A program made the position numbers and the translations under genes. Shown in pieces: positions 1-64,000 of a DNA stretch of 64,000 nucleotides. How positions within the stretch are numbered: position 1 is the stretch's first letter; each line of letters starts with the position of its first letter. This DNA comes from an uncultured bacterium (GTDB lineage: Bacteria > Patescibacteriota > Minisyncoccia > UBA6257 > GWB1-50-10): positions 136,230 through 200,229 of the forward strand of contig CAVYJB010000002.1 of the NCBI GenBank assembly GCA_963768835.1, written 5' to 3'. A model generated the notes under the pieces. That model saw only the letters and a program-made list of their open reading frames with translations. It made no database searches and was not told the origin of the DNA.

Positions 1-171
1 AAAGTCGGCGAGAAAGTCCAGTTCTTGGGCGCCACCACCAGCTTCGACGAAACCATCCGTTCCATGCAATACAACCATAAAGAAATTATGGAGGCTGCGA
101 AAGGGCAGGAGGTTGGTATCAAGGTGGGCGACAAGGTTCGAGAAGGTGACGAGGTGTACATTGCGGGGTAG
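1..171 (+). CDS. 3' end of an upstream CDS (partial); C-terminal beta-barrel-like tail, product unknown
   Basis: Open frame from window edge to TAG at 169-171 (…GIKVGDKVREGDEVYIAG*); resembles C-terminal domain II-like barrel of translation factors but not diagnostic. Confidence 0.35.
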   Translation, partial: KVGEKVQFLGATTSFDETIRSMQYNHKEIMEAAKGQEVGIKVGDKVREGDEVYIAG

Positions 172-187
172 CTTTACTAGTTCCCGC

Positions 188-1294
188 ATGCGATCCTATC
201 CGTTTGTTCTGGCCTCGTGTCTCTTGGCCGGGACCATACTCGGTGCGGGGATTTTCTCCCTGCCCTACGTCGTAGGGCGCGTCGGTCTTGTGACCGGCCT
301 TTTTTATTTGCTTGTTCTCGCCTGCATCTATGCCGTCCTGCATAGGATGTACGCTACGCTTTTCGAGGCTCGTCCCGGGGAACACCAATTTATCTATCTT
401 GCTCGAACATTTCTTCCTCCGTTCTACGCGACCGCAGCTTCTCTTGTGGTGTTCGGAGAACTCCTCTTCGTTATGCTTATCTATCTTACGCTTGTCCCAG
501 CGTTTGCTCTCGTCGCGTTTGGTGCGGCGCCCGCAGTAGCTTTTATTGGGTTCTGGGTCTTGGGTTCTCTTTTCATTTTTGCGCGCCTTTCCTGGATGGG
601 ATTCGCAGAGCTCATAGGAGTGCTCGGAATTGCGACCATCGTCGGAGCCGTGCTCCTGGCGGGAGGGGGGGCCCTGCACGTACCCGCGTTCCGTGCGCTT
701 GATCTAGAGAACGCTCTTCTCCCATTCGGCCCCATGCTCTTTGCGCTTGCTGGGTGGCCGGCAGTGGCAGGTGTTGTTGGTATATATCAGCGCGCGAAAC
801 GAGAAGGACGATCCTTCTCTCTCGCTGGCGCCGTAACCGTCGGAACATTTCTTGCAGCGCTTCTCGCGGGACTCTTTGTTGTGGGGGTTCTCCGTCTCGT
901 GCCGGAACCCTCTCCGGCAGCACTTCCAGGCCTCGCGTTTCTCCCTCCCGTCCTCTTCGCTTTCTTGGGGGGTCTCGGGCTTCTCACGATCTGGCTTTCT
1001 TATTTCGTAGTCGGTTCAAACCTTCGGGACATCCTGCGGTGGGACCTGCGAGTCCCTCCATTTCTCGCGGGTGCCGTGACTGTTCTCGCGCCACCACTGC
1101 TCTTTCTAGTAGGTTTCCGAAACTTCCTTAGTGCCGTGAGCTTCACGGGCGGCACTTTCTTGGCCCTTGAGGGCGCCTTTGTGGTCTGGATGTGGCGTCG
1201 AGCCTTTCCCACAAACCCTGCGCGGTGGGTAAGTCTCCCGCTTTTTGGCATATTTGCCATTGCGCTAATCCATCAAATAGCCTCTCTCCTATGA
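188..1294 (+). CDS. amino-acid permease-like polytopic membrane protein
   Basis: ~11 predicted TM helices; N-terminal GAGIFSLPY motif typical of APC/aromatic amino acid permeases; ATG at 188 chosen (longer ORF from 113 overlaps upstream CDS). Confidence 0.55.
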   Translation: MRSYPFVLASCLLAGTILGAGIFSLPYVVGRVGLVTGLFYLLVLACIYAVLHRMYATLFEARPGEHQFIYLARTFLPPFYATAASLVVFGELLFVMLIYLTLVPAFALVAFGAAPAVAFIGFWVLGSLFIFARLSWMGFAELIGVLGIATIVGAVLLAGGGALHVPAFRALDLENALLPFGPMLFALAGWPAVAGVVGIYQRAKREGRSFSLAGAVTVGTFLAALLAGLFVVGVLRLVPEPSPAALPGLAFLPPVLFAFLGGLGLLTIWLSYFVVGSNLRDILRWDLRVPPFLAGAVTVLAPPLLFLVGFRNFLSAVSFTGGTFLALEGAFVVWMWRRAFPTNPARWVSLPLFGIFAIALIHQIASLL

Positions 1295-2661
1295 AAAACA
1301 ATTGGAGTCCTCAAGCGTTTGTCCGGTGGATTACCTTCGCGCTCGTAGTAGTCATACCCCTAGGAACCAAGAAGTTTTTGTTCCCGTTCCCCCTTCCGTT
1401 CACCAATGTCTACGTGAACGAATACTCTGCCGCATTTCTCTTCGGAAGCGACCTCCTTCTTCTCGGGCTCCTTGGGGCTGTTCTTGTCTGGCTTCGTCCA
1501 GCATTCATTGCTCTCCTTAAGCGCTACTGGCTGCTTATCGCACTTCTTTGTATCGGGCTTCTCACGCTTTTGGAGGCGACGAACCCCGGATTAGGTTTCT
1601 ATGTTTGGATCCGTCTGGCGCTCGTGGTTCTAGGCGCGCTCGCAATCGCAAGTGCAGTAAAAGAGGAGTGGGTCAATCCTAGGATATTATTTGTGGGTCT
1701 TGCTCTGTCCGCTATCCTTGAGGCGCTCATCGGTATCCGACAGTTCTTGGTGAATGGAAGTGCGGGTCTCACAATCCTAGGAGAACCGGTTATCACATCC
1801 CTCACAAAAGGTGTGGGACGCGTGGTCGTCGCCGGAGGGGCGCTTCTTCGAGCCCAAGGGACCATGCCCCACGCGAACATCCTCGCGGGATTCCTGCTCA
1901 TGGGGCTTGGCGCCTTTTACTATCTTTTTTTGACGACGCCAGAGGACGCGCGACGAATCCATTTGGCAGCAATAATCCTCGGGATACTCACGCTCTCTGT
2001 GGGGCTCGCGGTCACCTTCTCGCGCTCGGGGTGGATCACGACGCTCGTTCTCACAACTGGAGTGCTTCTCTGGGGATGGCTACGGAAGGGACGCAGACGG
2101 CGCACGTTGGAACTTCTGGCAGTGCTCGCAGGCACATCCCTTTTCCTTTTTGTGGTGCTCGGGTGGGCTATCGGTGCCCGCGCCAGTCTTTCGCCCACAG
2201 AGGGTCCTGTCGCGGATCGCGTGGCGTATGACCATATTGGTCTTGAGATGATCGGGGCGCATCCCTTGGGTGTAGGCATCGGAAACCAGCTTCTCGCGGG
2301 CGTCCACGAAGGATTTTATCAGAGACACAATATCCCAGAATGGTGGCGCTGGCAGCCGATTCACAATATTTATCTCCTAATTGGTGTCGAGGTAGGCCTT
2401 CCCGGTCTTGTAGCGTTCCTCTGGTTTCTTATGCTCGTGATGCGTTCGGCCCTGCCTCACCTCCGCCGGGGAGATCCTGACGCATGGTTCCTGCTTCTCA
2501 TTCTTGTTGCGCTCCTAGGATTCGCCCTCGTGGATCATTTCCTTTGGGATTTAGAGAATGGAAGGTTGATGTTGTGGGTCATTTTAGGCATACTGATGGG
2601 CGCAAGCGGACGCCCCCATCGTTCAATGGATAGGACGCTGGCCTCCGAAGCCGGAAATTGA
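1291..2661 (+). CDS. O-antigen ligase/polymerase family (Wzy_C-like) membrane protein
   Basis: Polytopic membrane protein with large periplasmic loop motif …HNIYLLIGVEVGLPGLVAF… characteristic of O-antigen ligase family; ATGA overlap with upstream gene at 1291; 3' 50 nt overlap tRNA-Arg. Confidence 0.6.
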   Translation: MKNNWSPQAFVRWITFALVVVIPLGTKKFLFPFPLPFTNVYVNEYSAAFLFGSDLLLLGLLGAVLVWLRPAFIALLKRYWLLIALLCIGLLTLLEATNPGLGFYVWIRLALVVLGALAIASAVKEEWVNPRILFVGLALSAILEALIGIRQFLVNGSAGLTILGEPVITSLTKGVGRVVVAGGALLRAQGTMPHANILAGFLLMGLGAFYYLFLTTPEDARRIHLAAIILGILTLSVGLAVTFSRSGWITTLVLTTGVLLWGWLRKGRRRRTLELLAVLAGTSLFLFVVLGWAIGARASLSPTEGPVADRVAYDHIGLEMIGAHPLGVGIGNQLLAGVHEGFYQRHNIPEWWRWQPIHNIYLLIGVEVGLPGLVAFLWFLMLVMRSALPHLRRGDPDAWFLLLILVALLGFALVDHFLWDLENGRLMLWVILGILMGASGRPHRSMDRTLASEAGN

Positions 2662-2683
2662 GGTTCGACTCCTCATGAGGGCA
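2612..2683 (+). tRNA. tRNA-Arg (anticodon CCG)
   Basis: Manual cloverleaf: acceptor GCCCCCA/TGAGGGC (one C.A mismatch at 5-68), D-arm GTTC/GGAC, anticodon stem CTGGC/GCCGG loop CTCCGAA, T-arm TGAGG-TTCGACT-CCTCA; resembles E. coli tRNA-Arg(CCG) D/anticodon arms. Confidence 0.7.
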
Positions 2684-2708
2684 CGAATAACGAAGACCCA
2701 CCATATGG

Positions 2709-3353
2709 GTGGATCGGATGCTCTATAATTCAAGCATGGGCAAGGTAGAGGAACTTAGAGAATTAGAGCAGGAAATAGCTTCTGATGCCGCACTCCCGCT
2801 TCAAGGAGCAAATCTCGTTTTCGGGGAAGGGAGCCCAGATTGCGACGTGATGTTTATCGGTGAAGCGCCGGGCATGACCGAAGACCAGCTCAAGCGCCCT
2901 TTCGTGGGGCGCGCGGGGCAGCTTTTAGACAAGCTTATTCAAGGTATCGGTTGGAAGAGGCAGGATGTCTATATTACAAATATCGTGAAACGACGGCCGC
3001 CAGACAACCGAGACCCGCTTCCGGAAGAGATCGAAGCGTACAAGCCCTATCTGGCTCGTCAGATACAGATCATTAATCCGAAGATCATAGCTCCCTTGGG
3101 GCGTTTCGCGATGAACTACTTTCTGCCGACTGCGAAAATCACGCGGGATCAAGGGAAGGTTTTCCGGGTTGGGGATCGTTTCGTAGCGCCGCTCCTACAC
3201 CCCGCCGCGGCCTTACGGGGGACTGGGGCAATGCAGTCGCTCGAAGGGGCATTTAAAAAACTTCCCCTCATCGTAAAAAAATACGAGGAACTTGCGGAGA
3301 GGGTTGCTCCAGCTTCGGGGCCTTCCAACGCTTCCCAAACCAAGCTTTTCTAG
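2709..3353 (+). CDS. udg: uracil-DNA glycosylase, family 4
   Basis: GEAPG…FVGRAG motifs and overall family-4 UDG architecture. Confidence 0.8.
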
Positions 3354-3360
3354 GGATTAT

Positions 3361-3395
3361 TGACAAATATGTGTTAATATGCTATTCTATTACCA
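3361..3395 (+). promoter_or_regulatory. sigma70-like promoter (TTGACA-17-TATTCT)
   Basis: TTGACA at 3361-3366, 17-nt spacer, TATTCT; GGGAG RBS before ATG 3437. Confidence 0.5.
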
Positions 3396-3436
3396 GATCG
3401 TGAACAATTGTTCCACTAGCCAAAAAGGGAGTTCCT

Positions 3437-3796
3437 ATGGAACCCTCGATAGTTCTCGGCTTTATTTGTCTCGTTTCACTCGCAGGAATCATTCTCACTT
3501 CCGTCCATCTGGTCCGGCTGTTTCGGACGGTGCAGAGCGAGAAACAAGTGGGCCGCTTTCGTGTCCACTACCTGCGGAACGGCAAGGACATTGAACTTCC
3601 TCCCTATCTGAGTGTCTTAAAAAGGCATCCGGCTGTACTCTTTGTCCGATGGAGTGAGCCGGAACCAGGCATGCCCGGGTTCTACCGGTTCTGTACCTGG
3701 ACACAGATGACGCAGAAGGAGACGAAGTCCAAAAGCATTCACATGCAGAGAGATGAGGAATTGATTGCATATCCGAAAAAAGGAGGTGCGCAATGA
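3437..3796 (+). CDS. small membrane-anchored hypothetical protein
   Basis: N-terminal TM helix, strong RBS (AAAGGGAG), preceded by consensus promoter. Confidence 0.55.
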   Translation: MEPSIVLGFICLVSLAGIILTSVHLVRLFRTVQSEKQVGRFRVHYLRNGKDIELPPYLSVLKRHPAVLFVRWSEPEPGMPGFYRFCTWTQMTQKETKSKSIHMQRDEELIAYPKKGGAQ

Positions 3797-4092
3797 TCGA
3801 AGTTCTTACACGAATCCAGATTGAAGCCACATATATCGCGGCGTCCGTTTCCCTCACCATTCTCCTGATTCTGGCGGGTCTGGCGACCGTACCGCCATTC
3901 CGGTTCCAGAAGACCGTTGCGACCATGATTCCCGCTCTCCTCCTGTTCCTGTGGTGGGAGAGAATTATCCCGCTTTCCCATTGGGGAGAACCAAGACTTA
4001 CCTGGCTGGTGGTTATCGGAGCTGGGGCATTCTTCGTCGCCTCCGCTTTCAACGACCTTAAAGGACTCCTCCATCAAGGAAGATTCCCTTGA
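3793..4092 (+). CDS. small membrane hypothetical protein (3 TM)
   Basis: ATGA start-stop overlap with upstream gene, RBS AAGGAGG; hydrophobic. Confidence 0.55.
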   Translation: MIEVLTRIQIEATYIAASVSLTILLILAGLATVPPFRFQKTVATMIPALLLFLWWERIIPLSHWGEPRLTWLVVIGAGAFFVASAFNDLKGLLHQGRFP

Positions 4093-4105
4093 GGTTCAGC
4101 TATAC

Positions 4106-4141
4106 GCCGGCAACGCAAAATAACGCGTTGCCGGCTTTTCC
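4106..4141 (+). terminator. rho-independent terminator
   Basis: GCCGGCAACGC…GCGTTGCCGGC hairpin followed by TTTTCC. Confidence 0.7.
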
Positions 4142-4167
4142 TTACTTTTCCGTGCCGACAAGGTATA

Positions 4168-4521
4168 ATGAGTCCAATGTTTAGGGCCCTGCTCTATCTC
4201 AGCGAGCATTTCTTTTATCATATTATTGAATTCCTCCGCCACTGGTACGTAAAGAGCGCTAAGCTCTATGCAAACTTCGTCCTGAACAGACTTGAGGCGC
4301 TTGATTACTATCTCGCGTGGCGCATCACGGCGAAAAACCTCTTCGAGCCGCTTTATAAGGATTATTCGGTGATTGGGCGGATGCTCGGGTTCGTTTTCCG
4401 CTCCATTCGCCTTATCGTTGGCAGTGTAGTTTACGCATGCCTCTTTGCAGTAGCCATCGCCCTCTATCTGGTTTGGGTCGCAATTCCGCCCTACCTCGTC
4501 CTAAAGGTTATCTCTGGCTAA
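4168..4521 (+). CDS. small membrane hypothetical protein, translationally coupled to ClpB-like gene
   Basis: C-terminal TM helices; stop at 4521 one nt before ATG 4523. Confidence 0.5.
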   Translation: MSPMFRALLYLSEHFFYHIIEFLRHWYVKSAKLYANFVLNRLEALDYYLAWRITAKNLFEPLYKDYSVIGRMLGFVFRSIRLIVGSVVYACLFAVAIALYLVWVAIPPYLVLKVISG

Positions 4522-4522
4522 C

Positions 4523-7048
4523 ATGGCACGTCTTTTATTCCGCGATGAACGATTTCTCCTGCCTGCGTACGCGGAGTTCTTCGTGCGGCTTATTGTCTAC
4601 TCCTGGTACGTTGTTTTCGGGGTTATAACACTCCTCCTAATCCTTTCCGCTGTCTTAGCGCACCCCCCCGCGTTTAACGGTTCTTTGGCTCTCGGATTGC
4701 TCTTCGCTCTATTTCTTGGTGACCGACTCCTCCACTACGGGGAGGGGGAACATCCTCTCTATGAGCTCAATCGAGGAGCTGAGGTGAATCTGGCGGTTGC
4801 CCTCACGCCGTCTGCTTTTCGGCTCGTGCACCGTTCGTTCCGAAAAGCGCTCGGCACGCACGAATCTTTTGAACTTCTGCTTCTAAAGGAGCTTGTGGAG
4901 CGAGGCGATATTCGGGAAGCGCTCCGTCGGCTTGATGTCCCTGCCAAAGATTTTCTGGCGAAAATCGAAGAGTACCTAGGGCGGGAACGGAGTGCAGCTC
5001 AGACGCCAACACGTGCCGATCTCTTAACGATCATCGGAGCTCTTGTAGAAGCGGCCTACCAGAACGCTGAGGGTGCCAGCGAGAAATTTATTGAGCCACG
5101 GAACCTTCTCTTTGCGTTGGGGAGCATTCCCAATCCTTCTATACAAAAACTCTTTGAGCTTTTCAATATCACCGCGGCGGACATAGGAGAAGCTATCATC
5201 TTTGGGAAGTGGGGCTCCCGCTTCGCGCGCTTGCGGAGTCTCCCGGCTACGCTTGGAGGGTTTGCCAATCATCGGATGATGCGCCACCGCGTGATGAATC
5301 GCGCTTGGACGGCGCGTCCCACGCCCACCCTGGACCGTTACAGCGCGGACCTAACCGACCTCGCGCGGGAAGAGTCTATAGGGTTTCTGATTGGCCATAC
5401 CAAGGAGTATGACCACCTTCTTCAGGTTGTGTCGCGCCCCGGGATGCCGAACGCCATCTTGGTAGGCGAGTCGGGTTCCGGGAAGTCCTCTCTCGTCGCC
5501 CACCTCGCATATCAGATAGTGAAAGATCAGGTTCCGCCCGTACTCTTTGATAAGCGGCTCGTATCGCTTCGCATCGCCGACCTTACCGCAGACGCGCCCG
5601 CGGAAGTCCTTACTGGGCGACTCGAGAAAATAGCGGATGAGATCCTTAAGGCGGGGAATATCGTATTACACCTTCCGAACATGCACGATCTCTTCCGCAC
5701 CGGGGGGACACGCGGGCTGGACGCTATCGATATCCTACTTCCCATCATTAAGAGCACTGCGATTCCAGTCATCGGAGACACTTTTCCGCGCGAGTTTAAG
5801 CAATATATTGAAACCCGTTCGGATTTCCTCGAGCAATTTGAAGTGGTTCCGGTGGAGGAGATCTCAGAAGCTGAGGCGCTTCGATTTCTTATCTATTCCA
5901 GCCTGATGCTTGAGAAGGAATACAAGGTCCTCATCACCTTCCGAGCTCTTAAGAAGGCGGTTGAGGTCGCGCATCGCTATTTTAAACCCAAGCTCCTCCC
6001 CGGGAGCGCGGTTGATCTTGTAAAACAAGCACTTGCGAAAGCTTCCCAGGAGCATCTCGTAGCCGTGAATGAAGACGTGGTCGTGGCTGTCGCGGAGCGG
6101 CAAAGCAAAATCCCTATCGAAAGGGCGGGAGCTGCCGAAGCGGAGAAACTCTTAGATCTCGAGAGCACCATTCATCAACGGCTTGTGGACCAGGAAGCGG
6201 CCGTTAAGGCTGTTGCGCAAGCTCTCCGCGAGTATCGGAGCGGCCTTGCGCGACGAGGTGGTCCCATCGCCACCTTCCTTTTCGTGGGGCCTACGGGCGT
6301 AGGGAAGACAGAACTCGCGAAAATCCTTGCGGAGACCCAGTTTGGTTCGAAGGACGCGATGACACGTCTCGATATGACCGAGTACCAAGATAAGCAGAGC
6401 ATCTTCCGCCTTATCGGAAATCCCGACGGATCCAGAAGCGGAGCTCTAACCGACGCGGTCCTCGCACGGCCCTACTGCCTCGTGCTCCTGGACGAGTTTG
6501 AAAAAGCGAGCCCCGACGTTCTAAATCTTTTCCTGCAGGTTTTCGATGACGGGCGTCTCACCGACAGCCTGGGGCGCACCGTGAACTTCGAAAACACCAT
6601 TCTCATCGCCACCTCGAACGCACACTCGGACTACATCAAAACTGAGATTGAGAAAGGACGCACCAGCGAGGATCTCGAGGAGGACATTAAGCGAAAACTG
6701 ACGGACTACTTCAAGCCGGAACTCCTAAACCGTTTCTCAAACATTATCGTGTTCCGGTCCCTCAAACTTGAGGAGATCCACACTATCACCAAGCTTCTTC
6801 TCCAAGAGATTGCCATGATACTTTCTGATACGCAGGGCATTACTCTCGAGGTGGACGAGGATGCGGTCAAACGCATTGCCGAGCTCGGCTACAGCCCCGC
6901 TTTCGGTGCCCGACCTCTCCGACAAACCATATCAGAGAACGTAAGAAGCGCTCTTGCTGAGAAAATTCTCCGGAAAGAGATCGGTCGGGGCAACACCATA
7001 CGCCTTGTCTACGCGGATGGCCGGTTCGATTTCAAGCTCATCGCCTGA
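4523..7048 (+). CDS. membrane-anchored ClpB/ClpC-like double AAA+ ATPase (NBD1 Walker B degenerate)
   Basis: N-terminal 2 TM helices; NBD1 Walker A GESGSGKSS but Walker B replaced (VLHLPNMHD instead of hhhhDE); NBD2 GPTGVGKTE, LLDEFEKA, GAPPGYVG-like RLIGNPDGSRSG; short linker instead of ClpB M-domain; no IGF/IGL ClpP loop seen. Confidence 0.75.
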   Translation: MARLLFRDERFLLPAYAEFFVRLIVYSWYVVFGVITLLLILSAVLAHPPAFNGSLALGLLFALFLGDRLLHYGEGEHPLYELNRGAEVNLAVALTPSAFRLVHRSFRKALGTHESFELLLLKELVERGDIREALRRLDVPAKDFLAKIEEYLGRERSAAQTPTRADLLTIIGALVEAAYQNAEGASEKFIEPRNLLFALGSIPNPSIQKLFELFNITAADIGEAIIFGKWGSRFARLRSLPATLGGFANHRMMRHRVMNRAWTARPTPTLDRYSADLTDLAREESIGFLIGHTKEYDHLLQVVSRPGMPNAILVGESGSGKSSLVAHLAYQIVKDQVPPVLFDKRLVSLRIADLTADAPAEVLTGRLEKIADEILKAGNIVLHLPNMHDLFRTGGTRGLDAIDILLPIIKSTAIPVIGDTFPREFKQYIETRSDFLEQFEVVPVEEISEAEALRFLIYSSLMLEKEYKVLITFRALKKAVEVAHRYFKPKLLPGSAVDLVKQALAKASQEHLVAVNEDVVVAVAERQSKIPIERAGAAEAEKLLDLESTIHQRLVDQEAAVKAVAQALREYRSGLARRGGPIATFLFVGPTGVGKTELAKILAETQFGSKDAMTRLDMTEYQDKQSIFRLIGNPDGSRSGALTDAVLARPYCLVLLDEFEKASPDVLNLFLQVFDDGRLTDSLGRTVNFENTILIATSNAHSDYIKTEIEKGRTSEDLEEDIKRKLTDYFKPELLNRFSNIIVFRSLKLEEIHTITKLLLQEIAMILSDTQGITLEVDEDAVKRIAELGYSPAFGARPLRQTISENVRSALAEKILRKEIGRGNTIRLVYADGRFDFKLIA

Positions 7049-7053
7049 TCCTA

Positions 7054-7724
7054 TGCGTATACGAATGGATCTAAAACTGAATATCCGCGAGCTCTCCATA
7101 AACCGCATCGTCCGGTACCTAGTCGTTGTAGACCTAATGCTCTGGGGCGGTTGGGGGCTTTTCGCGCCCATCTTTGCTGTCTTTATCCTCGATCGGATCC
7201 CGGGCGCCACCCTTATCACCATCGGGGCTGTTTCCGCCCTCTATTGGACCGTAAAATCCATCATTCAGATTCCCATTGCTCTCTTTTTAGATCGTCGCGC
7301 CGGAGAACGGGACGATTTCTATACCGTGATAATGGCACTGATTCTTGCGGGTTTCACCGCTATCAGCTTCCTCCTCGTGCATACCATCCCTGGCCTTTTC
7401 CTTGTTACGTTCTTGCAAGCCGTCGCTTTCGGTATTTATATTCCCGCTTGGTCGGGCATTTTTTCACGCCACCTCGATAAAAACCATTACTCGTTTGATT
7501 GGTCCCTCGACAGCACGAGTGTGGGTTTTGCCTATGGTGTGACGGCGCTTGTGGGCGGAAGCCTCGCCGCACTTCTAGGGTTCGAGACTGTTTTTATCCT
7601 CGCAAGCGTTATTTCTTTCACGAGCGCCGTAGTGCTTTTCTTCGCTCCGAATCTTATTCTGCCCAAGCCAATCGTGAAGTCGATAGCAGAACGCGGTGTT
7701 CCACTGTCGGAACACCCGCAGTAA
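7054..7724 (+). CDS. 6-TM membrane protein, MFS-like half transporter (hypothetical)
   Basis: Hydrophobic 223-aa protein; ATG 7054 immediately after clp-like stop; longer upstream ORF start 6954 overlaps preceding gene. Confidence 0.45.
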
Positions 7725-7733
7725 ACTTAAAGC

Positions 7734-8267
7734 ATGGTGGAGCGGACGATAAAAGAAGTTTCGGCGGGCATCGTTATTTATCGGAGGACCAAAGAAGGTC
7801 CCCGATTCCTCATTCTCTATCACGGTGGACGCTACTGGAATTTCTCCAAAGGAAAGCTTTCTGAGGGTGAAAAGAGTTTCCGCGCAGCGCTCCGCGAGGT
7901 GTGGGAGGAAACTGGTTTGAGCGAACGCGACCTGCAGTTCAAGGACTGGTTTCGCGTGCAGGATCATTTCACCTATACACGTAACAAGCAAAAGATTTTC
8001 AAGACGGTTACCTACTATCTTGCTGAAACTACCAACACCAACGTGCGCGTGCAGGAAGTGGACGAGGAGAAAGAAGGGGAGCGCTGCTACGGCTACGGAT
8101 GGTTCCTATACCCCGACGCGCTCCGCGTCCTTATCCACCGAAACCTACGCACTATTCTGAAGCGTGCCCACGATACGGTTCTGCACGGAAAAAGCATGCC
8201 TGCTAATAGACCAGCAGCCCGCAGCGGCGGTCACGAGCGTCAGAGCACCCCACCCAATCGGCGGTAA
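7734..8267 (+). CDS. NUDIX hydrolase
   Basis: Nudix box …EGEKSFRAALREVWEETGL…. Confidence 0.75.
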   Translation: MVERTIKEVSAGIVIYRRTKEGPRFLILYHGGRYWNFSKGKLSEGEKSFRAALREVWEETGLSERDLQFKDWFRVQDHFTYTRNKQKIFKTVTYYLAETTNTNVRVQEVDEEKEGERCYGYGWFLYPDALRVLIHRNLRTILKRAHDTVLHGKSMPANRPAARSGGHERQSTPPNRR

Positions 8268-8281
8268 GGCGCCGTCTATCT

Positions 8282-8617
8282 ATGAGAAAGAAAAGATCGG
8301 GGCCTAAGGAAGGGGAGTTGCCAAGGTTCTATAGCCTGGTTTATCGTATCGCCCGCGGTGTTCCTCGCGGAAAGGTTGTCACGTATCAGCAGCTCGCACG
8401 CGCGGCTGGAAACCCTCGTGCGGCTCGAGCCGTTGGGAGCGCCATGAACCGGAATCCCTTTGCTCCCAAGGTGCCCTGCCATCGTGTTATCCGTTCTGAT
8501 GGATCTGTTGGAGGGTTTGCTCGCGGAACCCCGGAGAAAATCCGGATGCTCGAGCAAGAAGGCGTTATTGTGCAAAGAAAGCACATAGACCTTCATCGCT
8601 TCGGGTGCAAGATATAA
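8282..8617 (+). CDS. MGMT-family protein (O6-alkylguanine-DNA alkyltransferase DNA-binding/catalytic domain, PCHRV motif)
   Basis: …NPFAPKVPCHRVIRSDGSVGGFA… with active-site Cys; 111 aa. Confidence 0.7.
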   Translation: MRKKRSGPKEGELPRFYSLVYRIARGVPRGKVVTYQQLARAAGNPRAARAVGSAMNRNPFAPKVPCHRVIRSDGSVGGFARGTPEKIRMLEQEGVIVQRKHIDLHRFGCKI

Positions 8618-8645
8618 AAACCCGGGGTCCTTTCGGCCCCGGGGA
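8618..8645 (-). terminator. hairpin with T-run on minus strand (terminator-like)
   Basis: CCCGGGG…CCCCGGG stem; on minus strand followed by TTTTTAT. Confidence 0.4.
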
Positions 8646-9092
8646 AGGCAGGCCCCATCCATAAGGGCCGCTTCGGTTTTCGCGCCGGTCGTTATCCGCT
8701 GGAGAATGCGTTCATGCTCATAAACGCATTCATAGACATCACCCCCTTCCAGAGTAATCCCGGTTGTATGTAAACGATCCAGTTATCCCGTCGGCGAGCC
8801 CCTCCTGCGATGGGCATTCGTAAGGCCTGCGCCGAGATTCCATCGTATCACGCACAAAATTTGTTTTCAAGAATATAAAAGAATAGAGGGTGTCCAATAA
8901 TGAACACCCTCATGTGAGGCCCCATGGTTAGGGGTAAAAAGGATTGGTACTTTCGTACCGGGTATTTCAAGGAGCTTGCGTTAGGCTCGTGCGGATGTTT
9001 CTAGATTACTACCATTGCCTAACACTTAAATTGTAAATCTCTGCCGCGCCGCGTCAAAGAGAGTTATCCACATATCCACAGTTAGCAAAAGC

Positions 9093-9115
9093 CCCCGTTT
9101 ACGGGGGCTTTCTCT
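9093..9115 (-). terminator. rho-independent terminator of rplT operon
   Basis: GCCCCCGTAAACGGGGGC hairpin followed by TTTT on minus strand directly after rplT stop. Confidence 0.7.
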
Positions 9116-9116
9116 G

Positions 9117-9461
9117 TTATTGGACAAACTCCACAACTTTTTTGAAAACCGCAGGATGGTTCTTTGCGAGGTCTGCGAGTGTTTTTCGATCCAGCTTCAC
9201 GTTCTTCAGTTTGAGTGCGTGAATAAGTTTCGCATACGTAGTGCCTTCATTGCGCGCCGCGGCATTCACCTGGACATTCCACAGGGCGCGGTAAACCCGC
9301 TTTTTTTCTTTTCGTCCCTTGAACGCGCGACTCCACGCATGAAGCAATGCTTCTTTCGCGGCGCGTTCCTTGGATTTGCGACCCCACTTGAATCCCTTTG
9401 TGTACGTGAGGAGCTGCTCTCGCTTACGATGTGCTCCCGTACCTCGTTTAACGCGTGTCAT
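9117..9461 (-). CDS. rplT: 50S ribosomal protein L20
   Basis: MTRVKRGTGAHRKREQLL… canonical L20. Confidence 0.9.
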   Translation of the reverse strand: MTRVKRGTGAHRKREQLLTYTKGFKWGRKSKERAAKEALLHAWSRAFKGRKEKKRVYRALWNVQVNAAARNEGTTYAKLIHALKLKNVKLDRKTLADLAKNHPAVFKKVVEFVQ

Positions 9462-9463
9462 GG

Positions 9464-9640
9464 TTAGTAGAAGTAGTGTCGGATGGAATGCCCTCCGAAG
9501 TCAATGCCGCGGGAAAGCTTCTTACGTTTCATCTGGGTGGTGCGCTTGTTGGACCGGGAGTGGCCGAGGGCCATCGCCCGGCGGCGTATCTTGCCGGTCT
9601 TCGTGATGCGGATGCGTTTTCGAACGCTGTTCTGTGCCAT
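9464..9640 (-). CDS. rpmI: 50S ribosomal protein L35
   Basis: Manual translation MAQNSVRKRIRITKTGKIRRRAMALGHSRSNKRTTQMKRKKL… (58 aa), sits between infC and rplT as in the conserved operon; absent from ORF track (<60 aa). Confidence 0.85.
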   Translation of the reverse strand: MAQNSVRKRIRITKTGKIRRRAMALGHSRSNKRTTQMKRKKLSRGIDFGGHSIRHYFY

Positions 9641-9643
9641 GTG

Positions 9644-10270
9644 TTATTTCTTGGTAATCTGTGTGACAAACCCTCGTCCGCCTTGCCGCGGCGGCATCGT
9701 GACGGTGAAAGGAATCTTGATCATCTTTAGGAACTCACCGAGTTTCATGAGCCCCCACTCTTTGTTTCCTTTCTCCCGTCCCCGGAGGCGGAGATCAATC
9801 TCTACCTTGTGGCCTTGCCCCAGGAACCGCTCCGCACGGTCTGCCTTGACCTGGAGGTCATTGAGAGCCGCTCGGGGGGTGATTCGAACCTGTTTTAATT
9901 CCTTTACCCGCTGGGCTAACCGCTGCTTCTTAAACTCCTTCTCTTTTTGATACCGGAACTTGTCAAAACTGATAATGCGGGCGACGGGCGGCTTAGCACC
10001 CGGGGCGACCTCGATAAGGTCCAAGCCCCGTTCCACGGCCATCCGGAGCGCTTCCTCCTTCCGCACCACGCCTAGGTTCTCCCCCTCGGGGCCGATCACG
10101 CGAAGTTCCGCGGCGGCTATTTGGTTGTTGATGCGGTACGGTTGGATAGGGGAATGATAACAGCCGACCCACGGTATGTAAAGACCTGCGTTTAAAAGAA
10201 AGAGCCTGTCCGAAATTTTCGGGCAGGCCCTTGAGGTGTTCGCCGGTGTTAATCGCCGTGCGCACATCAT
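9644..10270 (-). CDS. infC: translation initiation factor IF-3 (true start probably non-AUG near 10177)
   Basis: …RINNQIAAAELRVIGPEGENLGVV…FDKFRYQKEK… IF-3 N- and C-domains; first in-frame ATG (10270) gives atypical Cys/Trp-rich 30-aa extension; an in-frame ATA at 10175-10177 would give a canonical ~178-aa IF-3. Confidence 0.8.
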   Translation of the reverse strand: MMCARRLTPANTSRACPKISDRLFLLNAGLYIPWVGCYHSPIQPYRINNQIAAAELRVIGPEGENLGVVRKEEALRMAVERGLDLIEVAPGAKPPVARIISFDKFRYQKEKEFKKQRLAQRVKELKQVRITPRAALNDLQVKADRAERFLGQGHKVEIDLRLRGREKGNKEWGLMKLGEFLKMIKIPFTVTMPPRQGGRGFVTQITKK

Positions 10271-10276
10271 TCCTTT

Positions 10277-12103
10277 CTAATAGATTATATTTCCGTTTTT
10301 ATCCACAACGACAACAACTACCGTCCAAGCTGCCCGCACGACTCCGCTGCGGTACGCCCGCGCTGTAAGCACCGTGGTCCGCGCGAAAAGGTCCGAGATG
10401 CCAGACGACTGTCCTTGAAGCGAAACGTCCGTCTCCGCACCGTTCTTCGAAGGCAATCCCTCGATTGTCACGCGGTCGGCGTTCCGCGATCCCCACGTGA
10501 GGTCGCTGGACCACAGAATACTTCGCACGCCCATCGCTTGATTCCCACCACCCGAGCCCTCGTAGACCACCGGGTTCGGATCGGCTTTAAGCCAAACCGA
10601 AACGGTAAGCGTATCGATGACCGGAGGCGGTGTCACGGGCGGACGGACATAAACGAATCTAGAATCCGTTGCCTGTGGCATAGCGGGGAATCCGTTCACG
10701 CGGTACAGGACTTCGTTTTGACCCACCGTGAAGAGCCGCATCGAGACCGGTCCTTGAAGAACCGAAGGTCCGAAGTAACTCAGGTCCGCCGATGTTCCGA
10801 CGCCTGACACGTCCACCTCGAAGAGCTCACCCCAATTCACCGTATCCGGAGCGCTCAAGATATGAGCCTCGGTGTTCGGGAATGGAGCGCTTTCTGTGAT
10901 GAAGTACCAGACGGGAGACCAATCTCCAAATCCTGCCTGGTTCTTGCCCCGAGCCCGCCAGTAATATACGGTGCCATTCTTAAGAATAGCGCCGTTCTGG
11001 AGGGTTGATGCCACCGAAAGTGTAGTTCCTCCTACGCTGTCCCGTTCGAACACAATAGCCGAGAAATCGGCTTTCGTGCTGACCTGGATCATCGAGGAAA
11101 TGGCGTTCGGAGTGAAGTTCCAGGCTAATGTTGGCGCGAGAGGCATACTAGGCGCGCCATTCGCGGGATAGATAAGCGTGTAAGCCGCTGGTGGTTGCTG
11201 TGTAATTGCTGGTGCCGTCGTAAAGGTCCATTGTTCGGACCATGGGCCCGTAACGCCGGAACTCGTAACACCCTGCACCCGCCATGACCACTGCTTATCA
11301 TATCCTGCCGTAAACTGGAACGTATTAGTCGTGATGCCGAAGACCTGAGGACTAGCTAGACCCGTTTTGGCATCCAAGATCTGCAGGTTATAGGTCGCCG
11401 AGTTCGGTTCCAAATCCCAAAGAAGATTAACGCTTATACCGAGGCCGTTCATACCATTTGTCGGGGCTCGGAGCACTAGTGCGCCGGGCGCCGGTTTGGA
11501 TCCTCGGACGTAGAATGTGATCTGGCGCACGATAGGTATCGTCGGAGCTCCATATCCTGTCACAACGACGGTCTCGGTATTCGGACCGATTGTTACCGCG
11601 AAGGTACTGTTTGGAGCCACTGTCCCTATTTTATTACAGACCACGAGCGTCGCGTTGGTGCTGTCAGTGATGTAGACCGAACCAGGATTCACGGTGTCTC
11701 CGTGGATGTCCTGGTCGCTCGTAAGTTTCATTGCTAGCGGTGTCGGTGGTCCTAGCGGAGCATTCTGTAGATACACAGTCACGGGCGGCGTCGGAAATCC
11801 CGCTTGCACCCTTGCCTCTGCATAAGAAGGGAGATATCCCATCGAATCCACTCGACAGATATAAGTTCCCTCGGTTTGCGGGGCGTAAACCGCCGGAGTC
11901 GTTCCCCGGAACACGGTGATACCAGCCACTGTAAGGAGCGTTGCATTTGCTCCCAGTGGATTTGAAATTACGAAGATCGTATCAAGCGTTGCCTGCTGTT
12001 CGGGTGGCGCAGTCGGCGAGAGGGGCAAGTCCTTCTTGGACATGCACCCCGCGAGAAACGCCAGGATCGCCAGGAAGGCGAACAACCATTTGCTTTTCAT
12101 CAC
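10277..12103 (-). CDS. surface lipoprotein with fibronectin-III-like repeats
   Basis: Signal peptide + lipobox LAFLAGC; repeated …W.WRV.GVTSSGV.GPWSE.WTFTT / …YYWRARGKN.AGFGDWSPVWYF.T FN3-like modules. Confidence 0.6.
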   Translation of the reverse strand: MMKSKWLFAFLAILAFLAGCMSKKDLPLSPTAPPEQQATLDTIFVISNPLGANATLLTVAGITVFRGTTPAVYAPQTEGTYICRVDSMGYLPSYAEARVQAGFPTPPVTVYLQNAPLGPPTPLAMKLTSDQDIHGDTVNPGSVYITDSTNATLVVCNKIGTVAPNSTFAVTIGPNTETVVVTGYGAPTIPIVRQITFYVRGSKPAPGALVLRAPTNGMNGLGISVNLLWDLEPNSATYNLQILDAKTGLASPQVFGITTNTFQFTAGYDKQWSWRVQGVTSSGVTGPWSEQWTFTTAPAITQQPPAAYTLIYPANGAPSMPLAPTLAWNFTPNAISSMIQVSTKADFSAIVFERDSVGGTTLSVASTLQNGAILKNGTVYYWRARGKNQAGFGDWSPVWYFITESAPFPNTEAHILSAPDTVNWGELFEVDVSGVGTSADLSYFGPSVLQGPVSMRLFTVGQNEVLYRVNGFPAMPQATDSRFVYVRPPVTPPPVIDTLTVSVWLKADPNPVVYEGSGGGNQAMGVRSILWSSDLTWGSRNADRVTIEGLPSKNGAETDVSLQGQSSGISDLFARTTVLTARAYRSGVVRAAWTVVVVVVDKNGNIIY

Positions 12104-12137
12104 TTACCATCCTTTCGTAGTTGGTATAAGGGTTAGC

Positions 12138-13118
12138 TCACTTCAATAATCGGTAGGAGAAACTAATCCCTCCAGCAAATCCGAGCTTTAACGGGTTGCT
12201 TGCGCTTCCCAGCTGGGTGTAGGTAGAGGGTTGAATCCCCAAGTTTCCAGTCAGAAGCAGGTTGTCCCCAATCCCAATACGGGCTGTGGGGCCGACAGTA
12301 AGACCTGGTGTGTCGCGAAGAAACTTGAATTCGTCCGCAATCGCCTCGTAAGCAATGGAGAATTTACCTTGGATACCCCACCAACTGGAGGTGGGATAAA
12401 TCTCAAGGCCGACGGAGAAGATTGCGTCCGCGAGACGCCCGTACGTGGGATCCTTCTGCTTGGGTCTCCAATGGCCGGCCAAGAGAATAAAAACCGGTTC
12501 TTTTCCGATGGAGAGCGAAAGCCCTGGAGCCCAGTAGTACATTTCAGGCGTCGAGACGCCTGCGATGCTAGCACCTAAGGAGATATTGAGATTTGAGGAG
12601 GATTTCCAAGAACTCGCAGCAACGTCCCTAATAGAACCCTTGGAGGTATCACCCAGAACCGTTGTGTAGTAGTTATTGATGGTCGAGGAGGGTATCTGTT
12701 GCGTCCGATGAACGCGCACCACCCTCAAGCCCCGTTCCCGTTTATGCTTCACAACTTCTCCCCGTGTTTCGCCGCGGCCAGCGCGAGCCTTGCCCGCATC
12801 GGCACGTTCGGCGGCGAAATCCCGGTTTAAGGGTCGCTGAAGCGCTTTCTCGAACTTGGAACCGGTCGAAAACTTTCGATAGACCGGCGTTGCCGAGTCA
12901 GCGGTTCCGATGAAAAGAAGCGTGTAGGAACTATCAGGTGTGGATGCAATAAATACATCCACAGCCTTCCAGCCACCCACAGGTTCAAGCGACTTCGGAT
13001 TGTTATACCGATAGGGTTGGAACCGTACGAAGAGCGTGTCCCCGGCCTCCGCGTCTTGCGGCAGGAGGAACGCGAGAACAACCAATACGACTATGGCACA
13101 GACTGCTTTCATGGCCAA
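12138..13118 (-). CDS. secreted hypothetical protein (signal peptide; beta-rich, OMP-like C-terminus)
   Basis: N-terminal signal peptide MAMKAVCAIVVLVVLAFLLPQDAEA; no recognizable catalytic motif. Confidence 0.45.
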   Translation of the reverse strand: MAMKAVCAIVVLVVLAFLLPQDAEAGDTLFVRFQPYRYNNPKSLEPVGGWKAVDVFIASTPDSSYTLLFIGTADSATPVYRKFSTGSKFEKALQRPLNRDFAAERADAGKARAGRGETRGEVVKHKRERGLRVVRVHRTQQIPSSTINNYYTTVLGDTSKGSIRDVAASSWKSSSNLNISLGASIAGVSTPEMYYWAPGLSLSIGKEPVFILLAGHWRPKQKDPTYGRLADAIFSVGLEIYPTSSWWGIQGKFSIAYEAIADEFKFLRDTPGLTVGPTARIGIGDNLLLTGNLGIQPSTYTQLGSASNPLKLGFAGGISFSYRLLK

Positions 13119-13309
13119 CTCCTTCTTTAAGGTTAGTGGTAGTTGTTTGTTGTCTCATATTCAGTTTTCAATGGACACTTTTGTATATACGTTCAAATCT
13201 CCGAATCGAGATTTTGGACGTCTACAATTGCGACCATATATTAGTTGAAATATGTATTTCTGTCAAGTACCAACGATGATAATCGTAGGTTAAGGAATAA
13301 TCTCACTGC

Positions 13310-15067
13310 TCATTCTGCGGGCAGCTCGTCACTCGCAATCTGTTGTCGCCAGAGGGCAGCATAGAGCCCTTTTTGTTCAAGGAGTTCGCGGTGCTTACCA
13401 ATCTCGGCGATTTTCCCATGTTCGAGGACCACAATGGAGTCCGAATGGACGACCGTGGAGAGACGGTGCGCGACGAGAACGGTGATAAGACCGGGGCGTC
13501 CATTCCGAATGTCGCGAATGGTTTTCGTGATCTCCTCCTCGGTCAAGGAATCTAGACTTGAGGTTGCCTCATCAAAAATAATGAGGTCGGGGTCGCGGAG
13601 GAGCGCTCGGGCAATGGCGAGGCGTTGTTTTTCACCACCGGAGAGTTTTAGCCCACCTTCCCCGATACGGGTTTCAAGTCCTTCGCCACCCCGCGAGAGT
13701 ACTTTCTCGGCTGCGGCTGCGCGCATGGCCTCGCGACACTCGTCGTCCGAAGCTCCTGGATGTGCGAAGAGGAGATTCTCGCGGATAGTACCTGCAAAAA
13801 GTTGTGTATCCTGAGATACAAGACCGATGCGGGCGCGAAGCGCCTCTAAATCAAGCCGAGTAAGCGATACACCATTCATTCGCACCTCGCCTGTGGTTGG
13901 GGGGTAAAGACCAACAAGAAGCTTCACGAGCGTGGTCTTGCCTGAACCCGAGGGCCCCACAAATGCGACAGTTTCTCCAGCTCTGATATGGAGGGAAATA
14001 TCTTTTACTGCGGGCGTCTGCGAGGTTGCGTAGCGGAAGGAAACATTCTCAAAGGTCACTTCCGCGAGTCGGCCGACCGTCTCCGGATGTTCCGGTTTCT
14101 TCTCCACGGGCGTCTGGAGGATCTCATCCAACCGGCCAAGGCTCGCCCGCGCTTCCTGGTAGTTCTGTGCCACGGTGCCCAAGTCCCCGAGTGGTTGGAA
14201 AATAGCGAAGGAGTAGAAGAAAAGACTGAAGAGGTGCCCAAGCGACATCAGATTACTGAAAACGAGCCAAAGCATAAGGAGGAGCAATCCGGAGCGTAGC
14301 GCATTAATAAGCGTTCCTTGGATGAAGGAAAGCTTCCGAACGAGCTTCACTTTCGTGAGTTCGAGTGTGAGAATAGCGTCGTTTGTGGTGTTCAGTCTTT
14401 TAATTTCCTGTCCTTCGAGCCCCAGACTCTTCACAAGCTCGACGTTTCGTAAGGTTTCCGTGGTCGAGCCTGCGAGTGCGGCGGTTTCTTTGTTGATGCG
14501 CTGCTGTGCCGTCTTTATCTTCCGACTTATGAAGAAGGTGGCAGAACCCAGGGTCGGGAGGATGAGAAGATAAGTAAGGCCGACCGTCCAATGGACCGTG
14601 AAGGCATAGATAACGACGAAAAGAATACCAACCATGGAGAGGAAGACGGTATTCACGCCGCTCTGGATGAGGGTCTGGGCATCCAATCGAGCTTTCTGGA
14701 GCTTCTGAAGGAATTCGCCCGAACGCTGGTCCTCAAAAACCGCGTACGGGAGAGAAAAGGAGTGCTCTACGCTGTGGGCATACATTGCGGTGCCCACTCG
14801 TTGCATGATGACGTTTACGTGGTAATCTTGGAAGTTTTTTGCGACTCGCGAGATAAAAGCGACGCTTACGGAGGCAAGAAGGAGGACGCCGACGCCGCTC
14901 AGAAACTGCTGCGGGGTGAGAGAACCAATCTTCGTGGCATAGTTGTCCACAATGCGCTGGAAGATTTGCGGGTCAAGGAGGGAGAAAACCTGGTTTATGG
15001 TTGCAAGGACGAGCGCAAGGACCAGTGTCTTTCGATATTGATTGATATAATTCCAAAGGAGTTTCAT
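13310..15067 (-). CDS. ABC transporter, fused permease/ATP-binding (type I exporter, MsbA-like)
   Basis: 6-TM N-domain; Walker A GPSGSGKTT, signature LSGGEKQRLAIARAL, Walker B IIFDEATSSLD. Confidence 0.85.
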   Translation of the reverse strand: MKLLWNYINQYRKTLVLALVLATINQVFSLLDPQIFQRIVDNYATKIGSLTPQQFLSGVGVLLLASVSVAFISRVAKNFQDYHVNVIMQRVGTAMYAHSVEHSFSLPYAVFEDQRSGEFLQKLQKARLDAQTLIQSGVNTVFLSMVGILFVVIYAFTVHWTVGLTYLLILPTLGSATFFISRKIKTAQQRINKETAALAGSTTETLRNVELVKSLGLEGQEIKRLNTTNDAILTLELTKVKLVRKLSFIQGTLINALRSGLLLLMLWLVFSNLMSLGHLFSLFFYSFAIFQPLGDLGTVAQNYQEARASLGRLDEILQTPVEKKPEHPETVGRLAEVTFENVSFRYATSQTPAVKDISLHIRAGETVAFVGPSGSGKTTLVKLLVGLYPPTTGEVRMNGVSLTRLDLEALRARIGLVSQDTQLFAGTIRENLLFAHPGASDDECREAMRAAAAEKVLSRGGEGLETRIGEGGLKLSGGEKQRLAIARALLRDPDLIIFDEATSSLDSLTEEEITKTIRDIRNGRPGLITVLVAHRLSTVVHSDSIVVLEHGKIAEIGKHRELLEQKGLYAALWRQQIASDELPAE

Positions 15068-15124
15068 GGCGTAATGATGCGGATTATACCATGAGGTGAG
15101 GAATTTCCCTATGATGCCGCCCCC

Positions 15125-15640
15125 ATGGGAGTATGCTACACTCTTCCAATGACCAACAAAGAGTTTTTCCTAAAGACGTTCGGTTCGGAGAAGAAGGTGT
15201 TCAGTCGAGTGTTCGCGGCGGTCCCTGCGGATCACCAGGATTACAAGCCCGACCCCAAGTCGAAGACAGCAGTGGAGCTCGCAGCGACCATCGCCAGTGA
15301 ACTGATGGGGCTGTCCCAGGTGATAAAAGCGGGGACACTCGATTTCTCGAAGGGGATGCCGCCGATGCCTAAAGCGATGCCTGAGATCGTTAAGATACTT
15401 GACCAAGGCGTGTCAGCGCTCGAAGCAACGGTTGCGGCCGCGTCAGACGTCGAGTGGGAGACGAAGACGCTCACTATGATTTACCCGCAAGGAAAATGGG
15501 AGTCGAAGATGATGGATATGTGTTGGGGACTCCTTTTTGACGTAGTCCACCACCGCGGACAGCTATCGACCTACCTCCGCGCGATGGGCGGCAAGGTCCC
15601 CTCGATTTACGGTCCGTCCGCCGACTCAACGGGGATGTAG
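15125..15640 (+). CDS. DinB/YfiT-like (DinB_2 superfamily) protein
   Basis: …VVHHRGQLSTYLR… motif; alternative start ATG 15149. Confidence 0.5.
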   Translation: MGVCYTLPMTNKEFFLKTFGSEKKVFSRVFAAVPADHQDYKPDPKSKTAVELAATIASELMGLSQVIKAGTLDFSKGMPPMPKAMPEIVKILDQGVSALEATVAAASDVEWETKTLTMIYPQGKWESKMMDMCWGLLFDVVHHRGQLSTYLRAMGGKVPSIYGPSADSTGM

Positions 15641-15766
15641 GACGGGACGTTCTACCTATTTCTAATTATACGCAAACCCCGCCGGTGAGGCGGGGTTCAG
15701 CTTGCGTTCAGTGAAGGTAATACAGTAGGTTGTCTCTAGAAAACAACCTACCGTTTTACTCAACTG

Positions 15767-16084
15767 CTATTGGCGATTACATGGTGGGTCATACTTATCC
15801 CGCAGTTCCTTCTCAATCGCCCTTCGATTGTCGGCTGTGTACCGGTCAGACGGTGTCGAGAGAACAGCAACATACAGTGAGCCGTTACAGCTCCTTTTCC
15901 AGCAGGCCGCTCGCTCGTGGTTTGAAAGGCGAGTTCCTAGCTGGCCGGTCTCTCCGATATACACAGCTTCATAATTCGCGTCACTGTGACGGCAGAGAAT
16001 TACATAAACAGCGGCGTGATTGATGAAATCCGTTCCGCTCAGCAACCACGGGCCCTCGAAGCCGTACTTTCCAATTGTTATCAT
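15767..16084 (-). CDS. stand-alone GIY-YIG nuclease domain protein (105 aa)
   Basis: AVYVIL…(11 aa)…VYIGETGQLGTRLSNH …AIEKELRDKYDPPCN matches GIY…YIG…R..H…E…N spacing of GIY-YIG catalytic domain. Confidence 0.5.
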   Translation of the reverse strand: MITIGKYGFEGPWLLSGTDFINHAAVYVILCRHSDANYEAVYIGETGQLGTRLSNHERAACWKRSCNGSLYVAVLSTPSDRYTADNRRAIEKELRDKYDPPCNRQ

Positions 16085-16235
16085 TGGCGTCTTGCTCCGT
16101 CGACCCGTTGGGGTATAGTTATATACGACCCAACGGGTTGTGGATTAATCGGTGCGACTTTTTGAAGGGTTTTCACCGACTCCACGTTTCTTGTCCAACA
16201 GTCAGGGCCCCAAGCCCTGGCTGTTTGATATTGAG

Positions 16236-16985
16236 TTAACCACCGATTTCATTTTCAGATTCGTTGTCCCTCGTTACGGGTAGGCACTCTCTTTCGAATT
16301 CATTAATGGCATCCTTCACTCTCTTTAGCTTCCCCTCCAACATTCCATCAATCGCTGTTTGAGCATTGGGGATCTTGAGCTCTACACCGCCAGGGAAACG
16401 AATTGTAGTGAAACCCTCATCTTTCTCACGCAACTCCTTTAGATTGGATTTATTTGTTCGGGAAGCACTACTCGCGTTTGCGCTGTTTTTACCTATTCGA
16501 GTATTATTCGCAGCTCGTTTCCTGGGCTGGAGAGATCCTTCTTTAAGTCCCGCCTGCTCACACAGCCACAAAAATGCAGGAACGGCGGCTCCAACTACCC
16601 GGGGAGTGAGGTTGTAACGAAAGGTAAATTCATTCTTTAGCTCGGCCATCTCAAGTTTATGTGGCTCCGCGACCGCGCTGAACAACGAGGAATAAGCATT
16701 TCTTACCATTGCCTCTATTTCCTTTTTCCTCGCGTCGCCCTGAAGGTGAAACTTCTTCGCAAGTGGGGTTGCCTTTCCGGTCGCATCTACGATTCCGAGG
16801 AAACGCAAGGCGCCCATCGCTAGATAAGAATCGCTGTAACCGAACCCCTGTGCCTTAAGATACCCACCGGTAATCTCCGTGAGGCTACGGGTCGAGAGAA
16901 GTCCTAGCAGCTTTTCCAGGCCTGGGAGGGCAAGGTATGGGGGAGTGCCGGTCTGATTTCCAGCCTCCGTTGTGATGTCTGACAT
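16236..16985 (-). CDS. hypothetical protein
   Basis: 249-aa ORF in low-GC block next to tmRNA; no motif recognized. Confidence 0.4.
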   Translation of the reverse strand: MSDITTEAGNQTGTPPYLALPGLEKLLGLLSTRSLTEITGGYLKAQGFGYSDSYLAMGALRFLGIVDATGKATPLAKKFHLQGDARKKEIEAMVRNAYSSLFSAVAEPHKLEMAELKNEFTFRYNLTPRVVGAAVPAFLWLCEQAGLKEGSLQPRKRAANNTRIGKNSANASSASRTNKSNLKELREKDEGFTTIRFPGGVELKIPNAQTAIDGMLEGKLKRVKDAINEFERECLPVTRDNESENEIGG

Positions 16986-17449
16986 ACTTCTGCGTTTGTT
17001 TAGTATCCGGCCGACCTTGAGTGAAACCCAACACCGGAAGTTCTATTTTAGCAGAGCGCCCATAGAAGTCAAGCCCCAGAATACCATGACTGAATTATCC
17101 TTTAAATACATATATAATATATGTATCATGAATCTAGAGTGTTCTGGGAGATATGTTACGTTTTTTTGAATCATAGTCATGACCATCTCATCTTCAAGGA
17201 AAGATTGACCATTTACCATCCCATTTTCCAGTTCTCCTCTGGTCGCCAACCCTAGCCATAAATAAAACGCCCCGTCATAAAGATGCGATGTTCTACTCTT
17301 GTGGAAACCAGTGGTCCACGTTGGACTTTGGGGAGTACCTGCGGCAGCTGCCGGGGTTGATGAATAAGGAGGTGATTGTCTTCTGGTGAAATAAAGAAGC
17401 CGCCACGTACTGTGACGGCCCCGAATAAGACAACAAGACTCTCTCACGC

Positions 17450-18079
17450 TTATGAACCTCTCAAGCGGTCCAGCTGCTTGAACAGCGGTACCACCTCCAC
17501 CACACGGTTTTCACCAGTATAGTCTGTGAAATTTTGATACACCGTGAATCCCGCCCTCTTGCATATTCCGTGAAATTTCCAGAAGTCCTTTTTTGCAAGG
17601 CCAAGCTGATGCCGAGCGAGACCGACATCTTCCTGGAGTGATCTGTATCGCTCAGCCTTCTCACCCGGTTCAAGCGAGGCACTGCCTTTTGTGAGCTTCT
17701 CAATTGCGGTGCAGGCCTTACGCTCACGCATGTCCGCGGACGCAAATCCACGAGCGAGAACCGTGAGCCGCTTATTCACATCCGGCTGTAACAGCTGGAT
17801 CAGGGAGGAATCCCCTCTGATTTCGCTGAGAGTGATTTTGTTTGTTACAACACACCCCCACTCTTCCTCGTCCTCGGACATTCGTTTCCGGTGAGCGGCG
17901 AGGTCTATGGTATGTGCTGCGCTTGCAATAAATAAGAGGCAAACAAAAAAACTTACGCCGACGAACACCGACCCCATCATGGGACTAATGAACATCACAG
18001 CAATCGCAATCACTGTAGCAATTGCGAGGATAAGGCATGTGATGAAATGCCCCCGTGCATATTTCCATGCGGTTTTCAT
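17450..18079 (-). CDS. membrane-anchored hypothetical protein (2 N-terminal TM)
   Basis: Two N-terminal TM helices then soluble domain; low-GC block. Confidence 0.45.
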   Translation of the reverse strand: MKTAWKYARGHFITCLILAIATVIAIAVMFISPMMGSVFVGVSFFVCLLFIASAAHTIDLAAHRKRMSEDEEEWGCVVTNKITLSEIRGDSSLIQLLQPDVNKRLTVLARGFASADMRERKACTAIEKLTKGSASLEPGEKAERYRSLQEDVGLARHQLGLAKKDFWKFHGICKRAGFTVYQNFTDYTGENRVVEVVPLFKQLDRLRGS

Positions 18080-18364
18080 CGAACCTCTCCTTTCGTGCCG
18101 TTCTGCGGCACATTAGGCGAGCTGTTCTTCAGCTCGAGGTTTGCCATACGACGCAGATTGGTGCTGTTCATAGCAGCCCGTTTTCTCGCGCCCATTCCCT
18201 GATTTTCAAGGAACACTTATATTATATTCTATTTTGTTATAAAAGTCAATAGCGATTGGTTTCGGTTCAACTCCACCCGCCTATTAGGAATTTTGACTCC
18301 GAAAAAGGGAAAACAACGCTCAAAAAGCGTTGATTTTCCTAGCGTCCCAACATGCATAGAACTG

Positions 18365-18673
18365 TGGAGATGGCCGGAGTTGAACCGGCGTCCAAAGCGC
18401 TGCCCATGAACCTTCTACATGCTTAGATCTCTTGCGAGAACGAATTTTGGTTCTATTTTTAGTTCAAGCGTCCGAACCAACTCCGCTTAAACGATCCTAC
18501 GATATGACACCAGGCATCCTCTAGTAGGCACCGAGGGCTGATGCTACGCTACGCGTATGCGAGCGCAGGAACTGCAGTTTTGTTGGCAGTTATCGGTTGT
18601 GACCGGATTTACGAGACGATCAGCTCGGCGTGCCAACCCATTGGCGGGCGCTCTGTCGAAGCCCAACATCCCC
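18365..18673 (-). ncRNA. ssrA: tmRNA (ssrA)
   Basis: Minus strand 5' GGGGATGTTGGGCTTCGACAGAGC… and 3' …GGACGCCGGTTCAACTCCGGCCATCTCCA form tRNA-like acceptor/T-arm; internal frame GCC AAC AAA ACT GCA GTT CCT GCG CTC GCA TAC GCG TAG (tag ANKTAVPALAYA, inferred); directly downstream of smpB. Confidence 0.8.
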
Positions 18674-18692
18674 ATGTGTAGTTGACAAGAAA

Positions 18693-19133
18693 CTATAAAC
18701 TGCTGGCTCTCCGGATTTCGCGCTCAGTCTCGCGTTTCTTAATAACTTCCCGCTTGTCGCTTTTTTTCCTCCCCTTCCCGAGTCCGAGCTCTAACTTCAC
18801 GAATCCGCGGTGAGTATACGCCTTGAGAGGTACGAGCGTCAAACCAGACTGGATCTTGCCTATAAGATAAGAGATCTCAGTCCTTTTTAGGAGAAGCTTT
18901 CGCGTCCGAGTTGCATCATAGTCGGACGGTATATTTTTGGGCTGGAATGATTGAATATTCGCCCCAATGAGGTAGAGTTCGCCCCCCCGGATAATGACAT
19001 GGCTCCCCGCGATATCGAGCCGGCCCATCTTTGCCGACCTCGTCTCATGGCCGGTAAGCACAAGACCGGCATCGTATTTCTCTACGACATCGTAGTCAAA
19101 TGTGGCACGCCTATTAAGCGAAAGTTCTGTCAC
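18693..19133 (-). CDS. smpB: SsrA-binding protein SmpB
   Basis: …LVLTGHETRSAKMGRLDIAGSHVIIRGGELYLIGANI… canonical SmpB; adjacent to tmRNA. Confidence 0.9.
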   Translation of the reverse strand: MTELSLNRRATFDYDVVEKYDAGLVLTGHETRSAKMGRLDIAGSHVIIRGGELYLIGANIQSFQPKNIPSDYDATRTRKLLLKRTEISYLIGKIQSGLTLVPLKAYTHRGFVKLELGLGKGRKKSDKREVIKKRETEREIRRASSL

Positions 19134-19183
19134 AGGTGATTTCAGGTTAGCATATTTGCCATGCTTCTGCTTTAATAAACTCG

Positions 19184-20770
19184 ATGCGAGATCGAATCAG
19201 CGCGGTACTCAAAAAACTAGTCCCAGAGGACTTGGTTATCGCGGTCTCGGCGCCTGAAAAAGCGGGACAGGGCGATTATGCGACGAACGTTGCCTTTGAG
19301 CTTGGGAAGCTGCGCGGGAAACCGCCGATGGCAGTCGCCCAAGAACTCGCTGCGGGAGCATTCGAGGCAGCGCCCGACTTTCTCCTCAGGGTAGAAGCTT
19401 CGAAGCCCGGCTTCGTGAACTTCTGGATCAAGCCAGAAGTGTTGAAAGCCGAGCTTGGAAACATTCTCAAGGCGGGCAAGATGTACGGGGTCTCACAAAC
19501 CGCGGTGCCTCAAAAAGTGCAGGTAGAATTCATCTCTGCTAACCCCACGGGGCCTCTCACGCTCGCGAACGGAAGAGGGGGGTTTTTGGGGGACGTCATC
19601 GCGAATGTTCTTGAAGCGGTCGGCCATGTGGTGGAACGTGAATATTACGTGAACGATACCGGGAACCAGATCGCGACGCTCGGGAAATCCCTTCTCGCTG
19701 CGCGGGGGTTCATCCCGGATGAGGAGACGTTCTATAAAGGAAACTACATCAAGGTTTGGGCGGACGCGCACGCAAAAATTGTTGAAAAACACCAGGGCGA
19801 TCCTCAGGAGCTGGGAAGTGTCGCTGCGAAAGATTTTCTCGAGGCCATCAAGGGCGTTGTGGAGGGTAAGGCGGACATTCTCTTCAGTCGCTATACATCT
19901 GAGCGGGATGATATTCGCGCAAAAAGATACCCCGAGAAAGCCCTTGCACTTTTCCGGTCTAAGAAAGTGGTGTACGAGAAAGACGGCGCCACGTGGCTCC
20001 GTACGACAGAGTTCGGTGACGACAAGGACCGAGTGCTCCTCACGAGCGCGGGCGGACCCACGTACCTATTGGCGGATGCTGGGCACTACCTTGAGACGGT
20101 GGAGCGTGGGTTCGACCGGAAAGTGAACATTTTAGGGCCCGACCACTATGGCTACGTAGCGCGTATCCAGGCGGCTGCGAAGCTGGTAGGGCTTAAGGAT
20201 TCCACGGTTCTCATCACCCAGGCGGTGCGCCTAATGGAAGGCAATACCGAGGTCAAGATGTCGAAACGACGGGGGACGTTCGTGACTTTTGACGAGCTCG
20301 TGGAGGAAACAGGCCCCGACGCCGCGCGGTTCTTTTTTCTCATGATAGCGCCAGAATCGCACCTCGATTTCGATCTTGCGCTTGCCAAGGAGCGTTCGGT
20401 GAAGAATCCAGTCTACTACGTGCAGTATGGGTTTGTACGAGCCACAAATATCATTGAAAAGGCAGGCGGTCCCTCTGCCGGACACCCCGACCTCTCAAGC
20501 CTATCGACACCGGAAGATTTGAGGCTCATCCGGAAGATGGTGCAGTTCCCAGAGGTCCTTCAAGACATCGCGGCCGACTATCGCGTGCACCGCCTCACGC
20601 GATACGCGACGGAGCTTGCGAGCGCTTTCCATGACTGGTACGAGAAGGAACGGGTGGTAGGGGAGGAGCACTCTATAGCGCAAGCTCGCCTCGCGCTGGT
20701 TTCTGGAACCAAAGTCGTTTTTGGGAACCTTCTCCGTACGCTCGGTATCCACGCCCCGGAGAAGATGTAG
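19184..20770 (+). CDS. argS: arginine--tRNA ligase
   Basis: Class I aaRS; ISANPTGPLTLANGRGG HIGH-region, DALR anticodon-binding C-terminus, typical ArgRS N-terminal Add-1 domain. Confidence 0.9.
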   Translation: MRDRISAVLKKLVPEDLVIAVSAPEKAGQGDYATNVAFELGKLRGKPPMAVAQELAAGAFEAAPDFLLRVEASKPGFVNFWIKPEVLKAELGNILKAGKMYGVSQTAVPQKVQVEFISANPTGPLTLANGRGGFLGDVIANVLEAVGHVVEREYYVNDTGNQIATLGKSLLAARGFIPDEETFYKGNYIKVWADAHAKIVEKHQGDPQELGSVAAKDFLEAIKGVVEGKADILFSRYTSERDDIRAKRYPEKALALFRSKKVVYEKDGATWLRTTEFGDDKDRVLLTSAGGPTYLLADAGHYLETVERGFDRKVNILGPDHYGYVARIQAAAKLVGLKDSTVLITQAVRLMEGNTEVKMSKRRGTFVTFDELVEETGPDAARFFFLMIAPESHLDFDLALAKERSVKNPVYYVQYGFVRATNIIEKAGGPSAGHPDLSSLSTPEDLRLIRKMVQFPEVLQDIAADYRVHRLTRYATELASAFHDWYEKERVVGEEHSIAQARLALVSGTKVVFGNLLRTLGIHAPEKM

Positions 20771-20819
20771 GTATAAAAAGTTTATCCCGAGGCACAGAAG
20801 CGTGCCTCGGGATGATGAT

Positions 20820-21170
20820 TCAGTAGAAATCCCACGGATTTACCTCGATTGGTTCCACCCGATCCGATTGGACCGTGCGAGTGATGCCGTGGGTGACCCG
20901 ACCCGTGGATATTTCTCGGGCATCAAACGTTACCACGGCTGTATATGGTTGGCTGGCGGACAACCATGACTGGTCGAGCACTCTTGCTTGGAACTCGAAT
21001 GTATATGAGTCTCCGGGATTTTCGCGGCCGATCTCCGTTCCGTTCGCATCGCACGCGATATCCAATGTATCGTGGGTGATGAAATTCGCCTTGAATGTCG
21101 CTTCACGATCGCATCCAGCGAGCAGCAGCAGGGCTAAGCCAGCAAGTGGCAGCAACAACGAGTGTCGCAT
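20820..21170 (-). CDS. small lipoprotein, hypothetical
   Basis: Signal peptide with lipobox LLLAGC. Confidence 0.5.
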   Translation of the reverse strand: MRHSLLLPLAGLALLLLAGCDREATFKANFITHDTLDIACDANGTEIGRENPGDSYTFEFQARVLDQSWLSASQPYTAVVTFDAREISTGRVTHGITRTVQSDRVEPIEVNPWDFY

Positions 21171-21270
21171 GATTCTCTCCTCTAATTGTTGGGAATGCTG
21201 TTTTAATATTACTATAAATATAGTATTTTGTCAATAGTTTGTGAGAATGGAGAAAAAGCTCCGTTTTTCT

Positions 21271-21305
21271 TTGCGAAAACACCGCGGTTTAGTTAGAATA
21301 GAAGC
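21271..21305 (+). promoter_or_regulatory. sigma70-like promoter upstream of ileS (TTGCGA-17-TAGAAT)
   Basis: Hexamers with 17-nt spacer ~10 nt upstream of ileS ATG; leader too short for a T-box. Confidence 0.4.
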
Positions 21306-21314
21306 ACTTTCAAC

Positions 21315-24300
21315 ATGCTCAAGAAATTCGAGGAATTCTCGCTTCCTAAGCTAGAACAGAAGGTTTTGGAGTTCTGGGATACCAACCAGATATTCCAAAA
21401 ATCCCTTAAAAATCGGGCGAAACGGAAGAAGTTTGTTTTCTATGAAGGGCCCCCGACGGCGAACGGCCGGCCGGGCATCCACCATATCCTCGCGCGGGCC
21501 TTTAAAGATGTCATTCCGCGGTACCGAACAATGGCTGGCGCCTACGTTCCGCGCCGAGGAGGTTGGGACACCCATGGGCTTCCCGTGGAACTTGAGGTAG
21601 AAAAGAAACTGGGGCTCACCTCAAAACGGGACATCGAGCGTTATGGCATCGAAAAGTTTAATGCGAAGTGTCGTGAATCGGTCTGGCAGTACCGCACCGA
21701 ATGGGAGAGCCTGACGCGGCGGATCGGGTTCTGGCTCGATATGCGGGATCCTTATATCACGTACGAGAATTCCTACGTCGAATCGCTCTGGGCTATTCTC
21801 AAGGAGATTGCGAAAAAGAAACTTCTCTATAAAGGCCACAAGGTGGTACCGTGGTGTCCGCGCTGCGGTACCACGCTTTCGTCCCATGAGCTCGCGCTCG
21901 GATATCGCGAGGTGGAGGAAACTTCAGTCTATCTTAAATTCAGGTTGAAGAAAGGGCAGAAGTTTGGTGGGGGGTTCACCACTGACGGTCGAACCTTCAT
22001 TCTTTCCTGGACCACGACCCCCTGGACCCTTCCCGGGAATGTTGCCTTAGCCATTGCGCCAAATGTAGAATACTCGCTCGTAGCGGTGGGAGACGGAGCC
22101 ACGCGGGAGACCTACATCCTCGCGACGCCGCGTCTTAGCATCCTTCCTGAGCCGCGCGAAATCCAGGGCACGGTCAAGGGGCGGGATCTCGTGGGTCTAG
22201 AATACGAGCCGCTTTTCGATATCAAGCCGCTCAATACCAAAACCTCCTATAAGGTATACCCCGCGAAGTTCGTGACAACTGTGGACGGTACGGGTGTGGT
22301 GCACACCGCCGTGATGTACGGAGAGGATGACTACAATCTCGGAAAAGAGGTTGGATTGCCGCAGGTTCATACCGTGGACCTCCAAGGACGCTTTCTCAAA
22401 GACGTTCCAGGGCTTGCGGGGCTTTACGCCAAAGATCATGGGACGGAAGGGAAAATACTCAAGGTTCTCCAGACAAACGGGAACCTTCTCCGGACCGAGC
22501 CCTATAAGCACGATTATCCTTTCTGTTGGCGGTGTTCTACGCCACTTCTCTACTACGCCCGGGATTCCTGGTTCATCGCCATGAGCCGGCTCCGGCCGGC
22601 GCTCCTGCGGGAAAATAAGAAGGTGAAGTGGGTTCCGGAATCCGTGAGAGACGGTCGGTTTGGAGAATGGCTTCGGGAAGTAAAGGATTGGGCTATTTCC
22701 CGCGAACGTTATTGGGGGACGCCGCTCCCTATCTGGCAATGCGAGAAGTGCGACCGGATTCATGTGGTAGGAAGCTACCAAGAACTTTCCGACCTTCAGG
22801 GCGGCCCAGCGAACCGCTACATCCTCATGCGTCATGGGGAGTCCATTTCGAATCTGAAAAATGAGATTAACGCACGGGCGAAAGACAAGAACGAGTTTGC
22901 GCTGACCTTACGCGGGCGGGTGGAAGCCGAGAAAGCCGCGAAGGCACTAAAGAAAGAAAAGATCGATCTCATTGTGGCGTCGGATTTCCGGAGAACCCGA
23001 GAGACGGCGGAGATCGTCGCGAAAGCCGTGGGCGCGTCGAAGGTTCTCCTCGACAAGCGGTTCCGCGAGATCAACACCGGCATTTTTGAGGGATGCCATG
23101 CGAAGGAGTATCGAGAATTCTTTTCTAGTTATCTTGAGGTGTTTACCAAGCGCCCACCGAAAGGGGAGGCGCTTCGGGACCTCGTCGCACGTTCTTTTGA
23201 GGGGCTTCAGGAGCTTGAAAAAAGGCACAAAGGGAAAACCATCCTCATCGTAAGCCACGAATATCCCATTTGGGCTCTCGAAACCGCGATGCGGGGGTGG
23301 AGCATGGAACAATCCATACGGGAGAAAGAAGCTCGCGGCGAGGACTTCATCGCGACTGCCGGTTGGCGCCCCGTTCCTGCACTCCGTCTCCCGCGAGGAG
23401 CTGAGCATTTTGCCGATCCCCACAAACCTTTCGTGGATAGCGTTGCATTTCCCTGTTCCTGTGGCGGGACGATGCGTCGGATTCCAGAAGTGGTAGATGT
23501 CTGGTTTGATTCAGGGGCCATGCCATTCGCCCAAAACCATTGGCCTTTCCAAAAGACCGCCATCGATTTCCCTGCAGATTATATCTCCGAGGCGGTGGAC
23601 CAGACACGCGGGTGGTTTTACACGCTTCTTGCCGAGGCCGTGGCGCTTGGGAAACCCGCACCTTTCCGGAACGTGATCTGTCTCGGCCTTATTATGGACA
23701 AGAACGGCCAGAAAATGTCGAAGTCCAAGGGTAATATCGTGGATCCGTGGGCGATGATAGAGAAGTACGGAGCCGACACGGTACGCTGGCATCTCTTTAC
23801 AGTGAACCCGCCCGGCGAGCCTAAAAAGTTTGACGAAGCTGACCTTGGAAAGACTCTCCGGCAGTTCATCCTGATGCTCTACAACTCCTTCGTCTTTTAC
23901 GAAACCTATGCGGTGAAACCCGGGAATCCCAGTCTTCCCCCGAAAACGAAGAACATTCTGGACCGATGGATTCTTGCCCGGCTTGTGGATACCACGGTTG
24001 CGGCGACCCGAGGCCTAGCATCCTATGACATCGGAGGGGCCGCTCGTGTACTCGAGCTTTTTGCCCAAGATCTTTCGCGCTGGTACATTCGCCGTTCGCG
24101 CCGCCGGCTCCAGAAACCCGAAAGCGCAGCGGACCAAGAGGCAGTTTCTCGGACCCTTGGATACGCACTCTTGAACCTCGCGGGTCTCCTCGCGCCCTTT
24201 ATGCCATTCTTTTCAGAAGCTCTATATCGATCAATTGTGAAGGAAGGAGGACGCCACACGCTGCCAGAATCTGTGCATCTCACCGACTGGCCGCGGGTGC

Positions 24301-24860
24301 CGAAAACCTTCGCAGATCCCAAGCTCCTCAAGGCAATGGAGGAGGTGCGGACCTTTGCGGGCCTTGGTCTCGCAAAACGGGCGGAGGTGGGCATTAAGGT
24401 TCGCCAGCCCCTCGGGATGTTCCGCATCAAAACCAAAGATCCCTACCTCCTTCATTCCAAGGAACTCCTGGATCTTCTGCGCGATGAGGTAAACGTCAAA
24501 GACGCGCATGTCGACAATGACATCCGTCGCCCCGTGGAGCTCGATATACGACTGAGCCAATCCCTCAAGGAGGAGGGGTATGTGCGGGAACTCGTTCGGA
24601 TGGTGCAGGATCTCCGGCAAGATGGGAAACTCGAGCCTAAGGACCGCGTGGTGGTACGCCTGGAAATCCCCAAAGAACTCCTCCGAGTTATCGAAACCCA
24701 CGAGGCTTTTCTCAAGACAGAAGTAAATGCCCGCTCCGTGGAGTATCGGCGCTCGCCTAAGTTCACAATCGAGCTCGAGACAAAACTTGACGCCTCGCCC
24801 CTCGCAAAGGATAAAGGTGAGGGATGGCCGGTCTGGATAGGTCTTCAGAAAGTTTCTTGA
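21315..24860 (+). CDS. ileS: isoleucine--tRNA ligase (type 2) with inserted histidine-phosphatase (PGAM-like) domain
   Basis: PPTANGRPGIHH (HIGH), KMSKSKGN, CP1 editing and Zn-ribbon CSCGGTMRR; residues encoded ~22797-23400 form LMRHGESISN…RRTRETAEI…IVSHEYPIWAL histidine phosphatase signature inserted between …IHVVGSYQELSDL and …DPHKPFVDSVAF. Confidence 0.85.
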   Translation: MLKKFEEFSLPKLEQKVLEFWDTNQIFQKSLKNRAKRKKFVFYEGPPTANGRPGIHHILARAFKDVIPRYRTMAGAYVPRRGGWDTHGLPVELEVEKKLGLTSKRDIERYGIEKFNAKCRESVWQYRTEWESLTRRIGFWLDMRDPYITYENSYVESLWAILKEIAKKKLLYKGHKVVPWCPRCGTTLSSHELALGYREVEETSVYLKFRLKKGQKFGGGFTTDGRTFILSWTTTPWTLPGNVALAIAPNVEYSLVAVGDGATRETYILATPRLSILPEPREIQGTVKGRDLVGLEYEPLFDIKPLNTKTSYKVYPAKFVTTVDGTGVVHTAVMYGEDDYNLGKEVGLPQVHTVDLQGRFLKDVPGLAGLYAKDHGTEGKILKVLQTNGNLLRTEPYKHDYPFCWRCSTPLLYYARDSWFIAMSRLRPALLRENKKVKWVPESVRDGRFGEWLREVKDWAISRERYWGTPLPIWQCEKCDRIHVVGSYQELSDLQGGPANRYILMRHGESISNLKNEINARAKDKNEFALTLRGRVEAEKAAKALKKEKIDLIVASDFRRTRETAEIVAKAVGASKVLLDKRFREINTGIFEGCHAKEYREFFSSYLEVFTKRPPKGEALRDLVARSFEGLQELEKRHKGKTILIVSHEYPIWALETAMRGWSMEQSIREKEARGEDFIATAGWRPVPALRLPRGAEHFADPHKPFVDSVAFPCSCGGTMRRIPEVVDVWFDSGAMPFAQNHWPFQKTAIDFPADYISEAVDQTRGWFYTLLAEAVALGKPAPFRNVICLGLIMDKNGQKMSKSKGNIVDPWAMIEKYGADTVRWHLFTVNPPGEPKKFDEADLGKTLRQFILMLYNSFVFYETYAVKPGNPSLPPKTKNILDRWILARLVDTTVAATRGLASYDIGGAARVLELFAQDLSRWYIRRSRRRLQKPESAADQEAVSRTLGYALLNLAGLLAPFMPFFSEALYRSIVKEGGRHTLPESVHLTDWPRVPKTFADPKLLKAMEEVRTFAGLGLAKRAEVGIKVRQPLGMFRIKTKDPYLLHSKELLDLLRDEVNVKDAHVDNDIRRPVELDIRLSQSLKEEGYVRELVRMVQDLRQDGKLEPKDRVVVRLEIPKELLRVIETHEAFLKTEVNARSVEYRRSPKFTIELETKLDASPLAKDKGEGWPVWIGLQKVS

Positions 24861-24958
24861 TCCTAAAACCCTCGCCCGGCGGGGGTTTTGACAGATAACC
24901 CTCGGTATAGTAAAAAACACTCAGTACCAGATTCGAAAACATCGGGAAGGAGCGCGAG

Positions 24959-25273
24959 ATGAAGAGGATCACCGAGGAGAGAGCCCGGGGCCTGAAGTTT
25001 AGAAACTTTGAGAAAGCCAATATTTTCTGTGTTGGCAGAGTTCTGCCAAAGCGTGGAGCGTCCTACTATGCGACATTCGCCTCGCCCAAAGATTTAGGAA
25101 GGGCGAAAAGGAAAAACCGCGGGATTGAAGTTATTGCCCAGTTCTCAACGCGGTTCTCGCCCAAAAACGACCTCGGCACATCTCAGGCGAGAGATAGGAG
25201 AATCGCCAAAGAAAAGAGCAAGGGGAAGGTGACATATCTTCCGCCAGGCGAAGGAGAAGGAACATTTATGTAA
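24959..25273 (+). CDS. small basic hypothetical protein
   Basis: Strong RBS GGAAGGAG 7 nt upstream of ATG; flanked by hairpin terminators; no homology recognized. Confidence 0.4.
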   Translation: MKRITEERARGLKFRNFEKANIFCVGRVLPKRGASYYATFASPKDLGRAKRKNRGIEVIAQFSTRFSPKNDLGTSQARDRRIAKEKSKGKVTYLPPGEGEGTFM

Positions 25274-25330
25274 CTCAGTGCACGCGCCCAGCAAAAAGCC
25301 GTTCGGCACACCACCGAACGGCTTTCTCTT

Positions 25331-26176
25331 TTAGTATGCAAATGTCCGGAGGTCCTCCTGCATCACGCTAAATGCTCTGTCGCGAACCCCCGTATCCTCA
25401 AGTTGTAATTTCTTGTCGTCGTAAATCTCTTCCACCATAAGTCGTGTGCGTTCGTATTCTTTAGCAAGCTCGAGCTTGTGTTCCTGCTGCGCGTAGGCCT
25501 CGAAAGCGGTAAGTTGCATAATAATTTCCTCAAGGATTTGGAACTGGATAGGATGCTTCCCCAGTTCCCGCTTGCTACCCTCCAACCACAGATTCGCGAG
25601 TTCGTTCACGGTGCGTCCATCGGCGCCGATGACGATACGGGGGACGTTATGGAGGGGCCCCGGGTCGGTGGTATCCGAAGCGAAATATTTTACCTCCGCC
25701 ATGCGTCCCTCGCGTATTTCCTGCTTGATACGATCGAATTTCTTCTCGATACTGCCGCTCATCGCGACATCGATAGCAAGCGCGAGGTGTGTGGTCGAGC
25801 GGTCCGGTTCTTCGAACTCTACGATGGTATCTACGCCGTTCTTGATGTCGTCGTATCGGGAGGATTTTATGGTCTGCGCTTCTGGCCCCGGCCACTCCGA
25901 GAGCTCGGCGTTCTCGTGGATGACCGCTTCGAAGATAGTTGAGAGTTTCCGCGTGTTTTCCTCTTCGGGAGCTATTCCTCGCTCAATGCTTACTTCGAGA
26001 TTGCGTACCTCCTCGGTGTCTAGATGTACAACCCCCTCGCCGTATCCCGGGACGTTACGAAACCGATCTAGTTTGATAGCATCCTTCGCAAGCCGAAGCC
26101 GAGCCTGCTTATAAGCCTGGTTGAGATCTATGGCTTCGAAGAGATTGTTATCCCCGATGCGCTCTGGATTCCACAT
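25331..26176 (-). CDS. hypothetical cytoplasmic protein, co-transcribed downstream of trpS
   Basis: 281-aa acidic protein; 4-nt gap after trpS stop. Confidence 0.5.
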   Translation of the reverse strand: MWNPERIGDNNLFEAIDLNQAYKQARLRLAKDAIKLDRFRNVPGYGEGVVHLDTEEVRNLEVSIERGIAPEEENTRKLSTIFEAVIHENAELSEWPGPEAQTIKSSRYDDIKNGVDTIVEFEEPDRSTTHLALAIDVAMSGSIEKKFDRIKQEIREGRMAEVKYFASDTTDPGPLHNVPRIVIGADGRTVNELANLWLEGSKRELGKHPIQFQILEEIIMQLTAFEAYAQQEHKLELAKEYERTRLMVEEIYDDKKLQLEDTGVRDRAFSVMQEDLRTFAY

Positions 26177-26179
26177 AAC

Positions 26180-27202
26180 CTACGCGAGGCCAATGCGCTT
26201 CTTCACCTCCTGGAGCTTTTTCGATGCCACCGCGTCCGCCTTTCGGTTGCCGGCCGCAAAGACCCTCTGGACCGCTGCGGGTTTCTGCGCGAACGCATGT
26301 TTCTTTTTCTGGAATGGCGCGAGGAACTTCACTGTCGCCTCCGCGAGATCTCTCTTGAACTCCCCATAGCCCCTTCCTTGATATTCTTTTTCCAGTGCTC
26401 CAACGGTTTTTCCGCTCACGCCGGCGTAGAGCATCAGGAGGTTTCCGATGGCGGGCTTGCCCTCAATATCCGCCCGTATCTCCTTGCCGGAGTCCGTGAC
26501 CGCTCTCATGATTTTCTTCCGAATAATCTCCGCCGCATCATCAAGGAAGAGGCAGCCCTCGGGTCGAGACTTCGACATTTTCTTCGTAGGTTCGTCTAGG
26601 CTCATTACGCGGGAGGTCTCCGTGAGAAGAGGTTCTGGTTCAATGAATACCTTGCCGAATTTCTTGTCGAATTTTCGGGCAAGTTCGCGTGTAAGTTCTA
26701 GGTGTTGGAGCTGGTCGTCTCCTACTGGCACCACTTTTGCATCGTAGAGAAGGATGTCTGCCGCCATAAGGACGGGGTAGGAGAAGAGACCAACATTTGC
26801 GCTCTCGGCTCCAGATTCCGATTTCTCCTTGAACTGCGTCATCCGGCGAAGCTCACCCATGGGAGTCAGAGTGTTTAAAATCCAAGCTAGGTCGGTATGC
26901 GCAGCAATTGCCGACTGTACGAAGAGCACCGACTTGGTTGAGCTAAGCCCTGCCGCGAGGAAATCCGCTTCCAGGGCGAAAATCTGTTTTCCCTTTTCGG
27001 CGGGCGCATAACTTTCCGTGAGGGAATGGTAGTCGGCGATGAAGAAATAGCACTGGTATTTCCCAGAATTCTGGAGCTTCACGAAATTTCCCAAAGCGCC
27101 CAAGTAATTTCCGATGTGAAGCTTTCCGCTCGGCTGGATGCCCGAGACGAGAACGGGTTTCATATCATCCAGTATAGTATTTTTTAAATCGTCTGGAAAC
27201 AA
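26180..27202 (-). CDS. trpS: tryptophan--tRNA ligase
   Basis: …PSGKLHIGNYLGAL… HIGH and KMSKS (KKMSKS) motifs, ~340 aa. Confidence 0.9.
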   Translation of the reverse strand: MFPDDLKNTILDDMKPVLVSGIQPSGKLHIGNYLGALGNFVKLQNSGKYQCYFFIADYHSLTESYAPAEKGKQIFALEADFLAAGLSSTKSVLFVQSAIAAHTDLAWILNTLTPMGELRRMTQFKEKSESGAESANVGLFSYPVLMAADILLYDAKVVPVGDDQLQHLELTRELARKFDKKFGKVFIEPEPLLTETSRVMSLDEPTKKMSKSRPEGCLFLDDAAEIIRKKIMRAVTDSGKEIRADIEGKPAIGNLLMLYAGVSGKTVGALEKEYQGRGYGEFKRDLAEATVKFLAPFQKKKHAFAQKPAAVQRVFAAGNRKADAVASKKLQEVKKRIGLA

Positions 27203-27233
27203 AAACTCCCGCCAAAAGCGGGAGTTTTTCCGT

Positions 27234-28991
27234 CTAGATCTCTATAATCACCGGGAGCACCATTGGCCGACGCTGTGTCTTGTTGTACAGGTATTGGCCG
27301 ATTTGGTCGCGGATAAGGCCCTTCACGTAGTCCGCGTCAGGAGACTGGTGATGTGGTATGCGCCCTAGGATGCCACGGATTTTCCGACGTATCTCGTCCA
27401 GGAGTCCTTGGTTTTCCTTGAGGTAGATGAATCCACGCGAGATAATATCGGGATTCTTCAGCACCTTCCCAGAGGCCCGATCCACCGTCGTGATGATGAC
27501 GAGCATGCCCTCTTGAGCCAGCGCCAGTCGGTCGCGGAGGACCACTTCGCCTACGTCGCCCACACCCAGACCATCTACCATCACGTAGTAAGCGGGTACT
27601 TGCTCATCCGTCACTCGTGCGGAGTCCTTCCGGAGCTCCACTACGAGGCCGTTGTCGGCGAGAAGCGTGCGCTCAGGCGGGAGCCCGAGAACCTCCTGCG
27701 CATGCTTGGTGTTCCGCTGCCGCATGAAGTAGTAGCCGTGGATGGGGAGAAAGAAGCGAGGGTGTATAAGCTTCATCACGGTCTTTAGTTCCTCCTGCGG
27801 GGCGTGACCAGAGGAGTGGATGTCGAGCATCTTGTAGTGGTAGATGGTCGCACCCTGCCGCGCAAGGTTATCCTTCAGGTTCTGGATGCTTCGCTCGTTC
27901 CCGGGGATGATCGAGGAAGAAAGGATAATGGTATCCGTGGGCTTTACCTTGATGTGTTTATGCTCGCCGTTTGCGACGCGCATAAGGGTTGCCTTCGCCT
28001 CACCCTGTGCGCCCGTGCAAAGAAGCATCAGCTTTTCGTCGCGGTACTTATGGATGTCCTCCAGCGGGATAATAGTGCCCTTCTCGTGCTTCATGTAGCC
28101 CAGCCGTTCGGCAATCTGGACATTGTTCTTCATTGAGAAGCCGGAAAGTGCCACCTTTCGGCCGAGTTTCTCAGCTATCTTAATGATCTCGTTCAGACGG
28201 TCGAGGAGTGAAGCGAAGGTGCCAACAATAATCCGGCCCTTGGCGGTACGGAAGAGCTTTTCAAGCTCCGCTTCCACAACACGTTCCGAGAGCGCATATC
28301 CTGGCGTTTCGGCGCCCGTCGAATCGAGCATGAGCGTGTGGATACCCTGCTTTCCGACGTTCTCCCACACCTCGAGGCCTCGCGGCTTTCCGTCGTGCCC
28401 GTAGTCGAACTTGAATTCGCCCGGGTGCACGACCTTCCCGATGGGCGTCGTGATAACCATCCCGAAGCCGTCCGGAATGTTGTGGATGACGTCAAAGAGC
28501 TCCACGGAGAAATGCTCCGAGATTTGGACTCGGTCCCCGCCCTTCACGATCTGGAAAATGGGCTTAGGGGAATTCGGAAAATCTTCCTGGCGTCGAAGGA
28601 CGATCTCTTTCGTGAGACGCGTGGTGTAGATCGGCGGGTTCCCGAGCTTCCCCAGGAGGTAGGGGATTGCGCCGATGTGGTCGTAGTGGCCGTGGGTGAT
28701 GAAGATCCCCTTGATGTTCTGCTTCTTGGCCTCGAGGTAAGCGACATTCGGGATAATGTAGTCGATGCCCGGCGTCTCTTCCTCGGGGAACTGGAGACCG
28801 ACATCGATGATGAAGATCTCGTTCTTGTACTCGAAGAACATCATGTTGCGTCCGATCTCCTCGAGACCGCCCAACGCAACCCAGCGCACCACGGGCTCGC
28901 CCGTGTCGCGCGTCTCGACCTTTACTGCTGCCGGTTTTAGGGGCTGCCGGCGCCCCATCTTTGACCTTGCGGTCATGGTTCGTGGAACCAT
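27234..28991 (-). CDS. rnj: ribonuclease J (beta-CASP metallo-beta-lactamase)
   Basis: ITHGHYDHIGAIPYLL MBL motif, beta-CASP region, ~585 aa RNase J architecture. Confidence 0.85.
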   Translation of the reverse strand: MVPRTMTARSKMGRRQPLKPAAVKVETRDTGEPVVRWVALGGLEEIGRNMMFFEYKNEIFIIDVGLQFPEEETPGIDYIIPNVAYLEAKKQNIKGIFITHGHYDHIGAIPYLLGKLGNPPIYTTRLTKEIVLRRQEDFPNSPKPIFQIVKGGDRVQISEHFSVELFDVIHNIPDGFGMVITTPIGKVVHPGEFKFDYGHDGKPRGLEVWENVGKQGIHTLMLDSTGAETPGYALSERVVEAELEKLFRTAKGRIIVGTFASLLDRLNEIIKIAEKLGRKVALSGFSMKNNVQIAERLGYMKHEKGTIIPLEDIHKYRDEKLMLLCTGAQGEAKATLMRVANGEHKHIKVKPTDTIILSSSIIPGNERSIQNLKDNLARQGATIYHYKMLDIHSSGHAPQEELKTVMKLIHPRFFLPIHGYYFMRQRNTKHAQEVLGLPPERTLLADNGLVVELRKDSARVTDEQVPAYYVMVDGLGVGDVGEVVLRDRLALAQEGMLVIITTVDRASGKVLKNPDIISRGFIYLKENQGLLDEIRRKIRGILGRIPHHQSPDADYVKGLIRDQIGQYLYNKTQRRPMVLPVIIEI

Positions 28992-29143
28992 ATAGGAAAA
29001 ATCAAATATCAGATATTAGGAACCGAGAGGCGTAAGTACGCGAAGCGTGATTAGTCCCTAGTTCCCGTTCTGCATTTGAATGTGCGGAGTCGATTCAATA
29101 CCGACCCCGTTTCGACTGTGTAAGAGTTCTTTCAAAACCCTTG

Positions 29144-29226
29144 TGGGCGAGAGAGGAGTTGAACCTCCACGACCTTGCGGTCACTAGGCCCTGAACCTAG
29201 CGCGTCTGCCGTTTCGCCACTCGCCC
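29144..29226 (-). tRNA. tRNA-Leu (anticodon CAG)
   Basis: Minus strand GGGCGAG…CTCGCCCA acceptor, anticodon stem CTAGG/CCTAG loop TTCAGGG, long variable arm, T-arm GGAGGTTCAACTCCTC. Confidence 0.8.
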
Positions 29227-29352
29227 ATCGTTTTTAATACGTCGGTTCTCGCACCAATCGACCATCACTTCTTGCAATATTCTTGATTACCTAACAGTAA
29301 ATTCCTTAGTGTCTTGCTGTATGTTCGATTGGTGCGGGAACCCCACCTCCTT

Positions 29353-30357
29353 CTATTTTCTTCTCAGAAGAACCTTCATTTCCTCAATAACTTTCGTTTC
29401 AAGCGGATTCATCCCCAAACCTTGGGCTAAATAGAGAGCCGTCCAGTGGGCGAGGAGAAATCCACTCCATAACTTGATCTCTGGGCTGGATCCCTTGAGC
29501 GGCACTCCCAGCACCCGAACTCCACGGGCAGAGAGTGTGCGTTTTAAGATAGTTGTTTTCTTGCGGATTTCGGCGCGCCCGCTCGCGTCCTCCAGAAATA
29601 CCGCTACGAATTCCTTGCCGCTGCGCTCGAACCCGGCGATCTCATTATGGCTCATCTCGGGTATGACGTTCGCGAACGCAGGAGTCTTTGCGGTCTCGTT
29701 CAAGCTGATCTTCCAGATATAGCCCAAGGCTTGATGGGAAGCGCTGGTGTAGACGAGAGGAACCCGTCCCTTGAGGCTTCGCGCAAGCCGCTGCCCCGCC
29801 ACCTCAAAAACCCCTGTTCCAGGGAGATGCGGCTGTTTTACAGGCCGAATCTCCGGGAAACGAATCCGAAGGAGAGCGATGCAACTGCCGTAAGTATACC
29901 CTAACGCCTTCCTTGGTGTCAAGCCCCCTCCGGGGAAGCGCACGTAAGCAATCCCTGCCTGTTCAGCGAGACGCGCAAGCTCACCTCCTGACGTCACAGC
30001 CGCCACCATAGATCCTTTTTGTTTCACGACCTCTCGGAATCCTGAAAGCACCTCCTCGGTGTTGCCAGAAAAAGAAACGAAGAGGTGGAGAGGGTTTCGA
30101 AAATGGGTGGAAGGAAGCCCGTAGTTTTTCCAGACGACCACTGGGACGGGGATGCGAAGCGTGGCCGCAAGTTCCTTAATAACCGAGCCGGCGAGGCCCG
30201 AGCCGCCCATGCCGAAGATAATAATGCCGTCGTGCTTCCCACCCCCTTTTAGACGATTCGCGTTCCGGACCAAGAACCCTTCTCGCGGGAACTGGGCAGA
30301 GAAGTTCCGAAGGGCGCGCCGATACACCTCAAATGCATAAGAATTTCCGGGTTTCAT
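29353..30357 (-). CDS. bifunctional phosphoglucose/phosphomannose isomerase (SIS domain, archaeal-type PGI/PMI)
   Basis: …IIIFGMGGSGLAG… SIS motif and overall ~330-aa PGI/PMI family similarity. Confidence 0.65.
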   Translation of the reverse strand: MKPGNSYAFEVYRRALRNFSAQFPREGFLVRNANRLKGGGKHDGIIIFGMGGSGLAGSVIKELAATLRIPVPVVVWKNYGLPSTHFRNPLHLFVSFSGNTEEVLSGFREVVKQKGSMVAAVTSGGELARLAEQAGIAYVRFPGGGLTPRKALGYTYGSCIALLRIRFPEIRPVKQPHLPGTGVFEVAGQRLARSLKGRVPLVYTSASHQALGYIWKISLNETAKTPAFANVIPEMSHNEIAGFERSGKEFVAVFLEDASGRAEIRKKTTILKRTLSARGVRVLGVPLKGSSPEIKLWSGFLLAHWTALYLAQGLGMNPLETKVIEEMKVLLRRK

Positions 30358-30367
30358 GAGTAAGGGA

Positions 30368-32011
30368 TTATTTCAGGACACGGGCCTTCGCGATATACCA
30401 TTGCGATACGTTTTGGAAGCGATCTGCAGGAACCACCACAGGGTTCGTGGTAAACCCTCCGAGGCGATCAGTGTGGAGATATTCGTAGGGGAGCGTAAAG
30501 AGAGGTATGGCAGGGAGGTCGCTCGTGAGGATTCCATCAAGTTGCGCTACCCGAGAAGCGTCCGTGGAGCGATCCGGGCTCTGCCGCAGGTCCTCCATTA
30601 GTTTATCCGCATCTAGATTTTGGTACAACGCCAGGTTAAGGCCGGGATAGAAACGTTCCGATGAGTGCCAGAAGGGGAAGAGATCGAGCGGGTTCTCGAG
30701 CACGTCCCCGAAGAGTAGCACCTCGTAGCTGCGGCTCTGGAGCGCCTCCTCGAGCGCGGTTGGGTCAAGCGTCACAATATTCACCGATTTGATGCCAATG
30801 GCCTCCCACGCGGTTTTGACCTCGGCTGCGGCACGCTCCAGGAAATCCACCTGCGGCACAGAGAGGGTGATGGTCACGTCCCCCTCCTTTAAGCCCTGCA
30901 CGAGTTGAGACGCTTGGGTCGGGTCATAGGGGTAGCGGGAGCTCTGGCTTAAGTCCACGCTCCCAAACCCCGTTTCTCCAGGATCTACCATGGATTGGAT
31001 AAGGGAAGGAAAGAACGGGGAATCCACCACGGTTCCAGCACCCCCCGAGGCGTCGCGAGTGATCGTCGCTTTGTCGAGCGCATCCGCGAGTGCGTATCGG
31101 GCGTTCCGATCCTTGAGAAATGGGTTCGCAACAGGGTTCAGGAACAGCATGTAGGAGCGCGGCATCGGGTACGATTCCGTCACGGTGTGGGCGATGCTCG
31201 TGAAGTCAGAGGAGAGGGGCGTGAGACTTCCGTAACCCTGTACTTGCCGCGTGAGCAGTCCTTCCTGAAGATCGCTGGCGCGCTCATAGAACTGGAATGC
31301 GAAGGTTTGGATATAGGGATGAGGACCGGCGTAATTCTCGTTCGGCACTAGGGTGTATCGTGTGATAAAACCATCCTTCCGCTTCTGATAATCGTGGAAG
31401 CGGTAAGGGCCGTCCCCGACCGGCTCGAGATTGTAGGTCGAAAGGCGAAGATTCTGAATGGGTATCGCCCCGAAAATATGTTTCGGGATAATCGGGAGCC
31501 GCTTCAGATCCTCTCCGAGGAACACATAAGGGGTAGGGAGTGAAAGACGCACCTGGATCGAGCTCACGCGCTCCGCCTGAACGCCTTCCCAGGCTTTTGC
31601 GAATGGGGAGTGAGCCTCCGGATCTTCCACGGTCTGCAACGTGAACAGTACGTCATCGGAGGTTAAGGGCTGCCCGTCGTCCCATGTGAGGCCTTCTTTG
31701 ATCTTCAGCGTGTAGTGTAGGGTATCCGTCGAGACATCGTAACCCGTGAGGAGGCTGGAGAGAGGGGCATAGAGAAGCGCTCCGAGGTCTTGATCCACGG
31801 GGTTCGTAGAGACGATAGGATTCACCATGATAGGTTGTCCCACCGCACCTTCCACATAGGTGCCGCCCGCGACTGGCACATAGGTACTTCCCGCCGCGAC
31901 GGCGAGAGCGGCAAGAGCAGCTCCGCTCACAATGGCGCTCCCGAGAGCTACAAACATCCACGCGCGCTCTTTGGGAGTGAGCGCCTTAAGAATCCGTTGG
32001 GGCGTGATCAT
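30368..32011 (-). CDS. ABC transporter substrate-binding protein, family 5 (Opp/Dpp-like), membrane-anchored
   Basis: N-terminal TM anchor then SBP_bac_5-like domain. Confidence 0.65.
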   Translation of the reverse strand: MITPQRILKALTPKERAWMFVALGSAIVSGAALAALAVAAGSTYVPVAGGTYVEGAVGQPIMVNPIVSTNPVDQDLGALLYAPLSSLLTGYDVSTDTLHYTLKIKEGLTWDDGQPLTSDDVLFTLQTVEDPEAHSPFAKAWEGVQAERVSSIQVRLSLPTPYVFLGEDLKRLPIIPKHIFGAIPIQNLRLSTYNLEPVGDGPYRFHDYQKRKDGFITRYTLVPNENYAGPHPYIQTFAFQFYERASDLQEGLLTRQVQGYGSLTPLSSDFTSIAHTVTESYPMPRSYMLFLNPVANPFLKDRNARYALADALDKATITRDASGGAGTVVDSPFFPSLIQSMVDPGETGFGSVDLSQSSRYPYDPTQASQLVQGLKEGDVTITLSVPQVDFLERAAAEVKTAWEAIGIKSVNIVTLDPTALEEALQSRSYEVLLFGDVLENPLDLFPFWHSSERFYPGLNLALYQNLDADKLMEDLRQSPDRSTDASRVAQLDGILTSDLPAIPLFTLPYEYLHTDRLGGFTTNPVVVPADRFQNVSQWYIAKARVLK

Positions 32012-32058
32012 AGAGTTCAGCGAGCGGCTCCCTGCGGAGCGCAGGCGAGAGCGGCGTC

Positions 32059-32277
32059 CTATTTAATAACCAGGTGCAGAATCGCAAGGACCGCAAACGC
32101 GATACCCGCCACGATAGTGGCGATAAAGATGAGCTTCTCGAGGCCGCGGCGAGTTTGGTACGGAGCCCCGCCGCTGCCCCCCAGGACAGGCGAAAGCCCG
32201 CTCGAGCGCTCCTGTAGCAGAATGAGTGCAATAAGAACGACAGAAATGACGATTTGTCCGAGAAGGAGAAGGTTCAT
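32059..32277 (-). CDS. secG: preprotein translocase subunit SecG
   Basis: MNLLLLGQIVISVVLIALILLQ…GGSGG… typical SecG; start at MNLLL rather than upstream ATG 32319. Confidence 0.75.
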   Translation of the reverse strand: MNLLLLGQIVISVVLIALILLQERSSGLSPVLGGSGGAPYQTRRGLEKLIFIATIVAGIAFAVLAILHLVIK

Positions 32278-32284
32278 GGGTATA

Positions 32285-32656
32285 TTACCGTCTGGAGAAA
32301 ATCTTGGCCCCGAAGCCAACGATGAGATTCACGCCCCCAATGATCAGGGTTGCGTAGAGAAGTGGAGCGTATCCCTGGATTGTAAGCGGCTGAATAAGGA
32401 TGTCAAGCAAGTAGAGCATCACCGCATTCACGATAATGGTGAAAAGTCCGAGGGTAAGGAGAATAAGCGGTCCGAAGAGAAGCCTGAGGAGAGGGCGAAG
32501 GATCGCGTTCAGGAGCGCAAGGATCGCGGCGGCTTCGAGAAGTGCTAGGAAGTCACCGGTGAAAATAAAACCAGGGACAAGCTGCGTAGCCGCATAGAGT
32601 GCGACTAGGTTTGCGAATGTATGAAGGATGAATCCACCGATTAACCTCATGCGCAA
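32285..32656 (-). CDS. DUF360 / phage_holin_4_2-family membrane protein
   Basis: 4-TM 123-aa protein matching DUF360 family pattern. Confidence 0.5.
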   Translation of the reverse strand: MRMRLIGGFILHTFANLVALYAATQLVPGFIFTGDFLALLEAAAILALLNAILRPLLRLLFGPLILLTLGLFTIIVNAVMLYLLDILIQPLTIQGYAPLLYATLIIGGVNLIVGFGAKIFSRR

Positions 32657-32674
32657 AAGTATTGTACCACGCCT

Positions 32675-34222
32675 CTAATGAAGCTGGGGAAGGAGCGATT
32701 CCCCTGTCATTTCCGGGGGTTTGGGGAGTCCCAAGAGCTCAAGAATTGTCGGAGCCACATCTGCCAGAAGGCCGATGGTTTCAAGACGTCGTGCTCTAGG
32801 AACGGGGCGCGCAAACTCCTTCCCTATCAAATAGAAAGGCACGGGGCTGGGGTCGTGTTTGGTTTGCGGCTCGCCAGTCTGGCGATCAATGAGGCATTCT
32901 GCGTTCCCGTGGTCCGAGGTCACCAAAAGAACATGACCGCCGTCCAGCACGACTCGCATCAACCGTCCCAATTCTCTGTCCACGGTCTGTACGGCTCGCA
33001 CCGTTGCTTCGAAATTTCCGGTGTGCGCGATCATATCCGCATTCGCGTAGTTGAGAAGGATAAAATCGACTCCTCCCTCTTGTAGGGAGGCCAGGGCGCG
33101 GTCGGTGATGGGAGTTGCCATCATTTCGGGGTGGTCCGCATGTGAGGCCTCCACGCGGGAGGGGACAAGGATTCGGTACTCATTTGGGAACGGTTCTTCC
33201 CGGAGACCATTAAAGAAGTAGGTTACGTGGGCATATTTTTCAGTTTCGGCAACCCGGAGCTGCACCCTTCCTTTATCGGCGAGGACCTGCCCCAACGGGT
33301 TCGGTATCGTCTCACGCGAGAAGATTTCAAATCCGGGGAGCTCGCGGTTATATTCCGTGAAGGTTGCGAGGAAGAGATTGGGGATAGGGGAGAGCGGAAA
33401 GGATTTAAAAGCGGGGTCGAGGAAAGCTGAAGATATCTGGCGCATGCGATCTTCCCTGAAATTGAAGAAGACAACCGCATCGTTCGCTTGGATAGGATGA
33501 GGCTCGCCTGGGATGGTGGGCTCAACATACTCATCGTTATAGCCGCGATCGTAGGTAGCCCGAAGGGCTTCTGCGAGTGACCGATGATTTCCTTCTCCGG
33601 CCACGAGAAGTCGGTAAGCTCTCGCGGTACGGTCCCAATTCCGATCCCGGTCCATCGCATAGTACCGTCCAACAAGATCTGCGATTGTCCCCACCCCCTT
33701 CTCGTCTAGGAGCTTTTCAATGCGTGCTGTAAGCATGGCCGCCGAGTGCGGGTCGCTGTCGCGGCCATCCGTGAAGAGATGAAGGTAGACCGCCTGGGTC
33801 CCCTCGCGTTTTGCCATCTCGAGGAGGGCCACAATGTGGTCCATAGAGGCATGCACCGTCGCGCCGGTGAGAAGCCCCACTAGATGCACGGCGCCTCCGC
33901 TCTGCTTAGCGTGGTCGAACGCCGCCTTTAGGCGAGGGAGAGTGAAAAATGAGCCGTCACGGATAGCGCCCTCAATTCTTTGAAAATGCTGGAAGAGAAT
34001 ACGGCCAGCACCAATAGTAAGATGTCCTACTTCGCTGTTTCCCTCTTCGTTCCAGGGGAGACCAATGGAGGTCCCAGATGCCTGCAGGGCTCCTGCGGGG
34101 AAATTCGCCTCGATAGATGGGATGATCTGTAAACCTGCGCCATAAATAGGGTTCGAGGCGTCGTCCGGGCCGATCCCCCAACCATCCATGATCACGAGTA
34201 CACAAGTGCGTTTCATCTGCAC
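32675..34222 (-). CDS. gpmI: 2,3-bisphosphoglycerate-independent phosphoglycerate mutase
   Basis: N-terminal …VLVIMDGWGIGP… and metalloenzyme domain; ~515 aa. Confidence 0.9.
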   Translation of the reverse strand: MQMKRTCVLVIMDGWGIGPDDASNPIYGAGLQIIPSIEANFPAGALQASGTSIGLPWNEEGNSEVGHLTIGAGRILFQHFQRIEGAIRDGSFFTLPRLKAAFDHAKQSGGAVHLVGLLTGATVHASMDHIVALLEMAKREGTQAVYLHLFTDGRDSDPHSAAMLTARIEKLLDEKGVGTIADLVGRYYAMDRDRNWDRTARAYRLLVAGEGNHRSLAEALRATYDRGYNDEYVEPTIPGEPHPIQANDAVVFFNFREDRMRQISSAFLDPAFKSFPLSPIPNLFLATFTEYNRELPGFEIFSRETIPNPLGQVLADKGRVQLRVAETEKYAHVTYFFNGLREEPFPNEYRILVPSRVEASHADHPEMMATPITDRALASLQEGGVDFILLNYANADMIAHTGNFEATVRAVQTVDRELGRLMRVVLDGGHVLLVTSDHGNAECLIDRQTGEPQTKHDPSPVPFYLIGKEFARPVPRARRLETIGLLADVAPTILELLGLPKPPEMTGESLLPQLH

Positions 34223-34356
34223 TCATTCTAACGCATGCCTCTCGGGGCGTACAGAAACGGAAATTGTCTCTAAAAAATTGACCCCGCTGCCGTCTCCGGC
34301 GTATAATTCAAAGGTTAGAAAAGTCGAAATGTATCTAACAATCCATCTAAATTGCA

Positions 34357-35880
34357 ATGGGAAACACCACCTGGTTAGCAGGCGGTCTGGCACTCGTGGG
34401 TCTTGTGGCGGGGTATTACCTCCGCCTCTGGCTCGCCAAGCGATCTCAGACCTCGCTAGAGAGAAAGACCGAGAAGGAACTCGAGAACGCTAACGCACAG
34501 TCGAAGGAAATTGTTCTGGCGGCGAAGGACAAGGCCGCATCGATCCTCGTCGACGCACAGAAAGAGGCTCGCGAGCGCGAGCAGGAGCTTCGGCGTCTGG
34601 AGGAACGTCTTCTCAAACGGGAAGACTCCTTGGAACGCGATCGCGGGCATCTAGAAACCGAGACCGCCCGGGTTCGCAAGGAAGCGGACGCCGTCGTCGA
34701 ATATGAACAGCGCGTGAAAACGCTCGAGGAGAAGGCTGTCAAGGAGATCGAGGGAGTTGCCGGGCTCTCCCGAGAAGAAGCTAAAACAAAGCTTTTCCAG
34801 GAGATTGAGGATTCTTCCCACAAGGAGCTCGCAGAAACTCTTATACGGCTTGAACGTGAACGCCGAGATGAAATAGAGAAGAAGGGCCTCAACATTATGA
34901 CTTCCGCTATCCAGCGATACGCACGCGACTACGTGGCGGATGTGACGACAAGCGTAGTACCCATTCCGAACGACGAACTCAAGGGGAAGATCATCGGGCG
35001 CGAGGGCCGGAACGTCCGCACCTTCGAACGTCTGACGGGTGTCGAGGTCATTGTGGACGAGACTCCCGAAGCTATCGTTCTGTCTTCTTTCGATCCATTG
35101 CGTCGCGAACTCGCGAAGATTGCCCTCGAGAAACTTATCAAGGACGGACGTATCCAGCCCGCAAAGATTGAGGAGAAGGTGGAAGAAGCCCGGGCTCAGC
35201 TTGATGACCAGATCCGGAAGGTCGGCGAAGAAGCCGCCTATGAGGCCGGAATCCTCGATTTACCTAAGGAAATCAACTATCTTTTGGGACGGCTGAACTA
35301 CCGCACCAGCTATGGGCAGAACGTTCTCCAGCACTCGCTCGAGATGACGTATATCGCGGGGATGATCGCTGCAGAGCTCCATTTGAACGTCGCGGTGACG
35401 AAGAAAGCAGCGCTCCTCCACGATATTGGGAAGGCCATTGACCACGACGTGGAGGGTACGCATGTGGAACTTGGTCGGAAGCTTCTCAAGAAGTACGGCA
35501 TCGAAGAGGTGGTGATCCAGGGGATGGAGGCTCACCACGAAGAATTTCCGTTCGCAACTCCGGAGTCTTATGTTGTTGCGGCAGCCGACGCCATCTCCGC
35601 GGCGCGTCCCGGAGCTCGGCGTGACACCCTAGAAAAGTACCTAAAGCGCCTTGAGAGCATTGAAAAAGTGGTCGGCGAGTTTGAGGGCGTCAAACAAGCC
35701 TATGCGGTTTCGGCGGGGCGGGAGGTGCGTGTTTTTGTGGTGCCTGAAAAGATTGACGATTTCGGGGCACTCGAATTAGCTAAGAAAATCGCGGGTAAAA
35801 TACAGTCTGACGTGGAATATCCCGGTGAGATCAAGGTTACCGTTATAAGGGAAACAAAGGCGGTAGAGTTCGCCCGTTAG
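34357..35880 (+). CDS. rny: ribonuclease Y
   Basis: N-terminal TM, coiled coil, KH domain (GKIIGREGRNVRTFERLTGV), HD domain (LLHDIGKA). Confidence 0.9.
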   Translation: MGNTTWLAGGLALVGLVAGYYLRLWLAKRSQTSLERKTEKELENANAQSKEIVLAAKDKAASILVDAQKEAREREQELRRLEERLLKREDSLERDRGHLETETARVRKEADAVVEYEQRVKTLEEKAVKEIEGVAGLSREEAKTKLFQEIEDSSHKELAETLIRLERERRDEIEKKGLNIMTSAIQRYARDYVADVTTSVVPIPNDELKGKIIGREGRNVRTFERLTGVEVIVDETPEAIVLSSFDPLRRELAKIALEKLIKDGRIQPAKIEEKVEEARAQLDDQIRKVGEEAAYEAGILDLPKEINYLLGRLNYRTSYGQNVLQHSLEMTYIAGMIAAELHLNVAVTKKAALLHDIGKAIDHDVEGTHVELGRKLLKKYGIEEVVIQGMEAHHEEFPFATPESYVVAAADAISAARPGARRDTLEKYLKRLESIEKVVGEFEGVKQAYAVSAGREVRVFVVPEKIDDFGALELAKKIAGKIQSDVEYPGEIKVTVIRETKAVEFAR

Positions 35881-35965
35881 GGCTCCAGCGCCAAGCTTCG
35901 CGGTTTTGCTATAATTTTGGTATACTGTACCAGAAGGAAAGGTCGATTTTGCCTATACTCTACCT

Positions 35966-36241
35966 ATGAAAAAAGACGGTATCGTTGAAGCGGTGATGAA
36001 AGCAGCTGACATTGAGACAAAGAAACAGGCAGGCCTTGCTGTCGAAGCGGTATTCGACACGATTGTAAAAACCCTGAGCCGTGGTGAAGAAGTAGCGGTC
36101 GCCGGCTTTGGAACCTTCCGCGTTGCAAAGCGCGCGGCCCGCATGGGACGGAATCCTAAGACTGGTGAGGCGATCCAAATTGCTGCGTCCACGAAGCCCA
36201 AATTTAGGGCCGGAAAGCTTCTCAAGGAGGCAGTAAAATAA
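35966..36241 (+). CDS. hup: DNA-binding protein HU
   Basis: …AVAGFGTFRVAKRAARMGRNPKTGEAIQIAASTKPKF… canonical HU. Confidence 0.9.
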   Translation: MKKDGIVEAVMKAADIETKKQAGLAVEAVFDTIVKTLSRGEEVAVAGFGTFRVAKRAARMGRNPKTGEAIQIAASTKPKFRAGKLLKEAVK

Positions 36242-36275
36242 CGCCAAAGCCTTCGAAAAGAGCACGAAGGAACGA

Positions 36276-36303
36276 AAAACTCCCGCTAATACGGGAGTTT
36301 TTC
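36276..36303. terminator. bidirectional rho-independent terminator
   Basis: AAAAACTCCCGCTAATACGGGAGTTTTT. Confidence 0.75.
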
Positions 36304-36319
36304 TACTATCCAGAAGCTT

Positions 36320-37360
36320 TTACTGGAAAAGCCCCCGTGCTACCGTGCTCATTTCCAAAAAGGTTTGATAGGCCTTTTGGAGTTTCCCTAAGGACTGATT
36401 TACAAGGGATTCAACGGATGGCGGAGCAACGGGGGATGTTGAAGTTGCCGTCGAAGTTGTGGTGATGGTTTCGAGTATAGACCCTGCAGTACTCGAGGTA
36501 TTAGTAGATGTGGCGGTTTCCGCTGTAGAGGTAGGGGTGGAGGTTGTAGTGAAGAAGAGTAGCTGTGTAGAAGAAGTGGTCGAAGTTGAGACCGAGAGAG
36601 ATGGAGTCGATGTGGCGGTGGAAGACGCTACGGCGGAAGTTTCTGAAGAGGTTGCGCTTGATGTGGCGACAGGGGGCAGAATATTCATGGCCCAGAAACT
36701 ATCATGGGCTTCCTGGTCTAGATTGCTCGCGTCCTGAATCAGCCCCCCAGCCGTTTTGAGAAGGCGGTTCAGGGTCTGGGCGCTTGTGGGCCGCAGTTGA
36801 CCTAGGGCGCTGATTCCGTCCCCGACCTTCTTGAGACGGTTCGAAGCGATAGCAATGGCCTGGGATTCCTGATCAATTAGGAGGAAATCTCGGATCTGCC
36901 CCGCCACGTCAATGAAGTTCGTATCGCGCCATGTCTTGAAGTCCTGGGCGACTTTCCGGATGCCGGCGAGATCTAGGGTATCGGCATAATCATTTAGCCA
37001 TTCCTTTTCCTTTTCATAGTAGTCGAGGGCGTTTTGCAGAGAGTTAAGAGCTCCGCTTTTCCACGCTCCCGCGGCGGTATCCCCGCCCTCGTCATAATTC
37101 AAAAGTTGCGTTTTGAGATCTTGGGCTTCTGCAGCCGAGAAATCGATAACCTTCCCAAATGTCTCGATTCGGAGGCCTACGTCATTCGAGGAGCTCTGAT
37201 CTTTTCCCACCACAAGATCGTCCAAGCTCTGTTTTACGGAATCCAAGACCTGCTGGACGGGGGAAGTTTGCTGAGCTTGTGCAATCGAAAAAAAACCGCC
37301 TACGCCGGTAGCGAAAAGAACGGAGAGAATCACGGCGGTCGTGCGACGGAGAGGCAGCAT
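36320..37360 (-). CDS. secreted protein with Ser/Thr-rich low-complexity region
   Basis: Signal peptide; ~90-aa S/T-rich tract (…TSSATSSETSAVASSTATSTPS…) suggesting O-glycosylated linker. Confidence 0.5.
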   Translation of the reverse strand: MLPLRRTTAVILSVLFATGVGGFFSIAQAQQTSPVQQVLDSVKQSLDDLVVGKDQSSSNDVGLRIETFGKVIDFSAAEAQDLKTQLLNYDEGGDTAAGAWKSGALNSLQNALDYYEKEKEWLNDYADTLDLAGIRKVAQDFKTWRDTNFIDVAGQIRDFLLIDQESQAIAIASNRLKKVGDGISALGQLRPTSAQTLNRLLKTAGGLIQDASNLDQEAHDSFWAMNILPPVATSSATSSETSAVASSTATSTPSLSVSTSTTSSTQLLFFTTTSTPTSTAETATSTNTSSTAGSILETITTTSTATSTSPVAPPSVESLVNQSLGKLQKAYQTFLEMSTVARGLFQ

Positions 37361-37363
37361 TCG

Positions 37364-37846
37364 TTAGAATATAACCTGGTTAAGCATCTGGTTGATGTCT
37401 TGGTCGGGGGTAGGAGCTTCCGCGGGGAGATTAAGTTTTTGTTCCTCGGACTCCAAAAGGGGTGGACTGAGGTGGTTGGTGTGGATGTCGGTAATCTCGG
37501 TTATTGCGGATGCCACGGTAGCATTCGCGGAGTCTTGGTAGCCGATCTTGGAAAGCTCGATATTAATAGGAAGGTTTTGGAACTCGGATGTGAGATTGTT
37601 AGTGTCCAGAGCTGCCACTGCGGTGGGCACGGGGGTAGGGAAAAGGTTGGGGATCAAGGCCGCAACAGCAAGAAAGACCAAAGCGGCGGCAGGGGCGGCC
37701 CACCGGAGAAAGATGAAGCGTCCCGAGGGCTGGAAGGCCTCCTCTTGGCGGTCCACCACGAGCATGCTTCGAGCCGCCGCCACCCAGGTCGGGTCCGGTG
37801 CGATAGCCTTAAGCCTCTTTAATTGTTGAAGTAGTTGATCCTCCAT
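37364..37846 (-). CDS. putative anti-sigma factor (single-pass membrane protein)
   Basis: Immediately downstream of ECF sigma gene, N-terminal cytoplasmic segment then one TM; start may be downstream of 37846 (overlap with sigma gene). Confidence 0.45.
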   Translation of the reverse strand: MEDQLLQQLKRLKAIAPDPTWVAAARSMLVVDRQEEAFQPSGRFIFLRWAAPAAALVFLAVAALIPNLFPTPVPTAVAALDTNNLTSEFQNLPINIELSKIGYQDSANATVASAITEITDIHTNHLSPPLLESEEQKLNLPAEAPTPDQDINQMLNQVIF

Positions 37847-38378
37847 TGTTGTTCAGGCTGATTTTGAGGAGCTTGAGGGCGCGGTGTTGGATAACACGGA
37901 TGGCTCCTTCGGTCTTGCCCAGCGCTTGGGCGATTTCCCGTGTCGTGAGATCGTCCACGAAACGCATCAAAATAACATTCTGCTGGTCTTCCTCGAGGTG
38001 TACGAGAGCGGTTCGGATTCGATTGAAGTCTAGCGCGTGCCCAAGGTCTTCCTCGAACCTCGCGGGCTGTGCAACGATCTCTTCCGGGACGGTCTCTAGG
38101 GGTTGCGTGCTCCGCGCGGTGCGGTAGTGATCGATGACGGCGTTCACTGCGATGCGATAGAGCCAGCTCGTGAAAGGAAACCCCTTCGCTTCGTAGTCCC
38201 CGACATGCTGCCAAGCATTCATGAAAACCTGCTGAGTAAGATCCTCGGTATCGTGTCGGTTCCCAACCCTCAGGAAAATGAACCGGTAGATACGGGTTAC
38301 ATACGCATCGTACAGTTTCCCGAACGCTTCCCCATCTCCTTTCTGCGCCTTTTCAATAAATGTACTGTCGTCCTTCAT
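37809..38378 (-). CDS. ECF-type RNA polymerase sigma factor
   Basis: Sigma-70 region 2 (…YRFIFLRVGNRHDTEDLTQQVF…) and region 4 HTH (…LTTREIAQALGKTEGAIRVIQHRALKLL…). Confidence 0.8.
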   Translation of the reverse strand: MKDDSTFIEKAQKGDGEAFGKLYDAYVTRIYRFIFLRVGNRHDTEDLTQQVFMNAWQHVGDYEAKGFPFTSWLYRIAVNAVIDHYRTARSTQPLETVPEEIVAQPARFEEDLGHALDFNRIRTALVHLEEDQQNVILMRFVDDLTTREIAQALGKTEGAIRVIQHRALKLLKISLNNNGGSTTSTIKEA

Positions 38379-38447
38379 AGATTAGAACGAAGCGAAGAGC
38401 CTCTTCGTTTCGTAACGCCCTGTAACACTTTGATTTGCAACATTGAG

Positions 38448-38518
38448 TGCGGGATACCGGGATCGAACCGGTGCCTTAACCTTGGAAGGGTCACGTACTG
38501 CCACTATACGAATCCCGC
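38448..38518 (-). tRNA. tRNA-Gly (anticodon UCC)
   Basis: Minus strand GCGGGAT…ATCCCGC acceptor, anticodon stem TGACC/GGTTA loop CTTCCAA, T-arm ACCGG-TTCGATC-CCGGT; D-stem only 3 bp. Confidence 0.65.
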
Positions 38519-38636
38519 GAATGGCTTTCGGGTGCCCCCCCATTAAACCATAGGTATCTCTGCTTGTCCCGTATCCTACGTGGGGCTTCAGGTTCTGCAA
38601 CGGTTGCTGGGTTTGAGCACTCTCGACCCTTCGTGT

Positions 38637-39263
38637 ATGATGGTACAACGTATGAAGTGGGAGAAAGCGTCCCGAAAACACCTGTGGTGGGGGGTTGGCG
38701 CGGCTGGCGTGCTTTTGGCGGCGGGCGCCGTGGTGCTCGTTGTCCGGAGCGCGGGCCCCGTGGTGCTTCCGCCTGAGTTCTTAGCGGCTCGCCGGAGCGC
38801 CGCTCTCACGAGCGCGCAGATCGTGAGCCTTACGAACCAGACGGACGATACGATTAAGCAGGTCAATTTCTCGGACCTTGGGGGTGACAGTACCCAAGCA
38901 CTCGCGCTTATCGAAAATGCACGTTCCGCCAACCGCGAGGCTTACAGCAAAGCCTTCGAGCTTACAGGGTATCTCCAAACCCTCGCGGGCTCACTTCAGG
39001 CAATTCCGCCCGGGTCCGGGCAGGGAGTCGCCTACGAAGCGGTATCGGTGGAACTTTCGCTCGTGAGTGAATTCATTCTCTATACCCAGCAATTGAACGG
39101 TTTTCTGGACGCTCTTGGAAAGGCTATCACATCGGGCACGCCCGCGGATCGAAGTGCTGCTCAGGCGGCGCTCGCGGGGGTGAACACGGAAGTAACAAAA
39201 ATCGACACCATTAACCAACAGTTTCTCTCGAAGATGCAGGAGTTCGATCAGTCTCTCCAGTGA
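38637..39263 (+). CDS. membrane-anchored hypothetical protein
   Basis: N-terminal TM (WWGVGAAGVLLAAGAVVLVV) then helical domain; longer ORF from 38580. Confidence 0.45.
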   Translation: MMVQRMKWEKASRKHLWWGVGAAGVLLAAGAVVLVVRSAGPVVLPPEFLAARRSAALTSAQIVSLTNQTDDTIKQVNFSDLGGDSTQALALIENARSANREAYSKAFELTGYLQTLAGSLQAIPPGSGQGVAYEAVSVELSLVSEFILYTQQLNGFLDALGKAITSGTPADRSAAQAALAGVNTEVTKIDTINQQFLSKMQEFDQSLQ

Positions 39264-39610
39264 ACGAATGGGGTTTAGAAAGCGCCGTGTTTGACGGCGC
39301 CTTCTGTTTTCGATACGGTGAGGGCAGCCAAGCTTTTATAACCACACAACAACGAGGAACCGTCATGGTCCCGACTTTGCAATCGATCGCCAGCGCCCAG
39401 AAGGGAAACCCGTCGAAGTGCCCCTCCTGTAATCAGCCATTCAGGCCACTCGATCCGATCTGGGAGCATAAGCCGACAGGAATCATTATCCACGAACCCG
39501 ATCCATTCTCCGAATACAGGTGTGTTGCGACCGCCCACGCCCCATTTCGGGAAATTCCCCTAGGGGAATGGAAGGTATGTCGTCGTTTCTTTCCTCCCGC
39601 GGGCGCATAA
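39260..39610 (+). CDS. small Cys-containing hypothetical protein
   Basis: ATGA overlap with upstream gene; CPSC motif; followed by hairpin terminator 39626-39655. Confidence 0.35.
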   Translation: MNEWGLESAVFDGAFCFRYGEGSQAFITTQQRGTVMVPTLQSIASAQKGNPSKCPSCNQPFRPLDPIWEHKPTGIIIHEPDPFSEYRCVATAHAPFREIPLGEWKVCRRFFPPAGA

Positions 39611-39736
39611 GGAGACCCCTTCGATTCAAAAGGGCCGTCAGCGATGACGGCCTTTTCTTATTATCCGTGAAAACAAAACCCGCCGGTGGAAGGCGGGTAA
39701 ATGAAGCAATAAAACAAAGAGACAGAAAAAGAGAGG

Positions 39737-40282
39737 TCACCTGCCGGGAGCGCAGTGGATGCAGGTGCAAACACTCGGATCCGCCATGAATCGTTCAAAA
39801 GGAATGGTCTCCGAGCGGCACTCCAGGCAAATGCCCTGAAACGTTCCTTCCTGTATCCGTCGCTTGTTGCGAAGGAGCTTTTCTAGTTTTTCCTTCTGCA
39901 CCCTCAGTTCAAGATCGGAGGCGTGCTCATCGTATCCTTCCATAGACGTGCTGTAGCGCGCCGGCCCTACGTCACGATCCATCCGATTCCCCTGCTGTTC
40001 TTCGAACATTTTGAGGTTAAATGCAGCCAGTTCAATTTCTTCTTCGATCTTCAATGCAATAATGCCTAGCTGTTCCGGGCCTAAGGGTTTCGGCTTTAGC
40101 TTCTGCGCCTCGGGCCTCGACTGGATGGTCGGTTTCAGTTGGGTCTTTATAAGACTGGGTGTTTTCGCAGCCGCTTTCCCCGCGTCGGCTCTTCGCATAG
40201 CAAGACACTCCTTATATAGGTGGGTTGATGGGTTGTGAAAGGACTTTGGAACCGCAGGGCCCATTATCCCACAAGAAAACAA
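39737..40282 (-). CDS. DksA/TraR-family C4 zinc-finger protein
   Basis: C-terminal CLECRSETIPFERFMADPSVCTCIHC (C-x2-C-x17-C-x2-C) and coiled coil; probable start at MRRADAG (~40196). Confidence 0.65.
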   Translation of the reverse strand: MFSCGIMGPAVPKSFHNPSTHLYKECLAMRRADAGKAAAKTPSLIKTQLKPTIQSRPEAQKLKPKPLGPEQLGIIALKIEEEIELAAFNLKMFEEQQGNRMDRDVGPARYSTSMEGYDEHASDLELRVQKEKLEKLLRNKRRIQEGTFQGICLECRSETIPFERFMADPSVCTCIHCAPGR

Positions 40283-40333
40283 CGGCCGTCAAACGGTCGG
40301 AGACGTTTCGTTATACAATCCTGTTTATCGGTG

Positions 40334-40404
40334 TCGGGCCGCCCGGATTTGAACCGAGACTAAATCCTCCCAAAGGACTCGTGCTACCGTTACACCACGG
40401 CCCG
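40334..40404 (-). tRNA. tRNA-Pro (anticodon UGG)
   Basis: Minus strand CGGGCCG…CGGCCCGA acceptor, anticodon stem AGTCC/GGATT loop TTTGGGA, T-arm CTCGG-TTCAAAT-CCGGG. Confidence 0.75.
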
Positions 40405-40484
40405 TTGCCCTCCAGTGTATAAGAGAACCATAGCAACCGCAATCGCTTGAAGAGTGCCAATGAGTCCGTTACCATTCAGCGAAG

Positions 40485-40558
40485 GCCCCCGTAGCTCAAC
40501 TGGATAGAGCAAGCGGCTTCTATCCGCTAGGTTCCAGGTTCAAATCCTGGCGGGGGCA
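40485..40558 (+). tRNA. tRNA-Arg (anticodon UCU)
   Basis: GCCCCCG TA GCTC AACTGGATA GAGC A AGCGG CTTCTAT CCGCT AGGTT CCAGG TTCAAAT CCTGG CGGGGGC A. Confidence 0.85.
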
Positions 40559-40574
40559 CTAGAGATTAGCATTT

Positions 40575-41342
40575 TTAACGACTCCGCTTGAGAAGCGAGA
40601 GCAGAAAGAAGAACGCGCTTACAAGGACGGTCGCGATGCCCGCTCCGATGGTAGTCGCAGCGCCGATGAAAAGCCCTGCGGTAAGAGCGGAAATCGCGAT
40701 AACGACGCTCCAAATAACGAAGCCACGGAAGTTCGAGGCAAGGTTCCGCGCGGTGACTGCCGGGATGATGGAGAGGGCACTCATAAGGAGAACGCCCACG
40801 AAACTAATACCTATCGAGATGGTGATGGCGATAAGGATAAGGAGCAGGAGCTCCATCCGGGGTTCGCGGGTGCGTTCCGCTGCGGCAAGATCCGGTGCGA
40901 TAGCCGTGAGCACTAAGGGTTTTAGGTAACGGGTCGCAACGAAGAGGATGACGAGCGCGATAGCGGACAGTGCTATGAGCTCGGGACTGGTGATACGCTC
41001 CACACTTCCGAAGAACGCTTCCAAAAGGTCCGTCTGGGGGATAAGGAGCGCTCCCACTGCGAGTGCGGTCACAAAGAGGACGCCGGTGATGGACTCGATG
41101 GCGAGCCGCGTTTTATGCTCGATGACCCAGATGAGGAGAACTCCGACGAAAAGGAACGCGACCCCGCCCCAGAGCGGCTGGAAATGGAGGACAACGCCGA
41201 GTGCGATGCCGGGAAGCGCGACATGGGAAAGGGCGTCCGAGAGAAGGGTCATTTTCCGGAGCACAAGAAGTGACCCCACAAGACCGCTCGCGGCAGCGAC
41301 GAGGACGCCGGCAATCACTGTAAGGGGAAGGGATTCAGGCAT
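40575..41342 (-). CDS. metal (Zn/Mn) ABC transporter permease, ABC-3 family
   Basis: 8-TM ZnuB/MntB-like protein adjacent to cognate ATPase. Confidence 0.7.
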   Translation of the reverse strand: MPESLPLTVIAGVLVAAASGLVGSLLVLRKMTLLSDALSHVALPGIALGVVLHFQPLWGGVAFLFVGVLLIWVIEHKTRLAIESITGVLFVTALAVGALLIPQTDLLEAFFGSVERITSPELIALSAIALVILFVATRYLKPLVLTAIAPDLAAAERTREPRMELLLLILIAITISIGISFVGVLLMSALSIIPAVTARNLASNFRGFVIWSVVIAISALTAGLFIGAATTIGAGIATVLVSAFFFLLSLLKRSR

Positions 41343-42048
41343 GGTCAGAAGGGCCTTGGAAATGATGGTGATGGAAGAAAGCGTGGTCTCCGTAGAGCTC
41401 CGAGAGCCGCGCAGTCGTAAGAGAAGACTCCGGTTCGCCGTAGCAGATCATTTTCTCATTAAGACAAACGACTCGGTTTGCATAGCGATATACGACATGG
41501 AGGTCATGAGAAACGATGAGGAGGGCCACATGGAGAGTGTCCTGCAGGTGATGGAGGAGGGTGTAGATAGAATCCTGGCCTACTACATCCACATTTTCTG
41601 TCGGCTCGTCAAAGAGAAGAACCTGGGGTTTATCAAAAATAGACCAAGCAAGAAGCACTTTCTGCAGTTGGCCGCTTGAAAGATGCGCGAGACTTCGCGT
41701 CGTCCAAGTCGCATCCATCCCTGCCAGCGTAAGAACTTCATGCAATGGGTACGATTGGAGAGGCTTCAGACGAAGGAACTCTCCAACTGTCATCGGAAGG
41801 TAGTGGTCCACATGGAATCGCTGGGGGAGATAACCAATCTTCGTGCCGGGCTTCCATGTTACACTGCCGGCGGTCGGCAGATAGATGCCCGCAAGAGTTT
41901 TGAGGAGCACAGATTTCCCGGCACCGTTTGGACCGATGATAGCGACAACCTCCTCTGGGTTCAGAACGAAAGTGACACCGTCGATGGCCACCTTGCCGTC
42001 GAACGCGACGGTGAGGTTTTGTATTGAGAGAAGAGGGGAAGCGTCCAT
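41335..42048 (-). CDS. metal ABC transporter ATP-binding protein (ZnuC-like)
   Basis: Walker A GPNGAGKS, signature LSSGQLQK, Walker B LLFDEPT. Confidence 0.8.
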   Translation of the reverse strand: MDASPLLSIQNLTVAFDGKVAIDGVTFVLNPEEVVAIIGPNGAGKSVLLKTLAGIYLPTAGSVTWKPGTKIGYLPQRFHVDHYLPMTVGEFLRLKPLQSYPLHEVLTLAGMDATWTTRSLAHLSSGQLQKVLLAWSIFDKPQVLLFDEPTENVDVVGQDSIYTLLHHLQDTLHVALLIVSHDLHVVYRYANRVVCLNEKMICYGEPESSLTTARLSELYGDHAFFHHHHFQGPSDHA

Positions 42049-42119
42049 TGGATTTGATTATAGCTCCTATAACATTACCACGCTCGTGTGATGAGACGAG
42101 CGTACAAAAGTTCCATACA

Positions 42120-42194
42120 TGGTGCCGCGGGAGGGAATTGAACCCCCGACGCCAGCCTCTTCAGGGCTGCGCTCTACCACTGAGCTACCGCGGC
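42120..42194 (-). tRNA. tRNA-Phe (anticodon GAA), CCA encoded
   Basis: GCCGCGG TA GCTC AGTGGTA GAGC G CAGCC CTGAAGA GGCTG GCGTC GGGGG TTCAATT CCCTC CCGCGGC A CCA. Confidence 0.9.
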
Positions 42195-42288
42195 GGTGTG
42201 GGATTTCAAACTGCAGGATTAATGTACACCAACGCCCGGACAGATTCAACGGTTTCCAGCGGTTTCTGTATGGTTTATACTTAGCTTT

Positions 42289-42621
42289 ATGGAAGATCTC
42301 ACCAAGAAAAAATGTGTGCCGTGCGAGGGAGATGCGATGCCTCTAGATAAGGAGCGGGCAGGTGGCTATCTCCGGATGGCACCAAGATGGACGCTTGACG
42401 TATCGGGGAAGAAGATCTACCGCGCATTCCCCTTCAAGGATTTTGCGGAAGCAATGGTGTTTGTGAACAAAGTTGCGGGCATTGCGGAGGGGGAAGGGCA
42501 TCACCCCGATATCTATATTTTCTACAACAAGGTGAACCTCGAGCTTTGGACCCACAACATCGGAGGGCTTTCCGAGAACGATTTCATCGTGGCTGCCAAA
42601 GTGAATGAAGTGATGCCGTAA
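42289..42621 (+). CDS. pterin-4-alpha-carbinolamine dehydratase (PCD/DCoH)
   Basis: …GIAEGEGHHPDIYIFYNKVNLELWTH… signature. Confidence 0.8.
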   Translation: MEDLTKKKCVPCEGDAMPLDKERAGGYLRMAPRWTLDVSGKKIYRAFPFKDFAEAMVFVNKVAGIAEGEGHHPDIYIFYNKVNLELWTHNIGGLSENDFIVAAKVNEVMP

Positions 42622-42736
42622 AAGTATCCGCGCACGTGAAGCAGGGACGGTGTTCACCCTTCCCCTATGCGGATGTGCTCCAAGTCAGGAACGTTTCCAA
42701 CAAAGCCCCGCACTGAGCGGGACTTTTATATGCCAT

Positions 42737-42878
42737 CCAGAAAACCACGGGCGTAAGCCCGTGGATGAAGGCACCCCGCGGTCTTCTTCAGCGCTACCTC
42801 TGCCTGCAGGAGAGGGAAGACCGCGGGCAAGCGAAGCTTGTACTCTCCTCCCAGAAACCACGGGCGTGAGCCCGTGGA
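42737..42878. repeat. two direct copies of a 28-nt hairpin unit flanking a 12-bp-stem inverted repeat
   Basis: CCAGAAA(A)CCACGGGCGTRAGCCCGTGGA at 42737-42765 and 42851-42878; central CCCCGCGGTCTTC…GAAGACCGCGGG; on minus strand each hairpin is followed by TTT(T)CTGG (terminator-like, downstream of dedA). Confidence 0.6.
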
Positions 42879-42881
42879 GTT

Positions 42882-43641
42882 TCATTTCAAAGGAGGGCGA
42901 GGAGGGAACGCAGGGGGTTTTGTGGGGGTGCCTACTTCAGGAGAGGCATTTTCATCCATAGATACATCAGTTTCCTCAATATTATCGTTTAAACGCTCCT
43001 CAAAACCGATAGCTCGGCCAAGGGCCCGTCTCAGGAAGTGCTCTCCGAGGAACACAAGGATCAAGATGACAACAATCCCGACCTCGACGTTCCGGAAAAT
43101 GCGCTGGGTTTTGAGGTAACTCAGACCCGTCATTAGGAAGTACGCTATGCCCGTCATCGATATGAACCATAGCAGTACCGTCCAGAGGTAGTTCTTGAAA
43201 AAGGTCGCGAACCGCACACGCGACCACCCCGTGAGGAGCAGCATCGCGAAGTTCATTGTGGGGAGGAACCGGACGATAAGAAAAAGCTTCCCGATATTCT
43301 TCTTCAGATAATAGGAATAGAGCTGGATGCGCCGATTGGGTTTCAGGCGCCGGTAGAATCGCCACCCGAAGCGCGTTACCCGGAGCGTGCGACCGATAAG
43401 ATACACCAGCGTCTCACCCACGAAGAGCGCGCCGAGAGCAGTCGCGATAAACTCGTTCCAGGAAAGGAACCGGTTGATGACGAGATAGACAGAAAGAAGG
43501 AGAGTCAGTTCTCCCTGGAGAAGGATACCGATACCGACGATGAGGTAACCCCAGGAGGGGTGTTGGCCCAGGAGTGTTCCTAGGGTGTCCACAAGATTGT
43601 TCACACGCCTATTATATCGTACAATCAATATGCGATTGCAA
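42882..43641 (-). CDS. DedA-family membrane protein
   Basis: …LVDTLGTLLGQHPSWGYLIVGIGILLQGE… DedA/VTT N-terminus; likely GTG start ~43641 (ORF-track ATG 43703 gives non-homologous extension). Confidence 0.65.
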
Positions 43642-44066
43642 TGCATATCGACGAAAACAACATAAAATTCAAGGCAGTTCGAGCGAGCGGCCCTGGCGGC
43701 CAAAATGTGAATCGGCGGTCCACCAAAGTTCAGATCTGGGTAGAGGTTGGGAAGCTTGGTCTCACAGAAGAGGAGGAAAAGCGGATTCGAGAAAAACTAG
43801 CTCATCGTTTAAACCAGCGGGATGAACTTGAGGTGGTCGTCGAAGACCAGCGCTCGCAAGAGGAGAACCGAGACATCGCCCTCGAACGATTGCGAACGAT
43901 GATAGAAGAAGCCCTTCGGGTCCCTCCGGAACGAATCCCGACCGAGGCGCCTCCGCATGTGGAGCGTGGTCGGGTTGTGCGAAAAAAAGCTACCGGGGCG
44001 AAGAAAGAAGAACGTACCACGCCATGGGAGGAGGTGGCAGAGGAAGAAGAAGGGAAACGGGCCTAA
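43641..44066 (+). CDS. arfB: alternative ribosome-rescue factor ArfB (peptidyl-tRNA hydrolase, GGQ domain)
   Basis: …VRASGPGGQNVNRRSTKVQI… GGQ motif plus basic C-terminal tail, ~140 aa. Confidence 0.8.
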   Translation: MHIDENNIKFKAVRASGPGGQNVNRRSTKVQIWVEVGKLGLTEEEEKRIREKLAHRLNQRDELEVVVEDQRSQEENRDIALERLRTMIEEALRVPPERIPTEAPPHVERGRVVRKKATGAKKEERTTPWEEVAEEEEGKRA

Positions 44067-44142
44067 TGGCTGTTCGCAGCGGTTTGAAAAGTCTGCTGTC
44101 GAGGGATAAGATGAGGCCACGGAATACGGGGGTATTCCGAAT

Positions 44143-44214
44143 GGTGCCTATAGTGTAGCGGTAACACAGGAGTCTGTGGCACTCCTATCACGGGTTCGAA
44201 TCCCGTTAGGCACC
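44143..44214 (+). tRNA. tRNA-His (anticodon GUG) with encoded G-1
   Basis: G-1 + GTGCCTA TA GTGT AGCGGTA ACAC A GGAGT CTGTGGC ACTCC TATC ACGGG TTCGAAT CCCGT TAGGCAC C; G-1:C73 pair. Confidence 0.85.
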
Positions 44215-45168
44215 CAAGAAGGGATTTTGCGAGTAGAGAACGGCCATTTGTCTTTTCTCCATCGCATTTTCCGGAGGTTCTAACCGCTCATGAATGGCTC
44301 TGACCTCAACAGCCGCCTCTTCGATGTAGTTCAGTGGTTTTACTAGGGAAACACTAAGCTTTCCGCCCATGAGGGAGAGGTTCGAACCAAAATCCGCCAG
44401 GATTGATTTTTTCGCCTGCCAATCATCCTTAGCCTTTTCAAACTTAGTTTTCGCGTCCCTTGCGAAGCTGAGGGCCTTCTCGGCTTTCTCAAGCCATTTA
44501 TCAACATTTCGATCCGCGTCGTTCAGAATCTCCTGCAACCGCGCCTTCTCGCCGAGTAGCCGCGCTTTTTGGTCCGCGAATTCCTTTTCATCGAGCTCCT
44601 TGTTTATCCGCATCTCGAGGAGTGATTCTAGTTTACGGACAACCTTATCGTATTCTCTCCGCTGATTGGTGAGGATCGTCTCTCTGTCCGCCCTCTCGTG
44701 TTCTGTCTCACTTTTCAAAACCTCGATAGCCCAGTCGTAAAAATCCCGTGGAATCTCGATCCGTCCGAGCTCGCGGACGATTTGCGTCTCAAGCTCTTTT
44801 TCGGGAATCGGTTTTTGGGAACAGAAACCTTTTCTCTTGGTACAGCGATAGTACGTGTAGCGGTGAACATTGCCGTTTACCTGGTGTTTTACCTTCTCCT
44901 CGGCGGTCACCATACAACCGCACTCTCCGCACCGTATAAACCCCGTAAACGCGAAATTATGCGTCTTGGGGCGTGGTTTGTTGGCGTTCCCGAGTATGTA
45001 CTGGGCCTCGTCGAACTCCCCCTTGGTGAGCATTCGGTCGTGTGCCCGAGACTGTAACGGAAGGGATTGTGAGCGGAATTGTTCCTGGCCCGATTTATAA
45101 AACCAATGCGGCGATTGACCACGGCAATTCCGGCGGTATCGCCATATTAAATAAGAATGATTGTTCAC
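44206..45168 (-). pseudogene. large serine recombinase, N-terminally truncated (recombinase-domain tail + Zn-ribbon + coiled coil only)
   Basis: …LTKGEFDEAQYILG…KTHNFAFTGFIRCGECGCMVTAEEK…YTYYRCTKRK… zinc-ribbon and long coiled-coil typical of large serine recombinases; no resolvase catalytic domain; 3' end overlaps tRNA-His. Confidence 0.65.
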
Positions 45169-45536
45169 TTGGCATCCCGACCTTGGGCGTTTCCGGTCTT
45201 ACGGCGGGAATCGGCTACATTCAATCGTATTCTCTTGCCAGCCAACCAATAATCTATTCACAACCCTCTGTTGCTCCCTCCACCCCTCCCGCCCCGGCCA
45301 ATCCAAGGCAATTCACTGTATTCGGTCAAGGCTTTTGCGCTGATACCGGTGGTGCAACTTTGACGATTGGCGGCACATGGGTCCCAGATAAATATATTCT
45401 TTCGTGGACCGACAATAGCATCACATTTGTAGTTCCAGATTCTATAGCGAGAGGGAACTACGATGTCCAAATCCTTGGGGCACGGGGCACTGCATATTGT
45501 CCAGCAGCCTCGGGAGGCAGAATCAATGTTCCATAA
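45042..45536 (+). pseudogene. N-terminally truncated trypsin-like (HtrA/S1C-type) serine protease fragment
   Basis: …TNAAIDHGNSGGIAILNKNDCSLGIPT… (GNSGG catalytic Ser region) without His/Asp-bearing N-terminal half; in-frame stop just upstream. Confidence 0.5.
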
Positions 45537-45596
45537 AGACGGGCACAGATCTGTTTACGGGCTTAAAAAAACTAAAGGCCGTATCCAAACAATAAT

Positions 45597-46091
45597 ATGA
45601 CTCTCATGAAAAAATTAATCGTATTGGTTTCGCTGGGCCTCCTATTGCCCTCCTTCGTCGTCGGGGCGACACTCAATCGCAATCTCTCCATTGGTATGAC
45701 CGGAACGGATGTATCTTGGCTTCAGCAATTCCTTACCTACGACGGTGTCTACAGCGGACCAATTACCGGGACCTTCGGTCTTCTCACGAGAAATGCAGTA
45801 GTCGCATTCCAGGTGCAAGAGGGTATTTCACCAACGAACGGCTATTTCGGCCCCCTCACCCGCGCCGATGAGATTAAGGTCCTAGCGGCTCACCCGGACT
45901 GGACGACGTCGCTCTCCAACGGCAACTCCTACTCGAATGTGAATGGAAACCCCGTCCACTCTCCTGCTTACTCCTCTAATGGGGTTCCAGCTGGCGCAAC
46001 CGCACAGTGCCGAGACCTAACGTATAGTTTTAGCCTGCATCGTAGCGGTACATGTTCTTATCACGGAGGTGTACTGCATTGGTTGTACTAA
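45597..46091 (+). CDS. secreted protein with peptidoglycan-binding domain (PG_binding_1) and DUF3761-like C-terminus
   Basis: Signal peptide; …DVSWLQQFLTYDGVYSGPITGTFGLLTRNAVVAFQ…; C-terminal …CRDLTYSFSLHRSGTCSYHGGV…. Confidence 0.55.
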   Translation: MTLMKKLIVLVSLGLLLPSFVVGATLNRNLSIGMTGTDVSWLQQFLTYDGVYSGPITGTFGLLTRNAVVAFQVQEGISPTNGYFGPLTRADEIKVLAAHPDWTTSLSNGNSYSNVNGNPVHSPAYSSNGVPAGATAQCRDLTYSFSLHRSGTCSYHGGVLHWLY

Positions 46092-46097
46092 AAATGG

Positions 46098-46373
46098 ATG
46101 AGTAGTTGGCTGAAAGAAAATTGGTTTAAAGCGGGAATACTGTCCCTTCTCCTACTGGTTACGATTGGTGGGTTCTTTTGGTATGAAGTTCGCCCGGCGA
46201 TAATCAGAAATGAGTGCTCTTGGACCGTCGAGCATGTACCGGCCATAACAGAAATCACTCCAGATGAAGCAAAAACTCTGCAAGAACAATGCTTAGAGGA
46301 GCAAAAAAACCAGGCGCCTTCAGGGAAATTTCTCAACTTGTTCCCCCCGGAGATGAGGCTGCTTCTTGTTTGA
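46098..46373 (+). CDS. small membrane protein (possibly frameshifted/pseudogene)
   Basis: One TM; overlapping alternative frame ORF 46289-46471 suggests disruption. Confidence 0.3.
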   Translation: MSSWLKENWFKAGILSLLLLVTIGGFFWYEVRPAIIRNECSWTVEHVPAITEITPDEAKTLQEQCLEEQKNQAPSGKFLNLFPPEMRLLLV

Positions 46374-46509
46374 ATAACAACCAACGAAGACCCGCGCAAG
46401 AAGCCAAGGATTTACCACGGAAAACGAGTGAGGACGAGTACAAATTTTGCATTCGTAACAAAGGACTGTGATCCCCACCCCACGCGAGGAGGTGATAGAA
46501 TGAGACCAC

Positions 46510-46998
46510 ATGGGCAGTACCCGCTTCTCACATGAACTAATTAAGGGGAAGATAGCGGAACTCATTTTCGAGCTGATGTTCCGCGAGTCAGGGAGATTCA
46601 CGACACTTCGGTTCGGTTATGAGTACACCCTCCCCGAGCTAGCGCAGTACCAGCATCTCGTTGAGGTTAAGAAGGTTTTGGATAATATCCGCAATGCGCC
46701 AGATTTCATCCTGATTTCGAACGCCACGGAGAAGAAAGCGGTTTATATTGTTGAGGTCAAATACCGGACGAGGCGTGACCCGAAGGAGATTAAGGAAATC
46801 GCCGAGAACACGCTCAAGACCTGGGACCCGTCATGGCTGTTTGTCGCTTCGCCAGACGGGTTTTTCTTCGAGCCCTGTCATACGGTGATGAAGAACGAGG
46901 GGAACATTGGTCCGCTATATGAAACGTGGGTTCCTAGGCCAATCATGAACAAGTACCTCGAACTGCTCAAGGACTTTGAGCACGGTGAGGACCGGTAG
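46510..46998 (+). CDS. PD-(D/E)xK-fold nuclease-like protein
   Basis: Helix E (…KIAELIFELMF…), …NAPDFILIS…(D) and …AVYIVEVKYR (E-x-K) in canonical order/spacing. Confidence 0.5.
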   Translation: MGSTRFSHELIKGKIAELIFELMFRESGRFTTLRFGYEYTLPELAQYQHLVEVKKVLDNIRNAPDFILISNATEKKAVYIVEVKYRTRRDPKEIKEIAENTLKTWDPSWLFVASPDGFFFEPCHTVMKNEGNIGPLYETWVPRPIMNKYLELLKDFEHGEDR

Positions 46999-47023
46999 GA
47001 GGTCGGAGTGATAGAATTTAACT

Positions 47024-47866
47024 ATGGCGAGACAAGGACACTCTCAGAAGGAAGATCCCTTCGAACTGTACCTTAGGGGGGTTTTCACCCTGGCTGTTCT
47101 GGGTTTAGGTTGGTACATTCTAGAGAATCCGAAGAAATCGGTAACCATATTAGTAGCGGTTCTCGTTGTCATCCTCCTGTTTGTCGTTTTGAGGATATGG
47201 TGGCGCAGAAAACACTTCAATGATCTATTAGAGAAACTAAGGAATTCCCCCGGACAAGAAGATGCTGTCAAAAGGTTTATCGCAATATCTGGCTCCGAGA
47301 AGGGGAGGGGAGAAGATTTCGTGAGCATCCGAGGCCATAAGTTCAGGAGGTACGACATTGAAGATCTGACAAACACGTTAAGAAAGAATGGCGTACCCGC
47401 AAGGGAGAAAGATGTTTCGAGGCTTCTTGAGCATTATATCCGAGAAAGAGGAGAGGGATTTATCAGTGGGCTCGGCAGTGTTTCTAAAGAGCCTCAGAGA
47501 TTCGCGAGTTTGTCTCCATACCAGTTCGAGCAGCTCCTCGTTCGCCTTTTCCAGGCGATGGGATATGAAGCCCGACACCAGGGTAGGCCGGGCGATCAGG
47601 GAGGTGACGTAATCGCTGTCAAAGGAGGTGAGAAACTTTTGATACAAGCCAAGCGTTATGGTGACCAAGACCCCACCGGGAATGCCGCCGTCCAGCAAGC
47701 GTTTACAGCGATGAGCATCTACAACTGCAATGAATCAATGGTGGTCACGACCTCCTATTTTACGCCAGAGGCCAGGGAGGCAGCCAAAACAACCCGGACC
47801 TATCTTGCCGAAAAGAAAGAACTGCAAAAATGGCTTCAAGAATATCTGAAGGAAGACTGGTTCTAA
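47024..47866 (+). CDS. membrane-anchored Mrr-like restriction endonuclease domain protein (Mrr_cat)
   Basis: Two N-terminal TM; C-terminal …FEQLLVRLFQAMGYEARHQGRPGDQGGDVIAVKGGEKLLIQAKRY…NAAVQQ… matches Mrr catalytic core (D…QxK). Confidence 0.6.
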   Translation: MARQGHSQKEDPFELYLRGVFTLAVLGLGWYILENPKKSVTILVAVLVVILLFVVLRIWWRRKHFNDLLEKLRNSPGQEDAVKRFIAISGSEKGRGEDFVSIRGHKFRRYDIEDLTNTLRKNGVPAREKDVSRLLEHYIRERGEGFISGLGSVSKEPQRFASLSPYQFEQLLVRLFQAMGYEARHQGRPGDQGGDVIAVKGGEKLLIQAKRYGDQDPTGNAAVQQAFTAMSIYNCNESMVVTTSYFTPEAREAAKTTRTYLAEKKELQKWLQEYLKEDWF

Positions 47867-47992
47867 ATCTCGACCGAGAAGGGTTGCCTGGGTAAGGCAT
47901 AAGACCGTTCGAATATTGTCCAGTCGACGAACCTGATACCCCTGAATATTGCTGCAATCGCCTTTGCGCAGGGGCGGTAGTTCCTAACTCCA

Positions 47993-48904
47993 ATGGAAAA
48001 CGAACCCGATAGAACTCAACAACCGGCCCCGGTTAAGACCAAAAAGAAGTGGAACCGAGGGCTTGGTGGATTTATTGTGAGTGGTTTAATTTACGCGTTT
48101 GCACAGGAGAGTTTCAACAAATCAGGAGTCGACGCGGCTATTATTCTTGCTGTTGCACTTGGAGCGTGGCCGCTATACTACTTTCTCAAATCCAAGATAA
48201 GAGAAAGTGAGTGGGTAAGAATCGTTGTCGCCTTTCTTATTATTGAAATAATCGCCGGGTTCTTGATTGGATTTTCTATTCGGATGACGGATAGATTTTC
48301 GGCAACTGCTGTTGGCGCTCCGAGTTTGGCGCCGACCGCGGTTAAGAAAGATGTTAATCAAGAAAGCCCTACGGCTCCCACTGGAACCCTTAACTATGAT
48401 GCCCTTATCAACGATGCCTTGTCTAACCTACAAACAAAGCAGGGCAACCTCGAAACTGTTTTGTCCACCAGTAAATATACTTCGTATAAATACAGCGCCT
48501 TGTTGGGACAGTTAGTATTTACCGATCCCTCAACGAACGACAGGCTAACCGCCGAAGTACAGGACATAGGCGGTTTGGCGCCCGACAAGGACGGCAAGGA
48601 AACATGGATGTGGTCTTGGGCTAATGACTCCGTGCCCTCCGATATGGCGAAAGATTCTTCAGGAGTTAAGCAATTTGGCACCATTCATAATCAAGAGATA
48701 AGAAACGCGCCAACCAACAAGGCGTTATTAGGTCGCAATCCTCTAACGGAGGGGGTATTTATTTCTGACGACGTAGACGCCCTTGATCTTACCGCTGTAA
48801 CACTCTACCTAGCTGGCGGTGAAGGAATCTACAAGGTGCCGTTTACTAACGATAATGGGAATGCGGTTGAATACTTATTAATAAAAGACTTCTTGGGTCG
48901 GTAA
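47993..48904 (+). CDS. membrane hypothetical protein
   Basis: 3 N-terminal TM then extracytoplasmic domain. Confidence 0.45.
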   Translation: MENEPDRTQQPAPVKTKKKWNRGLGGFIVSGLIYAFAQESFNKSGVDAAIILAVALGAWPLYYFLKSKIRESEWVRIVVAFLIIEIIAGFLIGFSIRMTDRFSATAVGAPSLAPTAVKKDVNQESPTAPTGTLNYDALINDALSNLQTKQGNLETVLSTSKYTSYKYSALLGQLVFTDPSTNDRLTAEVQDIGGLAPDKDGKETWMWSWANDSVPSDMAKDSSGVKQFGTIHNQEIRNAPTNKALLGRNPLTEGVFISDDVDALDLTAVTLYLAGGEGIYKVPFTNDNGNAVEYLLIKDFLGR

Positions 48905-48953
48905 GAAAGAATAGACTCGATCGAAAGGAACCCCCCAGCTGTCAACGAAACTA

Positions 48954-49020
48954 TGGTGAGTGGCATGGTGGGGTACCCCTAAAAACAGGTTCTAACGTCC
49001 TCCACCAGGGGCTGTCCTAC
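48954..49020 (+). repeat. cassette-associated repeat copy R1
   Basis: …GAGTGGCATGGTGGGGTACCCCTAAAAACAGGTTCTAACGTCCTCCACCAGGGG…. Confidence 0.7.
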
Positions 49021-49037
49021 CTGGACTATTCTATTCC

Positions 49038-49922
49038 TTAGTTGGACGAGGTCACCCTAAACCCGCCAAACTCGACATCCATGAAATCGGTTCGAATACC
49101 AACGTTACCGGGAACTGAGATTGGTTTGCCTCCATATTGAATACCGTCATCGGTGGCACTCAGGACCTCCTTCCAATTGCCGGTCCTTCCGATATCAACC
49201 GACAAGACAATGGTCACGCTTCCAGTAGCATTGTTGGTGACGTTGGTCCGGAGCCCAACCGATTCTCCAATGGGCAGTAGGTTCGGATTTCTAGTGCGGT
49301 CATACGTTCCTGGGAAGATGGCACGATACGCCATGGTGTAATAGACCCCATTCGCCTTCTTCTTAATCACCGCGGCACCATCCACACGGACGCCCACGTC
49401 ATAGAGATTGTTGGCATCCTGATAGCGATTGAGAAGGAACAAACCATTCGATTGGTTGCGGTTCGGGCTCGCGCTGAAATTATTATTCTTAATCAGGAAA
49501 TAGGTCTCTGCGGTATAATTCTGCCACTTCGATTGCGATATCAACCGAAAAACATTCTGAGGATGATAGCCTTCATCGGTATCAACTGGGTTATTCTGAA
49601 AATACCTCAGTCTCCACGCATCGCTGCTCGGCAGTGAGCCCATGATGGTCGATGCCACGCCGCTGGTCGCAACATAGAAATACCCTCCTGAACTGGGCCA
49701 CCAATCCGGATTGGCGCTCTCTGTCGAGCTTCCCACCTCTTGCAGTTCTCCTTGCACGGAAAGGAAGAGATTCTGGGCGGGGGTGGATGACGCGGCTTCC
49801 ATCGCAGTTCGTTTATTACTCAGCGGATGGGACGGGGAACGCAAGATAGTTCCCACCAGAGCAATCAGGAGAAGGAAGGCGATGGTCGTGAGAAGGAAGA
49901 AAATTATCTGGTGGTGCTTCAT
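49038..49922 (-). CDS. membrane-anchored extracytoplasmic protein, ConA/LamG-like beta-sandwich (hypothetical)
   Basis: N-terminal TM; shares beta-rich repeat pattern with C-terminal domains of adjacent deacetylase. Confidence 0.45.
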   Translation of the reverse strand: MKHHQIIFFLLTTIAFLLLIALVGTILRSPSHPLSNKRTAMEAASSTPAQNLFLSVQGELQEVGSSTESANPDWWPSSGGYFYVATSGVASTIMGSLPSSDAWRLRYFQNNPVDTDEGYHPQNVFRLISQSKWQNYTAETYFLIKNNNFSASPNRNQSNGLFLLNRYQDANNLYDVGVRVDGAAVIKKKANGVYYTMAYRAIFPGTYDRTRNPNLLPIGESVGLRTNVTNNATGSVTIVLSVDIGRTGNWKEVLSATDDGIQYGGKPISVPGNVGIRTDFMDVEFGGFRVTSSN

Positions 49923-52237
49923 TATTGGTAGGTGTTCTGTACGTCCGCACTCTCTACGATAATCTTACTGTTATTTGTCGTCGGGTCCCATGTGGTGAAT
50001 CCGATGCCGCCGCTGAAGGGCGGATTCATGGTATAACCGGTCGTACTCAACACGACGTGGTTATCGAAGGAACAGATACCCTGTGTGCCCTGCACCTGGG
50101 CATAGATGGTATGCGCAGACGAGATATCCGAGACGTTGTTGTCGGCGCCTTCCGCCAAAACGTACTCGACGCCGTTAATATATTGCTCTAATGCAATACT
50201 AACGGTTCCGGGAACGCTTCGGTCGAACTCGCACCGTACGTAATTATTATCATCCTTGTACCGCGCGATTATACCGAGGGTCTGACCGCGCACCCAATCA
50301 ACCGCCGCGCTGAACTTGTAATCCGTCCAACCCCCTGAGTTTGCCAATATCACCTCAGAACCGGTGGTGGAGGCATTCGCTTCCGTGCTTAGGAACCTTT
50401 CGGAGTCTATCACCATGGTTCCCCATGTCGTTCGCCAATTTCCGTCGTTTGCGAAATCATTCTCAGTGTATGGAATCTGAAGGTTGGGAACTGGCAATTC
50501 CGGGGAAGACGGGGGAGAACTACTCGGTGCGACAGCAACGATTTCTGCTGTGGACGTCGGGCTGGGAGCCACGGCTGAACTCGTTGCCACATCCGTGCTC
50601 TGCTTACTATCCGAAACCCCGCTACTCGGCATATCGGCCGTGGCAATGGCATTAATCGGCAATGGCGCGGCGCTCAGGCTCACAATCTCCAATTTCTTGA
50701 GGGTCGATTGCGCAACTACGTTCGGGTCCCATACGCTGAAACCAGCCGCACCCCTCGATAACGTTGTGGAGACTCCGTTGGTCAACGCTTTCCCGTCGAA
50801 CGAAACGGCGACAATGCCGTTATAGACGGACATGGTAATTTCCATTTCGTCTTTTCGGGGCAACGAGTATGCCGAAGCGAGCTCCCGTTCCTTCCCGTCC
50901 ACGCACTCTACTAGTCGCAGAGATGTGTCGCCCCAGTCCAGACTGATGTAATTCTGCTCGTCAACATAACGGGCCACGATAGATGCGGAACGGCCCGTTT
51001 CCCGAGCTATGGTTGCTCGAATACTGTAATTGTCCCATCCCGAATCTCCCAATAGCACGCGAGCCGCGTTGGACCCCGCCTTGGAGAGGAGCGTGAAGCC
51101 GTTTCTTGTGTCAAGCGTGCCGTACAACAACTGAGTATTCTGAAGAAACGATGTTGAATCGCCAGAGCTTGGCAAGGTGAGGGCGGGCGGTTTCGGGGCA
51201 AAATGTTCCAATGTTCGGAGCAAATTATCCGGGCCCATGTCCTTCACCTCGAGCCGCTTTAGCTCATTGTACGGGTTGGAGTCTTTATAGTTATAAAAAC
51301 TTTCGAACGCCCCGTTGCTATCGCTCATGGCTTCGACGAACGCGAGCTTGAAATAGCGGCGCGTGAGCCCGATGTTGAAATCTTTGGCACCGTCGTAGTT
51401 AGACAGGTCCAACGCCCCGAAGTGGTTGAGCGGCACCGCAAGGTACTGGGGGTCCGTTCCCAGATGTTCTTTTATGTCCGATATGCCGTTTATATAATCC
51501 GCCTCGACTCTTTTCTGATAGCTCTTGATGCTTTCTAGGCCTACACCCGGCGTATAGATGCGCGATGTCAGATACGACCCGGTGTTCCCATCCTTGTCTA
51601 TCACAACTTTTTCATGGGAACGCCTGCCGTGCGCCTCGATTTCCCAGCGCCCCGTGGCCTGCATCTTCGCCAGCTCATCCCACCCGAGGTAGAACGGGTC
51701 GTTATTGTTGGCCCTGATGGTGGCTACGAAAAGGGTTGCCTTGAATCCCAGCTTCTTCAATACGTCGTCGACGGGGTAGAAACTGTCCTTGCGTCCATCG
51801 TCGAACGTAAGAATGATGGGCTTGGGTGGCAACGTGAACTTTCCCTCCCTGAAGAGTTCGTACTCCCCGACCGATATGGTCTCATATCCATTCTGCTTCA
51901 GCATCTCCATCTGGGCGATAAAATTCGGACGGCTAGTGTTCGGGCCCACTGGACCGTTGCTTATGATGCCGTGATACATGAGGATGGGTACGGCTTGGCC
52001 CGGAGACAGTTTGGAGGTATCTTCCACTGTGAAATTCTTCGGCGGGGAGAAAGCATAGACATACGCATGAATGCGTATCGCCTTTAGTAAGCCGCTACTG
52101 GCCGGATATAGGAGGATAACCACCGTTCCTACGAATGCCACGATAATCAATAGATAAATTGTTTTCTTGAGTGTCATGGTTATCGTGTACCCCAATGTGT
52201 CTTCCGAAGCGTCAGAAGGGCGTAGGGCATCTGCCAT
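49922..52237 (-). CDS. polysaccharide deacetylase (NodB homology domain) with two C-terminal lectin-like domains
   Basis: N-terminal TM; …PIILTFDDGRKDSFYPVDDVLKKLGFKATLFV… NodB motif 1; duplicated ~130-aa beta domains at C-terminus. Confidence 0.7.
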   Translation of the reverse strand: MADALRPSDASEDTLGYTITMTLKKTIYLLIIVAFVGTVVILLYPASSGLLKAIRIHAYVYAFSPPKNFTVEDTSKLSPGQAVPILMYHGIISNGPVGPNTSRPNFIAQMEMLKQNGYETISVGEYELFREGKFTLPPKPIILTFDDGRKDSFYPVDDVLKKLGFKATLFVATIRANNNDPFYLGWDELAKMQATGRWEIEAHGRRSHEKVVIDKDGNTGSYLTSRIYTPGVGLESIKSYQKRVEADYINGISDIKEHLGTDPQYLAVPLNHFGALDLSNYDGAKDFNIGLTRRYFKLAFVEAMSDSNGAFESFYNYKDSNPYNELKRLEVKDMGPDNLLRTLEHFAPKPPALTLPSSGDSTSFLQNTQLLYGTLDTRNGFTLLSKAGSNAARVLLGDSGWDNYSIRATIARETGRSASIVARYVDEQNYISLDWGDTSLRLVECVDGKERELASAYSLPRKDEMEITMSVYNGIVAVSFDGKALTNGVSTTLSRGAAGFSVWDPNVVAQSTLKKLEIVSLSAAPLPINAIATADMPSSGVSDSKQSTDVATSSAVAPSPTSTAEIVAVAPSSSPPSSPELPVPNLQIPYTENDFANDGNWRTTWGTMVIDSERFLSTEANASTTGSEVILANSGGWTDYKFSAAVDWVRGQTLGIIARYKDDNNYVRCEFDRSVPGTVSIALEQYINGVEYVLAEGADNNVSDISSAHTIYAQVQGTQGICSFDNHVVLSTTGYTMNPPFSGGIGFTTWDPTTNNSKIIVESADVQNTYQ

Positions 52238-53520
52238 ATGAATACAGAAACGAAGAGTAGGGAGACAATTGGCATGTACATCCAGTTCTCCGCCTTGTGA
52301 TACACGCGCACAAATAAAGCGAATACGATCCCCAGCAAAATGAAGCCGGACATGAAAACGAGGAACAGTAGTGGATTGTGGGTCCGTATGCTGTTCACGA
52401 GTACGCTACCAGCTAAGATGGGGCCGAGAATTGGGAAGCTGAAGTTGGTATAAAAGGCGAAACTTGCCAGCGGGTGCACCTTCTTCCACATAAAGAGACT
52501 CGCCATGGTCCCCTCGCGTATCCATGATTTCTTCCACCTTAATTGTTGCCGCCAATAGACAGAGAATTTCTCGGGCACTATCGTCGTGGCTTCAGCCTTC
52601 GGGCAATACACAATGTCCCACCCTTTGAGCACGAAGTTTGTCAGCCCCCGGTCATCACCGAATGTCCCCTTCGTGCCCAAGAATTTCTGCCCTTTCCACG
52701 CTTCGACGAGCGGGAGCACCGCTTTCTTCCGGTACGCAGAGAAGCAGCCTGGGCAACAGGTAACGGAACGGTGCACGCTTTCGCTGGCCTTGTAGATATT
52801 GAACGAAACCGCGTATTGAATGGATTGCATACGCGTGAGCAGGTTCGCATTCGCGTTCTCTGCTTTCGTGTTCCCGGAAACCGCGCCAATCCGTTCATTC
52901 GCCATGAAATGTTCCACAATGTGATGGATGGCATCAGGGGCAAGAAAGCTATCGGAATCAACGAAGACAATAATATCGTGGCGCGCTTCGTTCATGCCTA
53001 CCGCCATCGCCTCTCTTTTCCCCCTATTCACAGGGAATGAGATAAGTCTCACCTTTCCTCCGTAATACTGCTCGGCTCTCAGAACTTCCTTCTTGGTACC
53101 GTCGGTAGACCCATCGTCAATCACGATGCATTCGATCTCCCCGGGATATTGCGACCCGACACACGTGGCAATGGTTCGGAATATACCATCCTCTTCGTTC
53201 TTCGCGGCGATGATAACGCTCACATTGGGATAAGCAGAATCCGGATAGATTGCTGTGTGGTCATCTTTGTGCAGGTAGGCATAGGGTATACGGGAGAGCA
53301 AAAACGTCGTCGCGATAATGCCGTAAAAAGTCCAGAACGAGACAGAAAACGACATACTTGCTATGAAAATTGCTTTATAAAGTAACAGCCCGGTAATCAG
53401 GACCATGAAACATACAAAAACCAACACGGATTTTACCGAGCTCGTCAGCGACTGCGAGGTAGTGTTCGAAATAGTTCTTGATGCGTCCATTCGAGTGAGG
53501 TTTAGCCAACCACCGACCAT
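52180..53520 (-). CDS. processive family-2 glycosyltransferase (PgaC/IcaA/cellulose-synthase-like, QxxRW)
   Basis: …VIDDGSTDGT… DxD, …QQLRWKKSW… QxxRW motif, TM helices flanking. Confidence 0.75.
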   Translation of the reverse strand: MVGGWLNLTRMDASRTISNTTSQSLTSSVKSVLVFVCFMVLITGLLLYKAIFIASMSFSVSFWTFYGIIATTFLLSRIPYAYLHKDDHTAIYPDSAYPNVSVIIAAKNEEDGIFRTIATCVGSQYPGEIECIVIDDGSTDGTKKEVLRAEQYYGGKVRLISFPVNRGKREAMAVGMNEARHDIIVFVDSDSFLAPDAIHHIVEHFMANERIGAVSGNTKAENANANLLTRMQSIQYAVSFNIYKASESVHRSVTCCPGCFSAYRKKAVLPLVEAWKGQKFLGTKGTFGDDRGLTNFVLKGWDIVYCPKAEATTIVPEKFSVYWRQQLRWKKSWIREGTMASLFMWKKVHPLASFAFYTNFSFPILGPILAGSVLVNSIRTHNPLLFLVFMSGFILLGIVFALFVRVYHKAENWMYMPIVSLLFVSVFIWQMPYALLTLRKTHWGTR

Positions 53521-53647
53521 TCTTTACCCCTGGTTAAAGCGCCGTAGTTATACAACAAAATGAAAAAATAAGCAAGCGGAGACTGAGCGAACGCCGCTTG
53601 CTGGGACGATTCACGAACCCCGAGCCTGGCACCTCAGCCCGACTCTA

Positions 53648-53695
53648 CTGTCTTCTGACATCGTGTTCGTCGCATTTGACCCCTGGGGTGTCCTG
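53648..53695 (+). repeat. degenerate cassette-associated repeat copy R1b
   Basis: ACTGTCTTCTGACATCGTGTTCGTCGCATTTGACCCCTGGGG – partial match to core (cf. R10 CTCTGACATCGTACAC). Confidence 0.35.
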
Positions 53696-53712
53696 GCAGT
53701 ACTTTACTGGAG

Positions 53713-54210
53713 ATGGATGCTAGTTCGACCGCGCATCTGATTGATTTGCTTGCCAAGCCCTTCCTATCCCTGCCATCAACCATAGGAGGAGGTCTACTAT
53801 CCCTGCTATCGTCTGCTGGAGGCCTTTATTGCCAAGCCGCGAACTCGGCTGCGAAATCGATTGCGAGTTGGTTCTGGACAGCGGTGGTCGCGCTCTGGCC
53901 CTGGTACTGGGCCGGAATAGTTGCGCTTTTGGTGTCCTGGACTCTCTATGAGATATTTTCAGGGAATGGGAGGTCGGAGAATGGTTTCTCTCCGGCATAC
54001 AACCGTGTTGTAGGGAGTGGCGTTTACCTACTCATTCAATCGGCGACCTACCCCTTGCTCCTGAAAACCTTCGGAGACTTGGCCTATTGTCGGCCGTTAT
54101 CCTTGGTGATTCACTACCTAGCTTTCTTTCTTACTGGCGGCTTCCTGCATGTAATCCGTTTCTGGCCGTATTGGAGGATACCCTTCGTCGGCAAGGTGAG
54201 GTTCCATTAA
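53713..54210 (+). CDS. polytopic membrane hypothetical protein
   Basis: 4-5 TM, no motif. Confidence 0.45.
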   Translation: MDASSTAHLIDLLAKPFLSLPSTIGGGLLSLLSSAGGLYCQAANSAAKSIASWFWTAVVALWPWYWAGIVALLVSWTLYEIFSGNGRSENGFSPAYNRVVGSGVYLLIQSATYPLLLKTFGDLAYCRPLSLVIHYLAFFLTGGFLHVIRFWPYWRIPFVGKVRFH

Positions 54211-54288
54211 GACCAGTTGTTCCGGTTTGATGGTCTAGGGCCTCCAAAACGTCCGACTCGAAGTCTGGCGTGGAGGTGTAGGAGAAAA

Positions 54289-54343
54289 GCGTACCCTAAG
54301 GGGCTACCAAACAGGTTCTAACATTCTCCACTAGGGGACCCTG
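54289..54343 (+). repeat. cassette-associated repeat copy R2
   Basis: …GCGTACCCTAAGGGGCTACCAAACAGGTTCTAACATTCTCCACTAGGGGACCC. Confidence 0.8.
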
Positions 54344-54358
54344 GTTAATCGAGGTATA

Positions 54359-54811
54359 GTGGGAATAATGGAAAGAAAGACGAAGGTTGTTGTTCTGGGC
54401 ATCATCTACAACGGCGACGGGAAAATATTCCTGACTCAGCGTTATGATCCTGACATCCCCGATGCCCATCTGCGGTGGGACGTGCCCGGAGGAACTAATG
54501 AATTCGGCGAACGTCTCGAGGACACCCTAAAGCGGGAAATCGCCGAAGAGACCGGCCTGGAAGTTACCATCGGAGACCTGCTCCCGAAGTGCGTCACAAA
54601 GACCTGGGAGCACAAGGATTACCTGCAACACACCCTTGTCTTGTGCTACAAGTGCTCTCTAATAAAGGAACATCTGCACCCAAAGGATCATAAGATAGCC
54701 GCGCTGAAGTGGGAGACCTTGGAGAATCTTGCAGCTTATGACTTTCTACCGACGACCAAGGTGTTTATAGACTTGATTAATCGGCCTGTGGGCTCAGAAC
54801 ACAGGTTCTAG
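54359..54811 (+). CDS. NUDIX hydrolase (MutT-like), cassette gene
   Basis: …GGTNEFGERLEDTLKREIAEETGLEV… Nudix box; stop codon TAG lies inside repeat R3 (TCTAGC variant of TCTAAC). Confidence 0.75.
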   Translation: MGIMERKTKVVVLGIIYNGDGKIFLTQRYDPDIPDAHLRWDVPGGTNEFGERLEDTLKREIAEETGLEVTIGDLLPKCVTKTWEHKDYLQHTLVLCYKCSLIKEHLHPKDHKIAALKWETLENLAAYDFLPTTKVFIDLINRPVGSEHRF

Positions 54812-54850
54812 CGTCGTACACTAGGGGACCCAACCCCGACGGACGGGTCT
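54801..54850 (+). repeat. cassette-associated repeat copy R3
   Basis: ACAGGTTCTAGCGTCGTACACTAGGGGACCCAACCCCGACGGACGGGTCT. Confidence 0.8.
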
Positions 54851-54973
54851 CTGCACCACCACATCCCCTGGGTGGAATTGTTGTTATAGAAACGCCCGGG
54901 CTCGTATCGAACCCGGGCATATCCCGATTTTCAATCCACACAGCGGACAGAACTAGAGAGTATGTAAACGCGC

Positions 54974-55300
54974 TCACCGCCGGGGAACGCCACGAGGAGG
55001 TCGCACACAACTCCACCTTGGATTTCTCCCGCATTCGGATCTGCCCCGCACGCCCTCCATGACATACTCGATAGCCTCGTGGGGGATGACGCCGCACCCC
55101 GTCTCGATGACGATGCCCGTTTGTTTCTCAAACAACGGATCATTTCCCTTGCGGAAATGGCCATCGGTGGCATCGACGTTGAAAGGGCCGGACCATACCC
55201 CCACCCGGTCGCCAACTTCTTTGGGTTGGGTGTCTTGGTTCATGACAATCATCGCATCCACGAGTGTTCGCAGCGGGCCGTACAGATCTATTCCGCTCAT
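54974..55300 (-). CDS. hypothetical protein (reverse-oriented cassette gene)
   Basis: 108-aa ORF filling the R3-R4 interval on the minus strand; no motif. Confidence 0.4.
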   Translation of the reverse strand: MSGIDLYGPLRTLVDAMIVMNQDTQPKEVGDRVGVWSGPFNVDATDGHFRKGNDPLFEKQTGIVIETGCGVIPHEAIEYVMEGVRGRSECGRNPRWSCVRPPRGVPRR

Positions 55301-55406
55301 CTCACGCCTCCTTATTTGGATTTATGAGAACGATTCTAGCCCAAGTGTAGACCACGATGGTCCGACCTCGCAAGTGGCGGCGGGGTATCTAGGACACGGA
55401 AGAAAA

Positions 55407-55470
55407 ACAGGCTCTAACTTCGTACACTAAGGACCCCGACGAGAATTTATCTTAACCCACTAGACATAGC
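55407..55470 (+). repeat. cassette-associated repeat copy R4
   Basis: ACAGGCTCTAACTTCGTACACTAAGGACCCCGACGAGAATTTATCTTAACCC. Confidence 0.75.
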
Positions 55471-55605
55471 GGGTGATTTCCGGTTCGGCCAAGCCTTCTT
55501 GACAGAGCGGTATAAAAATATTAAACTATCCTTGCATGGGATCCTTGTCCCAATGCCTTCAGCTCTTTTACAGAAGCAACAACCATACATGGAAGGAGTC
55601 TGTCG

Positions 55606-56493
55606 ATGAGAAAAATGTCGATCCTCGTTTTCGGTTGCGCATTCGTCGTGCTCTTGAGCATAGGATGCGTACAGCAGGGCAGTTCGACGCAGGAAATACC
55701 TTCCGGACAGGAAGTAACGACTGTCGCCGGGCCAAGCGAAGGGCTCGATCTACAAGCTATCGGCGGTCTGGTAAGGCAGGCGCGTGATGCCGCTAGTCTT
55801 GAAATGCTCATCAATGATCCGGCAAGCGGTATCAACAACCTCGATCTCGACCAGGATGGCCAGATTGATTATATCTCGGTCCACGAGTACATCACGCCGA
55901 CCGAAGGTAAGGGATTCTCGCTCATTGCTAATTTGAGCAGCAACGGACAGCAGCAACACGTCGCTGATATCACCGTGGAACGTGACCCTACGACAGACCA
56001 GATCACTCTGCAGACGCAGGGAGATGCCCAGATTTACGGGCCGGATTATTACTACACTTCTCGTATGGGCTACTCCGATGCCGTATTCTACGTGTGGCTT
56101 TTCGGTTCCCATCCGCTCTACGCTTCGCCTTGGTACTACAGGCACTACCCGAGGTGGTACCGTGCACATAGGCCGGTACCCTCCATGAGGTATCAGGAAC
56201 GTATGGCAGTACGGCATACTGCTATGATGGAGCATTCGCGAACGTCGGTTGTCCGGCCCGTGACTACCGTGCCGGTACCGAGGCGGCCCGCCGAGAGGGG
56301 CACAACCCTGTTCGTGTCCCCGAAACAGAATCAGCACTCGGGTCTTCCCCAGGAACGCGTCGTATCGAAACCGGTCGGAAATGGTGGGCCCATAAGAAGC
56401 GCCAATATAGGTACAAGAAGTACCCCTGTGGCGCCGAAGCCCCCCCCGCCTCCGCATCCATCAAGCCCGTCAAGTAACACAAAGAAGAAGTGA
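55606..56493 (+). CDS. lipoprotein with Pro-rich C-terminus (hypothetical), cassette gene
   Basis: Lipobox LLSIGC; followed by hairpin terminator 56519-56560 (CCTTCGGTGCGATTTTCCACCGGAGG + TTTTTAT). Confidence 0.55.
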   Translation: MRKMSILVFGCAFVVLLSIGCVQQGSSTQEIPSGQEVTTVAGPSEGLDLQAIGGLVRQARDAASLEMLINDPASGINNLDLDQDGQIDYISVHEYITPTEGKGFSLIANLSSNGQQQHVADITVERDPTTDQITLQTQGDAQIYGPDYYYTSRMGYSDAVFYVWLFGSHPLYASPWYYRHYPRWYRAHRPVPSMRYQERMAVRHTAMMEHSRTSVVRPVTTVPVPRRPAERGTTLFVSPKQNQHSGLPQERVVSKPVGNGGPIRSANIGTRSTPVAPKPPPPPHPSSPSSNTKKK

Positions 56494-56569
56494 GTGTGGG
56501 AAAGGATTAAATTGCCTTAGGCCTTCGGTGCGATTTTCCACCGGAGGCTTTTTATTACCCAAACTATAC

Positions 56570-56630
56570 TGAGTGGACTGGTAAGGTACCCCTGGAAACA
56601 GGGCCTAGCCCCGTATTCTAGGGAACTCTG
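56570..56630 (+). repeat. cassette-associated repeat copy R5 (divergent)
   Basis: CTGAGTGGACTGGTAAGGTACCCCTGGAAACAGGGCCTAGCCCCGTATTCTAGGGAACTCTGG. Confidence 0.6.
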
Positions 56631-56890
56631 GCAAAACAATCCGCGTGCTATGCGAGTTGTTTCTTTGTAACCCCGAGAGGAAATGGAATTTCTTAGACCC
56701 GAGTTTGGGGATGATTGTGTCGAAGTACCCCACGATATTTCCTTTGGGATTTTTCCCGATCGCTCTATTGACTTTCCAGGCCCCATGTAGCAGTATGTCC
56801 GCAGCAACAGCAAAAATTTATAGAAGAAGCAACTCGATTCAGTGCGGGAGAAAAACCACTATCAATTCACTTCTATTCGCAGGAGTGCAA

Positions 56891-57454
56891 ATGAAACGCA
56901 TCCCGGTCTTACTATTCGCGTTGTGTGCCCTACTTCTCTTGTCGTTACCGGGTTGTATGGGACAGAAGGGATCAGATGGATCGGTGTATCTTCGGTACAG
57001 CTGGACCAGCTATCTGTATACCTACGACGACAATACTCCGCTCCACAACATTCAGCAGGGCGTCGATTACGAGATCAGCCCAGGAGCGTACGAATATTCG
57101 TATGAGTGTCGAGAGTACTATACGAATGGCACCTATAGCTACTGTGATGTCTGGGGAACGTTCAGTCTGGTTGCAAACGAGGGTAAAGATGGAGGCATAT
57201 TCTGGCAGAAAGGCGATGACGGCGCTCCCAAGTATTACACATTGAGCATTGGGTGGGGGGGCGCGAGTCTTGAGAAGCCGAGTGCACAGCATGCAAAACC
57301 GCCCACCGAGTTGAACGGGTTGAAAGGTAAGGATTCTCTAACGAAGATCGATCGGAGTCTTGATAACACCCTTCCGGTGCAGGTGAGGACAATCACTACC
57401 GAGGGGTGCACGATCGTGTACCGATACAGAATGCAGGAGGGAGTAGGCAAGTAA
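56891..57454 (+). CDS. lipoprotein (hypothetical), cassette gene
   Basis: MKRIPVLLFALCALLLLSLPGC lipobox; Tyr/Cys-rich mature domain. Confidence 0.55.
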   Translation: MKRIPVLLFALCALLLLSLPGCMGQKGSDGSVYLRYSWTSYLYTYDDNTPLHNIQQGVDYEISPGAYEYSYECREYYTNGTYSYCDVWGTFSLVANEGKDGGIFWQKGDDGAPKYYTLSIGWGGASLEKPSAQHAKPPTELNGLKGKDSLTKIDRSLDNTLPVQVRTITTEGCTIVYRYRMQEGVGK

Positions 57455-57551
57455 GTCCTCTAACAAAGGGGTAGGAGAAAGCTGGAGGACAACCGAGAAA
57501 GGAGTTTCGCCGTCTGTACTTAACAGGCGGCACTTTTTATTTAACGATGGA

Positions 57552-57605
57552 ACAGGTTCTAACATCCTCCACTAGGGGACCCAAACCCAACGGACGGGTT
57601 TCTCC
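57552..57605 (+). repeat. cassette-associated repeat copy R6
   Basis: ACAGGTTCTAACATCCTCCACTAGGGGACCCAAACCCAACGGACGGGTTTCTCC; followed by TTGACA-17-TATTCT promoter 57613-57641. Confidence 0.85.
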
Positions 57606-57689
57606 TGAAGATTGACAAAGTAGCACGCAAGTGCTATTCTGTTTTCAGCATCAAGAAGTAACAACCAACCCACAGAAATCTCAGGAGGG

Positions 57690-58238
57690 ATGGAAATGGA
57701 GACACCAGTCAGCTACCTGCTCACAAAAGAGATTGCCAAGCGTGCGATCGACATGGTTCGTCCGGCGATTCTCGCTGCCGTTGAAGGGAAGATTCTGAAG
57801 CGAGGCGATCTGCATATCGTTGTCATGGATCCAGTGAAGGGGCCTTGGAATGTCGAACACGAAGACGAGGCTATTCTCCACGAAGAGTCGTTCGGAGACG
57901 TGGCGAAGTGGGCCAGTCCCTACGGTGAGATTGCGCGAGCAAAGGCAATCGAATCGTGGAGAACTGGTTTCCCTACCCACGTTATTCGCGAAACGATGCC
58001 CTATTTGCTCTATGCGAACGACGATTACTCCGACACTGTGTACTGGGGGAGCGCTGTCCTCCAAGGATTGACCGTCGGGGTCAGCGGCGTGCAGTCCTGG
58101 TTCGACGAATGGGTTGCGTACATGGTCGCGGCGGCCTGCAGAGCTCTCTGCATCGAAGCGATGCAGAAACTTCTGAAAGACAAGAACCGCGACTTCGTGT
58201 GGCAGCCGGAACTGGACAGCCACAGTGGTAGCCGGTGA
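57690..58238 (+). CDS. GlcG/HbpS-like (DUF336-like) protein, cassette gene
   Basis: …LTKEIAKRAIDMVRPAILAAVEGKILKRGDLHIVVMDPVKG… resembles DUF336 N-terminal pattern; weak. Confidence 0.4.
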   Translation: MEMETPVSYLLTKEIAKRAIDMVRPAILAAVEGKILKRGDLHIVVMDPVKGPWNVEHEDEAILHEESFGDVAKWASPYGEIARAKAIESWRTGFPTHVIRETMPYLLYANDDYSDTVYWGSAVLQGLTVGVSGVQSWFDEWVAYMVAAACRALCIEAMQKLLKDKNRDFVWQPELDSHSGSR

Positions 58239-58314
58239 ATGTTTAGGACCGAGCAGACCTACCTGCTCCCGTCACAGCAATGTGGCGGTTTTTCTTTACC
58301 CCACACAGGTTCTA

Positions 58315-58365
58315 ACTTCATACACTCTAGAGGACCCTGACGAGGATTTATCTGAATCTGCTAGA
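58315..58365 (+). repeat. cassette-associated repeat copy R7
   Basis: ACAGGTTCTAACTTCATACACTCTAGAGGACCCTGACGAGGATTTATCTGAATC. Confidence 0.8.
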
Positions 58366-58453
58366 TAGGACAGGTGCTTTTCAGTTCGAACAAGAAATTG
58401 ACAGCCGAACTCTTTTCATATAAAACGAATCCAGCAATCAACTACAACAATGA

Positions 58454-58900
58454 ATGGAGGGAGCTATGGAATCCCACGGTCCGATCCAAGTCGGCATTGG
58501 GCTCGAATCGCTAAAAGTCGGTGTTTTACAGGAGATGAAAAGGACACATGCTCTGTCCGCTTGCCCACTCTGTGGAGAACCTCTTGATCCAGCCACGTGC
58601 TCGTTTTGGGAAGTGATGGATCGGCATCGTTTGCCCATGTCCGGTCAGGAAGAGCCGTCGAATCTGGATTGGGCAACGTGCGCATCATGCATGATTGTCT
58701 GGAAGCTCTTTCTTCAGAACACCAGCAACGATAATCCCGGGAATCTGAATAATTGGGAGGGCCACCAGCTGTACCTTTCCGGCTATACCAATTGTTTCTG
58801 CCGTCAGCAGGTCCTGAGAGGCTCTTGGACGCTCATTCACGACACAAAGGATCGACACTCGCACATCCGAGAGGAATGTGTGGCATCTGAACGGCGCTAG
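58454..58900 (+). CDS. Cys-rich hypothetical protein, cassette gene
   Basis: 148 aa with CPLCG…C…C..C…C.C motifs (possible Zn-binding). Confidence 0.45.
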   Translation: MEGAMESHGPIQVGIGLESLKVGVLQEMKRTHALSACPLCGEPLDPATCSFWEVMDRHRLPMSGQEEPSNLDWATCASCMIVWKLFLQNTSNDNPGNLNNWEGHQLYLSGYTNCFCRQQVLRGSWTLIHDTKDRHSHIREECVASERR

Positions 58901-58968
58901 AGCAAGAGGCGACAATTGCTAGTTCCAGGCCACCCGGTTCATCCGTGTGGCCTTTTCCTTACCCCCCC

Positions 58969-59018
58969 ACAGGTTCTAACGTCCTTCACTAGGGGGCCCA
59001 AACCCGATGGACGGGTTA
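58969..59018 (+). repeat. cassette-associated repeat copy R8
   Basis: ACAGGTTCTAACGTCCTTCACTAGGGGGCCCAAACCCGATGGACGGGTTA; preceded by hairpin terminator GGCCACCCGG…CCGTGTGGCC TTTTCC. Confidence 0.85.
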
Positions 59019-59035
59019 CGAGAATGCAACGATTC

Positions 59036-59478
59036 TCACTGAGCGGTCGTCGTGCTATTACCTGAAGGGGTGGAGCAATTCGTATAAGTTTTCACATTAT
59101 TCTCCGTGATGAACGCTGTATCGCCTGTATTCCAGAATACAATTGATTCGCCCGCATTCGCGTAGCGTCCGCCGTCGGCCGAGATCGTATGTGGCAGGGT
59201 CATGCTGCGGCCGTCGCTTAGGGTTAAGGCAACGCTGCCGCCGGGTATCGGAGGCTGGTTCGGGTTGGTCGAGGGAGTACTTGTGCCCGCATAGAACGCG
59301 GCATTAATCACTTTTCCTCCGTCGCAAGAAAATGTTGCTGTTGCGATAAGCTGACCGGTTGGTTGCCCTCCAGTGGGAGTTGATACGACCGGTGGCCGTG
59401 TTTGAGGCCGCGCAATGATTGCGACGGCAACTGCTACCATTAGAATCAAAACCACAATAAGGATATTCCTTGTCTTCA
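59036..59478 (-). CDS. membrane-anchored secreted hypothetical protein (reverse-oriented cassette gene)
   Basis: Start chosen at MKTRNILIVVLILMVAVAVAIIA signal anchor; longer ORF to 59617 would overlap R9. Confidence 0.45.
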
Positions 59479-59539
59479 TATCTTTATATATAATATCACC
59501 ATTTTCAGAGCAAGGTTCTTGCAGTAGGGTGGTGGATGA

Positions 59540-59592
59540 AAAGATTCTAACTTCGTACTCTAGGGAGCTCAAACCCGGCGGACAGCTTCTTG
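59540..59592 (+). repeat. cassette-associated repeat copy R9 (divergent)
   Basis: AAGATTCTAACTTCGTACTCTAGGGAGCTCAAACCCGGCGGACAGCTTCTTGG. Confidence 0.65.
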
Positions 59593-59673
59593 GAACCCAG
59601 TTCCTGATTGACTTCAAAGGAGGTCAGTAGTAGTTTTGGTTCAGTTCACAACACAGTTCATTAGGAGGTCCCC

Positions 59674-60099
59674 ATGGTACGAAAGGAATTGCTTGGAAGG
59701 TATTTCTTTTCCTGCCAGTGGTGCCGGTTCGACGGGAGATGTGTTCTGAAACACCACGAGGTGCTCGGCTTGCCCGCCGGTCCCGGCGTAGATGCAACCC
59801 CCCACCCTGGGCATGAGCATATTGGGTGGGCTTACTCGGCTTTTCAGGAAAATATGTCACGGGGACGTTGCACGGGTCGCGTTCTGGCGACGGAGAGCAT
59901 ATTTTTCCCCCTCCAGTGCGAATGCGGCACGGTCATCGACTCGGAGTGTGCAAAGCTCGAGCCGAATAAGCAGGGCAAGCGGCGGTTCCGGGTTGCAATG
60001 CGCCTCAAGCGGAAGAACCGCGACGGCCGTACGCTGTCGCAGGAAACGCTTGAAGAACTGAACGCGATCTGCCCGCCGGACCCGACCTATCCTAGGTAG
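59674..60099 (+). CDS. Cys-rich hypothetical protein, cassette gene
   Basis: 141 aa; CQWCRFDGRC…C.C…C… pattern. Confidence 0.45.
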   Translation: MVRKELLGRYFFSCQWCRFDGRCVLKHHEVLGLPAGPGVDATPHPGHEHIGWAYSAFQENMSRGRCTGRVLATESIFFPLQCECGTVIDSECAKLEPNKQGKRRFRVAMRLKRKNRDGRTLSQETLEELNAICPPDPTYPR

Positions 60100-60183
60100 C
60101 AGAACGCTACGCCCCATCCCTTCTCTTCGAAAGAAGGATGAGGCTTTTATTTTTGGCGCCTTTTCGTCTTACGCCTCCGCCAA

Positions 60184-60240
60184 ACAGCCTCTGACATCGT
60201 ACACTCGAGGACCTAAAATCCAGCGGGCGGGTTACCCCTC
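60184..60240 (+). repeat. cassette-associated repeat copy R10 (divergent, last in array)
   Basis: ACAGCCTCTGACATCGTACACTCGAGGACCTAAAATCCAGCGGGCGGGTTACCCCTCC. Confidence 0.6.
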
Positions 60241-60594
60241 CCGGAGTTTCCCTGCTGTATTCTTCTTAACCCGTGCCCGGACAAGCTTCTGAATGAGCGC
60301 GATGGGAAGTTTTTTGTCTAACGGAAAGTGAACAGCCGATTTCGTGGTTTTGTACGCCGCCAGTTCATTTTTATATTCCTCCACGACTGGCGGACGCAGA
60401 TAGAGCCCAATGTGTTTCTTCATGAGACCGAACCAGGCTATGCGTCCCTTGTCGTAGCCGGGCATTCCGTAACTTATGCTTTCCACGGCATCCGGTGCGA
60501 CTTCTCTTATTGCTGCCCTCATCGCTTTAAGCTTGCCGCGCGTTTCTTTCCGAGCTCTCGCGATGTAAGCATCCACATCCCTGTATTTTTTCAT
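60232..60594 (-). CDS. DUF1801 (YdhG-like) family protein, reverse-oriented cassette gene
   Basis: …VDAYIARA…KLKAMRAAIREVAPDAVESISYGMPGY… typical DUF1801. Confidence 0.6.
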   Translation of the reverse strand: MKKYRDVDAYIARARKETRGKLKAMRAAIREVAPDAVESISYGMPGYDKGRIAWFGLMKKHIGLYLRPPVVEEYKNELAAYKTTKSAVHFPLDKKLPIALIQKLVRARVKKNTAGKLREG

Positions 60595-60767
60595 CCCCTT
60601 ATCATATCAAAAAGGAGCTCGCGAAAGGTTATTAGACCATCGCTTATAGGATTGGTCCTTAATAAAAAAACCAGACTCTTTATGTGGTCTGGTTATTTCT
60701 CGAGAAGTAAATACATCGGTGAGCCGATGACTACCCCCCCTTATTTATAAAGCGCCGTTCTACATCA

Positions 60768-60875
60768 TCATTTAGACGATGAATTCGCGCGCCCGTCCCA
60801 TATCAGCTCGATCAGACGAATGGCCGCGTAAGTCGCGACCGCCGTCAGGACCGCTTCACCGATGCGTACGAACAT
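60768..60875 (-). CDS. candidate 35-aa hydrophobic small protein
   Basis: Manual: GGAGG-6 nt-ATG TTC GTA CGC… MFVRIGEAVLTAVATYAAIRLIELIWDGRANSSSK*; below ORF-track cutoff. Confidence 0.3.
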   Translation of the reverse strand: MFVRIGEAVLTAVATYAAIRLIELIWDGRANSSSK

Positions 60876-61339
60876 GGAAACCTCCGTTGATGTTGATTCT
60901 CGTGGATGATCTGTTGTTCTGGATAGGCACCACGATATGCCCCTTCAGTCATTGCTAAACCAATTCAATCTTTCCGCCCCGGTCGGCCAGTTCGGCGCTC
61001 AAATTCCGCTTTCGGGAGCCAGCGTCCAGAGCGCTTCTTTTCAGAAACAGCTTCCTCGATGTACTGTCTACGCGCCCGCTCCTGATACTGAAGACCGCTC
61101 TCGCCACGCTTGCGTGTGTTGGCGAGATGACCAATTTTGCCCATATCACTCCTCCTATATGTGGTTATTAACTATACACTGCTAATCGGAGCATAGTGTT
61201 CTGAACGACACCTGTCAACGGGAGCAACGTACGCCCCTTTAGTGGTGGGATAACTCCAAAGTTCCATCGGCGGATTTCGTTGCCTTAAGGGGTTTTAGTG
61301 CTTTCTGCCGAGGAACCAATCGGGGGGTATAATTAAGAC

Positions 61340-61915
61340 ATGAATACCCCCTTCTTTACAGGGCGTGGCGATGGCGGGGAGAGCGCATACGGAGACCGGC
61401 GCCTGCGGAAGGACGATGCCCTCTTTGCGCTGCTCGGCGACCTTGACGAGTTGAACTCATGGATTGGTTTCTGTCGCGCGAAAGCTTCGGAGCTTGCGCC
61501 GAAAAAAGGAGCCGGAGTTCCCATTCTGGATTCCTTGGGGGACATTCAGGATACGCTTTTTACCGTGCAGGCAGAGGTCGCGGAAGTGGGGTTCGGATAC
61601 ACTTCCCGCGAACCGAAGCGCGTCACGCCCGCGCATACCCGGGCGCTTGAACAGACCATCGAGGCGATCGACTTGAAGCTGCCGCGTCTTTCCGCATTCG
61701 TTCTCCCTGGGGGCTCAGAACTCGCGGCCCGGCTGGATCTTGCGAGAACCGTTGCGCGTCGCATGGAGCGGGCCGCCGTCGCTTTCTCAGCGAAACACCC
61801 CCTTTCCGCAGAGCTTCTTAAATTTCTGAACCGTCTCTCGAGCACTCTCTTTGCGCTGGCGCGATACGCGAATCACTGTGCAGGAGTCGCCGAGAGTCAC
61901 CCGAAATATCAGTGA
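61340..61915 (+). CDS. ATP:cob(I)alamin adenosyltransferase, PduO-type
   Basis: N-terminal …TGRGDGGESAYGDRRLRKDDALFALLGDLDELNSWIG… PduO/MMAB family. Confidence 0.75.
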   Translation: MNTPFFTGRGDGGESAYGDRRLRKDDALFALLGDLDELNSWIGFCRAKASELAPKKGAGVPILDSLGDIQDTLFTVQAEVAEVGFGYTSREPKRVTPAHTRALEQTIEAIDLKLPRLSAFVLPGGSELAARLDLARTVARRMERAAVAFSAKHPLSAELLKFLNRLSSTLFALARYANHCAGVAESHPKYQ

Positions 61916-61939
61916 AAGCCAGGATGGTATACTGGGAAC

Positions 61940-62536
61940 ATGCCTGAGAAACTCGGTGAATCCCCGGAACAGCAACCGCCGCGATCGAAACTTTTCTCGC
62001 TTGGCGAGGAGTTGTCTGGAGATCCTACGGTTGACGCAGTCCGGAACGCTTTGGGGAGCGAGACGGAACCGACGCTGAAAGCGGCGGAGGGTATCCTTGA
62101 AGAGGCGGCGGATGAGGAAATCCAATACATGGAACAGGATCTTAGGGAACTTCTTGATAACCCCGAAGCCGTCCAAAAGCTCTGCGACCTGTTTCGCGAG
62201 AAGAGGGGTTGGGGGGATGGTGAGACGAGGGCGATGCTCGGAGTCCTTGAACACGCCCTTGTGGAACTAAACCACGGAACCACTCTTGTGGCTCCGGAGG
62301 AGACGGTGAAGGAGGCGGGGCCGGGAGGGAAGCGCTACCCTATGCCCTCAGGCGCGCGCGGGCTCGCGGAGACTCTTCGTTGGATCATCGCGCGGGACTA
62401 TAATCAGGATATGGCGTCGAAAGCGGGGGACCTCATCGGGCGATACGTCGGGGCGGCGGAGGAAAAAGTCCAGGAATACCGGCAGCGTGGCGCGCCGTCG
62501 AGCACCGCGAATGATTCCGAGGCGATAGAGGAGTAA
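61940..62536 (+). CDS. acidic hypothetical protein
   Basis: 198-aa ORF, no motif. Confidence 0.4.
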   Translation: MPEKLGESPEQQPPRSKLFSLGEELSGDPTVDAVRNALGSETEPTLKAAEGILEEAADEEIQYMEQDLRELLDNPEAVQKLCDLFREKRGWGDGETRAMLGVLEHALVELNHGTTLVAPEETVKEAGPGGKRYPMPSGARGLAETLRWIIARDYNQDMASKAGDLIGRYVGAAEEKVQEYRQRGAPSSTANDSEAIEE

Positions 62537-62545
62537 GATAAAGAC

Positions 62546-63058
62546 ATGTTTACCCTTGAAGAAATGCTCACGCGACTCGCGATAGCGATCGTTCTTGGTG
62601 CTATCGTGGGGGTTGAACGGGAAATTGCGGGTAAGGAAGCGGGGATTCGGACTGATATTTTAGTGGCCGGAGGCGCGACCATCTTCTCTATGGTAGCCCT
62701 TGCGCTCCCCGGCATTCTTGTAGCCGAGGGCGGAAATCTTGCGGATATTTTGGCGCACAATGGCGGGTTCCTTTCCATCATCGCGAACGTGGTGGTAGGG
62801 ATCGGTTTCCTTGGCGCCGGTATCATCGTGAAGCACGGCGTGCACGTGCGGGGGCTCACGACCGCGGCGAGCGTCTGGTTCGTAGCGGCGATCGGGGTGC
62901 TCGTGGGAATAGGTCTCCTGGAGTTTGCGACCATTGCGGCGCTGGGCCTCTCTCTGATTCTCGAGGTTCTCCGTCGCTTGAATGTCTATCGGTTTTTCGG
63001 GAAGAAGGGGGATGATGAGATAGACAGGGAGACGCAGGAGTCGAGCGACCCCGCGTGA
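62546..63058 (+). CDS. MgtC/SapB-family membrane protein
   Basis: …IVLGAIVGVEREIAGKEAGIRTDILVAGGATIFSM… MgtC motif. Confidence 0.75.
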   Translation: MFTLEEMLTRLAIAIVLGAIVGVEREIAGKEAGIRTDILVAGGATIFSMVALALPGILVAEGGNLADILAHNGGFLSIIANVVVGIGFLGAGIIVKHGVHVRGLTTAASVWFVAAIGVLVGIGLLEFATIAALGLSLILEVLRRLNVYRFFGKKGDDEIDRETQESSDPA

Positions 63059-63061
63059 ACC

Positions 63062-63646
63062 ATGGGGGACGCACCATTCATTCCAGAGCCCGGCGTGAGC
63101 TATTCCGCCGGTGTTGCGTATGTGGTTCTCCGAGGAAGCACGCCGCAGCTTCTTCTCGTGCTCCAAAAGTCAGGTGAGCAGAACGCCCAGAAGAGCGGCA
63201 ATGTTTTCGTGGAACCACGGGTATGGAAAATGCCAATGGGCCACTTCGACGCGACACGAGATGGGACGCTCTCCGAAACGGCGGAACGCGAATTCGCCGA
63301 GGAGACCGGACTCGAACTATCTGCAAAGGCTCTGGACCCGACGCTCTCGGTCGCGCTCCGTATCCCCTCGGAGCGGCCCGGTTCGAAGTATCACGAGGAT
63401 CGATTCTTTTTAGTAATCAGCAAGACGGCACCGCCCGCCGCAAAAGGGAAGAACCGCGATGCGATTATCGAGGACGCCAGGCTCTTCCCGCTTGGAGGAC
63501 TCCCGAATGGCGAAGGACCGAACGAGAAAGGGGCCGCGATGGCATGGGGACACCGGCGGAAGCTTGTGCGGCTCCTCGCCGCCTGCCGGGAGGATGCACG
63601 GGTTCGGCCTCTCATCGAGCTCATCAAGAGTATCGCCACGGCGTAA
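63062..63646 (+). CDS. NUDIX hydrolase
   Basis: …LSETAEREFAEETGLEL… Nudix box; followed by hairpin terminator 63655-63697. Confidence 0.7.
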   Translation: MGDAPFIPEPGVSYSAGVAYVVLRGSTPQLLLVLQKSGEQNAQKSGNVFVEPRVWKMPMGHFDATRDGTLSETAEREFAEETGLELSAKALDPTLSVALRIPSERPGSKYHEDRFFLVISKTAPPAAKGKNRDAIIEDARLFPLGGLPNGEGPNEKGAAMAWGHRRKLVRLLAACREDARVRPLIELIKSIATA

Positions 63647-63759
63647 TAAAAAATTCGCCCCTGCACGTCATAAAGACCCGCAGGGGCGATTTTGTGCCGC
63701 GGTTATACCGTGGCGGATTGGAGCTTCTGAAACATCGGGAGGAGATTGATGAAACCAAG

Positions 63760-64000
63760 ATGCGCCGGCTTCACATGGATACCTTCCAGACACGGATCCT
63801 CGAATTTCTCGATAGCGCCGTTGGAGCTCTTCTCCCGCGGTACCAACTCGATCTCCGCGATCGGATCCACGAAGCGCGCTTCCGTGACCTCCTCCGCGCT
63901 GTCCCGGATACGCTTCGGGACCTCCTGGGAAACTCCCGGGTAGACCTCGAGGTTTCCGGTGAAGACGAAGTGAAAATGTCCGTGCTTATCAACCGAGATC
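63760..64000 (+). CDS. 5' part of a CDS running off the window (product unknown)
   Basis: Open frame MRRLHMDTFQTRILEFLDSAVGALLPRYQLDLRDRIHEARF… continues to window end; start uncertain (GTG 63694 / TTG 63718 / ATG 63760). Confidence 0.35.
   Translation, partial: MRRLHMDTFQTRILEFLDSAVGALLPRYQLDLRDRIHEARFRDLLRAVPDTLRDLLGNSRVDLEVSGEDEVKMSVLINRD

Follow-up and report, generated by a model that had tools for sequence, protein, structure and literature searches.

Clp/Hsp100 machines are textbook polypeptide-threading motors, and Patescibacteria are host-dependent bacteria with minimal genomes. An aromatic pore-loop residue is critical for processive unfolding in the characterised Clp/Hsp100 proteins (PMC5425593). 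Torsin, an Hsp100-related AAA+ protein associated with membranes, has no aromatic pore loops and acts together with transmembrane cofactors (PMC5425593). The window analysed here, 64 kb of DNA from an uncultured patescibacterium, encodes an 841-aa double-AAA+ protein directly behind a small membrane protein. This pair represents a large, strongly conserved branch of bacterial Clp/Hsp100 proteins that appears anchored, driven by one ring, paddle-less and always accompanied by a dedicated small membrane protein. It is read here, with a probability of about 0.55, as a CPR-specific (candidate phyla radiation) two-component machine, in which a D2-powered hexamer at the membrane face works with an obligate partner, probably without polypeptide threading and in a Torsin-like manner. 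A full-text literature search yielded no description of the ATPase/small-partner family, whose public annotation is 'ATP-dependent Clp protease ATP-binding subunit' or 'hypothetical protein' only.

Locus layout and transcription signals

The open reading frame of the small partner (4168..4521) encodes 117 aa, or 114 aa from an alternative ATG at 4177, and that of the membrane-anchored ATPase of the double-AAA+ Clp/Hsp100 family spans 4523..7048. Both genes and all features below lie on the + strand. Stop and start are joined as TAA-C-ATG, with a spacer of 1 nt, as given in the initial annotation. A terminator-like hairpin at 4106..4135 (11 pairs, 9 of them G-C, then a T-run) would end the upstream transcription unit, and the gene pair therefore opens a new one. 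A TATAAT hexamer (4164..4169) overlaps the ATG at 4168 and may have a promoter role. If it is the -10 box, the predicted transcription start is near 4176 and the ATG at 4177 would be the start codon, giving the 114-aa product from a possibly leaderless mRNA. The database gene call (P0121) is also 114 aa long, and most homologues begin at the M4 position.

A gene for a half-size MFS-like membrane protein of 223 aa (7053..7724) lies directly downstream of the ATPase. It recurs at 9 closely related loci, is missing from distant loci and, being confined in this way, is probably outside the module. The same gene, together with NUDIX, IF3-like, UDG and ~575-aa genes, was considered for module membership and rejected. 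All were found only among close genomes and at none of the distant loci, which indicates shared ancestry and not a functional link. A MraY/WecA-like gene was seen downstream in 6 distant loci only. No type VI secretion gene neighbourhood was found at the locus (neighbours Wzy_C, UDG, MFS-like, NUDIX), and a proposed secretion-associated role was dropped, as no link to any secretion system was found. A six-frame motif scan of the whole 64-kb window with crude regular expressions gave no signature of ClpP, FtsH, Lon or ClpX, so that the FtsH or ClpP neighbours that had been suggested as a check were not found there; its sole match was the Walker A motif of the ATPase gene itself.

The small partner and its linkage to the ATPase

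The N-terminal ~70 residues of the small protein are helical, with many basic and aromatic side chains. A single, strong C-terminal hydrophobic segment (73-117, peak 2.53) contains a predicted transmembrane helix at about 80-112, in line with its first description as a membrane protein. Invariant motifs are EFLRHWY, D46 and F.PLYKDYS..G..LGF.FR..R. The window protein had no match in Pfam or NCBIfam, and searches of this type with 37 aligned members (E up to 10) gave scattered noise only. One 1540-aa protein (P0369) with 23 matches to the small-protein profile was discarded as a spurious hit to tandem-repeat sequence.

An iterated HMM detected the small-partner domain in all 49 CPR loci for which flanking DNA was available. 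In 39 it was encoded by a separate gene directly upstream, whose stop codon in most cases overlaps or abuts the ATPase start codon; in 2 it lay directly downstream of a soluble relative, and in 8 it formed the N-terminal part of a fusion with the ATPase. By the same method it was found in 0/27 loci encoding soluble, anchorless relatives outside this group (from Firmicutes, Chloroflexus and one additional bin). Members of the family occur across Patescibacteria; the split form has >600 relatives and the fused form >280 (at least 282 proteins), and a model of the fused form reached a pLDDT of 88.1 and a pTM of 0.81. The small-partner gene is the sole neighbour conserved across distant lineages. 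The suggested pairing was thus upheld by co-occurrence and gene fusion, and the small protein is, by this genomic linkage, assigned as an obligate partner of the ATPase, a point that the initial annotation had missed.

Family assignment and fold of the ATPase

Pfam placed AAA_2 at residues 581-740 (7e-52), ClpB_D2-small at residues 747-827 (6761..7003; 1.4e-20) and AAA_lid_9 at residues 450-534, and gave weak P-loop matches only in D1. The best sequence match was B. subtilis ClpC (PDB 3j3t, E 1.9e-116), and Foldseek aligned the full length of the ATPase to ClpC. A contig look-up with the exact sequence of the 841-aa protein gave no record. The AF2 model had a pLDDT of 86.4, and its D1-D2 core superposed on ClpC and ClpB hexamer subunits with target-normalised TM-scores of 0.80-0.85 and an rmsd of about 4 Å. 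A tandem pair of AAA+ modules, the second of AAA_2 type and followed by ClpB_D2-small, places the protein in Clp/Hsp100 class I, and its initial identification as a ClpB/ClpC-like double-AAA+ protein was correct.

All NCBIfam scores were below the cut-offs, at 408.8 against 993.15 bits for ClpA (TIGR02639), 394.5 against 884.95 bits for ClpV/TssH and 467.5 against 1232.1 bits for ClpB (TIGR03346), although the last was the top match over residues 515-837. ClpK and ClpG matched weakly (~400 bits, cut-off of 1900). For FtsH, no Peptidase_M41 match was obtained with Pfam, and HExGH was found neither in the protein nor elsewhere in the window. For some homologues PF20030 (bpMoxR) is listed; it proved to be a P-loop match below threshold, in D1 or D2, and was rejected as an N-terminal domain. 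Motif conservation was counted in 105 homologues of the ATPase, and six controls were added for the ClpP-loop comparison.

Degenerate first ring

The D1 Walker A motif GESGSGKS (5465..5488) was present as first reported, with K321 retained in 102/105 homologues. The D1 Walker B motif 'IVLHLPNMHD' (5660..5689) is degenerate, with P385 at the Asp position and N386 at the catalytic Glu position. In the alignment with ClpC (3j3t), 'VLHLPNMHDL' falls on 'ILFIDELHTL', replacing DE by PN, and P occupies the Asp position in 96/105 homologues. An offset acidic pair was looked for and rejected. The AF2 strand stops at L384, and D389 opens the next helix four residues past the strand end; it is therefore not equivalent to the DE pair, and the reported lack of the acidic pair stands. 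The D1 arginine-finger position (5828..5839) has also changed, from the canonical 'ERRF' to 'LEQF', with Q438 in 102/105 homologues, a loss that the earlier reading had missed. A catalytically competent D1, with a Walker B hhhhDE and an arginine finger, was thus not found (IDE to LPN, ERRF to LEQF).

In the D1 large domain, 50 of 175 columns were conserved at >=95%, and judged by this pattern D1 is degenerate but constrained. Without the acidic pair and the arginine finger D1 is predicted to be unable to hydrolyse ATP and would act as a structural or allosteric tier.

Intact second ring and loss of the pore-loop aromatics

In D2, the Walker A motif GPTGVGKT (6287..6310) is invariant, as are D657 and E658 of the Walker B motif 'LVLLDEFEK' (6479..6505) and, within 6617..6733, sensor-1 N699 and the trans-acting arginine finger R737. 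Together with sensor-2 (GARPLR, residues 795-800, in the ClpB_D2-small domain) these motifs were present in 105/105 homologues, and the claim of an intact NBD2 (GPTGVGKT, LLDEFEKA) is confirmed. Given the trans arginine finger R737, D2 is predicted to depend on ring assembly.

The pore-loop-1 aromatics of Clp/Hsp100 proteins (KYRG in D1, GYVG in D2) were found in neither ring. In the D1 pore-loop region (5576..5617, residues 352-365), ClpC 'KYRG' aligns to 'APAE', and an aromatic residue was present in 2 and lacking in 103 of the 105 homologues; the columns of this loop are variable, suggesting that there is no constraint there. The D2 pore loop is shortened to 'GNPDGSRSG' (6416..6442, residues 632-640) by deletion of the four-residue 'YVGY' of the canonical 'GYVGY', and 0/105 homologues have an aromatic residue in it. 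The loss in both loops was overlooked in the initial annotation. It extends to the fused Daviesbacteria clade and to most of the distant CPR relatives. The residual D2 loop 'PDGxR/KTG' is fairly conserved among the homologues, and some deep-branching relatives still have an aromatic D2 loop ('GYPGY' in L031, 'GYVGY' in L045 and L053).

Without an aromatic paddle in either loop, processive threading has most likely been lost in this lineage. With only one working ring and no tyrosine paddles, the ATPase probably works unlike any characterised Clp chaperone. Since L031, L045 and L053 keep the D2 aromatic loop, the ancestral machine probably threaded its substrate, and the non-aromatic loop of the derived forms might therefore still grip substrate. 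Such relatives would provide a natural evolutionary series for following the change from a threading to a non-threading motor.

The same observations allow a different reading, close to the initial proposal, in which the ATPase would be a genuine threading extractase or unfoldase for membrane proteins, with its entry face to the membrane as in FtsH and Msp1, non-aromatic loops in the pore and the small protein as an adaptor. This is a tentative alternative, to which we give roughly one chance in four. The N-terminal (entry) face adjoins the membrane in the modelled architecture, the D2 catalytic residues are invariant, 'PDGxR/KTG' is maintained, and the deep-branching forms with an aromatic D2 loop also carry the partner. 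However, the aromatic residue was deleted and not substituted in the sole active ring, in all 105 homologues and in the fused clade; this residue is critical for processive unfolding in the characterised proteins (PMC5425593), and the variable D1 loop columns suggest that no constraint acts on them.

M-domain and ClpP-docking loop

ClpA, which has no M-domain, aligned in one piece (query 269-825 with ClpA 168-730). Between the D1 lid and the second Walker A motif lie 96 residues, compared with 142-157 in the ClpC/ClpE controls, which have an M-domain, and no long coiled coil was present in the AF2 model. The linker is therefore short and the ClpB M-domain absent, as proposed, and the protein is consequently not a DnaK-coupled disaggregase of the ClpB type. 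Of the earlier proposal of a membrane-tethered unfoldase/disaggregase pair, the tethering and the pairing were retained and the label 'unfoldase/disaggregase' was not, because the aromatics are missing from both rings and the M-domain is absent.

The 'VGF' region of ClpC corresponds to a gap in the query between D2 sensor-1 and R737. In this region [ILVM]G[FLIM] occurred in 1/105 homologues, by chance, and VGF, IGF or LGF in 6/6 controls. The docking tripeptide is thus missing, as had been noted, and the ATPase therefore would not feed ClpP. This bears on the possibility of an ordinary ClpC/ClpA-type unfoldase subunit of the ClpP protease with an unusual N-terminus, for which the nearest relatives in sequence and fold (ClpC and ClpA) and the name used in public annotations could be cited. 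We consider it highly improbable in view of the absent [ILV]G[FL] loop, the NCBIfam equivalog scores far under their cut-offs (ClpA 409 against 993, ClpB 467 against 1232), the ClpP signature not found in the 64-kb window and the tyrosines missing from both pore loops. The database name 'Clp protease ATP-binding subunit' is contradicted by this evidence.

Membrane anchor, N-domain and linker motif

The N-terminal hydrophobic hairpin (4565..4732) consists of AF2 helices 15-45 and 53-70. By hydropathy, residues 17-52 form a strong segment (Kyte-Doolittle peak of 2.48 over 19 residues), followed by a shorter one at 53-67. Of the two transmembrane helices originally called, the first is supported by both methods and the second is short for a transmembrane span. 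At the cytoplasmic end of the hairpin a juxtamembrane motif contains the invariant D67 and R68, and H71 and E76 at >=90%. N-terminal hydrophobic segments were present in 47/47 membrane-type CPR relatives and in 0/9 soluble relatives (six Firmicutes/Chloroflexus ClpC/ClpE-type proteins, L050 and the soluble CPR forms L045 and L053). The anchor is conserved across the clade, and the initial view that this is no canonical cytosolic Clp ATPase is supported.

An all-helical Clp_N-like N-domain (4757..5230, residues 79-236, AF2 helices) lies very close to the membrane helix, about 8 residues away. The NCBIfam ClpA model aligned from residue 125, and PF02861 was listed for several homologues. The signature motif RVMNRAWTARPTPTLD (5288..5335, residues 256-271) is the most conserved segment of the ATPase outside D2 and sits in a linker that is otherwise flexible, with low pLDDT in the AF2 model. 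The conserved, flexible NRAWTARPTP motif is left unexplained by the two-component, non-threading reading and was counted against it.

The invariant 256-271 motif suggests a binding interface and would suit a protein that serves chiefly to sense nucleotide, as a scaffold or regulator that might, for instance, sequester or release its partner or another factor depending on the ATP level and that performs no mechanical work on clients. Such a role, consistent also with the lost gripping loops, the strongly conserved nucleotide-binding sites in both rings and the obligate partner linkage, is rather improbable. The invariant D2 catalytic Glu, sensor-1, trans arginine finger and sensor-2 argue for hydrolysis-driven work, and a two-ring protein of 840 aa would be a costly sensor in genomes of about 0.5-1 Mb.

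Proposed mechanism

For the two-component, non-threading machine, we infer a hexamer from the invariant trans arginine finger and a physical complex from the gene fusions. By homology with ClpA, ClpB and ClpC, the large protein would form a two-tier hexameric ring, with the N-terminal hairpins keeping its Clp_N-bearing face at the membrane, on the cytoplasmic side. The partner's one transmembrane helix would lie beside the hairpins, and the conserved basic/aromatic cytosolic region of the partner would touch the ATPase near the membrane (juxtamembrane part) and at its N-terminal part. ATP would be hydrolysed by the D2 ring only, with D1 still binding nucleotide. The D2 cycles would be used non-processively, to remodel, assemble or release membrane-associated clients or the partner complex itself.

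A more far-reaching version, which we hold to be unlikely at about one chance in five, would make the machine a bacterial counterpart of the Torsin/Bcs1 type. Six hairpins and six partner helices would give the hexamer about 18 membrane-embedded helices, and D2 cycles would remodel or gate the membrane assembly itself without threading. It might remodel the membrane, or assemble or transport components of the envelope or of host contact. If this were true, near-universal retention in tiny CPR genomes would mark a lineage-defining, essential membrane function. With regard to the two-component machine, the minimal genomes and host dependence of these bacteria make a conserved module with an 840-aa ATPase likely to be important at the membrane. 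The module could also serve as a tractable model, in bacteria, of the way in which Hsp100 relatives without pore loops, such as Torsin, do work.

Comparison with known systems

The domain order (N-domain, D1, D2, D2-small) is that of ClpC and ClpA, the D2 catalytic motifs are identical, and the M-domain is lacking as in ClpA. Unlike ClpC and ClpA, the family described here has an N-terminal membrane hairpin and is without the ClpP-docking loop, the D1 Walker B, the D1 arginine finger and both pore-loop tyrosines; its obligate small membrane partner contrasts with their soluble adaptors MecA and ClpS. With ClpB/Hsp104 it shares two AAA+ rings, the absence of a ClpP loop and a closely similar D2. 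It differs from them in having no coiled-coil M-domain, and so no DnaK/Hsp70 coupling, no pore-loop tyrosines, a dead D1 and a membrane anchor. ClpL, ClpG and ClpK are likewise Hsp100 proteins independent of ClpP, but they are soluble, with D2 pore-loop tyrosines, an active D1 and a (short) M-domain.

As in FtsH and Msp1/ATAD1, the N-terminal anchor would put the entry face of the ring at the cytoplasmic side of the membrane. Those proteins are of the classical AAA type, with a single ring and aromatic residues in the pore loops, and FtsH has in addition an HEXXH protease; none of these features is found here. Torsin with LAP1/LULL1 is also Clp/Hsp100-related, with an N-terminal hydrophobic segment, no aromatic pore loops and a transmembrane partner, and in both systems a catalytically inert AAA-like module stands beside an active one (PMC5425593). 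Torsin has a single AAA+ domain with an arginine finger supplied by its AAA-like cofactor, whereas here D2 keeps its own R737 (105/105), the inert module is D1 of the same chain, and the partner is a helical membrane protein of ~115 aa. The likeness to Torsin is meant as one of working logic only, and not of homology.

Domain structure and motif states

The 841-aa Clp-like ATPase (4523..7048, + strand) had been read in the initial annotation, made from the sequence alone, as a double-AAA+ protein with a dead first Walker B. Pfam placed AAA_2 at residues 581-740 (7e-52), ClpB_D2-small at 747-827 and AAA_lid_9 at 450-534, and gave only weak P-loop matches in the first AAA+ domain (D1). The NCBIfam ClpB, ClpK, ClpA, ClpG and ClpV models all matched, far under their curated cut-offs (ClpB 467 vs 1232 bits, ClpA 409 vs 993). 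The closest solved structures were B. subtilis ClpC (1.9e-116), T. thermophilus ClpB and E. coli ClpA. An AlphaFold2 (AF2) model generated from 105 homologues had a mean pLDDT of 86.4, and its D1-D2 core superposed on ClpC and ClpB hexamer subunits with target-normalised TM-scores of 0.80-0.85 (rmsd ~4 Å, ~580 columns). The protein was assigned with high confidence to the Clp/Hsp100 double-AAA+ proteins.

Loss of the D1 Walker B was confirmed by alignment of 'VLHLPNMHDL' with 'ILFIDELHTL' of ClpC, in which DE is replaced by PN. An offset acidic pair was ruled out, because in the AF2 model the strand stops at L384 and D389 opens the next helix. D1 retains the Walker A GESGSGKS; beyond what had been annotated, its arginine-finger motif is changed from 'ERRF' to 'LEQF' in the ClpC alignment. 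Among the 105 aligned homologues, the Walker B Asp position is Pro in 96, the Arg-finger position is Gln in 102 and the Walker A Lys is kept in 102. Fifty of the 175 D1 columns are conserved at 95% or above, and D1 is under purifying selection despite its degeneration. The second domain (D2) is intact, as had been claimed, with GPTGVGKT, LLDEFEKA, sensor-1 N699, Arg finger R737 and sensor-2 GARPLR, and every D2 catalytic residue is kept in 105/105 homologues.

The pore loops were compared in the same way. 'KYRG' of the ClpC D1 loop aligns to 'APAE', and 103 of the 105 homologues have no aromatic residue in this region. Hsp100 motors grip their substrates mainly with the D2 pore loop. Here this loop is shortened by four residues (canonical 'GSPPGYVGYDEGG' to 'GNPDG----SRSG'), and none of the 105 homologues has an aromatic residue in it.

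Absence of the ClpB M-domain also held: ClpA, itself without an M-domain, aligned in one stretch (residues 269-825 vs 168-730), and 96 residues separate the D1 lid from Walker A2, vs 142-157 in six ClpC/ClpE controls. At the ClpP-docking loop the query has a gap opposite ClpC 'VGF'. The pattern [ILVM]G[FLIM] was found at this position in 1/105 homologues, and VGF, IGF or LGF in 6/6 controls.

Distribution of the family

More than 600 relatives of ~830 aa were found, with 55-64% identity and full-length coverage. All are Patescibacteria, spanning Parcubacteria/Paceibacterota, Jorgensenbacteria, Brennerbacteria and Minisyncoccia. A scan using one genome per GTDB species yielded 80 loci, comprising ~20 full-length family members, ~30 more distant relatives from the candidate phyla radiation (CPR; Kerfeld-, Uhr-, Kuenen-, Levy- and Daviesbacteria, WWE3 and CPR3) and an outgroup of Firmicutes/Chloroflexus ClpC/E/L. 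Organism labels of these loci are as recorded, and several 'binchicken' bins look loosely labelled. No description of the family was found in full-text literature searches.

The only database name carried by the relatives is 'ATP-dependent Clp protease ATP-binding subunit'. This name would make the protein an ordinary ClpP subunit, a reading that was given little weight: a protein without the ClpP loop would not feed ClpP. The initial annotation suggested looking for FtsH or ClpP neighbours on the contig; the 64-kb window of this 552-kb contig contains no motif of ClpP, FtsH, Lon or ClpX.

Membrane anchor and linker

Membrane segments of the ATPase were assigned from hydropathy and AF2. Hydropathy gave one strong hydrophobic segment at residues 17-52 (Kyte-Doolittle peak 2.48) and a shorter one at 53-67. 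AF2 placed helices at 15-45 and 53-70, the latter short, and the two N-terminal transmembrane helices annotated are plausible rather than established. N-terminal hydrophobic segments were present in 47/47 membrane-type CPR relatives and in 0/9 soluble relatives (six Firmicutes/Chloroflexus ClpC/ClpE-type proteins, locus L050, and the soluble CPR forms at loci L045 and L053). The loop between the hydrophobic helices contains a seven-residue insertion, AHPPAFN (4658-4678, residues 46-52), missing in essentially all 104 other aligned homologues.

Outside D2, conservation is highest in RHRVMNRAWTARPTPxLD, a motif of the otherwise flexible linker joining the N-domain to D1. Its invariant part, NRAWTARPTP (5288-5335, residues 256-271), lies in a linker predicted by AlphaFold to be disordered (pLDDT 40-75), and the motif is conserved even in a fused Daviesbacteria clade (NRGW..PTPxLD).

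Gene pair and neighbourhood

The small partner is encoded directly upstream (4168..4521, + strand, 117 aa), and the ATPase ATG lies one nucleotide past its stop, as annotated (TAA-C-ATG). A strong terminator-like hairpin (4106-4135; 11 pairs, 9 G-C, followed by a T-run) precedes the pair, which therefore opens a transcription unit. The first ATG of the small gene (4168) is overlapped by a TATAAT hexamer at 4164-4169. The public gene call is 114 aa from the ATG at 4177, a start common to most homologues, so the true product is probably the 114-aa form; the transcript may be leaderless.

Surrounding genes (Wzy_C, UDG, half-size MFS-like, NUDIX) were uninformative. The half-length MFS-like membrane protein (7053-7724, + strand, 223 aa; MFS_1 profile positions 6-175 of 347) begins 5 nt past the ATPase stop. 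A similar ~220-aa gene occupies the same position in nine closely related loci and is absent from distant ones. The sole neighbour conserved across distant lineages is the small gene. Six distant CPR loci (L024, L028, L029, L030, L036 and L037) have a polytopic membrane protein 3' of the Clp-like gene, directly so in five; judged by eye, it is MraY/WecA-like (glycosyl-1-phosphate transferase).

The small partner matched no Pfam or NCBIfam family, and its 102 close homologues are each named 'hypothetical'. Among 1.84 billion representative proteins, 410 clusters matched its profile; among the 150 listed, nearly all are stand-alone proteins of ~105-125 aa and one is a fusion. The family conserves EFLRHWY, D46 and F.PLYKDYS..G..LGF.FR..R, together with a transmembrane helix at the C-terminus.

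Co-occurrence of the two genes was examined with tblastn and an iterated HMM. The small domain was detected in 49/49 CPR loci having flanking DNA: as a separate same-strand gene directly upstream, its stop usually overlapping or abutting the ATPase start, in 39; directly downstream of the ATPase in two (L045 and L053); and fused to the N-terminus of the ATPase within one ORF in eight (L025, L031, L032, L035, L040, L041, L044 and L051). Four CPR loci without a match all begin at a contig edge. The domain was found in 0/27 loci of soluble relatives outside the CPR group (26 Firmicutes/Chloroflexus and L050). The fused form is a large family in its own right, with at least 282 members (~835-850 aa), most of them in Daviesbacteria and Microgenomates. 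Its model is confident (pLDDT 88.1, pTM 0.81) and shows, in order, a long N-terminal helix, a conserved PLFHDSS loop, a 48-residue helix that enters the membrane, another membrane helix and a Clp_N-like domain. Such fusions are 'Rosetta-stone' evidence that the two proteins are physical and functional partners. The partnership is assigned with high confidence, and the small protein is read as an obligate partner of the ATPase.

Other features of the window

A tmRNA gene (18364-18673, - strand; tag peptide ANKTAVPALAYA) indicates that the genome uses trans-translation, and hence that tag-degrading proteases are encoded outside the window. A 1181-aa isoleucyl-tRNA-synthetase-like protein (21315-24860, + strand) contains a complete His_Phos_1 (phosphoglycerate-mutase-type) domain at residues 503-666, an unusual insertion inside the class-I catalytic core around which the tRNA-synt_1 match is split. 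G+C falls to 0.488 at 46000-50000 vs ~0.53-0.55 elsewhere. This stretch, which may be an integrated element, carries a gene with an Mrr_cat restriction-endonuclease domain (47024-47866), closely preceded by an ORF that resembles the C-terminal, zinc-ribbon portion of a large serine recombinase.

Evolutionary series

The Hsp100 proteins of L045 (2747-5771) and L053 (1244-5532; 1293 aa) are soluble, with long Q/P-rich tails and no membrane segment. 'GYVGY', 'IDEIH' and 'ERRF' are intact in both, and the M-domain and ClpP loop are already absent. In the fused protein of the CPR3 locus L031 the D1 Walker B is intact and the D2 loop reads 'GYPGY'. Since the soluble forms already have the partner and L031 retains its D2 loop, association with the membrane partner is older than both the covalent anchor and pore-loop loss. 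Partial D2-loop decay was seen in other lineages ('PPGQVGY', 'PPGSKDSSAGG', 'APGYRGA'), and loops without any aromatic in the Parcubacteria clade that includes the window and in a Daviesbacteria clade. The D1 Walker B was lost in many lineages (IPN, IPD, IPS, IDN, IEN); most fused forms keep it, and Arg sometimes replaces the Walker A Lys.

Substrate threading at the membrane was probably the ancestral activity. A threading or extraction function may have survived, a reading judged the less likely one. The active ring lacks aromatic paddles, which makes processive threading unlikely. In the derived forms the activity has probably changed.

Proposed mechanism

Alongside the motif states, fold, conservation, gene linkage and fusions established in this analysis, the following arrangement is proposed. 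Ring assembly is indicated by the D2 Arg finger, which is invariant and acts in trans. A hexamer-type ring would place its N-terminal face at the cytoplasmic membrane surface, as suggested by membrane helices only ~8 residues before the N-domain, with the transmembrane helix and basic/aromatic cytosolic region of the partner alongside. D1 would bind nucleotide without hydrolysis and act in assembly or allostery, as is known for NSF-D2 and p97-D1. D2 would be the only motor, an assignment made with high confidence. DnaK-coupled disaggregation is not expected without an M-domain, and a non-threading mode has about even odds. Taken whole, a D2-powered, non-threading ring acting with its partner at the membrane is given a probability of roughly 55%. 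The initial proposal of a membrane-tethered unfoldase/disaggregase pair is partly supported: it stands as to a non-canonical, membrane-anchored protein with a partner, and the unfoldase/disaggregase label itself is not supported. Overall, the ATPase is an unannotated Hsp100 variant, widespread and anchored in the membrane, that has no aromatic pore loops and has an obligate small partner; it is of real interest for the biology of AAA+ proteins and of the CPR.

In working logic the module comes closest to Torsin. This Clp/Hsp100 relative associates with membranes, lacks aromatic pore loops and is under the control of transmembrane cofactors; a review argues that it remodels in a dynamic, non-processive way (PMC5425593). 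The likeness is one of analogy: unlike in Torsin, D2 of the Clp-like ATPase keeps its own Arg finger, and the small partner is not AAA-like.

Follow-up and report, generated by a model that had tools for sequence, protein, structure and literature searches.

The window that we analyzed is a 64,000-nucleotide stretch of DNA from an uncultured, ultra-small bacterium of the Patescibacteria (CPR). It includes an ileS gene, just downstream of argS, whose product contains a complete histidine phosphatase (HP) domain. The features of the locus are as follows, with residue numbers for the IleRS protein in parentheses:

19184-20770, + strand: argS, encoding ArgRS (528 aa), the upstream synteny partner (Arg_tRNA_synt_N, tRNA-synt_1d, and DALR_1 in Pfam)
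21315-24860, + strand: the ileS-HP gene, identified from the open reading frame, TIGR00392, Pfam, and an AF2 model
21474-21485, + strand: class I signature in the non-canonical form GIHH (aa 54-57), aligned with HVGH of 1ILE
22011-22028, + strand: CP1 editing-domain motif TTTPWT (aa 233-238), from homolog conservation
22740-22751, + strand: first half of the CP3 zinc knuckle, CEKC (C476 and C479), aligned with the CxxC of Thermus thermophilus
22794-23411, + strand: inserted module of ~206 aa (aa 494-699), comprising a complete histidine phosphatase domain and short linkers, delimited by alignment to 1ILE
22821-23312, + strand: Pfam His_Phos_1 (PF00300) match (aa 503-666; E = 3.3e-34, 118.7 bits)
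22824-22853, + strand: LMRHGESISN (coordinates checked)
22830-22835, + strand: R506-H507 of RHG, the phosphate-binding arginine and the nucleophilic histidine (invariant)
22989-23015, + strand: RRTRETAEI (coordinates checked)
22992-22994, + strand: R560, the second phosphate-binding arginine (invariant)
23166-23168, + strand: E618, the predicted general acid/base of branch-1 histidine phosphatases (invariant)
23247-23279, + strand: IVSHEYPIWAL (coordinates checked)
23256-23258, + strand: H648, the second active-site histidine (invariant)
23454-23462, + strand: second half of the CP3 zinc knuckle, CSC (C714 and C716), aligned with the CxC of 1ILE
23712-23726, + strand: KMSKS motif (aa 800-804), from homolog conservation
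32675-34222, - strand: a canonical cofactor-independent phosphoglycerate mutase, or iPGM (iPGM_N, 9e-69; Metalloenzyme, 7e-63)

The host protein is a type 2 IleRS

The open reading frame at 21315-24860 had been predicted, from the DNA sequence alone, to encode a type 2 IleRS of 1,181 amino acids, and our results agree. The whole protein scores 855.9 bits against the NCBIfam model for ileS (TIGR00392), which is above the curated equivalog cutoff of 621.4 bits; the models for ValRS, LeuRS, and MetRS score far lower and fall below their own cutoffs. Pfam finds tRNA-synt_1 (E = 1.7e-120), Anticodon_1, and DUF5915, with His_Phos_1 nested inside these, and the C-terminal organization is that of type 2 proteins: an anticodon-binding helical domain with ARD2/ARD3-like domains and no terminal treble-clef ZBD (Anticodon_1, aa 883-1033; DUF5915, aa 1060-1148). 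Homology to the solved type 2 enzymes from T. thermophilus (1ILE, 848 bits) and Priestia megaterium (IleRS2, 8C8U-W) extends over the full length, with TMt of 0.77-0.88. Like these enzymes, the protein has two zinc sites, CP1 editing motifs, KMSKS, and type 2 C-terminal domains, and its domains come in the same order. The AF2 model of the full protein has a pLDDT of 89.3 and a pTM of 0.81 (the blocks of the insert have pLDDT of 93-97), and it most closely matches structures of IleRS2 and of eukaryotic IleRS. We found no second ileS within the 64-kb window.

The original prediction also described the HIGH, KMSKS, CP1, and zinc-binding regions as intact. We compared these regions across the 120 closest homologs, which come from NCBI, JGI, ENA, and Logan assemblies. 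KMSKS is kept in 119-120 of the 120, and TTTPWT and D338/D339 in 117-120; also, CP1 aligns to 1ILE throughout. For the zinc knuckle, C476, C714, and C716 are present in all 120 homologs and C479 in 118. The exception is HIGH, which reads GIHH in this protein, and 117 of the 120 homologs have GxHH. GXHH is a documented variant of IleRS2 that is functional and catalytically competent, and in this respect the protein resembles the hyper-resistant forms of IleRS2. Given the GXHH signature, KMSKS, the two zinc sites, the CP1 editing site, and the anticodon-binding and C-terminal domains, we predict that the host is a working type 2 IleRS.

The insertion lies in a variable loop and is not an artifact

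In an alignment to the solved IleRS from T. thermophilus, residues 1-492 correspond to residues 1-477 of 1ILE and residues 700-1027 correspond to residues 488-821. Between these segments, ~207 residues replace a linker of ~10 residues (1ILE residues 477-488). The proposed insertion is thus real, with boundaries that are slightly wider than first estimated (22794-23411 instead of 22797-23400). The insertion parts the CP3 zinc knuckle, with CxxC before it and CxC after it. CP3 of the T. thermophilus IleRS is known to bear a zinc motif, the topology of CP3 varies between IleRS proteins, and the IleRS literature that we searched gives no contact between CP3 and tRNA. The insertion had been placed in the catalytic core, but the host site is CP3, a peripheral and structurally variable subdomain, and not the catalytic core proper.

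The probability that an assembly chimera or a gene-calling error joined an IleRS to a phosphatase gene is negligible. There is a single, uninterrupted open reading frame, and the IleRS sequence picks up in frame exactly where 1ILE does. The GC content is flat across both junctions, and the insert resembles the rest of the gene in both GC (0.558 versus 0.550) and GC3 (0.636 versus 0.630). No direct or inverted repeats bound the insert. The same architecture is present in all 120 homologs, which are 53-67% identical, come from independent assemblies, and have a module of at least 180 aa, as well as in 15 GTDB species representatives. Together, the homolog survey, the alignment to 1ILE, and the loci from species representatives rule out an artifact. 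We also rejected a mobile-element-like insertion, as there are no delimiting repeats and the codon composition is that of the host gene. Among the homologs, the insert is 45% identical and the core is 65% identical, so the insert evolves faster while its active site is kept.

The insert is a branch-1 histidine phosphatase

The match to His_Phos_1 far exceeds the gathering cutoff of 21.7 bits and spans positions 2-165 of the 194-position profile. The insert by itself gives a slightly stronger match (E = 9.3e-36, 123.8 bits). All three motifs that were originally read as the signature of the superfamily are where they were reported to be. An alignment of 76 homologs shows no variation at R506, H507, R560, E618, or H648, and these residues align with the catalytic residues of PhoE, with E618 aligning to the catalytic GE. 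More broadly, if truncated fragments are set aside, the catalytic residues are retained in 160 of 162 copies of HP across all of the architectural contexts described below. R506-H507 is kept in every such copy, and E618 is kept in all contexts except for one copy in P0145.

The AF2 model of the insert alone (pLDDT 91.2, pTM 0.90) predicts that it folds autonomously. By sequence, the nearest solved relatives are PhoE (1EBB and 1H2E; 1e-13) and PspA (4IJ5). A Foldseek search with the model returned only histidine phosphatases, including GpgP (Rv2419c, 4PZ9), PspA, HFP (9MMH), PhoE (YhfR), and CobC, with TM scores of 0.74-0.79 (and a probability of 1.00 for GpgP, PspA, PhoE, and CobC). The insert has the fold, the size (~190-210 aa), and the Arg-His...Arg...Glu...His catalytic set of these small branch-1 phosphatases of broad specificity. 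It differs from them in being only 22-27% identical and in its association with aminoacyl-tRNA synthetases, whether by nesting, fusion, or adjacency. The scores from Pfam and NCBIfam and the fold search eliminate the idea that the motifs arose by chance or belong to a known connective-peptide subdomain. The insert is a genuine and complete branch-1 histidine phosphatase, and we predict that it is active.

Because the insert reaches none of the cutoffs for NCBIfam equivalogs of specific phosphatases, no specific function can be transferred to it. It scores 76 bits against PspA (NF045917; cutoff 350), 75.5 against CobC (TIGR03162; cutoff 162.9), 67.6 against GpmB (NF002901; cutoff 261), and 31.1 against SixA (TIGR00249; cutoff 74.5). 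Its best NCBIfam match is to the bifunctional RNase H / acid phosphatase family (Rv2228c / PRK07238; 1.6e-23), which is a precedent for the fusion of a branch-1 histidine phosphatase to a nucleic-acid enzyme. However, that fusion is terminal, its partner is RNase H, and the insert, at 84 bits, comes nowhere near the cutoff of 326.

These comparisons bear on two possible functions. First, the insert could be a protein phosphatase that acts on IleRS or on another translation protein (for instance, by undoing the effect of an inhibitory kinase), or it could sense a phosphorylated metabolite and tune charging. The superfamily does include protein and phospho-histidine phosphatases, such as SixA, which the insert matches at 1.9e-7, and the conservation of the domain and its tethering to synthetases fit such a role. 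But the SixA score is far under the cutoff, the closest relatives are small-molecule enzymes, and we saw no kinase partner in the neighborhoods that we examined. We consider a regulatory role, in either form, to be very unlikely.

Second, the insert could be the organism's phosphoglycerate mutase (PGM). PGM was reported to be absent from several shallow clades of Parcubacteria (Jaffe et al. 2020, PMC7304191), and the insert has weak similarity to the archaeal dPGM (NF038349, 72-77 bits). Those scores are well short of the cutoff of 225, and the models for bacterial dPGM give even lower scores (37.6 for TIGR01258, whose own cutoff is 81.7). Also, the motif at the second histidine is SHE instead of the HGN of the mutases, and the tandem multi-copy forms would be pointless in a glycolytic enzyme. 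Above all, the same window encodes an iPGM. These results effectively refute a missing PGM here, and this role for the insert seems extremely improbable.

We also compared the insert with known RNA-end-healing and editing folds. The folds that heal RNA ends include HAD-type T4 Pnkp, metallophosphoesterase Pnkp, and 2H. Pfam gave no match of the insert to Metallophos or 2H, and its match to HAD was below threshold (E = 0.007, 17 bits versus 26.4). As for editing and trans-editing folds (CP1, AlaX/tRNA_SAD, YbaK, and DTD), the insert matches only His_Phos_1.

The phosphatase is found beside or within synthetases across Patescibacteria

The insert belongs to a distinct, CPR-specific subfamily of phosphatases (392 clusters at E ≤ 1e-30). 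Some Patescibacteria have a free form of HP, in which a gene of 190-195 aa lies 1-10 bp upstream of an ileS without the insert, in the order argS-hp-ileS (L002, L003, L004-6, L007-9, and L010). The order argS-(hp)-ileS recurs in related loci. HP is also hosted at two further loops of IleRS and in tandem copies, and some of these arrangements are backed by 6 and 9 independent contigs.

Other partners are rare. HP is fused to ArgRS in three clusters and in some cases to TsaC, and it lies inside a ValRS fragment in one cluster. We have low confidence in the ValRS case because the contigs have ~2x coverage and the fourth copy has an in-frame TAA; a scan of metagenomes for more examples found only ValRS relatives without the insert. 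At one locus, a gene with two copies of HP (2xHP) is directly upstream of a class Ic (tRNA-synt_1b) synthetase, and at another (L099), a 2xHP gene has no adjacent synthetase.

Among the genome-collection matches listed, HP is present in 15 of 17 ileS loci from CPR species representatives. Some CPR loci (L026 and L028) encode an IleRS with no HP within 7 kb. The control set from the same scan, which used full-length alignment and has partial taxon sampling, contained 63 non-CPR loci among the matches listed, and none of them had the HP subfamily within 7 kb of ileS. Across the lineages that retain the architecture, the identity of HP falls to ~30%. The nested HP is a standard architecture of IleRS in a large part of the Patescibacteria.

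Several accessory domains are nested within class I synthetases: the CP1 editing domain, the leucine-specific domain of LeuRS, the ARD2 'INS' of IleRS2, and the domain of NCBIfam's 'ileS_w_GNAT'. As in those cases, the extra domain of the window's IleRS is housed in a loop or connective peptide of a class Ia synthetase, whose Rossmann fold is left intact. But the known modules are synthetase-specific folds or domains that handle tRNA or amino acids, whereas this guest is a complete enzyme from an unrelated superfamily that also occurs as a free-standing gene. None of the solved or described IleRS have an unrelated enzyme of ~206 residues in the loop of the CP3 zinc knuckle. The original prediction suggested that the architecture had not been described, and in the literature that we searched, we found no account of an IleRS with HP or of a complete enzyme from an unrelated superfamily nested in the connective peptides of the Rossmann fold. 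A 2026 survey of 96,219 IleRS sequences mentions neither a phosphatase nor Patescibacteria.

How the nested and free forms are related

The nested domain is the counterpart of the separate gene that abuts ileS translationally in the argS-hp-ileS operon of sister Patescibacteria. IleRS and HP are therefore an evolutionarily conserved pair of activities that have come together more than once: HP is found at several loops and in tandem, and now and then it is attached to ArgRS, ValRS, or TsaC instead. In CPR IleRS that lack the insert, the loop looks canonical and is free of scars, which favors the insert-less form as the ancestral state. Rough neighbor-joining trees conflict on this point, as those of the IleRS bodies and of the HP domains disagree as to the direction of change between split and nested forms.

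Such joining could be neutral. HP might be an ordinary housekeeping phosphatase, unrelated in function to aminoacylation, that happened to lie beside the ancestral ileS and was fused or nested by local rearrangements that streamlined CPR genomes tolerate. Gene fusion is rampant in the Patescibacteria: their TsaC, for instance, has at least seven unrelated fusion partners (Ogt, TruB, 2H, glycosylase, NUDIX, GNAT, and HP). This promiscuity implies that part of the apparent coupling may be neutral. The three ArgRS-HP clusters could reflect read-through between neighbors that are 1 bp apart, and CP3 is probably a permissive loop, since its topology differs among IleRS. The faster evolution of the insert, the CPR lineages without the association (L026 and L028), and the 2xHP gene at L099 that is not beside a synthetase also fit this explanation. 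On the other hand, without selection, it is hard to see how an intact, in-frame enzyme would come to lie at three or more loops of an essential gene, with catalytic residues retained in all of the tandem copies. Synthetases that are not neighbors of ileS (ValRS and the tRNA-synt_1b synthetase) are associated with HP as well, and the architecture has been upheld across deep divergence. We think it unlikely that HP is a mere hitchhiker.

What the phosphatase might do

Drawing on the domain identities, the insertion site and its conservation, the predicted autonomous fold, and the gene-pair relationship, we lean, without great confidence, towards a bifunctional protein in which an autonomous phosphomonoesterase is evolutionarily coupled to IleRS and to other class I synthetases. 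HP is most likely a self-contained and metal-independent enzyme that uses the mechanism typical of its superfamily. R506, R560, and H648 would hold the phosphate; H507 would attack it to form a phospho-histidine intermediate; and E618 would protonate the leaving group and then activate water. Because the pairing persists whether HP is separate or at different sites, we infer that the coupling involves co-expression or proximity and not precise channeling with the aminoacylation or editing sites. The characterized relatives (PhoE, PspA, GpgP, HFP of the riboflavin pathway, and CobC) are all small-molecule phosphomonoesterases, which suggests, by analogy, that the substrate may be a soluble phosphomonoester. 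The family has no uniform basic surface signature: the pI of the domain ranges from 4.9 to 10.1, and many copies are acidic. As a gauge of RNA binding, such mixed values do not discriminate.

Another potential role for HP is to act on tRNA itself, as in the tRNA end repair that the original prediction listed next to proofreading-related hydrolysis and regulation as candidate roles. It might strip the acceptor end of a terminal 2'- or 3'-phosphate or pyrophosphate, or take a phosphate off some other part of tRNA, so that damaged or toxin-modified tRNA could be charged, with the attached class I synthetase receiving the repaired end directly. All of the partners that we found (IleRS, ArgRS, the ValRS fragment, and TsaC) are centered on tRNA, and a 2xHP gene is immediately upstream of a tRNA-synt_1b synthetase. 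Also, in related CPR proteins, the fusion partner of TsaC can instead be a 2H/CPDase phosphoesterase, a type of enzyme that opens cyclic phosphates. That HP became associated with class I synthetases and with a tRNA-modification enzyme repeatedly and independently goes beyond what one would expect of a generic metabolic phosphatase; this hints at a substrate linked to tRNA or to aminoacylation and counts against our preferred explanation. The window's domain is basic (pI of 9.7), and the confident, rigid placement of the site-A domain in the AF2 model could reflect a specific functional geometry, which would be another point against a loosely coupled enzyme.

Several observations argue against a tRNA substrate. 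The nearest relatives of the insert within the superfamily, by sequence or by fold, include no enzymes that act on RNA ends, and the pI of the family is heterogeneous. Since HP can be a gene of its own or sit at any of three or more loops, it should not require a fixed geometry relative to the 3' end of tRNA, which disfavors any mechanism that needs exact placement there. Some CPR IleRS (L026 and L028) do without a nearby HP, and the adjacency of argS, hp, and ileS can account for the bias towards ArgRS and IleRS without any function in tRNA metabolism. Furthermore, a 2',3'-cyclic phosphate is a diester, which is not a typical substrate for the phosphomonoesterases of this superfamily. We therefore regard a tRNA-linked phosphatase as rather unlikely. 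The same holds for the corresponding view in which the nested HP gives the synthetase a third active site, with tRNA or a species tied to aminoacylation as its substrate; it might, for example, take a 2'/3'-terminal phosphate or pyrophosphate, left by ribotoxins or by toxSAS-type toxins, off the CCA end. If this view is correct, then tRNA "healing" is built into the class I synthetases of Patescibacteria (IleRS, and sporadically ValRS, ArgRS, or a gene adjacent to Trp/TyrRS), by an enzyme family with no previously known link to RNA ends.

Implications

Hundreds of these proteins are already in public databases, labeled only as "isoleucine--tRNA ligase" or "class I tRNA ligase family protein," and these annotations give no sign of the other enzymatic activity that we predict. 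Whether HP is free or nested, and where it is inserted, could serve as phylogenetic markers within the Patescibacteria. Bacterial aminoacyl-tRNA synthetases rarely gain new catalytic domains, and the split, nested, multi-site, and multi-copy forms of HP provide a natural experiment in how a domain invades essential genes and in why HP stays by IleRS. If HP acts on tRNA or on a metabolite that is linked to aminoacylation, then it would add quality control or repair of a new kind to translation in organisms with minimal genomes. If not, then it would be a clean case of domain nesting that was driven by genome streamlining.

The host gene is a type-2 isoleucyl-tRNA synthetase

The gene, its class-I signature, and the insert within it are:

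21315..24860, + strand: ileS with a nested histidine-phosphatase domain (HP), 1181 aa, uninterrupted
21474-21485, + strand (aa 54-57): class-I signature GIHH, from the alignment to solved isoleucyl-tRNA synthetases (IleRS)
22794-23411, + strand (aa 494-699): inserted module
aa 503-666, + strand: His_Phos_1 domain (PF00300), nested between the halves of tRNA-synt_1

The open reading frame is an IleRS according to NCBIfam (855.9 bits for TIGR00392, versus a cut-off of 621.4). In Pfam, the 1181-aa protein matches tRNA-synt_1 in two parts, Anticodon_1, and DUF5915. The KMSKS motif, the CP1 editing motifs, and both zinc sites are present, and these are retained in 117-120 of the 120 best homologs. 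Since all of the testable defining features were found, the protein is, judging from its sequence, a bona fide type-2 IleRS, as originally predicted. The prediction of an intact HIGH motif did not hold: the actual signature is GIHH, a GXHH variant. GXHH is known from IleRS2, where it is tied to hyper-resistance to mupirocin (Brkic et al.). Because 117 of the 120 best homologs have a GXHH-type signature, we predict that the whole clade of IleRS from Patescibacteria (CPR) is of the hyper-resistant type with respect to mupirocin.

The full-length AlphaFold2 model has a pLDDT of 89.3 (93-97 in the blocks of the insert) and a pTM of 0.81. Compared to structures of type-2 IleRS, its TM scores are 0.77-0.89 if normalised by the target and at most 0.69 if normalised by the query. 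The lower values would follow from about 17% of the query being absent from all solved synthetases.

A histidine-phosphatase domain within CP3

In the alignment to the solved IleRS of T. thermophilus (1ILE), residues 1-492 match 1ILE 1-477 and residues 700-1027 match 1ILE 488-821, so about 207 residues stand in for about 10 of the reference. This agrees with the expectation of a short linker in ordinary IleRS, and the alignment to every other solved IleRS likewise splits in two here. The insertion lies between the predicted flanks, but it is slightly wider than was proposed (nt 22794-23411 instead of 22797-23400). It divides a zinc knuckle into CEKC (C476 and C479) and CSC (C714 and C716). The knuckle is part of the CP3 subdomain, whose topology differs among the Thermus, Candida, and S. 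aureus enzymes (PMC7191050). The host site is therefore in a variable, peripheral subdomain, and not in the catalytic core as had been thought. We will call this loop site A.

The insert matches PF00300 with E = 3.3e-34, and the three motifs that led to its recognition (RHG-type, Arg-type, and second-His) are where they were reported to be. With R506, H507, R560, E618, and H648, the insert has the complete set of catalytic residues expected of a branch-1 histidine phosphatase. These positions line up with those used in catalysis by PhoE and do not vary among 76 aligned homologs. The active site is kept even though the insert has diverged more rapidly than the core of the synthetase (mean identity of 45% versus 65%), which in these alignments is a signature of selection on catalysis. 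Modelled alone with AlphaFold2, the insert has a pLDDT of 91.2 and a pTM of 0.90, as expected for a domain that folds independently. With all of the testable defining features present, the guest domain is a bona fide member of PF00300, and both the synthetase and the phosphatase look functional.

The fold neighbours of the insert (TM 0.74-0.79) are PhoE, CobC, the phosphoserine phosphatase PspA, glucosyl-3-phosphoglycerate phosphatase, and a phosphatase of the riboflavin pathway, all of which are small-molecule phosphomonoesterases. None of the NCBIfam equivalog cut-offs was reached, which leaves no basis for assigning the insert a specific function. Its scores are below the cut-offs for dPGM, PspA, CobC, GpmB, and SixA, and by profile and fold searches it is unrelated to known editing domains or to RNA-end healing phosphatases.

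Distribution of the nested form

GC content is flat across the junctions, and GC and GC3 are similar in the insert (0.558 and 0.636) and in the remainder of the gene (0.550 and 0.630). We found no repeats that delimit the insert. As the original prediction had proposed to check, the insertion recurs in related genomes. All 120 of the best homologs from NCBI, JGI, ENA, and Logan assemblies (53-67% identity) match both PF00133 and PF00300, and their inserts are 180 aa or longer. Those with names are all from Patescibacteria (Jorgensen-, Wolfe-, and Brennerbacteria, Paceibacterota, and Minisyncoccia). Among the listed matches to GTDB species representatives, HP is at site A in 15 of 17 CPR ileS loci, with labels that include Yanofskybacteria, Spechtbacterales, Paceibacteria, and Peregrinibacteria; none of the 63 listed non-CPR type-2 ileS has a member of this HP subfamily within 7 kb. 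Together with the in-frame alignment to 1ILE, the 120 homologs and the GTDB loci exclude a chimera of an IleRS and a phosphatase, to which we give practically no credence.

Two CPR ileS (L026 and L028) lack the insert, with a loop of 13-22 aa in its place, and no phosphatase gene lies within 7 kb of them; their IleRS are close to a nested-form lineage (P0242). Either the HP gene is elsewhere in these genomes or the partnership is dispensable. Three records labelled as Gammaproteobacteria, Saccharibacteria, or Woesearchaeota (L020, L027, and L054) contain CPR-type IleRS, two of them with nested HP. Probably these MAG contigs were binned or labelled wrongly.

The split form and gene order

HP of the same subfamily is also encoded by a free-standing gene, hp, whose products (P0149, for example) are about 187-196 aa. 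In all such cases with enough context, hp precedes an insert-less ileS (955-984 aa) by 1-10 bp. Usually it is also 1-55 bp downstream of argS, in the order argS-hp-ileS-(x)-recO (loci L003, L004-6, and L007-9, and, where the context is only partial, L002 and L010). Gene order in the window is likewise smpB-argS-ileS, with HP inside ileS, and most genomes with the nested form share this arrangement. Given this shared synteny, HP and IleRS are a conserved pair: HP may be separate from IleRS, nested in it, or, in rare cases, moved onto ArgRS (L001). In insert-less CPR IleRS, the site-A loop resembles the outgroup loop and has no scar, which favours the insert-less state as ancestral. Rough neighbor-joining trees did not resolve the number or direction of insertion events.

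Other genes of the window include:

20820-21170, - strand: ORF of 116 aa, N-terminus resembling that of a lipoprotein, antisense within the 544 bp between argS and ileS
18362-18673 (-), 18693-19133 (-), 26180-27202 (-), 27234-28991 (-), and 34357-35880 (+): translation and RNA genes
29353-30357, - strand: bacterial PGI, within 10 kb of ileS
32675-34222, - strand: canonical iPGM (iPGM_N and Metalloenzyme), within 10 kb of ileS
44206-45168, - strand: recombinase zinc-ribbon ORF, abutting tRNA-His (44144-44215)
47024-47866: Mrr-type restriction endonuclease ORF, near the recombinase ORF

The 116-aa ORF occupies the position of hp in split-form genomes; it has no match in Pfam and may be spurious. 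The surroundings of ileS are rich in translation and RNA genes, which are those for tmRNA, SmpB, ArgRS, TrpRS, RNase J, and RNase Y. We found no T-box or other Rfam leader upstream of ileS. The region with the recombinase and Mrr genes may be an element that integrated at the tRNA gene.

We also considered whether HP is the organism's missing phosphoglycerate mutase, an idea prompted by PMC7304191. Given the canonical iPGM gene in the window and dPGM scores under the cut-off, we rejected this as extremely improbable.

Architectures across the phosphatase subfamily

An exhaustive profile search with the insert gave 392 clusters (at the 50% identity level) with E <= 1e-30, and we classified the architectures of the best 150. 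The majority of these are IleRS with HP at site A. HP is also found at site B, after DVWFDSGAMPFAQ (aa ~740-752 in the window's protein; P0258, P0164, P0222, and P0145), and at site C, ahead of the anticodon-binding domain (aa ~866-880; P0157, P0164, and P0222). In P0183, site A is occupied by two copies in tandem. Six members make up the P0164 cluster, one of them on a contig of 1.06 Mb; the P0183 cluster comes from nine contigs. The multi-site and tandem IleRS (the group of P0164, P0222, P0258, P0145, P0157, and P0183) are 1379-1468 aa long with two active-looking HP domains; P0258 has lost the zinc cysteines of CP3. The catalytic residues are kept in every copy of HP in all contexts, except for one copy in P0145.

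Other partners are rarer. Just three clusters are ArgRS with a C-terminal HP, and one of these, at 49% identity, may be a second independent fusion. In the ArgRS-HP proteins P0192 (L001, 10001-12070) and P0398, smpB-argS synteny is followed by recO in place of ileS. Four clusters are TsaC/Sua5 with a C-terminal HP. TsaC/Sua5, a t6A enzyme (homologs P0278-P0394), is an unusually promiscuous fusion hub: its usual partner in Patescibacteria is an Ogt-type DNA_binding_1 domain (PF01035), and in other lineages its partners are TruB, 2H/CPDase phosphoesterases, methylpurine glycosylase, NUDIX, GNAT, or HP.

A ValRS fragment (P0121, from L092/L093; 411 bits for PRK05729) has four HP copies: one is within the CP2 region and, at the CP3 site, there is a tandem array of three. 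We have low confidence in this protein because the contigs (~3.9 kb) have about 2x coverage and the reading frame stops at an in-frame TAA within the fourth copy. Further searching found no more examples. Finally, of the stand-alone tandem 2xHP proteins, one is encoded directly upstream of a tRNA-synt_1b synthetase and another is not. In the former (L097/L098, 2081-3639 and 3805-4890), the 2xHP gene and a 109-aa ORF with an HP fragment lie directly upstream of the TrpRS/TyrRS-type gene. This is a further, independent association of the HP subfamily with a synthetase.

Proposed function

Starting from what is established (the domain identities, the insertion site, two conserved active sites, a fold that the insert adopts by itself, and the pairing of the genes), we propose that the module is an active, metal-independent phosphomonoesterase. 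By the superfamily mechanism, H507 would be the nucleophile, R506, R560, and H648 would form the phosphate pocket, and E618 would be the general acid/base. The association persists whether HP is separate or in any of several loops, so its link to IleRS is probably via co-expression or proximity, and not channelling to the site of aminoacylation or of editing. Judging by its nearest relatives, its substrate is probably a soluble phosphomonoester. We lean modestly towards this reading as a whole.

HP could instead remove a terminal phosphate from tRNA, as a synthetase-integrated tRNA-end phosphatase. The partner list is exclusively tRNA-centred, and TsaC is alternatively fused to 2H/CPDase phosphoesterases. 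But no such role is known in the histidine-phosphatase superfamily, and HP has neither a consistent basic surface nor a fixed geometry, so we consider it somewhat unlikely. It is also doubtful that HP is a neutral hitch-hiker: although fusions are strikingly promiscuous in Patescibacteria, and adjacency would account for the ArgRS fusion, repeated in-frame nesting in different loops with preserved active sites is hard to explain this way. A regulatory or protein-phosphatase role seems very unlikely.

Class-I synthetases are known to have nested accessory domains, such as CP1, the LeuRS-specific domain, the INS of IleRS2, and NCBIfam's "ileS_w_GNAT." In contrast, CP3 of the window's IleRS has as its nested guest an entire enzyme from another superfamily. 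We found no description of this in the literature that we searched, in keeping with the original prediction, and a 2026 survey of 96,219 IleRS sequences mentions neither a phosphatase nor Patescibacteria. Public databases already include such sequences, annotated simply as IleRS or "class I tRNA ligase family protein." The architecture is genuine and conserved, the literature searched does not describe it, and the two families that it combines are well known. What would surprise a specialist in aminoacyl-tRNA synthetases is an apparently active phosphatase in IleRS across a whole radiation, in split, multi-site, and multi-copy forms. Part of this pattern may be due to the fusion-prone genomes of the CPR.

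Follow-up and report, generated by a model that had tools for sequence, protein, structure and literature searches.

Genes and junctions at the tRNA-His locus

The window, the whole 64,000-nt stretch of Patescibacterial DNA analyzed here, contains a seemingly intact tRNA-His(GUG) gene at 44144-44215 on the forward strand (ARAGORN; Rfam RF00005, 64.3 bits). On the reverse strand, convergent with it, lies the remnant of a large serine recombinase (LSR) gene at 44206-45042, delimited by PF13408, by alignments to XisF and phrog_95 and by comparison with full-length LSRs. A previous reading of the DNA, made from the sequence only, had reported a recombinase ORF overlapping the tRNA 3' end by 9 nt. 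The overlap exists but is 10 nt long: the last 10 nt of the tRNA gene also encode, on the opposite strand, the end of the remnant, with its last two sense codons and its stop codon (44206-44208).

The minus-strand ORF that contains this remnant spans 44206-45168, with no homology in the stretch beyond 45042, and a 275-aa ORF begins at M46 (nt 45033). Pfam detects only Zn_ribbon_recom in it (PF13408, E 3.4e-11), while the ORF aligns to positions 239-355 of 465 in XisF (NCBIfam) and to positions 343-551 of 651 in integrase phrog_95 (PHROG). Full-length LSRs, which are 450-640 aa long, align from ORF residue 43 (nt 45042) onward, the equivalent position in these enzymes being residue ~240-283. 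What survives is the Zn ribbon and the coiled-coil/C-terminal tail, preceded by the final ~15 residues of the recombinase domain; most of that domain is gone, as is the catalytic resolvase domain, whose absence had been noted before. When the whole window was searched in every frame, no LSR N-terminal sequence was found, so a frameshift cannot restore the gene.

Facing away from the remnant on the forward strand is a 5'-truncated gene for a trypsin-like (S1, HtrA-like) serine protease at 45030-45536 (ORF listed at 45042-45536). It retains the GNSGG serine segment and a C-terminal TIG/IPT domain (TIG, Pfam E 2e-4), matches a trypsin-like protease of 465 aa from another locus (L006) over residues 399-456 with 47% identity and weakly matches DegS/DegP. 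The catalytic His, the catalytic Asp and the signal peptide are absent, and an in-frame TGA at 45027-45029 lies just 5' of the fragment, in agreement with its earlier description as an HtrA-like C-terminal half with GNSGG and an upstream stop. We presume it to be a pseudogene.

The overlap between the LSR and protease ORFs is an extension produced by ORF calling. Recognizable LSR homology extends on the reverse strand as far as 45042, and protease homology is unambiguous on the forward strand from 45051 onward; since the true homologies abut at 45043-45050, one deletion explains both truncations. Both genes are indeed truncated, as had been proposed, but a separate insertion-and-deletion event need not be invoked. 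As the genome was assembled from a metagenome, a junction of this kind could also have arisen as a chimeric join, and a second contig (L001) stops at position 44212 of the window, within the tRNA/LSR overlap. However, that second assembly matches the junction region (44601-45200) at 100% identity and similarly truncated LSRs occur in independent genomes, which makes an assembly artefact hardly credible.

The genes further downstream are all on the forward strand. The first encodes a secreted protein with PG_binding_1 and DUF3761 domains (45597-46091; Pfam E 1.6e-11 and 1.6e-22) and, by hydropathy, a hydrophobic N-terminus; it had already been recognized downstream of the recombinase. A 91-aa protein with one hydrophobic N-terminal segment (46098-46373; hydropathy) has no family match in Pfam or PHROG; this membrane ORF was missing from the earlier gene list. 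Then come a stand-alone 162-aa protein of the PD-(D/E)xK fold (p162; 46510-46998), a 280-aa membrane protein with an Mrr_cat domain (Mrr280; 47024-47866) and a membrane protein with a DUF6882 domain (47993-48904; Pfam E 1.1e-20; hydropathy). The last of these lies within a compositionally deviant block at 45000-53000, where GC content falls to 0.48-0.51 (window mean, 0.533) and tetranucleotide z-scores rise as high as 2.5, the deviation being highest at 46-53 kb.

Related recombinases and a proposed history of the element

Convergent LSR 3' ends inside tRNA or tmRNA 3' ends recur among other Patescibacteria. They overlap the 3' ends of tRNA-Leu (L013), tRNA-Asn (L022 and L037), tRNA-Ser (L025), tRNA-Asp (L003), tRNA-Gln (L075) and tmRNA (L038). 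At one further locus, L078, the LSR 3' end overlaps tRNA-His by 10 nt as in the window, and in L034 a frameshifted LSR adjoins tRNA-His. A rolling-circle Rep gene (PF23343 or PF05144) lies directly 5' of the LSR in L013, L022, L025 and L010, in some of them as part of an operon.

L078 is also syntenic with the window. On the left the two share PCD, VTT, an RF-1-domain protein and tRNA-His (47-51% amino acid identity), and on the right Cob_adeno_trans and MgtC match window positions 61340-62979. Between these flanks, L078 has an independently truncated LSR remnant and 4.5 kb of unrelated genes, compared with 17 kb in the window, and the deviant block falls inside the segment that has no counterpart there (44216-61340). 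Because L078 is a distant relative (~50% amino acid identity), the lack of synteny across 17 kb lends weak support to a single island. At the DNA level, identity is 96% over the first 50 nt after the tRNA and only ~58% in the tRNA body.

The LSR remnants of L078 and the window are 70% identical in amino acid sequence, compared with ~50% for flanking host proteins. Such similarity would be expected if the truncated LSR had been kept as a functional DNA-binding protein, for example one that sits on the tRNA-His attachment site and keeps related elements from integrating again; the 275-codon ORF is unbroken, the resolvase domain is also missing from many database homologs, and like N-terminal truncations are found in L035, L076 and L078. 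Nevertheless, the truncation points vary (nt 45042 in the window, the equivalent of 44889 in L078), as random decay predicts, and many of the resolvase-less homologs come from very short contigs or, as in L075, are interrupted by frameshifts. The tRNA-proximal end would persist in any case, as deletions reaching the tRNA would be counter-selected. We therefore regard retention for function as quite improbable.

A decayed integrative element at tRNA-His, as the sequence-only reading had proposed, is supported by the true N-terminal deletion of the LSR, by the same convergent LSR/tRNA layout in other Patescibacteria, by the different genes behind the L078 remnant and by the deviant composition at 46-53 kb. 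A serine-recombinase integrative element would have inserted itself at the tRNA-His 3' end, with the LSR gene at its edge and convergent with the tRNA. Judging from this anatomy, the attachment site would overlap the LSR 3' coding end, so that on integration element DNA would restore the tRNA 3' end. One deletion, whose junction lies at 45043-45050, then removed the first ~240-280 LSR codons, including the catalytic serine domain, together with whatever lay beyond the LSR, where intact relatives have the rolling-circle Rep gene, and the 5' ~390 codons of the divergently oriented protease gene. Excision of the element is no longer possible. The PG-binding/DUF3761 protein, the 91-aa protein, p162, Mrr280 and the DUF6882 protein would most likely represent surviving cargo or an adjacent variable island. 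A tRNA-derived direct repeat delimiting the island was sought and none was found; with serine recombinases, a direct-repeat test for the tRNA 3' end is uninformative. In a search for the second element boundary, the distal end of the former element could not be placed.

p162 is a predicted endonuclease of scattered distribution

Sequence searches with p162 in Pfam, NCBIfam, PADLOC, PHROG and PDB gave no significant match, the TnsA_N Pfam profile reaching E 0.046. Across 34 homologs, E17/E21, P64-D65-F66 and E82-V83-K84 are invariant, and E17/E21, D65, E82 and K84 are the predicted catalytic residues. The alignment has 34 invariant positions and 60-70% identity across many lineages; such conservation is unusually high for a defence gene. 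In Foldseek, the AF2 model (pLDDT 89.7) has only PD-(D/E)xK nucleases as top matches, all of them weak: Hjc (1.5e-3), the SPARDA nuclease, the PA endonuclease and RecU. The invariant motif and the fold matches thus uphold the earlier assignment to the PD-(D/E)xK class, and no alignment to a non-nuclease family emerged.

The p162 family bears no family name, is found mostly in Patescibacteria and comprises 594 50%-identity clusters at E<=1e-3 and 215 at E<=1e-10. With search patterns that fit most family members, only 65 loci were found in a genome collection of 185,579 species. An LSR lies within 10 kb of p162 in 14 of 64 loci as a raw count (50 are without one), and in 12 of the 13 scorable cases p162 is on the 5' (element-interior) side of the LSR, which we call significantly often. 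Eleven further loci have a tRNA within 1 kb, its 3' end facing p162 in ten. Neighbors include OLD-like AAA_15-TOPRIM proteins, MmeI and Eco57I type IIG enzymes, Fic and AbiEii-type ATPases, and L035 encodes an in-frame fusion of a truncated p162 with the C-terminal part of an LSR.

These distributions bear on whether only the LSR fragment is foreign, with the protease, the DUF3761 protein, p162, Mrr280 and the downstream genes forming native, vertically inherited chromosome. Variable contexts would then reflect the poor synteny of Patescibacteria, and p162 would be a housekeeping structure-specific nuclease, perhaps Hjc- or RecU-like. The high conservation of p162 fits such a role, as does the presence of the Holliday-junction resolvases Hjc and RecU among its best structural matches. 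Moreover, p162 is absent from IMG/VR viral contigs, its position is stable in one sampled population, and housekeeping genes (BipA, CTP synthase) adjoin it at some loci. In L070 and L010 the gene directly upstream of p162 encodes a trypsin-like protease, and three more loci have one 1.4-3.6 kb away, so the two may have been neighbors here before the deletion. A native chromosome is, however, difficult to reconcile with a gene so sparse, at 65 loci and 215 clusters at the stricter threshold, that it is not core in all relatives, that is missing from the syntenic segment of L078 and that is present in two copies in some MAGs (L004/L023, L041/L043). The orientation biases relative to LSRs and tRNAs point to island placement, the neighbors are rich in defence and mobile-element genes, and composition is deviant at 46-53 kb. 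On balance we consider a native origin unlikely. The weakest step of our explanation concerns p162 itself: most likely it is a Mg2+-dependent DNA endonuclease that has been carried horizontally by islands of this type, with a probable role in defence or in rivalry among mobile elements.

Mrr280 is a predicted membrane-tethered nuclease

Mrr280 has three parts: residues ~12-74 are predicted to form a membrane hairpin of two helices, residues 78-149 form a small alpha/beta domain in the middle, and an Mrr_cat domain occupies the C-terminus (Pfam E 1.9e-26). The N-terminus is hydrophobic, in accordance with the initial description of a membrane-anchored protein with an Mrr catalytic core at its C-terminus. 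This architecture, traced by hydropathy and a family alignment, is kept across the family, and GDQGGD195 and Q208-A-K210 are invariant. The AF2 model (pLDDT 86) has AF1548, MspJI and AspBHI as top Foldseek matches; in Pfam, its match to the holin family Phage_holin_T is marginal (E 0.096). PADLOC, which had been suggested as a check of the locus, matches Mrr280 at the domain level only, within the nuclease domain (ZorD, PDC-S02, mREase_IV), and yields nothing significant for p162. Mrr280 is most likely a membrane-tethered, cytoplasm-facing DNA endonuclease of the Mrr type. By analogy with Epona or type IV enzymes, it may serve as a stand-alone defence or abortive-infection nuclease.

Two independent genes for predicted nucleases

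The sequence-only reading had joined the two nucleases into one compact defence locus. Such a system might, for example, pair p162 as a soluble sensor or nuclease with Mrr280 as a membrane-tethered effector nuclease. The two genes are next to each other on one strand, with 25 nt between them, and both lie in the deviant block beside the integrase scar. Each is also preceded by an exact copy of the extended -10-like element GTGATAGAAT, at 46492-46501 (ending 8 nt before the p162 ATG) and at 47008-47017 (ending 6 nt before the Mrr280 ATG) on the forward strand, and this 10-mer occurs nowhere else in the window. Yet the presence of a promoter-like element before each gene argues for separate transcription units. 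An Mrr-like gene was found near p162 homologs in 0 of 62 other genome loci and a p162 homolog near Mrr280 homologs in 0 of 84 loci, which largely refutes a two-gene system. The nearest homologs, at 84% and 78% identity for p162 and at 63% for Mrr280, have unrelated surroundings, neither family has a conserved neighbor, and a profile-profile comparison shows no relationship between the two proteins (probability 0.1%), which are not paralogs. A joint system is thus very improbable. We conclude that p162 and Mrr280 are two independent single-gene modules and that the downstream genes do not form an operon-like system.

Taken together, we estimate a probability of roughly 70% that the locus is the immobilised scar of a serine-recombinase integrative element at tRNA-His with independent single-gene nuclease cargo. 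It is probably an ordinary decayed island whose independent cargo is probably defensive.

Comparison with known systems

Among known tRNA-linked islands with an LSR, 27 of 937 Prochlorococcus tycheposon-like elements have an LSR in place of a tyrosine recombinase (bioRxiv 10.1101/2020.12.28.424599), and integrating rolling-circle elements/inoviruses with serine recombinases have been described, CPR included (PMC6813254). The window resembles such islands in the integrase gene at the island edge beside a tRNA 3' end, in variable cargo rich in defence-like genes, and in the Rep gene beside the integrase in intact relatives and the integrase pseudogene after decay. It differs in its serine rather than tyrosine recombinase, in the stop codon inside the tRNA 3' end and in its Patescibacterial host; flanking direct repeats are not detectable and inovirus morphogenesis genes were not seen in it. 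The element in the window is, moreover, dead and lacks Rep.

With Hjc, RecU, the TnsA N-terminal domain and the nuclease domain of SPARDA DREN, p162 shares an alpha-beta-beta-beta-alpha-beta core and the E...PD...ExK placement, and its size is similar to that of Hjc and RecU. The matches to known small PD-(D/E)xK nucleases are nevertheless weak (best E 1.5e-3, TM-scores 0.3-0.48), and no counterpart of its invariant GYEYTxPELAQYQH loop was identified in Hjc, RecU, TnsA or SPARDA DREN nucleases.

Mrr280 shares the Mrr_cat core and its D...Q-x-K motif with the type IV enzymes Mrr, MspJI and AspBHI, and contains IQAKRY, which we take to be the motif of E. coli Mrr. In contrast to these enzymes it has a predicted membrane anchor, and no Mrr_N or SRA-like modified-DNA-binding domain was detected in it by Pfam. 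In architecture it resembles Epona, a validated single-gene anti-phage system (2-TM + Mrr_cat) from the Vibrio cholerae chromosomal integron (bioRxiv 10.1101/2024.07.02.601686). Although Mrr280 has an extra conserved middle domain of ~70 residues, in both proteins an N-terminal two-transmembrane segment precedes an Mrr_cat domain at the C-terminus, and both are encoded by stand-alone genes in variable regions.

A recombinase gene without its catalytic part ends inside tRNA-His

The tRNA-His(gtg) gene (44144-44215; Rfam 64.3 bits) is adjoined by a minus-strand ORF (44206-45168) encoding the remnant of a large serine recombinase (LSR), whose stop codon (44206-44208) lies within the acceptor 3' strand of the tRNA. 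All features named in the sequence-only reading are found in the window. It had placed a recombinase ORF in this position, as we find, and had given the overlap as 9 nt, which the stop codon corrects to 10 nt. It had also described the recombinase as lacking its catalytic resolvase domain, and both Pfam and alignments to other LSRs bear this out. The Zn ribbon PF13408 (E 3.4e-11) is the sole Pfam domain of the remnant, with no Pfam match in it to the resolvase catalytic domain that carries the nucleophilic serine (PF00239) or to the Recombinase domain (PF07508). The remnant aligns to positions 239-355 of the 465 of XisF in NCBIfam, and matches positions 343-551 of the 651 of the PHROG integrase phrog_95 (E 8e-20). 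When compared with nine full-length LSRs from related loci and with database homologs, similarity begins at ORF residue 43 (nt 45042), equivalent to residue ~240-283 of these 450-640-aa enzymes, and runs through the Zn ribbon and then the coiled-coil region. Only the last conserved motif of the Recombinase domain is kept, HDRMLTKGEFDEAQ, matching HEPMIT..E.D.VQ. A sequencing frameshift might produce such a short ORF, and is excluded because tblastn with full-length enzymes detects no piece of the LSR N-terminus in the window, whatever the frame. The LSR gene has lost its N-terminal part, and catalysis by its product is impossible. Many database homologs of the remnant likewise have no catalytic domain.

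On the plus strand, an ORF from 45042, ending at 45536, encodes ...TVTEGIVSG...AIDHGNSGG..., and an in-frame TGA lies upstream of it (45027-45029). This is the C-terminal piece of an HtrA-like protease with GNSGG and a preceding stop, present just as described earlier. The piece is 47% identical to residues 399-456 of a 465-aa trypsin-like protease (locus L006), and a TIG/IPT domain continues after the protease part. Its His-Asp-Ser triad is incomplete, the GNSGG serine segment alone being present; the protease gene is 5'-deleted.

Unambiguous LSR homology stops at 45042 and unambiguous protease homology starts at 45051, and the junction therefore falls within 45043-45050. The LSR remnant and the protease fragment each lack their 5' part and point apart, and a single deletion between two divergently transcribed genes accounts for both truncations. 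Thus, of the insertion and deletion event that had been proposed to truncate both genes, the truncations stand, and one deletion suffices as the explanation.

The junction is 100% identical in a second assembly, of what is otherwise the same strain (L001), which covers window positions 44212-54339. The L001 contig stops at 44212, within the 10-nt tRNA-His/LSR overlap and right where the attachment-site boundary is presumed to lie; this may be mere coincidence or a sign that the population is heterogeneous at the junction. The two assemblies are 100% identical at 44.6-49.8 and 53.0-54.3 kb and show only ~75% identity at 49900-53000, across a 771-aa polysaccharide-deacetylase protein and part of a GT2/chitin-synthase-like gene. 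This segment resembles a strain-variable cassette of surface-polysaccharide genes that recombination has replaced.

The arrangement recurs in other Patescibacteria

We surveyed the loci that had been fetched for encoding homologs of the LSR remnant or of p162, a 162-aa protein encoded farther downstream in the window. In at least nine of these other loci, an LSR gene runs convergently into, or up to, a tRNA or tmRNA 3' end. LSR genes lie at tRNA-Leu in L013 (6631-8930), at tRNA-Asn in L022 (5149-7544) and at tRNA-Ser in L025 (6398-8856); L010 has another (5531-8120), and in all four loci the same-strand gene directly upstream is a rolling-circle replication initiator (Rep), with PF23343 REP_ORF2-G2P, PF05144 Phage_CRI or weak RepSA domains. 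Because of this upstream Rep, we regard the four as LSR and Rep integrative elements that use tRNA 3' ends; the recurrent arrangement as a whole appears to represent an uncatalogued family of integrative elements in Patescibacteria. Further LSR genes lie at tRNA-Asn in L037 (12358-14127), at tmRNA in L038 (14960-16714), at tRNA-Asp in L003 (9353-10990) and at tRNA-Gln in L075 (6377-7980), while a frameshifted LSR adjoins tRNA-His in L034. In L075 the gene is broken up into two overlapping ORFs, a Resolvase ORF of 257 aa and a Zn-ribbon ORF of 295 aa, which could be a frameshift, an assembly error or early decay. Unlike that of L038, the tmRNA gene of the window itself (18362-18673; tag peptide ANKTAVPALAYA) has no adjoining recombinase.

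In the related locus L078, an LSR remnant likewise overlaps tRNA-His by 10 nt, and its C-terminal peptide, ...YSQNPFLGA, is that of the window remnant. The two loci are syntenic on the left through a pterin dehydratase, a VTT-domain protein, an RF-1-domain protein, tRNA-His and a tRNA-Arg/tRNA-Pro pair (47-51% amino-acid identity), and on the right through Cob_adeno_trans and MgtC, at 61340-62979 in the window. The space between these flanks is 17 kb in the window, and in L078 holds the LSR remnant and, behind it, unrelated genes over 4.5 kb, a two-component system among them. Between the flanks, the window and this one distant relative share nothing save the LSR remnant, which in L078 is cut at another point, equivalent to window position 44889. 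The tRNA-His site thus carries related LSR remnants with differing downstream content in two genomes.

The LSR remnants of the window and L078 share 70% protein identity, and the first 50 nt past the tRNA are 96% identical at the DNA level, compared with ~58% for the tRNA body and no DNA-level alignment of the host flanks. The last difference between the two tRNA-His genes lies 9 nt from the 3' end, and the switch to element-type DNA therefore occurs within the last few nucleotides of the tRNA. In the window, tRNA-His is the last of five tRNA genes (Gly, Pro, Arg-tct, Phe, His) found in the 6 kb just upstream of the island (38447-44215); of these, tRNA-His and the Arg-tct/Pro pair have syntenic counterparts in L078.

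A direct repeat of the tRNA-His 3' end had been suggested as a means to delimit the island. The window holds no second copy of the 26-nt tRNA 3' end at up to 3 mismatches, and no tRNA 3'-end direct repeat of 12 nt or longer was found in any LSR locus. This test is uninformative for serine recombinases, since they need a crossover of just 2 bp; and with the switch to element DNA lying in the last tRNA nucleotides, no displaced tRNA fragment or repeat is left. Tetranucleotide deviation is maximal at 46-53 kb (z up to 2.5), where GC is 0.48-0.49 compared with 0.533.

The recurrent arrangement, the comparison with the L078 site and the tetranucleotide composition all support the earlier proposal of a decayed integrative element at tRNA-His. 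We put at about 0.7 the probability that the locus is the immobilised scar of an LSR-type integrative element at tRNA-His, with independent surviving cargo. Under this scheme, the LSR would have mediated integration within the last nucleotides of tRNA-His, with an attP probably overlapping the LSR 3' end, and one deletion would then have immobilised the element.

p162 is a conserved PD-(D/E)xK protein

p162 (46510-46998, plus strand) had been credited with a clean PD-(D/E)xK signature, and the E...(P)D...(D/E)xK motif and the order of the core are indeed those of this fold. Searches of Pfam, NCBIfam, PADLOC, PHROGs and PDB sequences gave no significant match to p162. Its family comprises 562 90%-identity clusters in one search; among 1.84 billion representatives it numbers 594 50%-identity clusters at E <= 1e-3, 215 at E <= 1e-10 and 72 at E <= 1e-30. 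With few exceptions, the members stand alone and are 150-170 aa long. Across 34 aligned members, E17, E21, P64-D65-F66 and E82-V83-K84 are invariant, as is a GYEYTxPELAQYQH loop. An AlphaFold (AF2) model (pLDDT 89.7) has the order alpha-beta-beta-beta-alpha-beta, and the motif residues fall in helix 1 and in strands 2 and 3. The leading Foldseek matches are all PD-(D/E)xK nucleases, albeit weak (best E 1.5e-3, TM 0.3-0.48), and include Hjc ST1444, the SPARDA nuclease domain, influenza PA endonuclease, BsaWI, RecU and viral resolvase-like proteins. From the invariant motif, the modelled core and these matches, a PD-(D/E)xK nuclease fold is well supported for p162, a finer placement within the superfamily is not; p162 may act as a metal-dependent DNA endonuclease in defence or in competition between elements.

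With patterns fitting most family members, 65 p162 loci were found in 185,579 species genomes, and some MAGs hold two copies. No neighbour is conserved across 62 genome loci, and the 122 proteins directly adjoining p162 match 119 different Pfam families. Frequent defence or mobile types nearby are AbiEii-type ATPases, Fic, RhuM, an AddA-like helicase-nuclease and a DinG-like helicase; housekeeping genes (BipA, CTP synthase) are also found. An OLD-like AAA_15(+TOPRIM) ATPase directly adjoins p162 homologs in L002 (818-3106) and L013 (9860-12149), a homolog directly follows a complete MmeI-type type IIG enzyme in L005 (2184-5401), and an Eco57I-type enzyme lies near p162 in L024. The juxtapositions with OLD-like ATPases and the MmeI-type enzyme may have arisen by chance within defence islands, or may now and then mark a functional pair. 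In L010 and L070 a trypsin-like protease precedes p162 at a distance of 12-24 nt, and in three more loci one is found within 1.4-3.6 kb; for this reason, p162 and the truncated protease of the window may have been parts of one module.

The only recurrent neighbour of p162 is an LSR, found within 10 kb in 14 of 64 loci. Of the 13 cases that could be scored, 12 have p162 on the 5' (element-interior) side of the LSR (simple binomial, p = ~0.002). Another 11 loci have a tRNA within 1 kb, and in 10 of these its 3' end faces p162. In L035 (9990-10850), the first ~105 p162 codons run on in frame into the C-terminal portion of an LSR, which starts in the recombinase-domain motif NPFYYGWF; this fusion is a deletion scar analogous to that of the window, and hence p162 and an LSR were neighbours there too. 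Against mobility count the absence of p162 from IMG/VR contigs and its stable position in one population sampled 22 times. On balance, the evidence suggests that p162 is a horizontally spread accessory nuclease on tRNA-linked islands.

A stronger claim, which we consider unlikely, is that p162 is a hallmark gene with an element-specific role in undescribed Patescibacteria elements that combine a rolling-circle Rep with an LSR whose gene ends within a tRNA or tmRNA 3' end. Possible roles would be a co-factor of recombination directionality or excision, a nuclease processing rolling-circle intermediates, or an exclusion nuclease against competing elements. If this were true, LSR targeting of tRNA 3' ends, with the attachment site in the coding end of the integrase, would be widespread in Patescibacteria. 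As an accessory nuclease or otherwise, p162 represents a sparse and highly conserved PD-(D/E)xK family of ~600 50%-identity clusters, and a concrete candidate for functional testing.

A two-gene system of Mrr280 and p162 is not supported

The next gene encodes Mrr280 (280 aa; 47024-47866, plus strand), for which an Mrr catalytic core at the C-terminus and a membrane anchor had been predicted. Both a PF04471 (Mrr_cat) match over the full model (E 1.9e-26) and a predicted hydrophobic hairpin were found. The common architecture of 35 homologs (257-296 aa) is a basic N-terminus, two hydrophobic helices, a small alpha/beta middle domain, a disordered linker and the nuclease domain. AF2 models the helices as a hairpin (12-34 and 36-74), with hydropathy strong at 35-63 and weaker at 19-34, and positive charges on both sides of the hairpin suggest that the nuclease faces the cytoplasm. 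GDQGGD195 and Q208-A-K210 are invariant in the family. The best structural matches in Foldseek are AF1548 and then the modification-dependent MspJI and AspBHI; Mrr280 has no Pfam match to Mrr_N or to an SRA-like modified-DNA-recognition domain. Its PADLOC matches (ZorD, PDC-S02, mREase_IV, LmuA) are confined to the nuclease domain. The closest homolog (63% identity) is located among AbiEii, Fic and SLFN-like helicase genes, and no neighbour is conserved in 84 loci with homologs. Mrr280 would be a membrane-tethered DNA endonuclease acting in defence. A paralog, P0129 (275 aa, 2-TM and Mrr_cat, 50% identical to Mrr280), is encoded outside the window on the same 551,795-bp contig.

The p162 and Mrr280 genes are co-oriented with 25 nt between them, and had been proposed to form one compact defence locus. 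The 10-mer GTGATAGAAT occurs exactly twice in the 64 kb, at 46492-46501 and 47008-47017, each time 6-8 nt before the ATG of a nuclease gene. It looks like an extended -10 element, and we read each gene as probably having its own promoter and a very short leader, which would imply leaderless or near-leaderless mRNAs. Similar TGnTAnRAT motifs also precede other start codons of the window, by 5-16 nt, and some p162 homologs have them upstream too. Across 146 other loci jointly, the two genes do not co-occur: no Mrr280 homolog lies near p162 in 62 loci, and no p162 near an Mrr280 homolog in 84. The two families show no profile similarity. Given the putative separate promoters, the zero co-occurrence and the lack of profile similarity, a two-gene system is not supported, and the two nucleases would instead be independent surviving cargo.

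Comparison with known elements and systems

Taken by itself, the locus is a decayed genomic island of an ordinary kind and reveals no new defence system. Islands linked to tRNA genes, with decayed integrases and defence cargo, are commonplace. To our knowledge, the mobile elements of Patescibacteria and their integration sites are poorly catalogued. The source of the window is a metagenome-assembled genome of Patescibacteria (Paceibacteria-like), and homologs of the window proteins carry the names Paceibacterota, Minisyncoccia, Wolfebacteria, Adlerbacteria and alike. Among Prochlorococcus elements, those that bear an LSR and integrate at tRNA genes are a minority (bioRxiv 10.1101/2020.12.28.424599), and inoviruses with a serine recombinase have been reported in CPR (PMC6813254). 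Three things are modestly new: in Patescibacteria, the recurrent architecture of an LSR stop codon inside a tRNA together with a rolling-circle Rep; an unnamed family, that of p162, associated with LSR elements; and what may be an Epona-like family in the same phylum. The overlap of an LSR with a tRNA or tmRNA, often accompanied by a rolling-circle Rep, offers a recognisable signature of integrative elements in this group.

Epona is a Vibrio cholerae integron cassette that joins Mrr_cat to a holin-like domain with two transmembrane segments, and has been validated as a single-gene anti-phage system (bioRxiv 10.1101/2024.07.02.601686). Mrr280 is alike in carrying two predicted N-terminal transmembrane helices and Mrr_cat in one protein, a likeness of architecture. 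The predicted 2-TM and Mrr_cat architecture also forms a coherent family in ultra-small bacteria, which lends support to membrane-tethered Mrr nucleases as a single-gene design of general use in defence.
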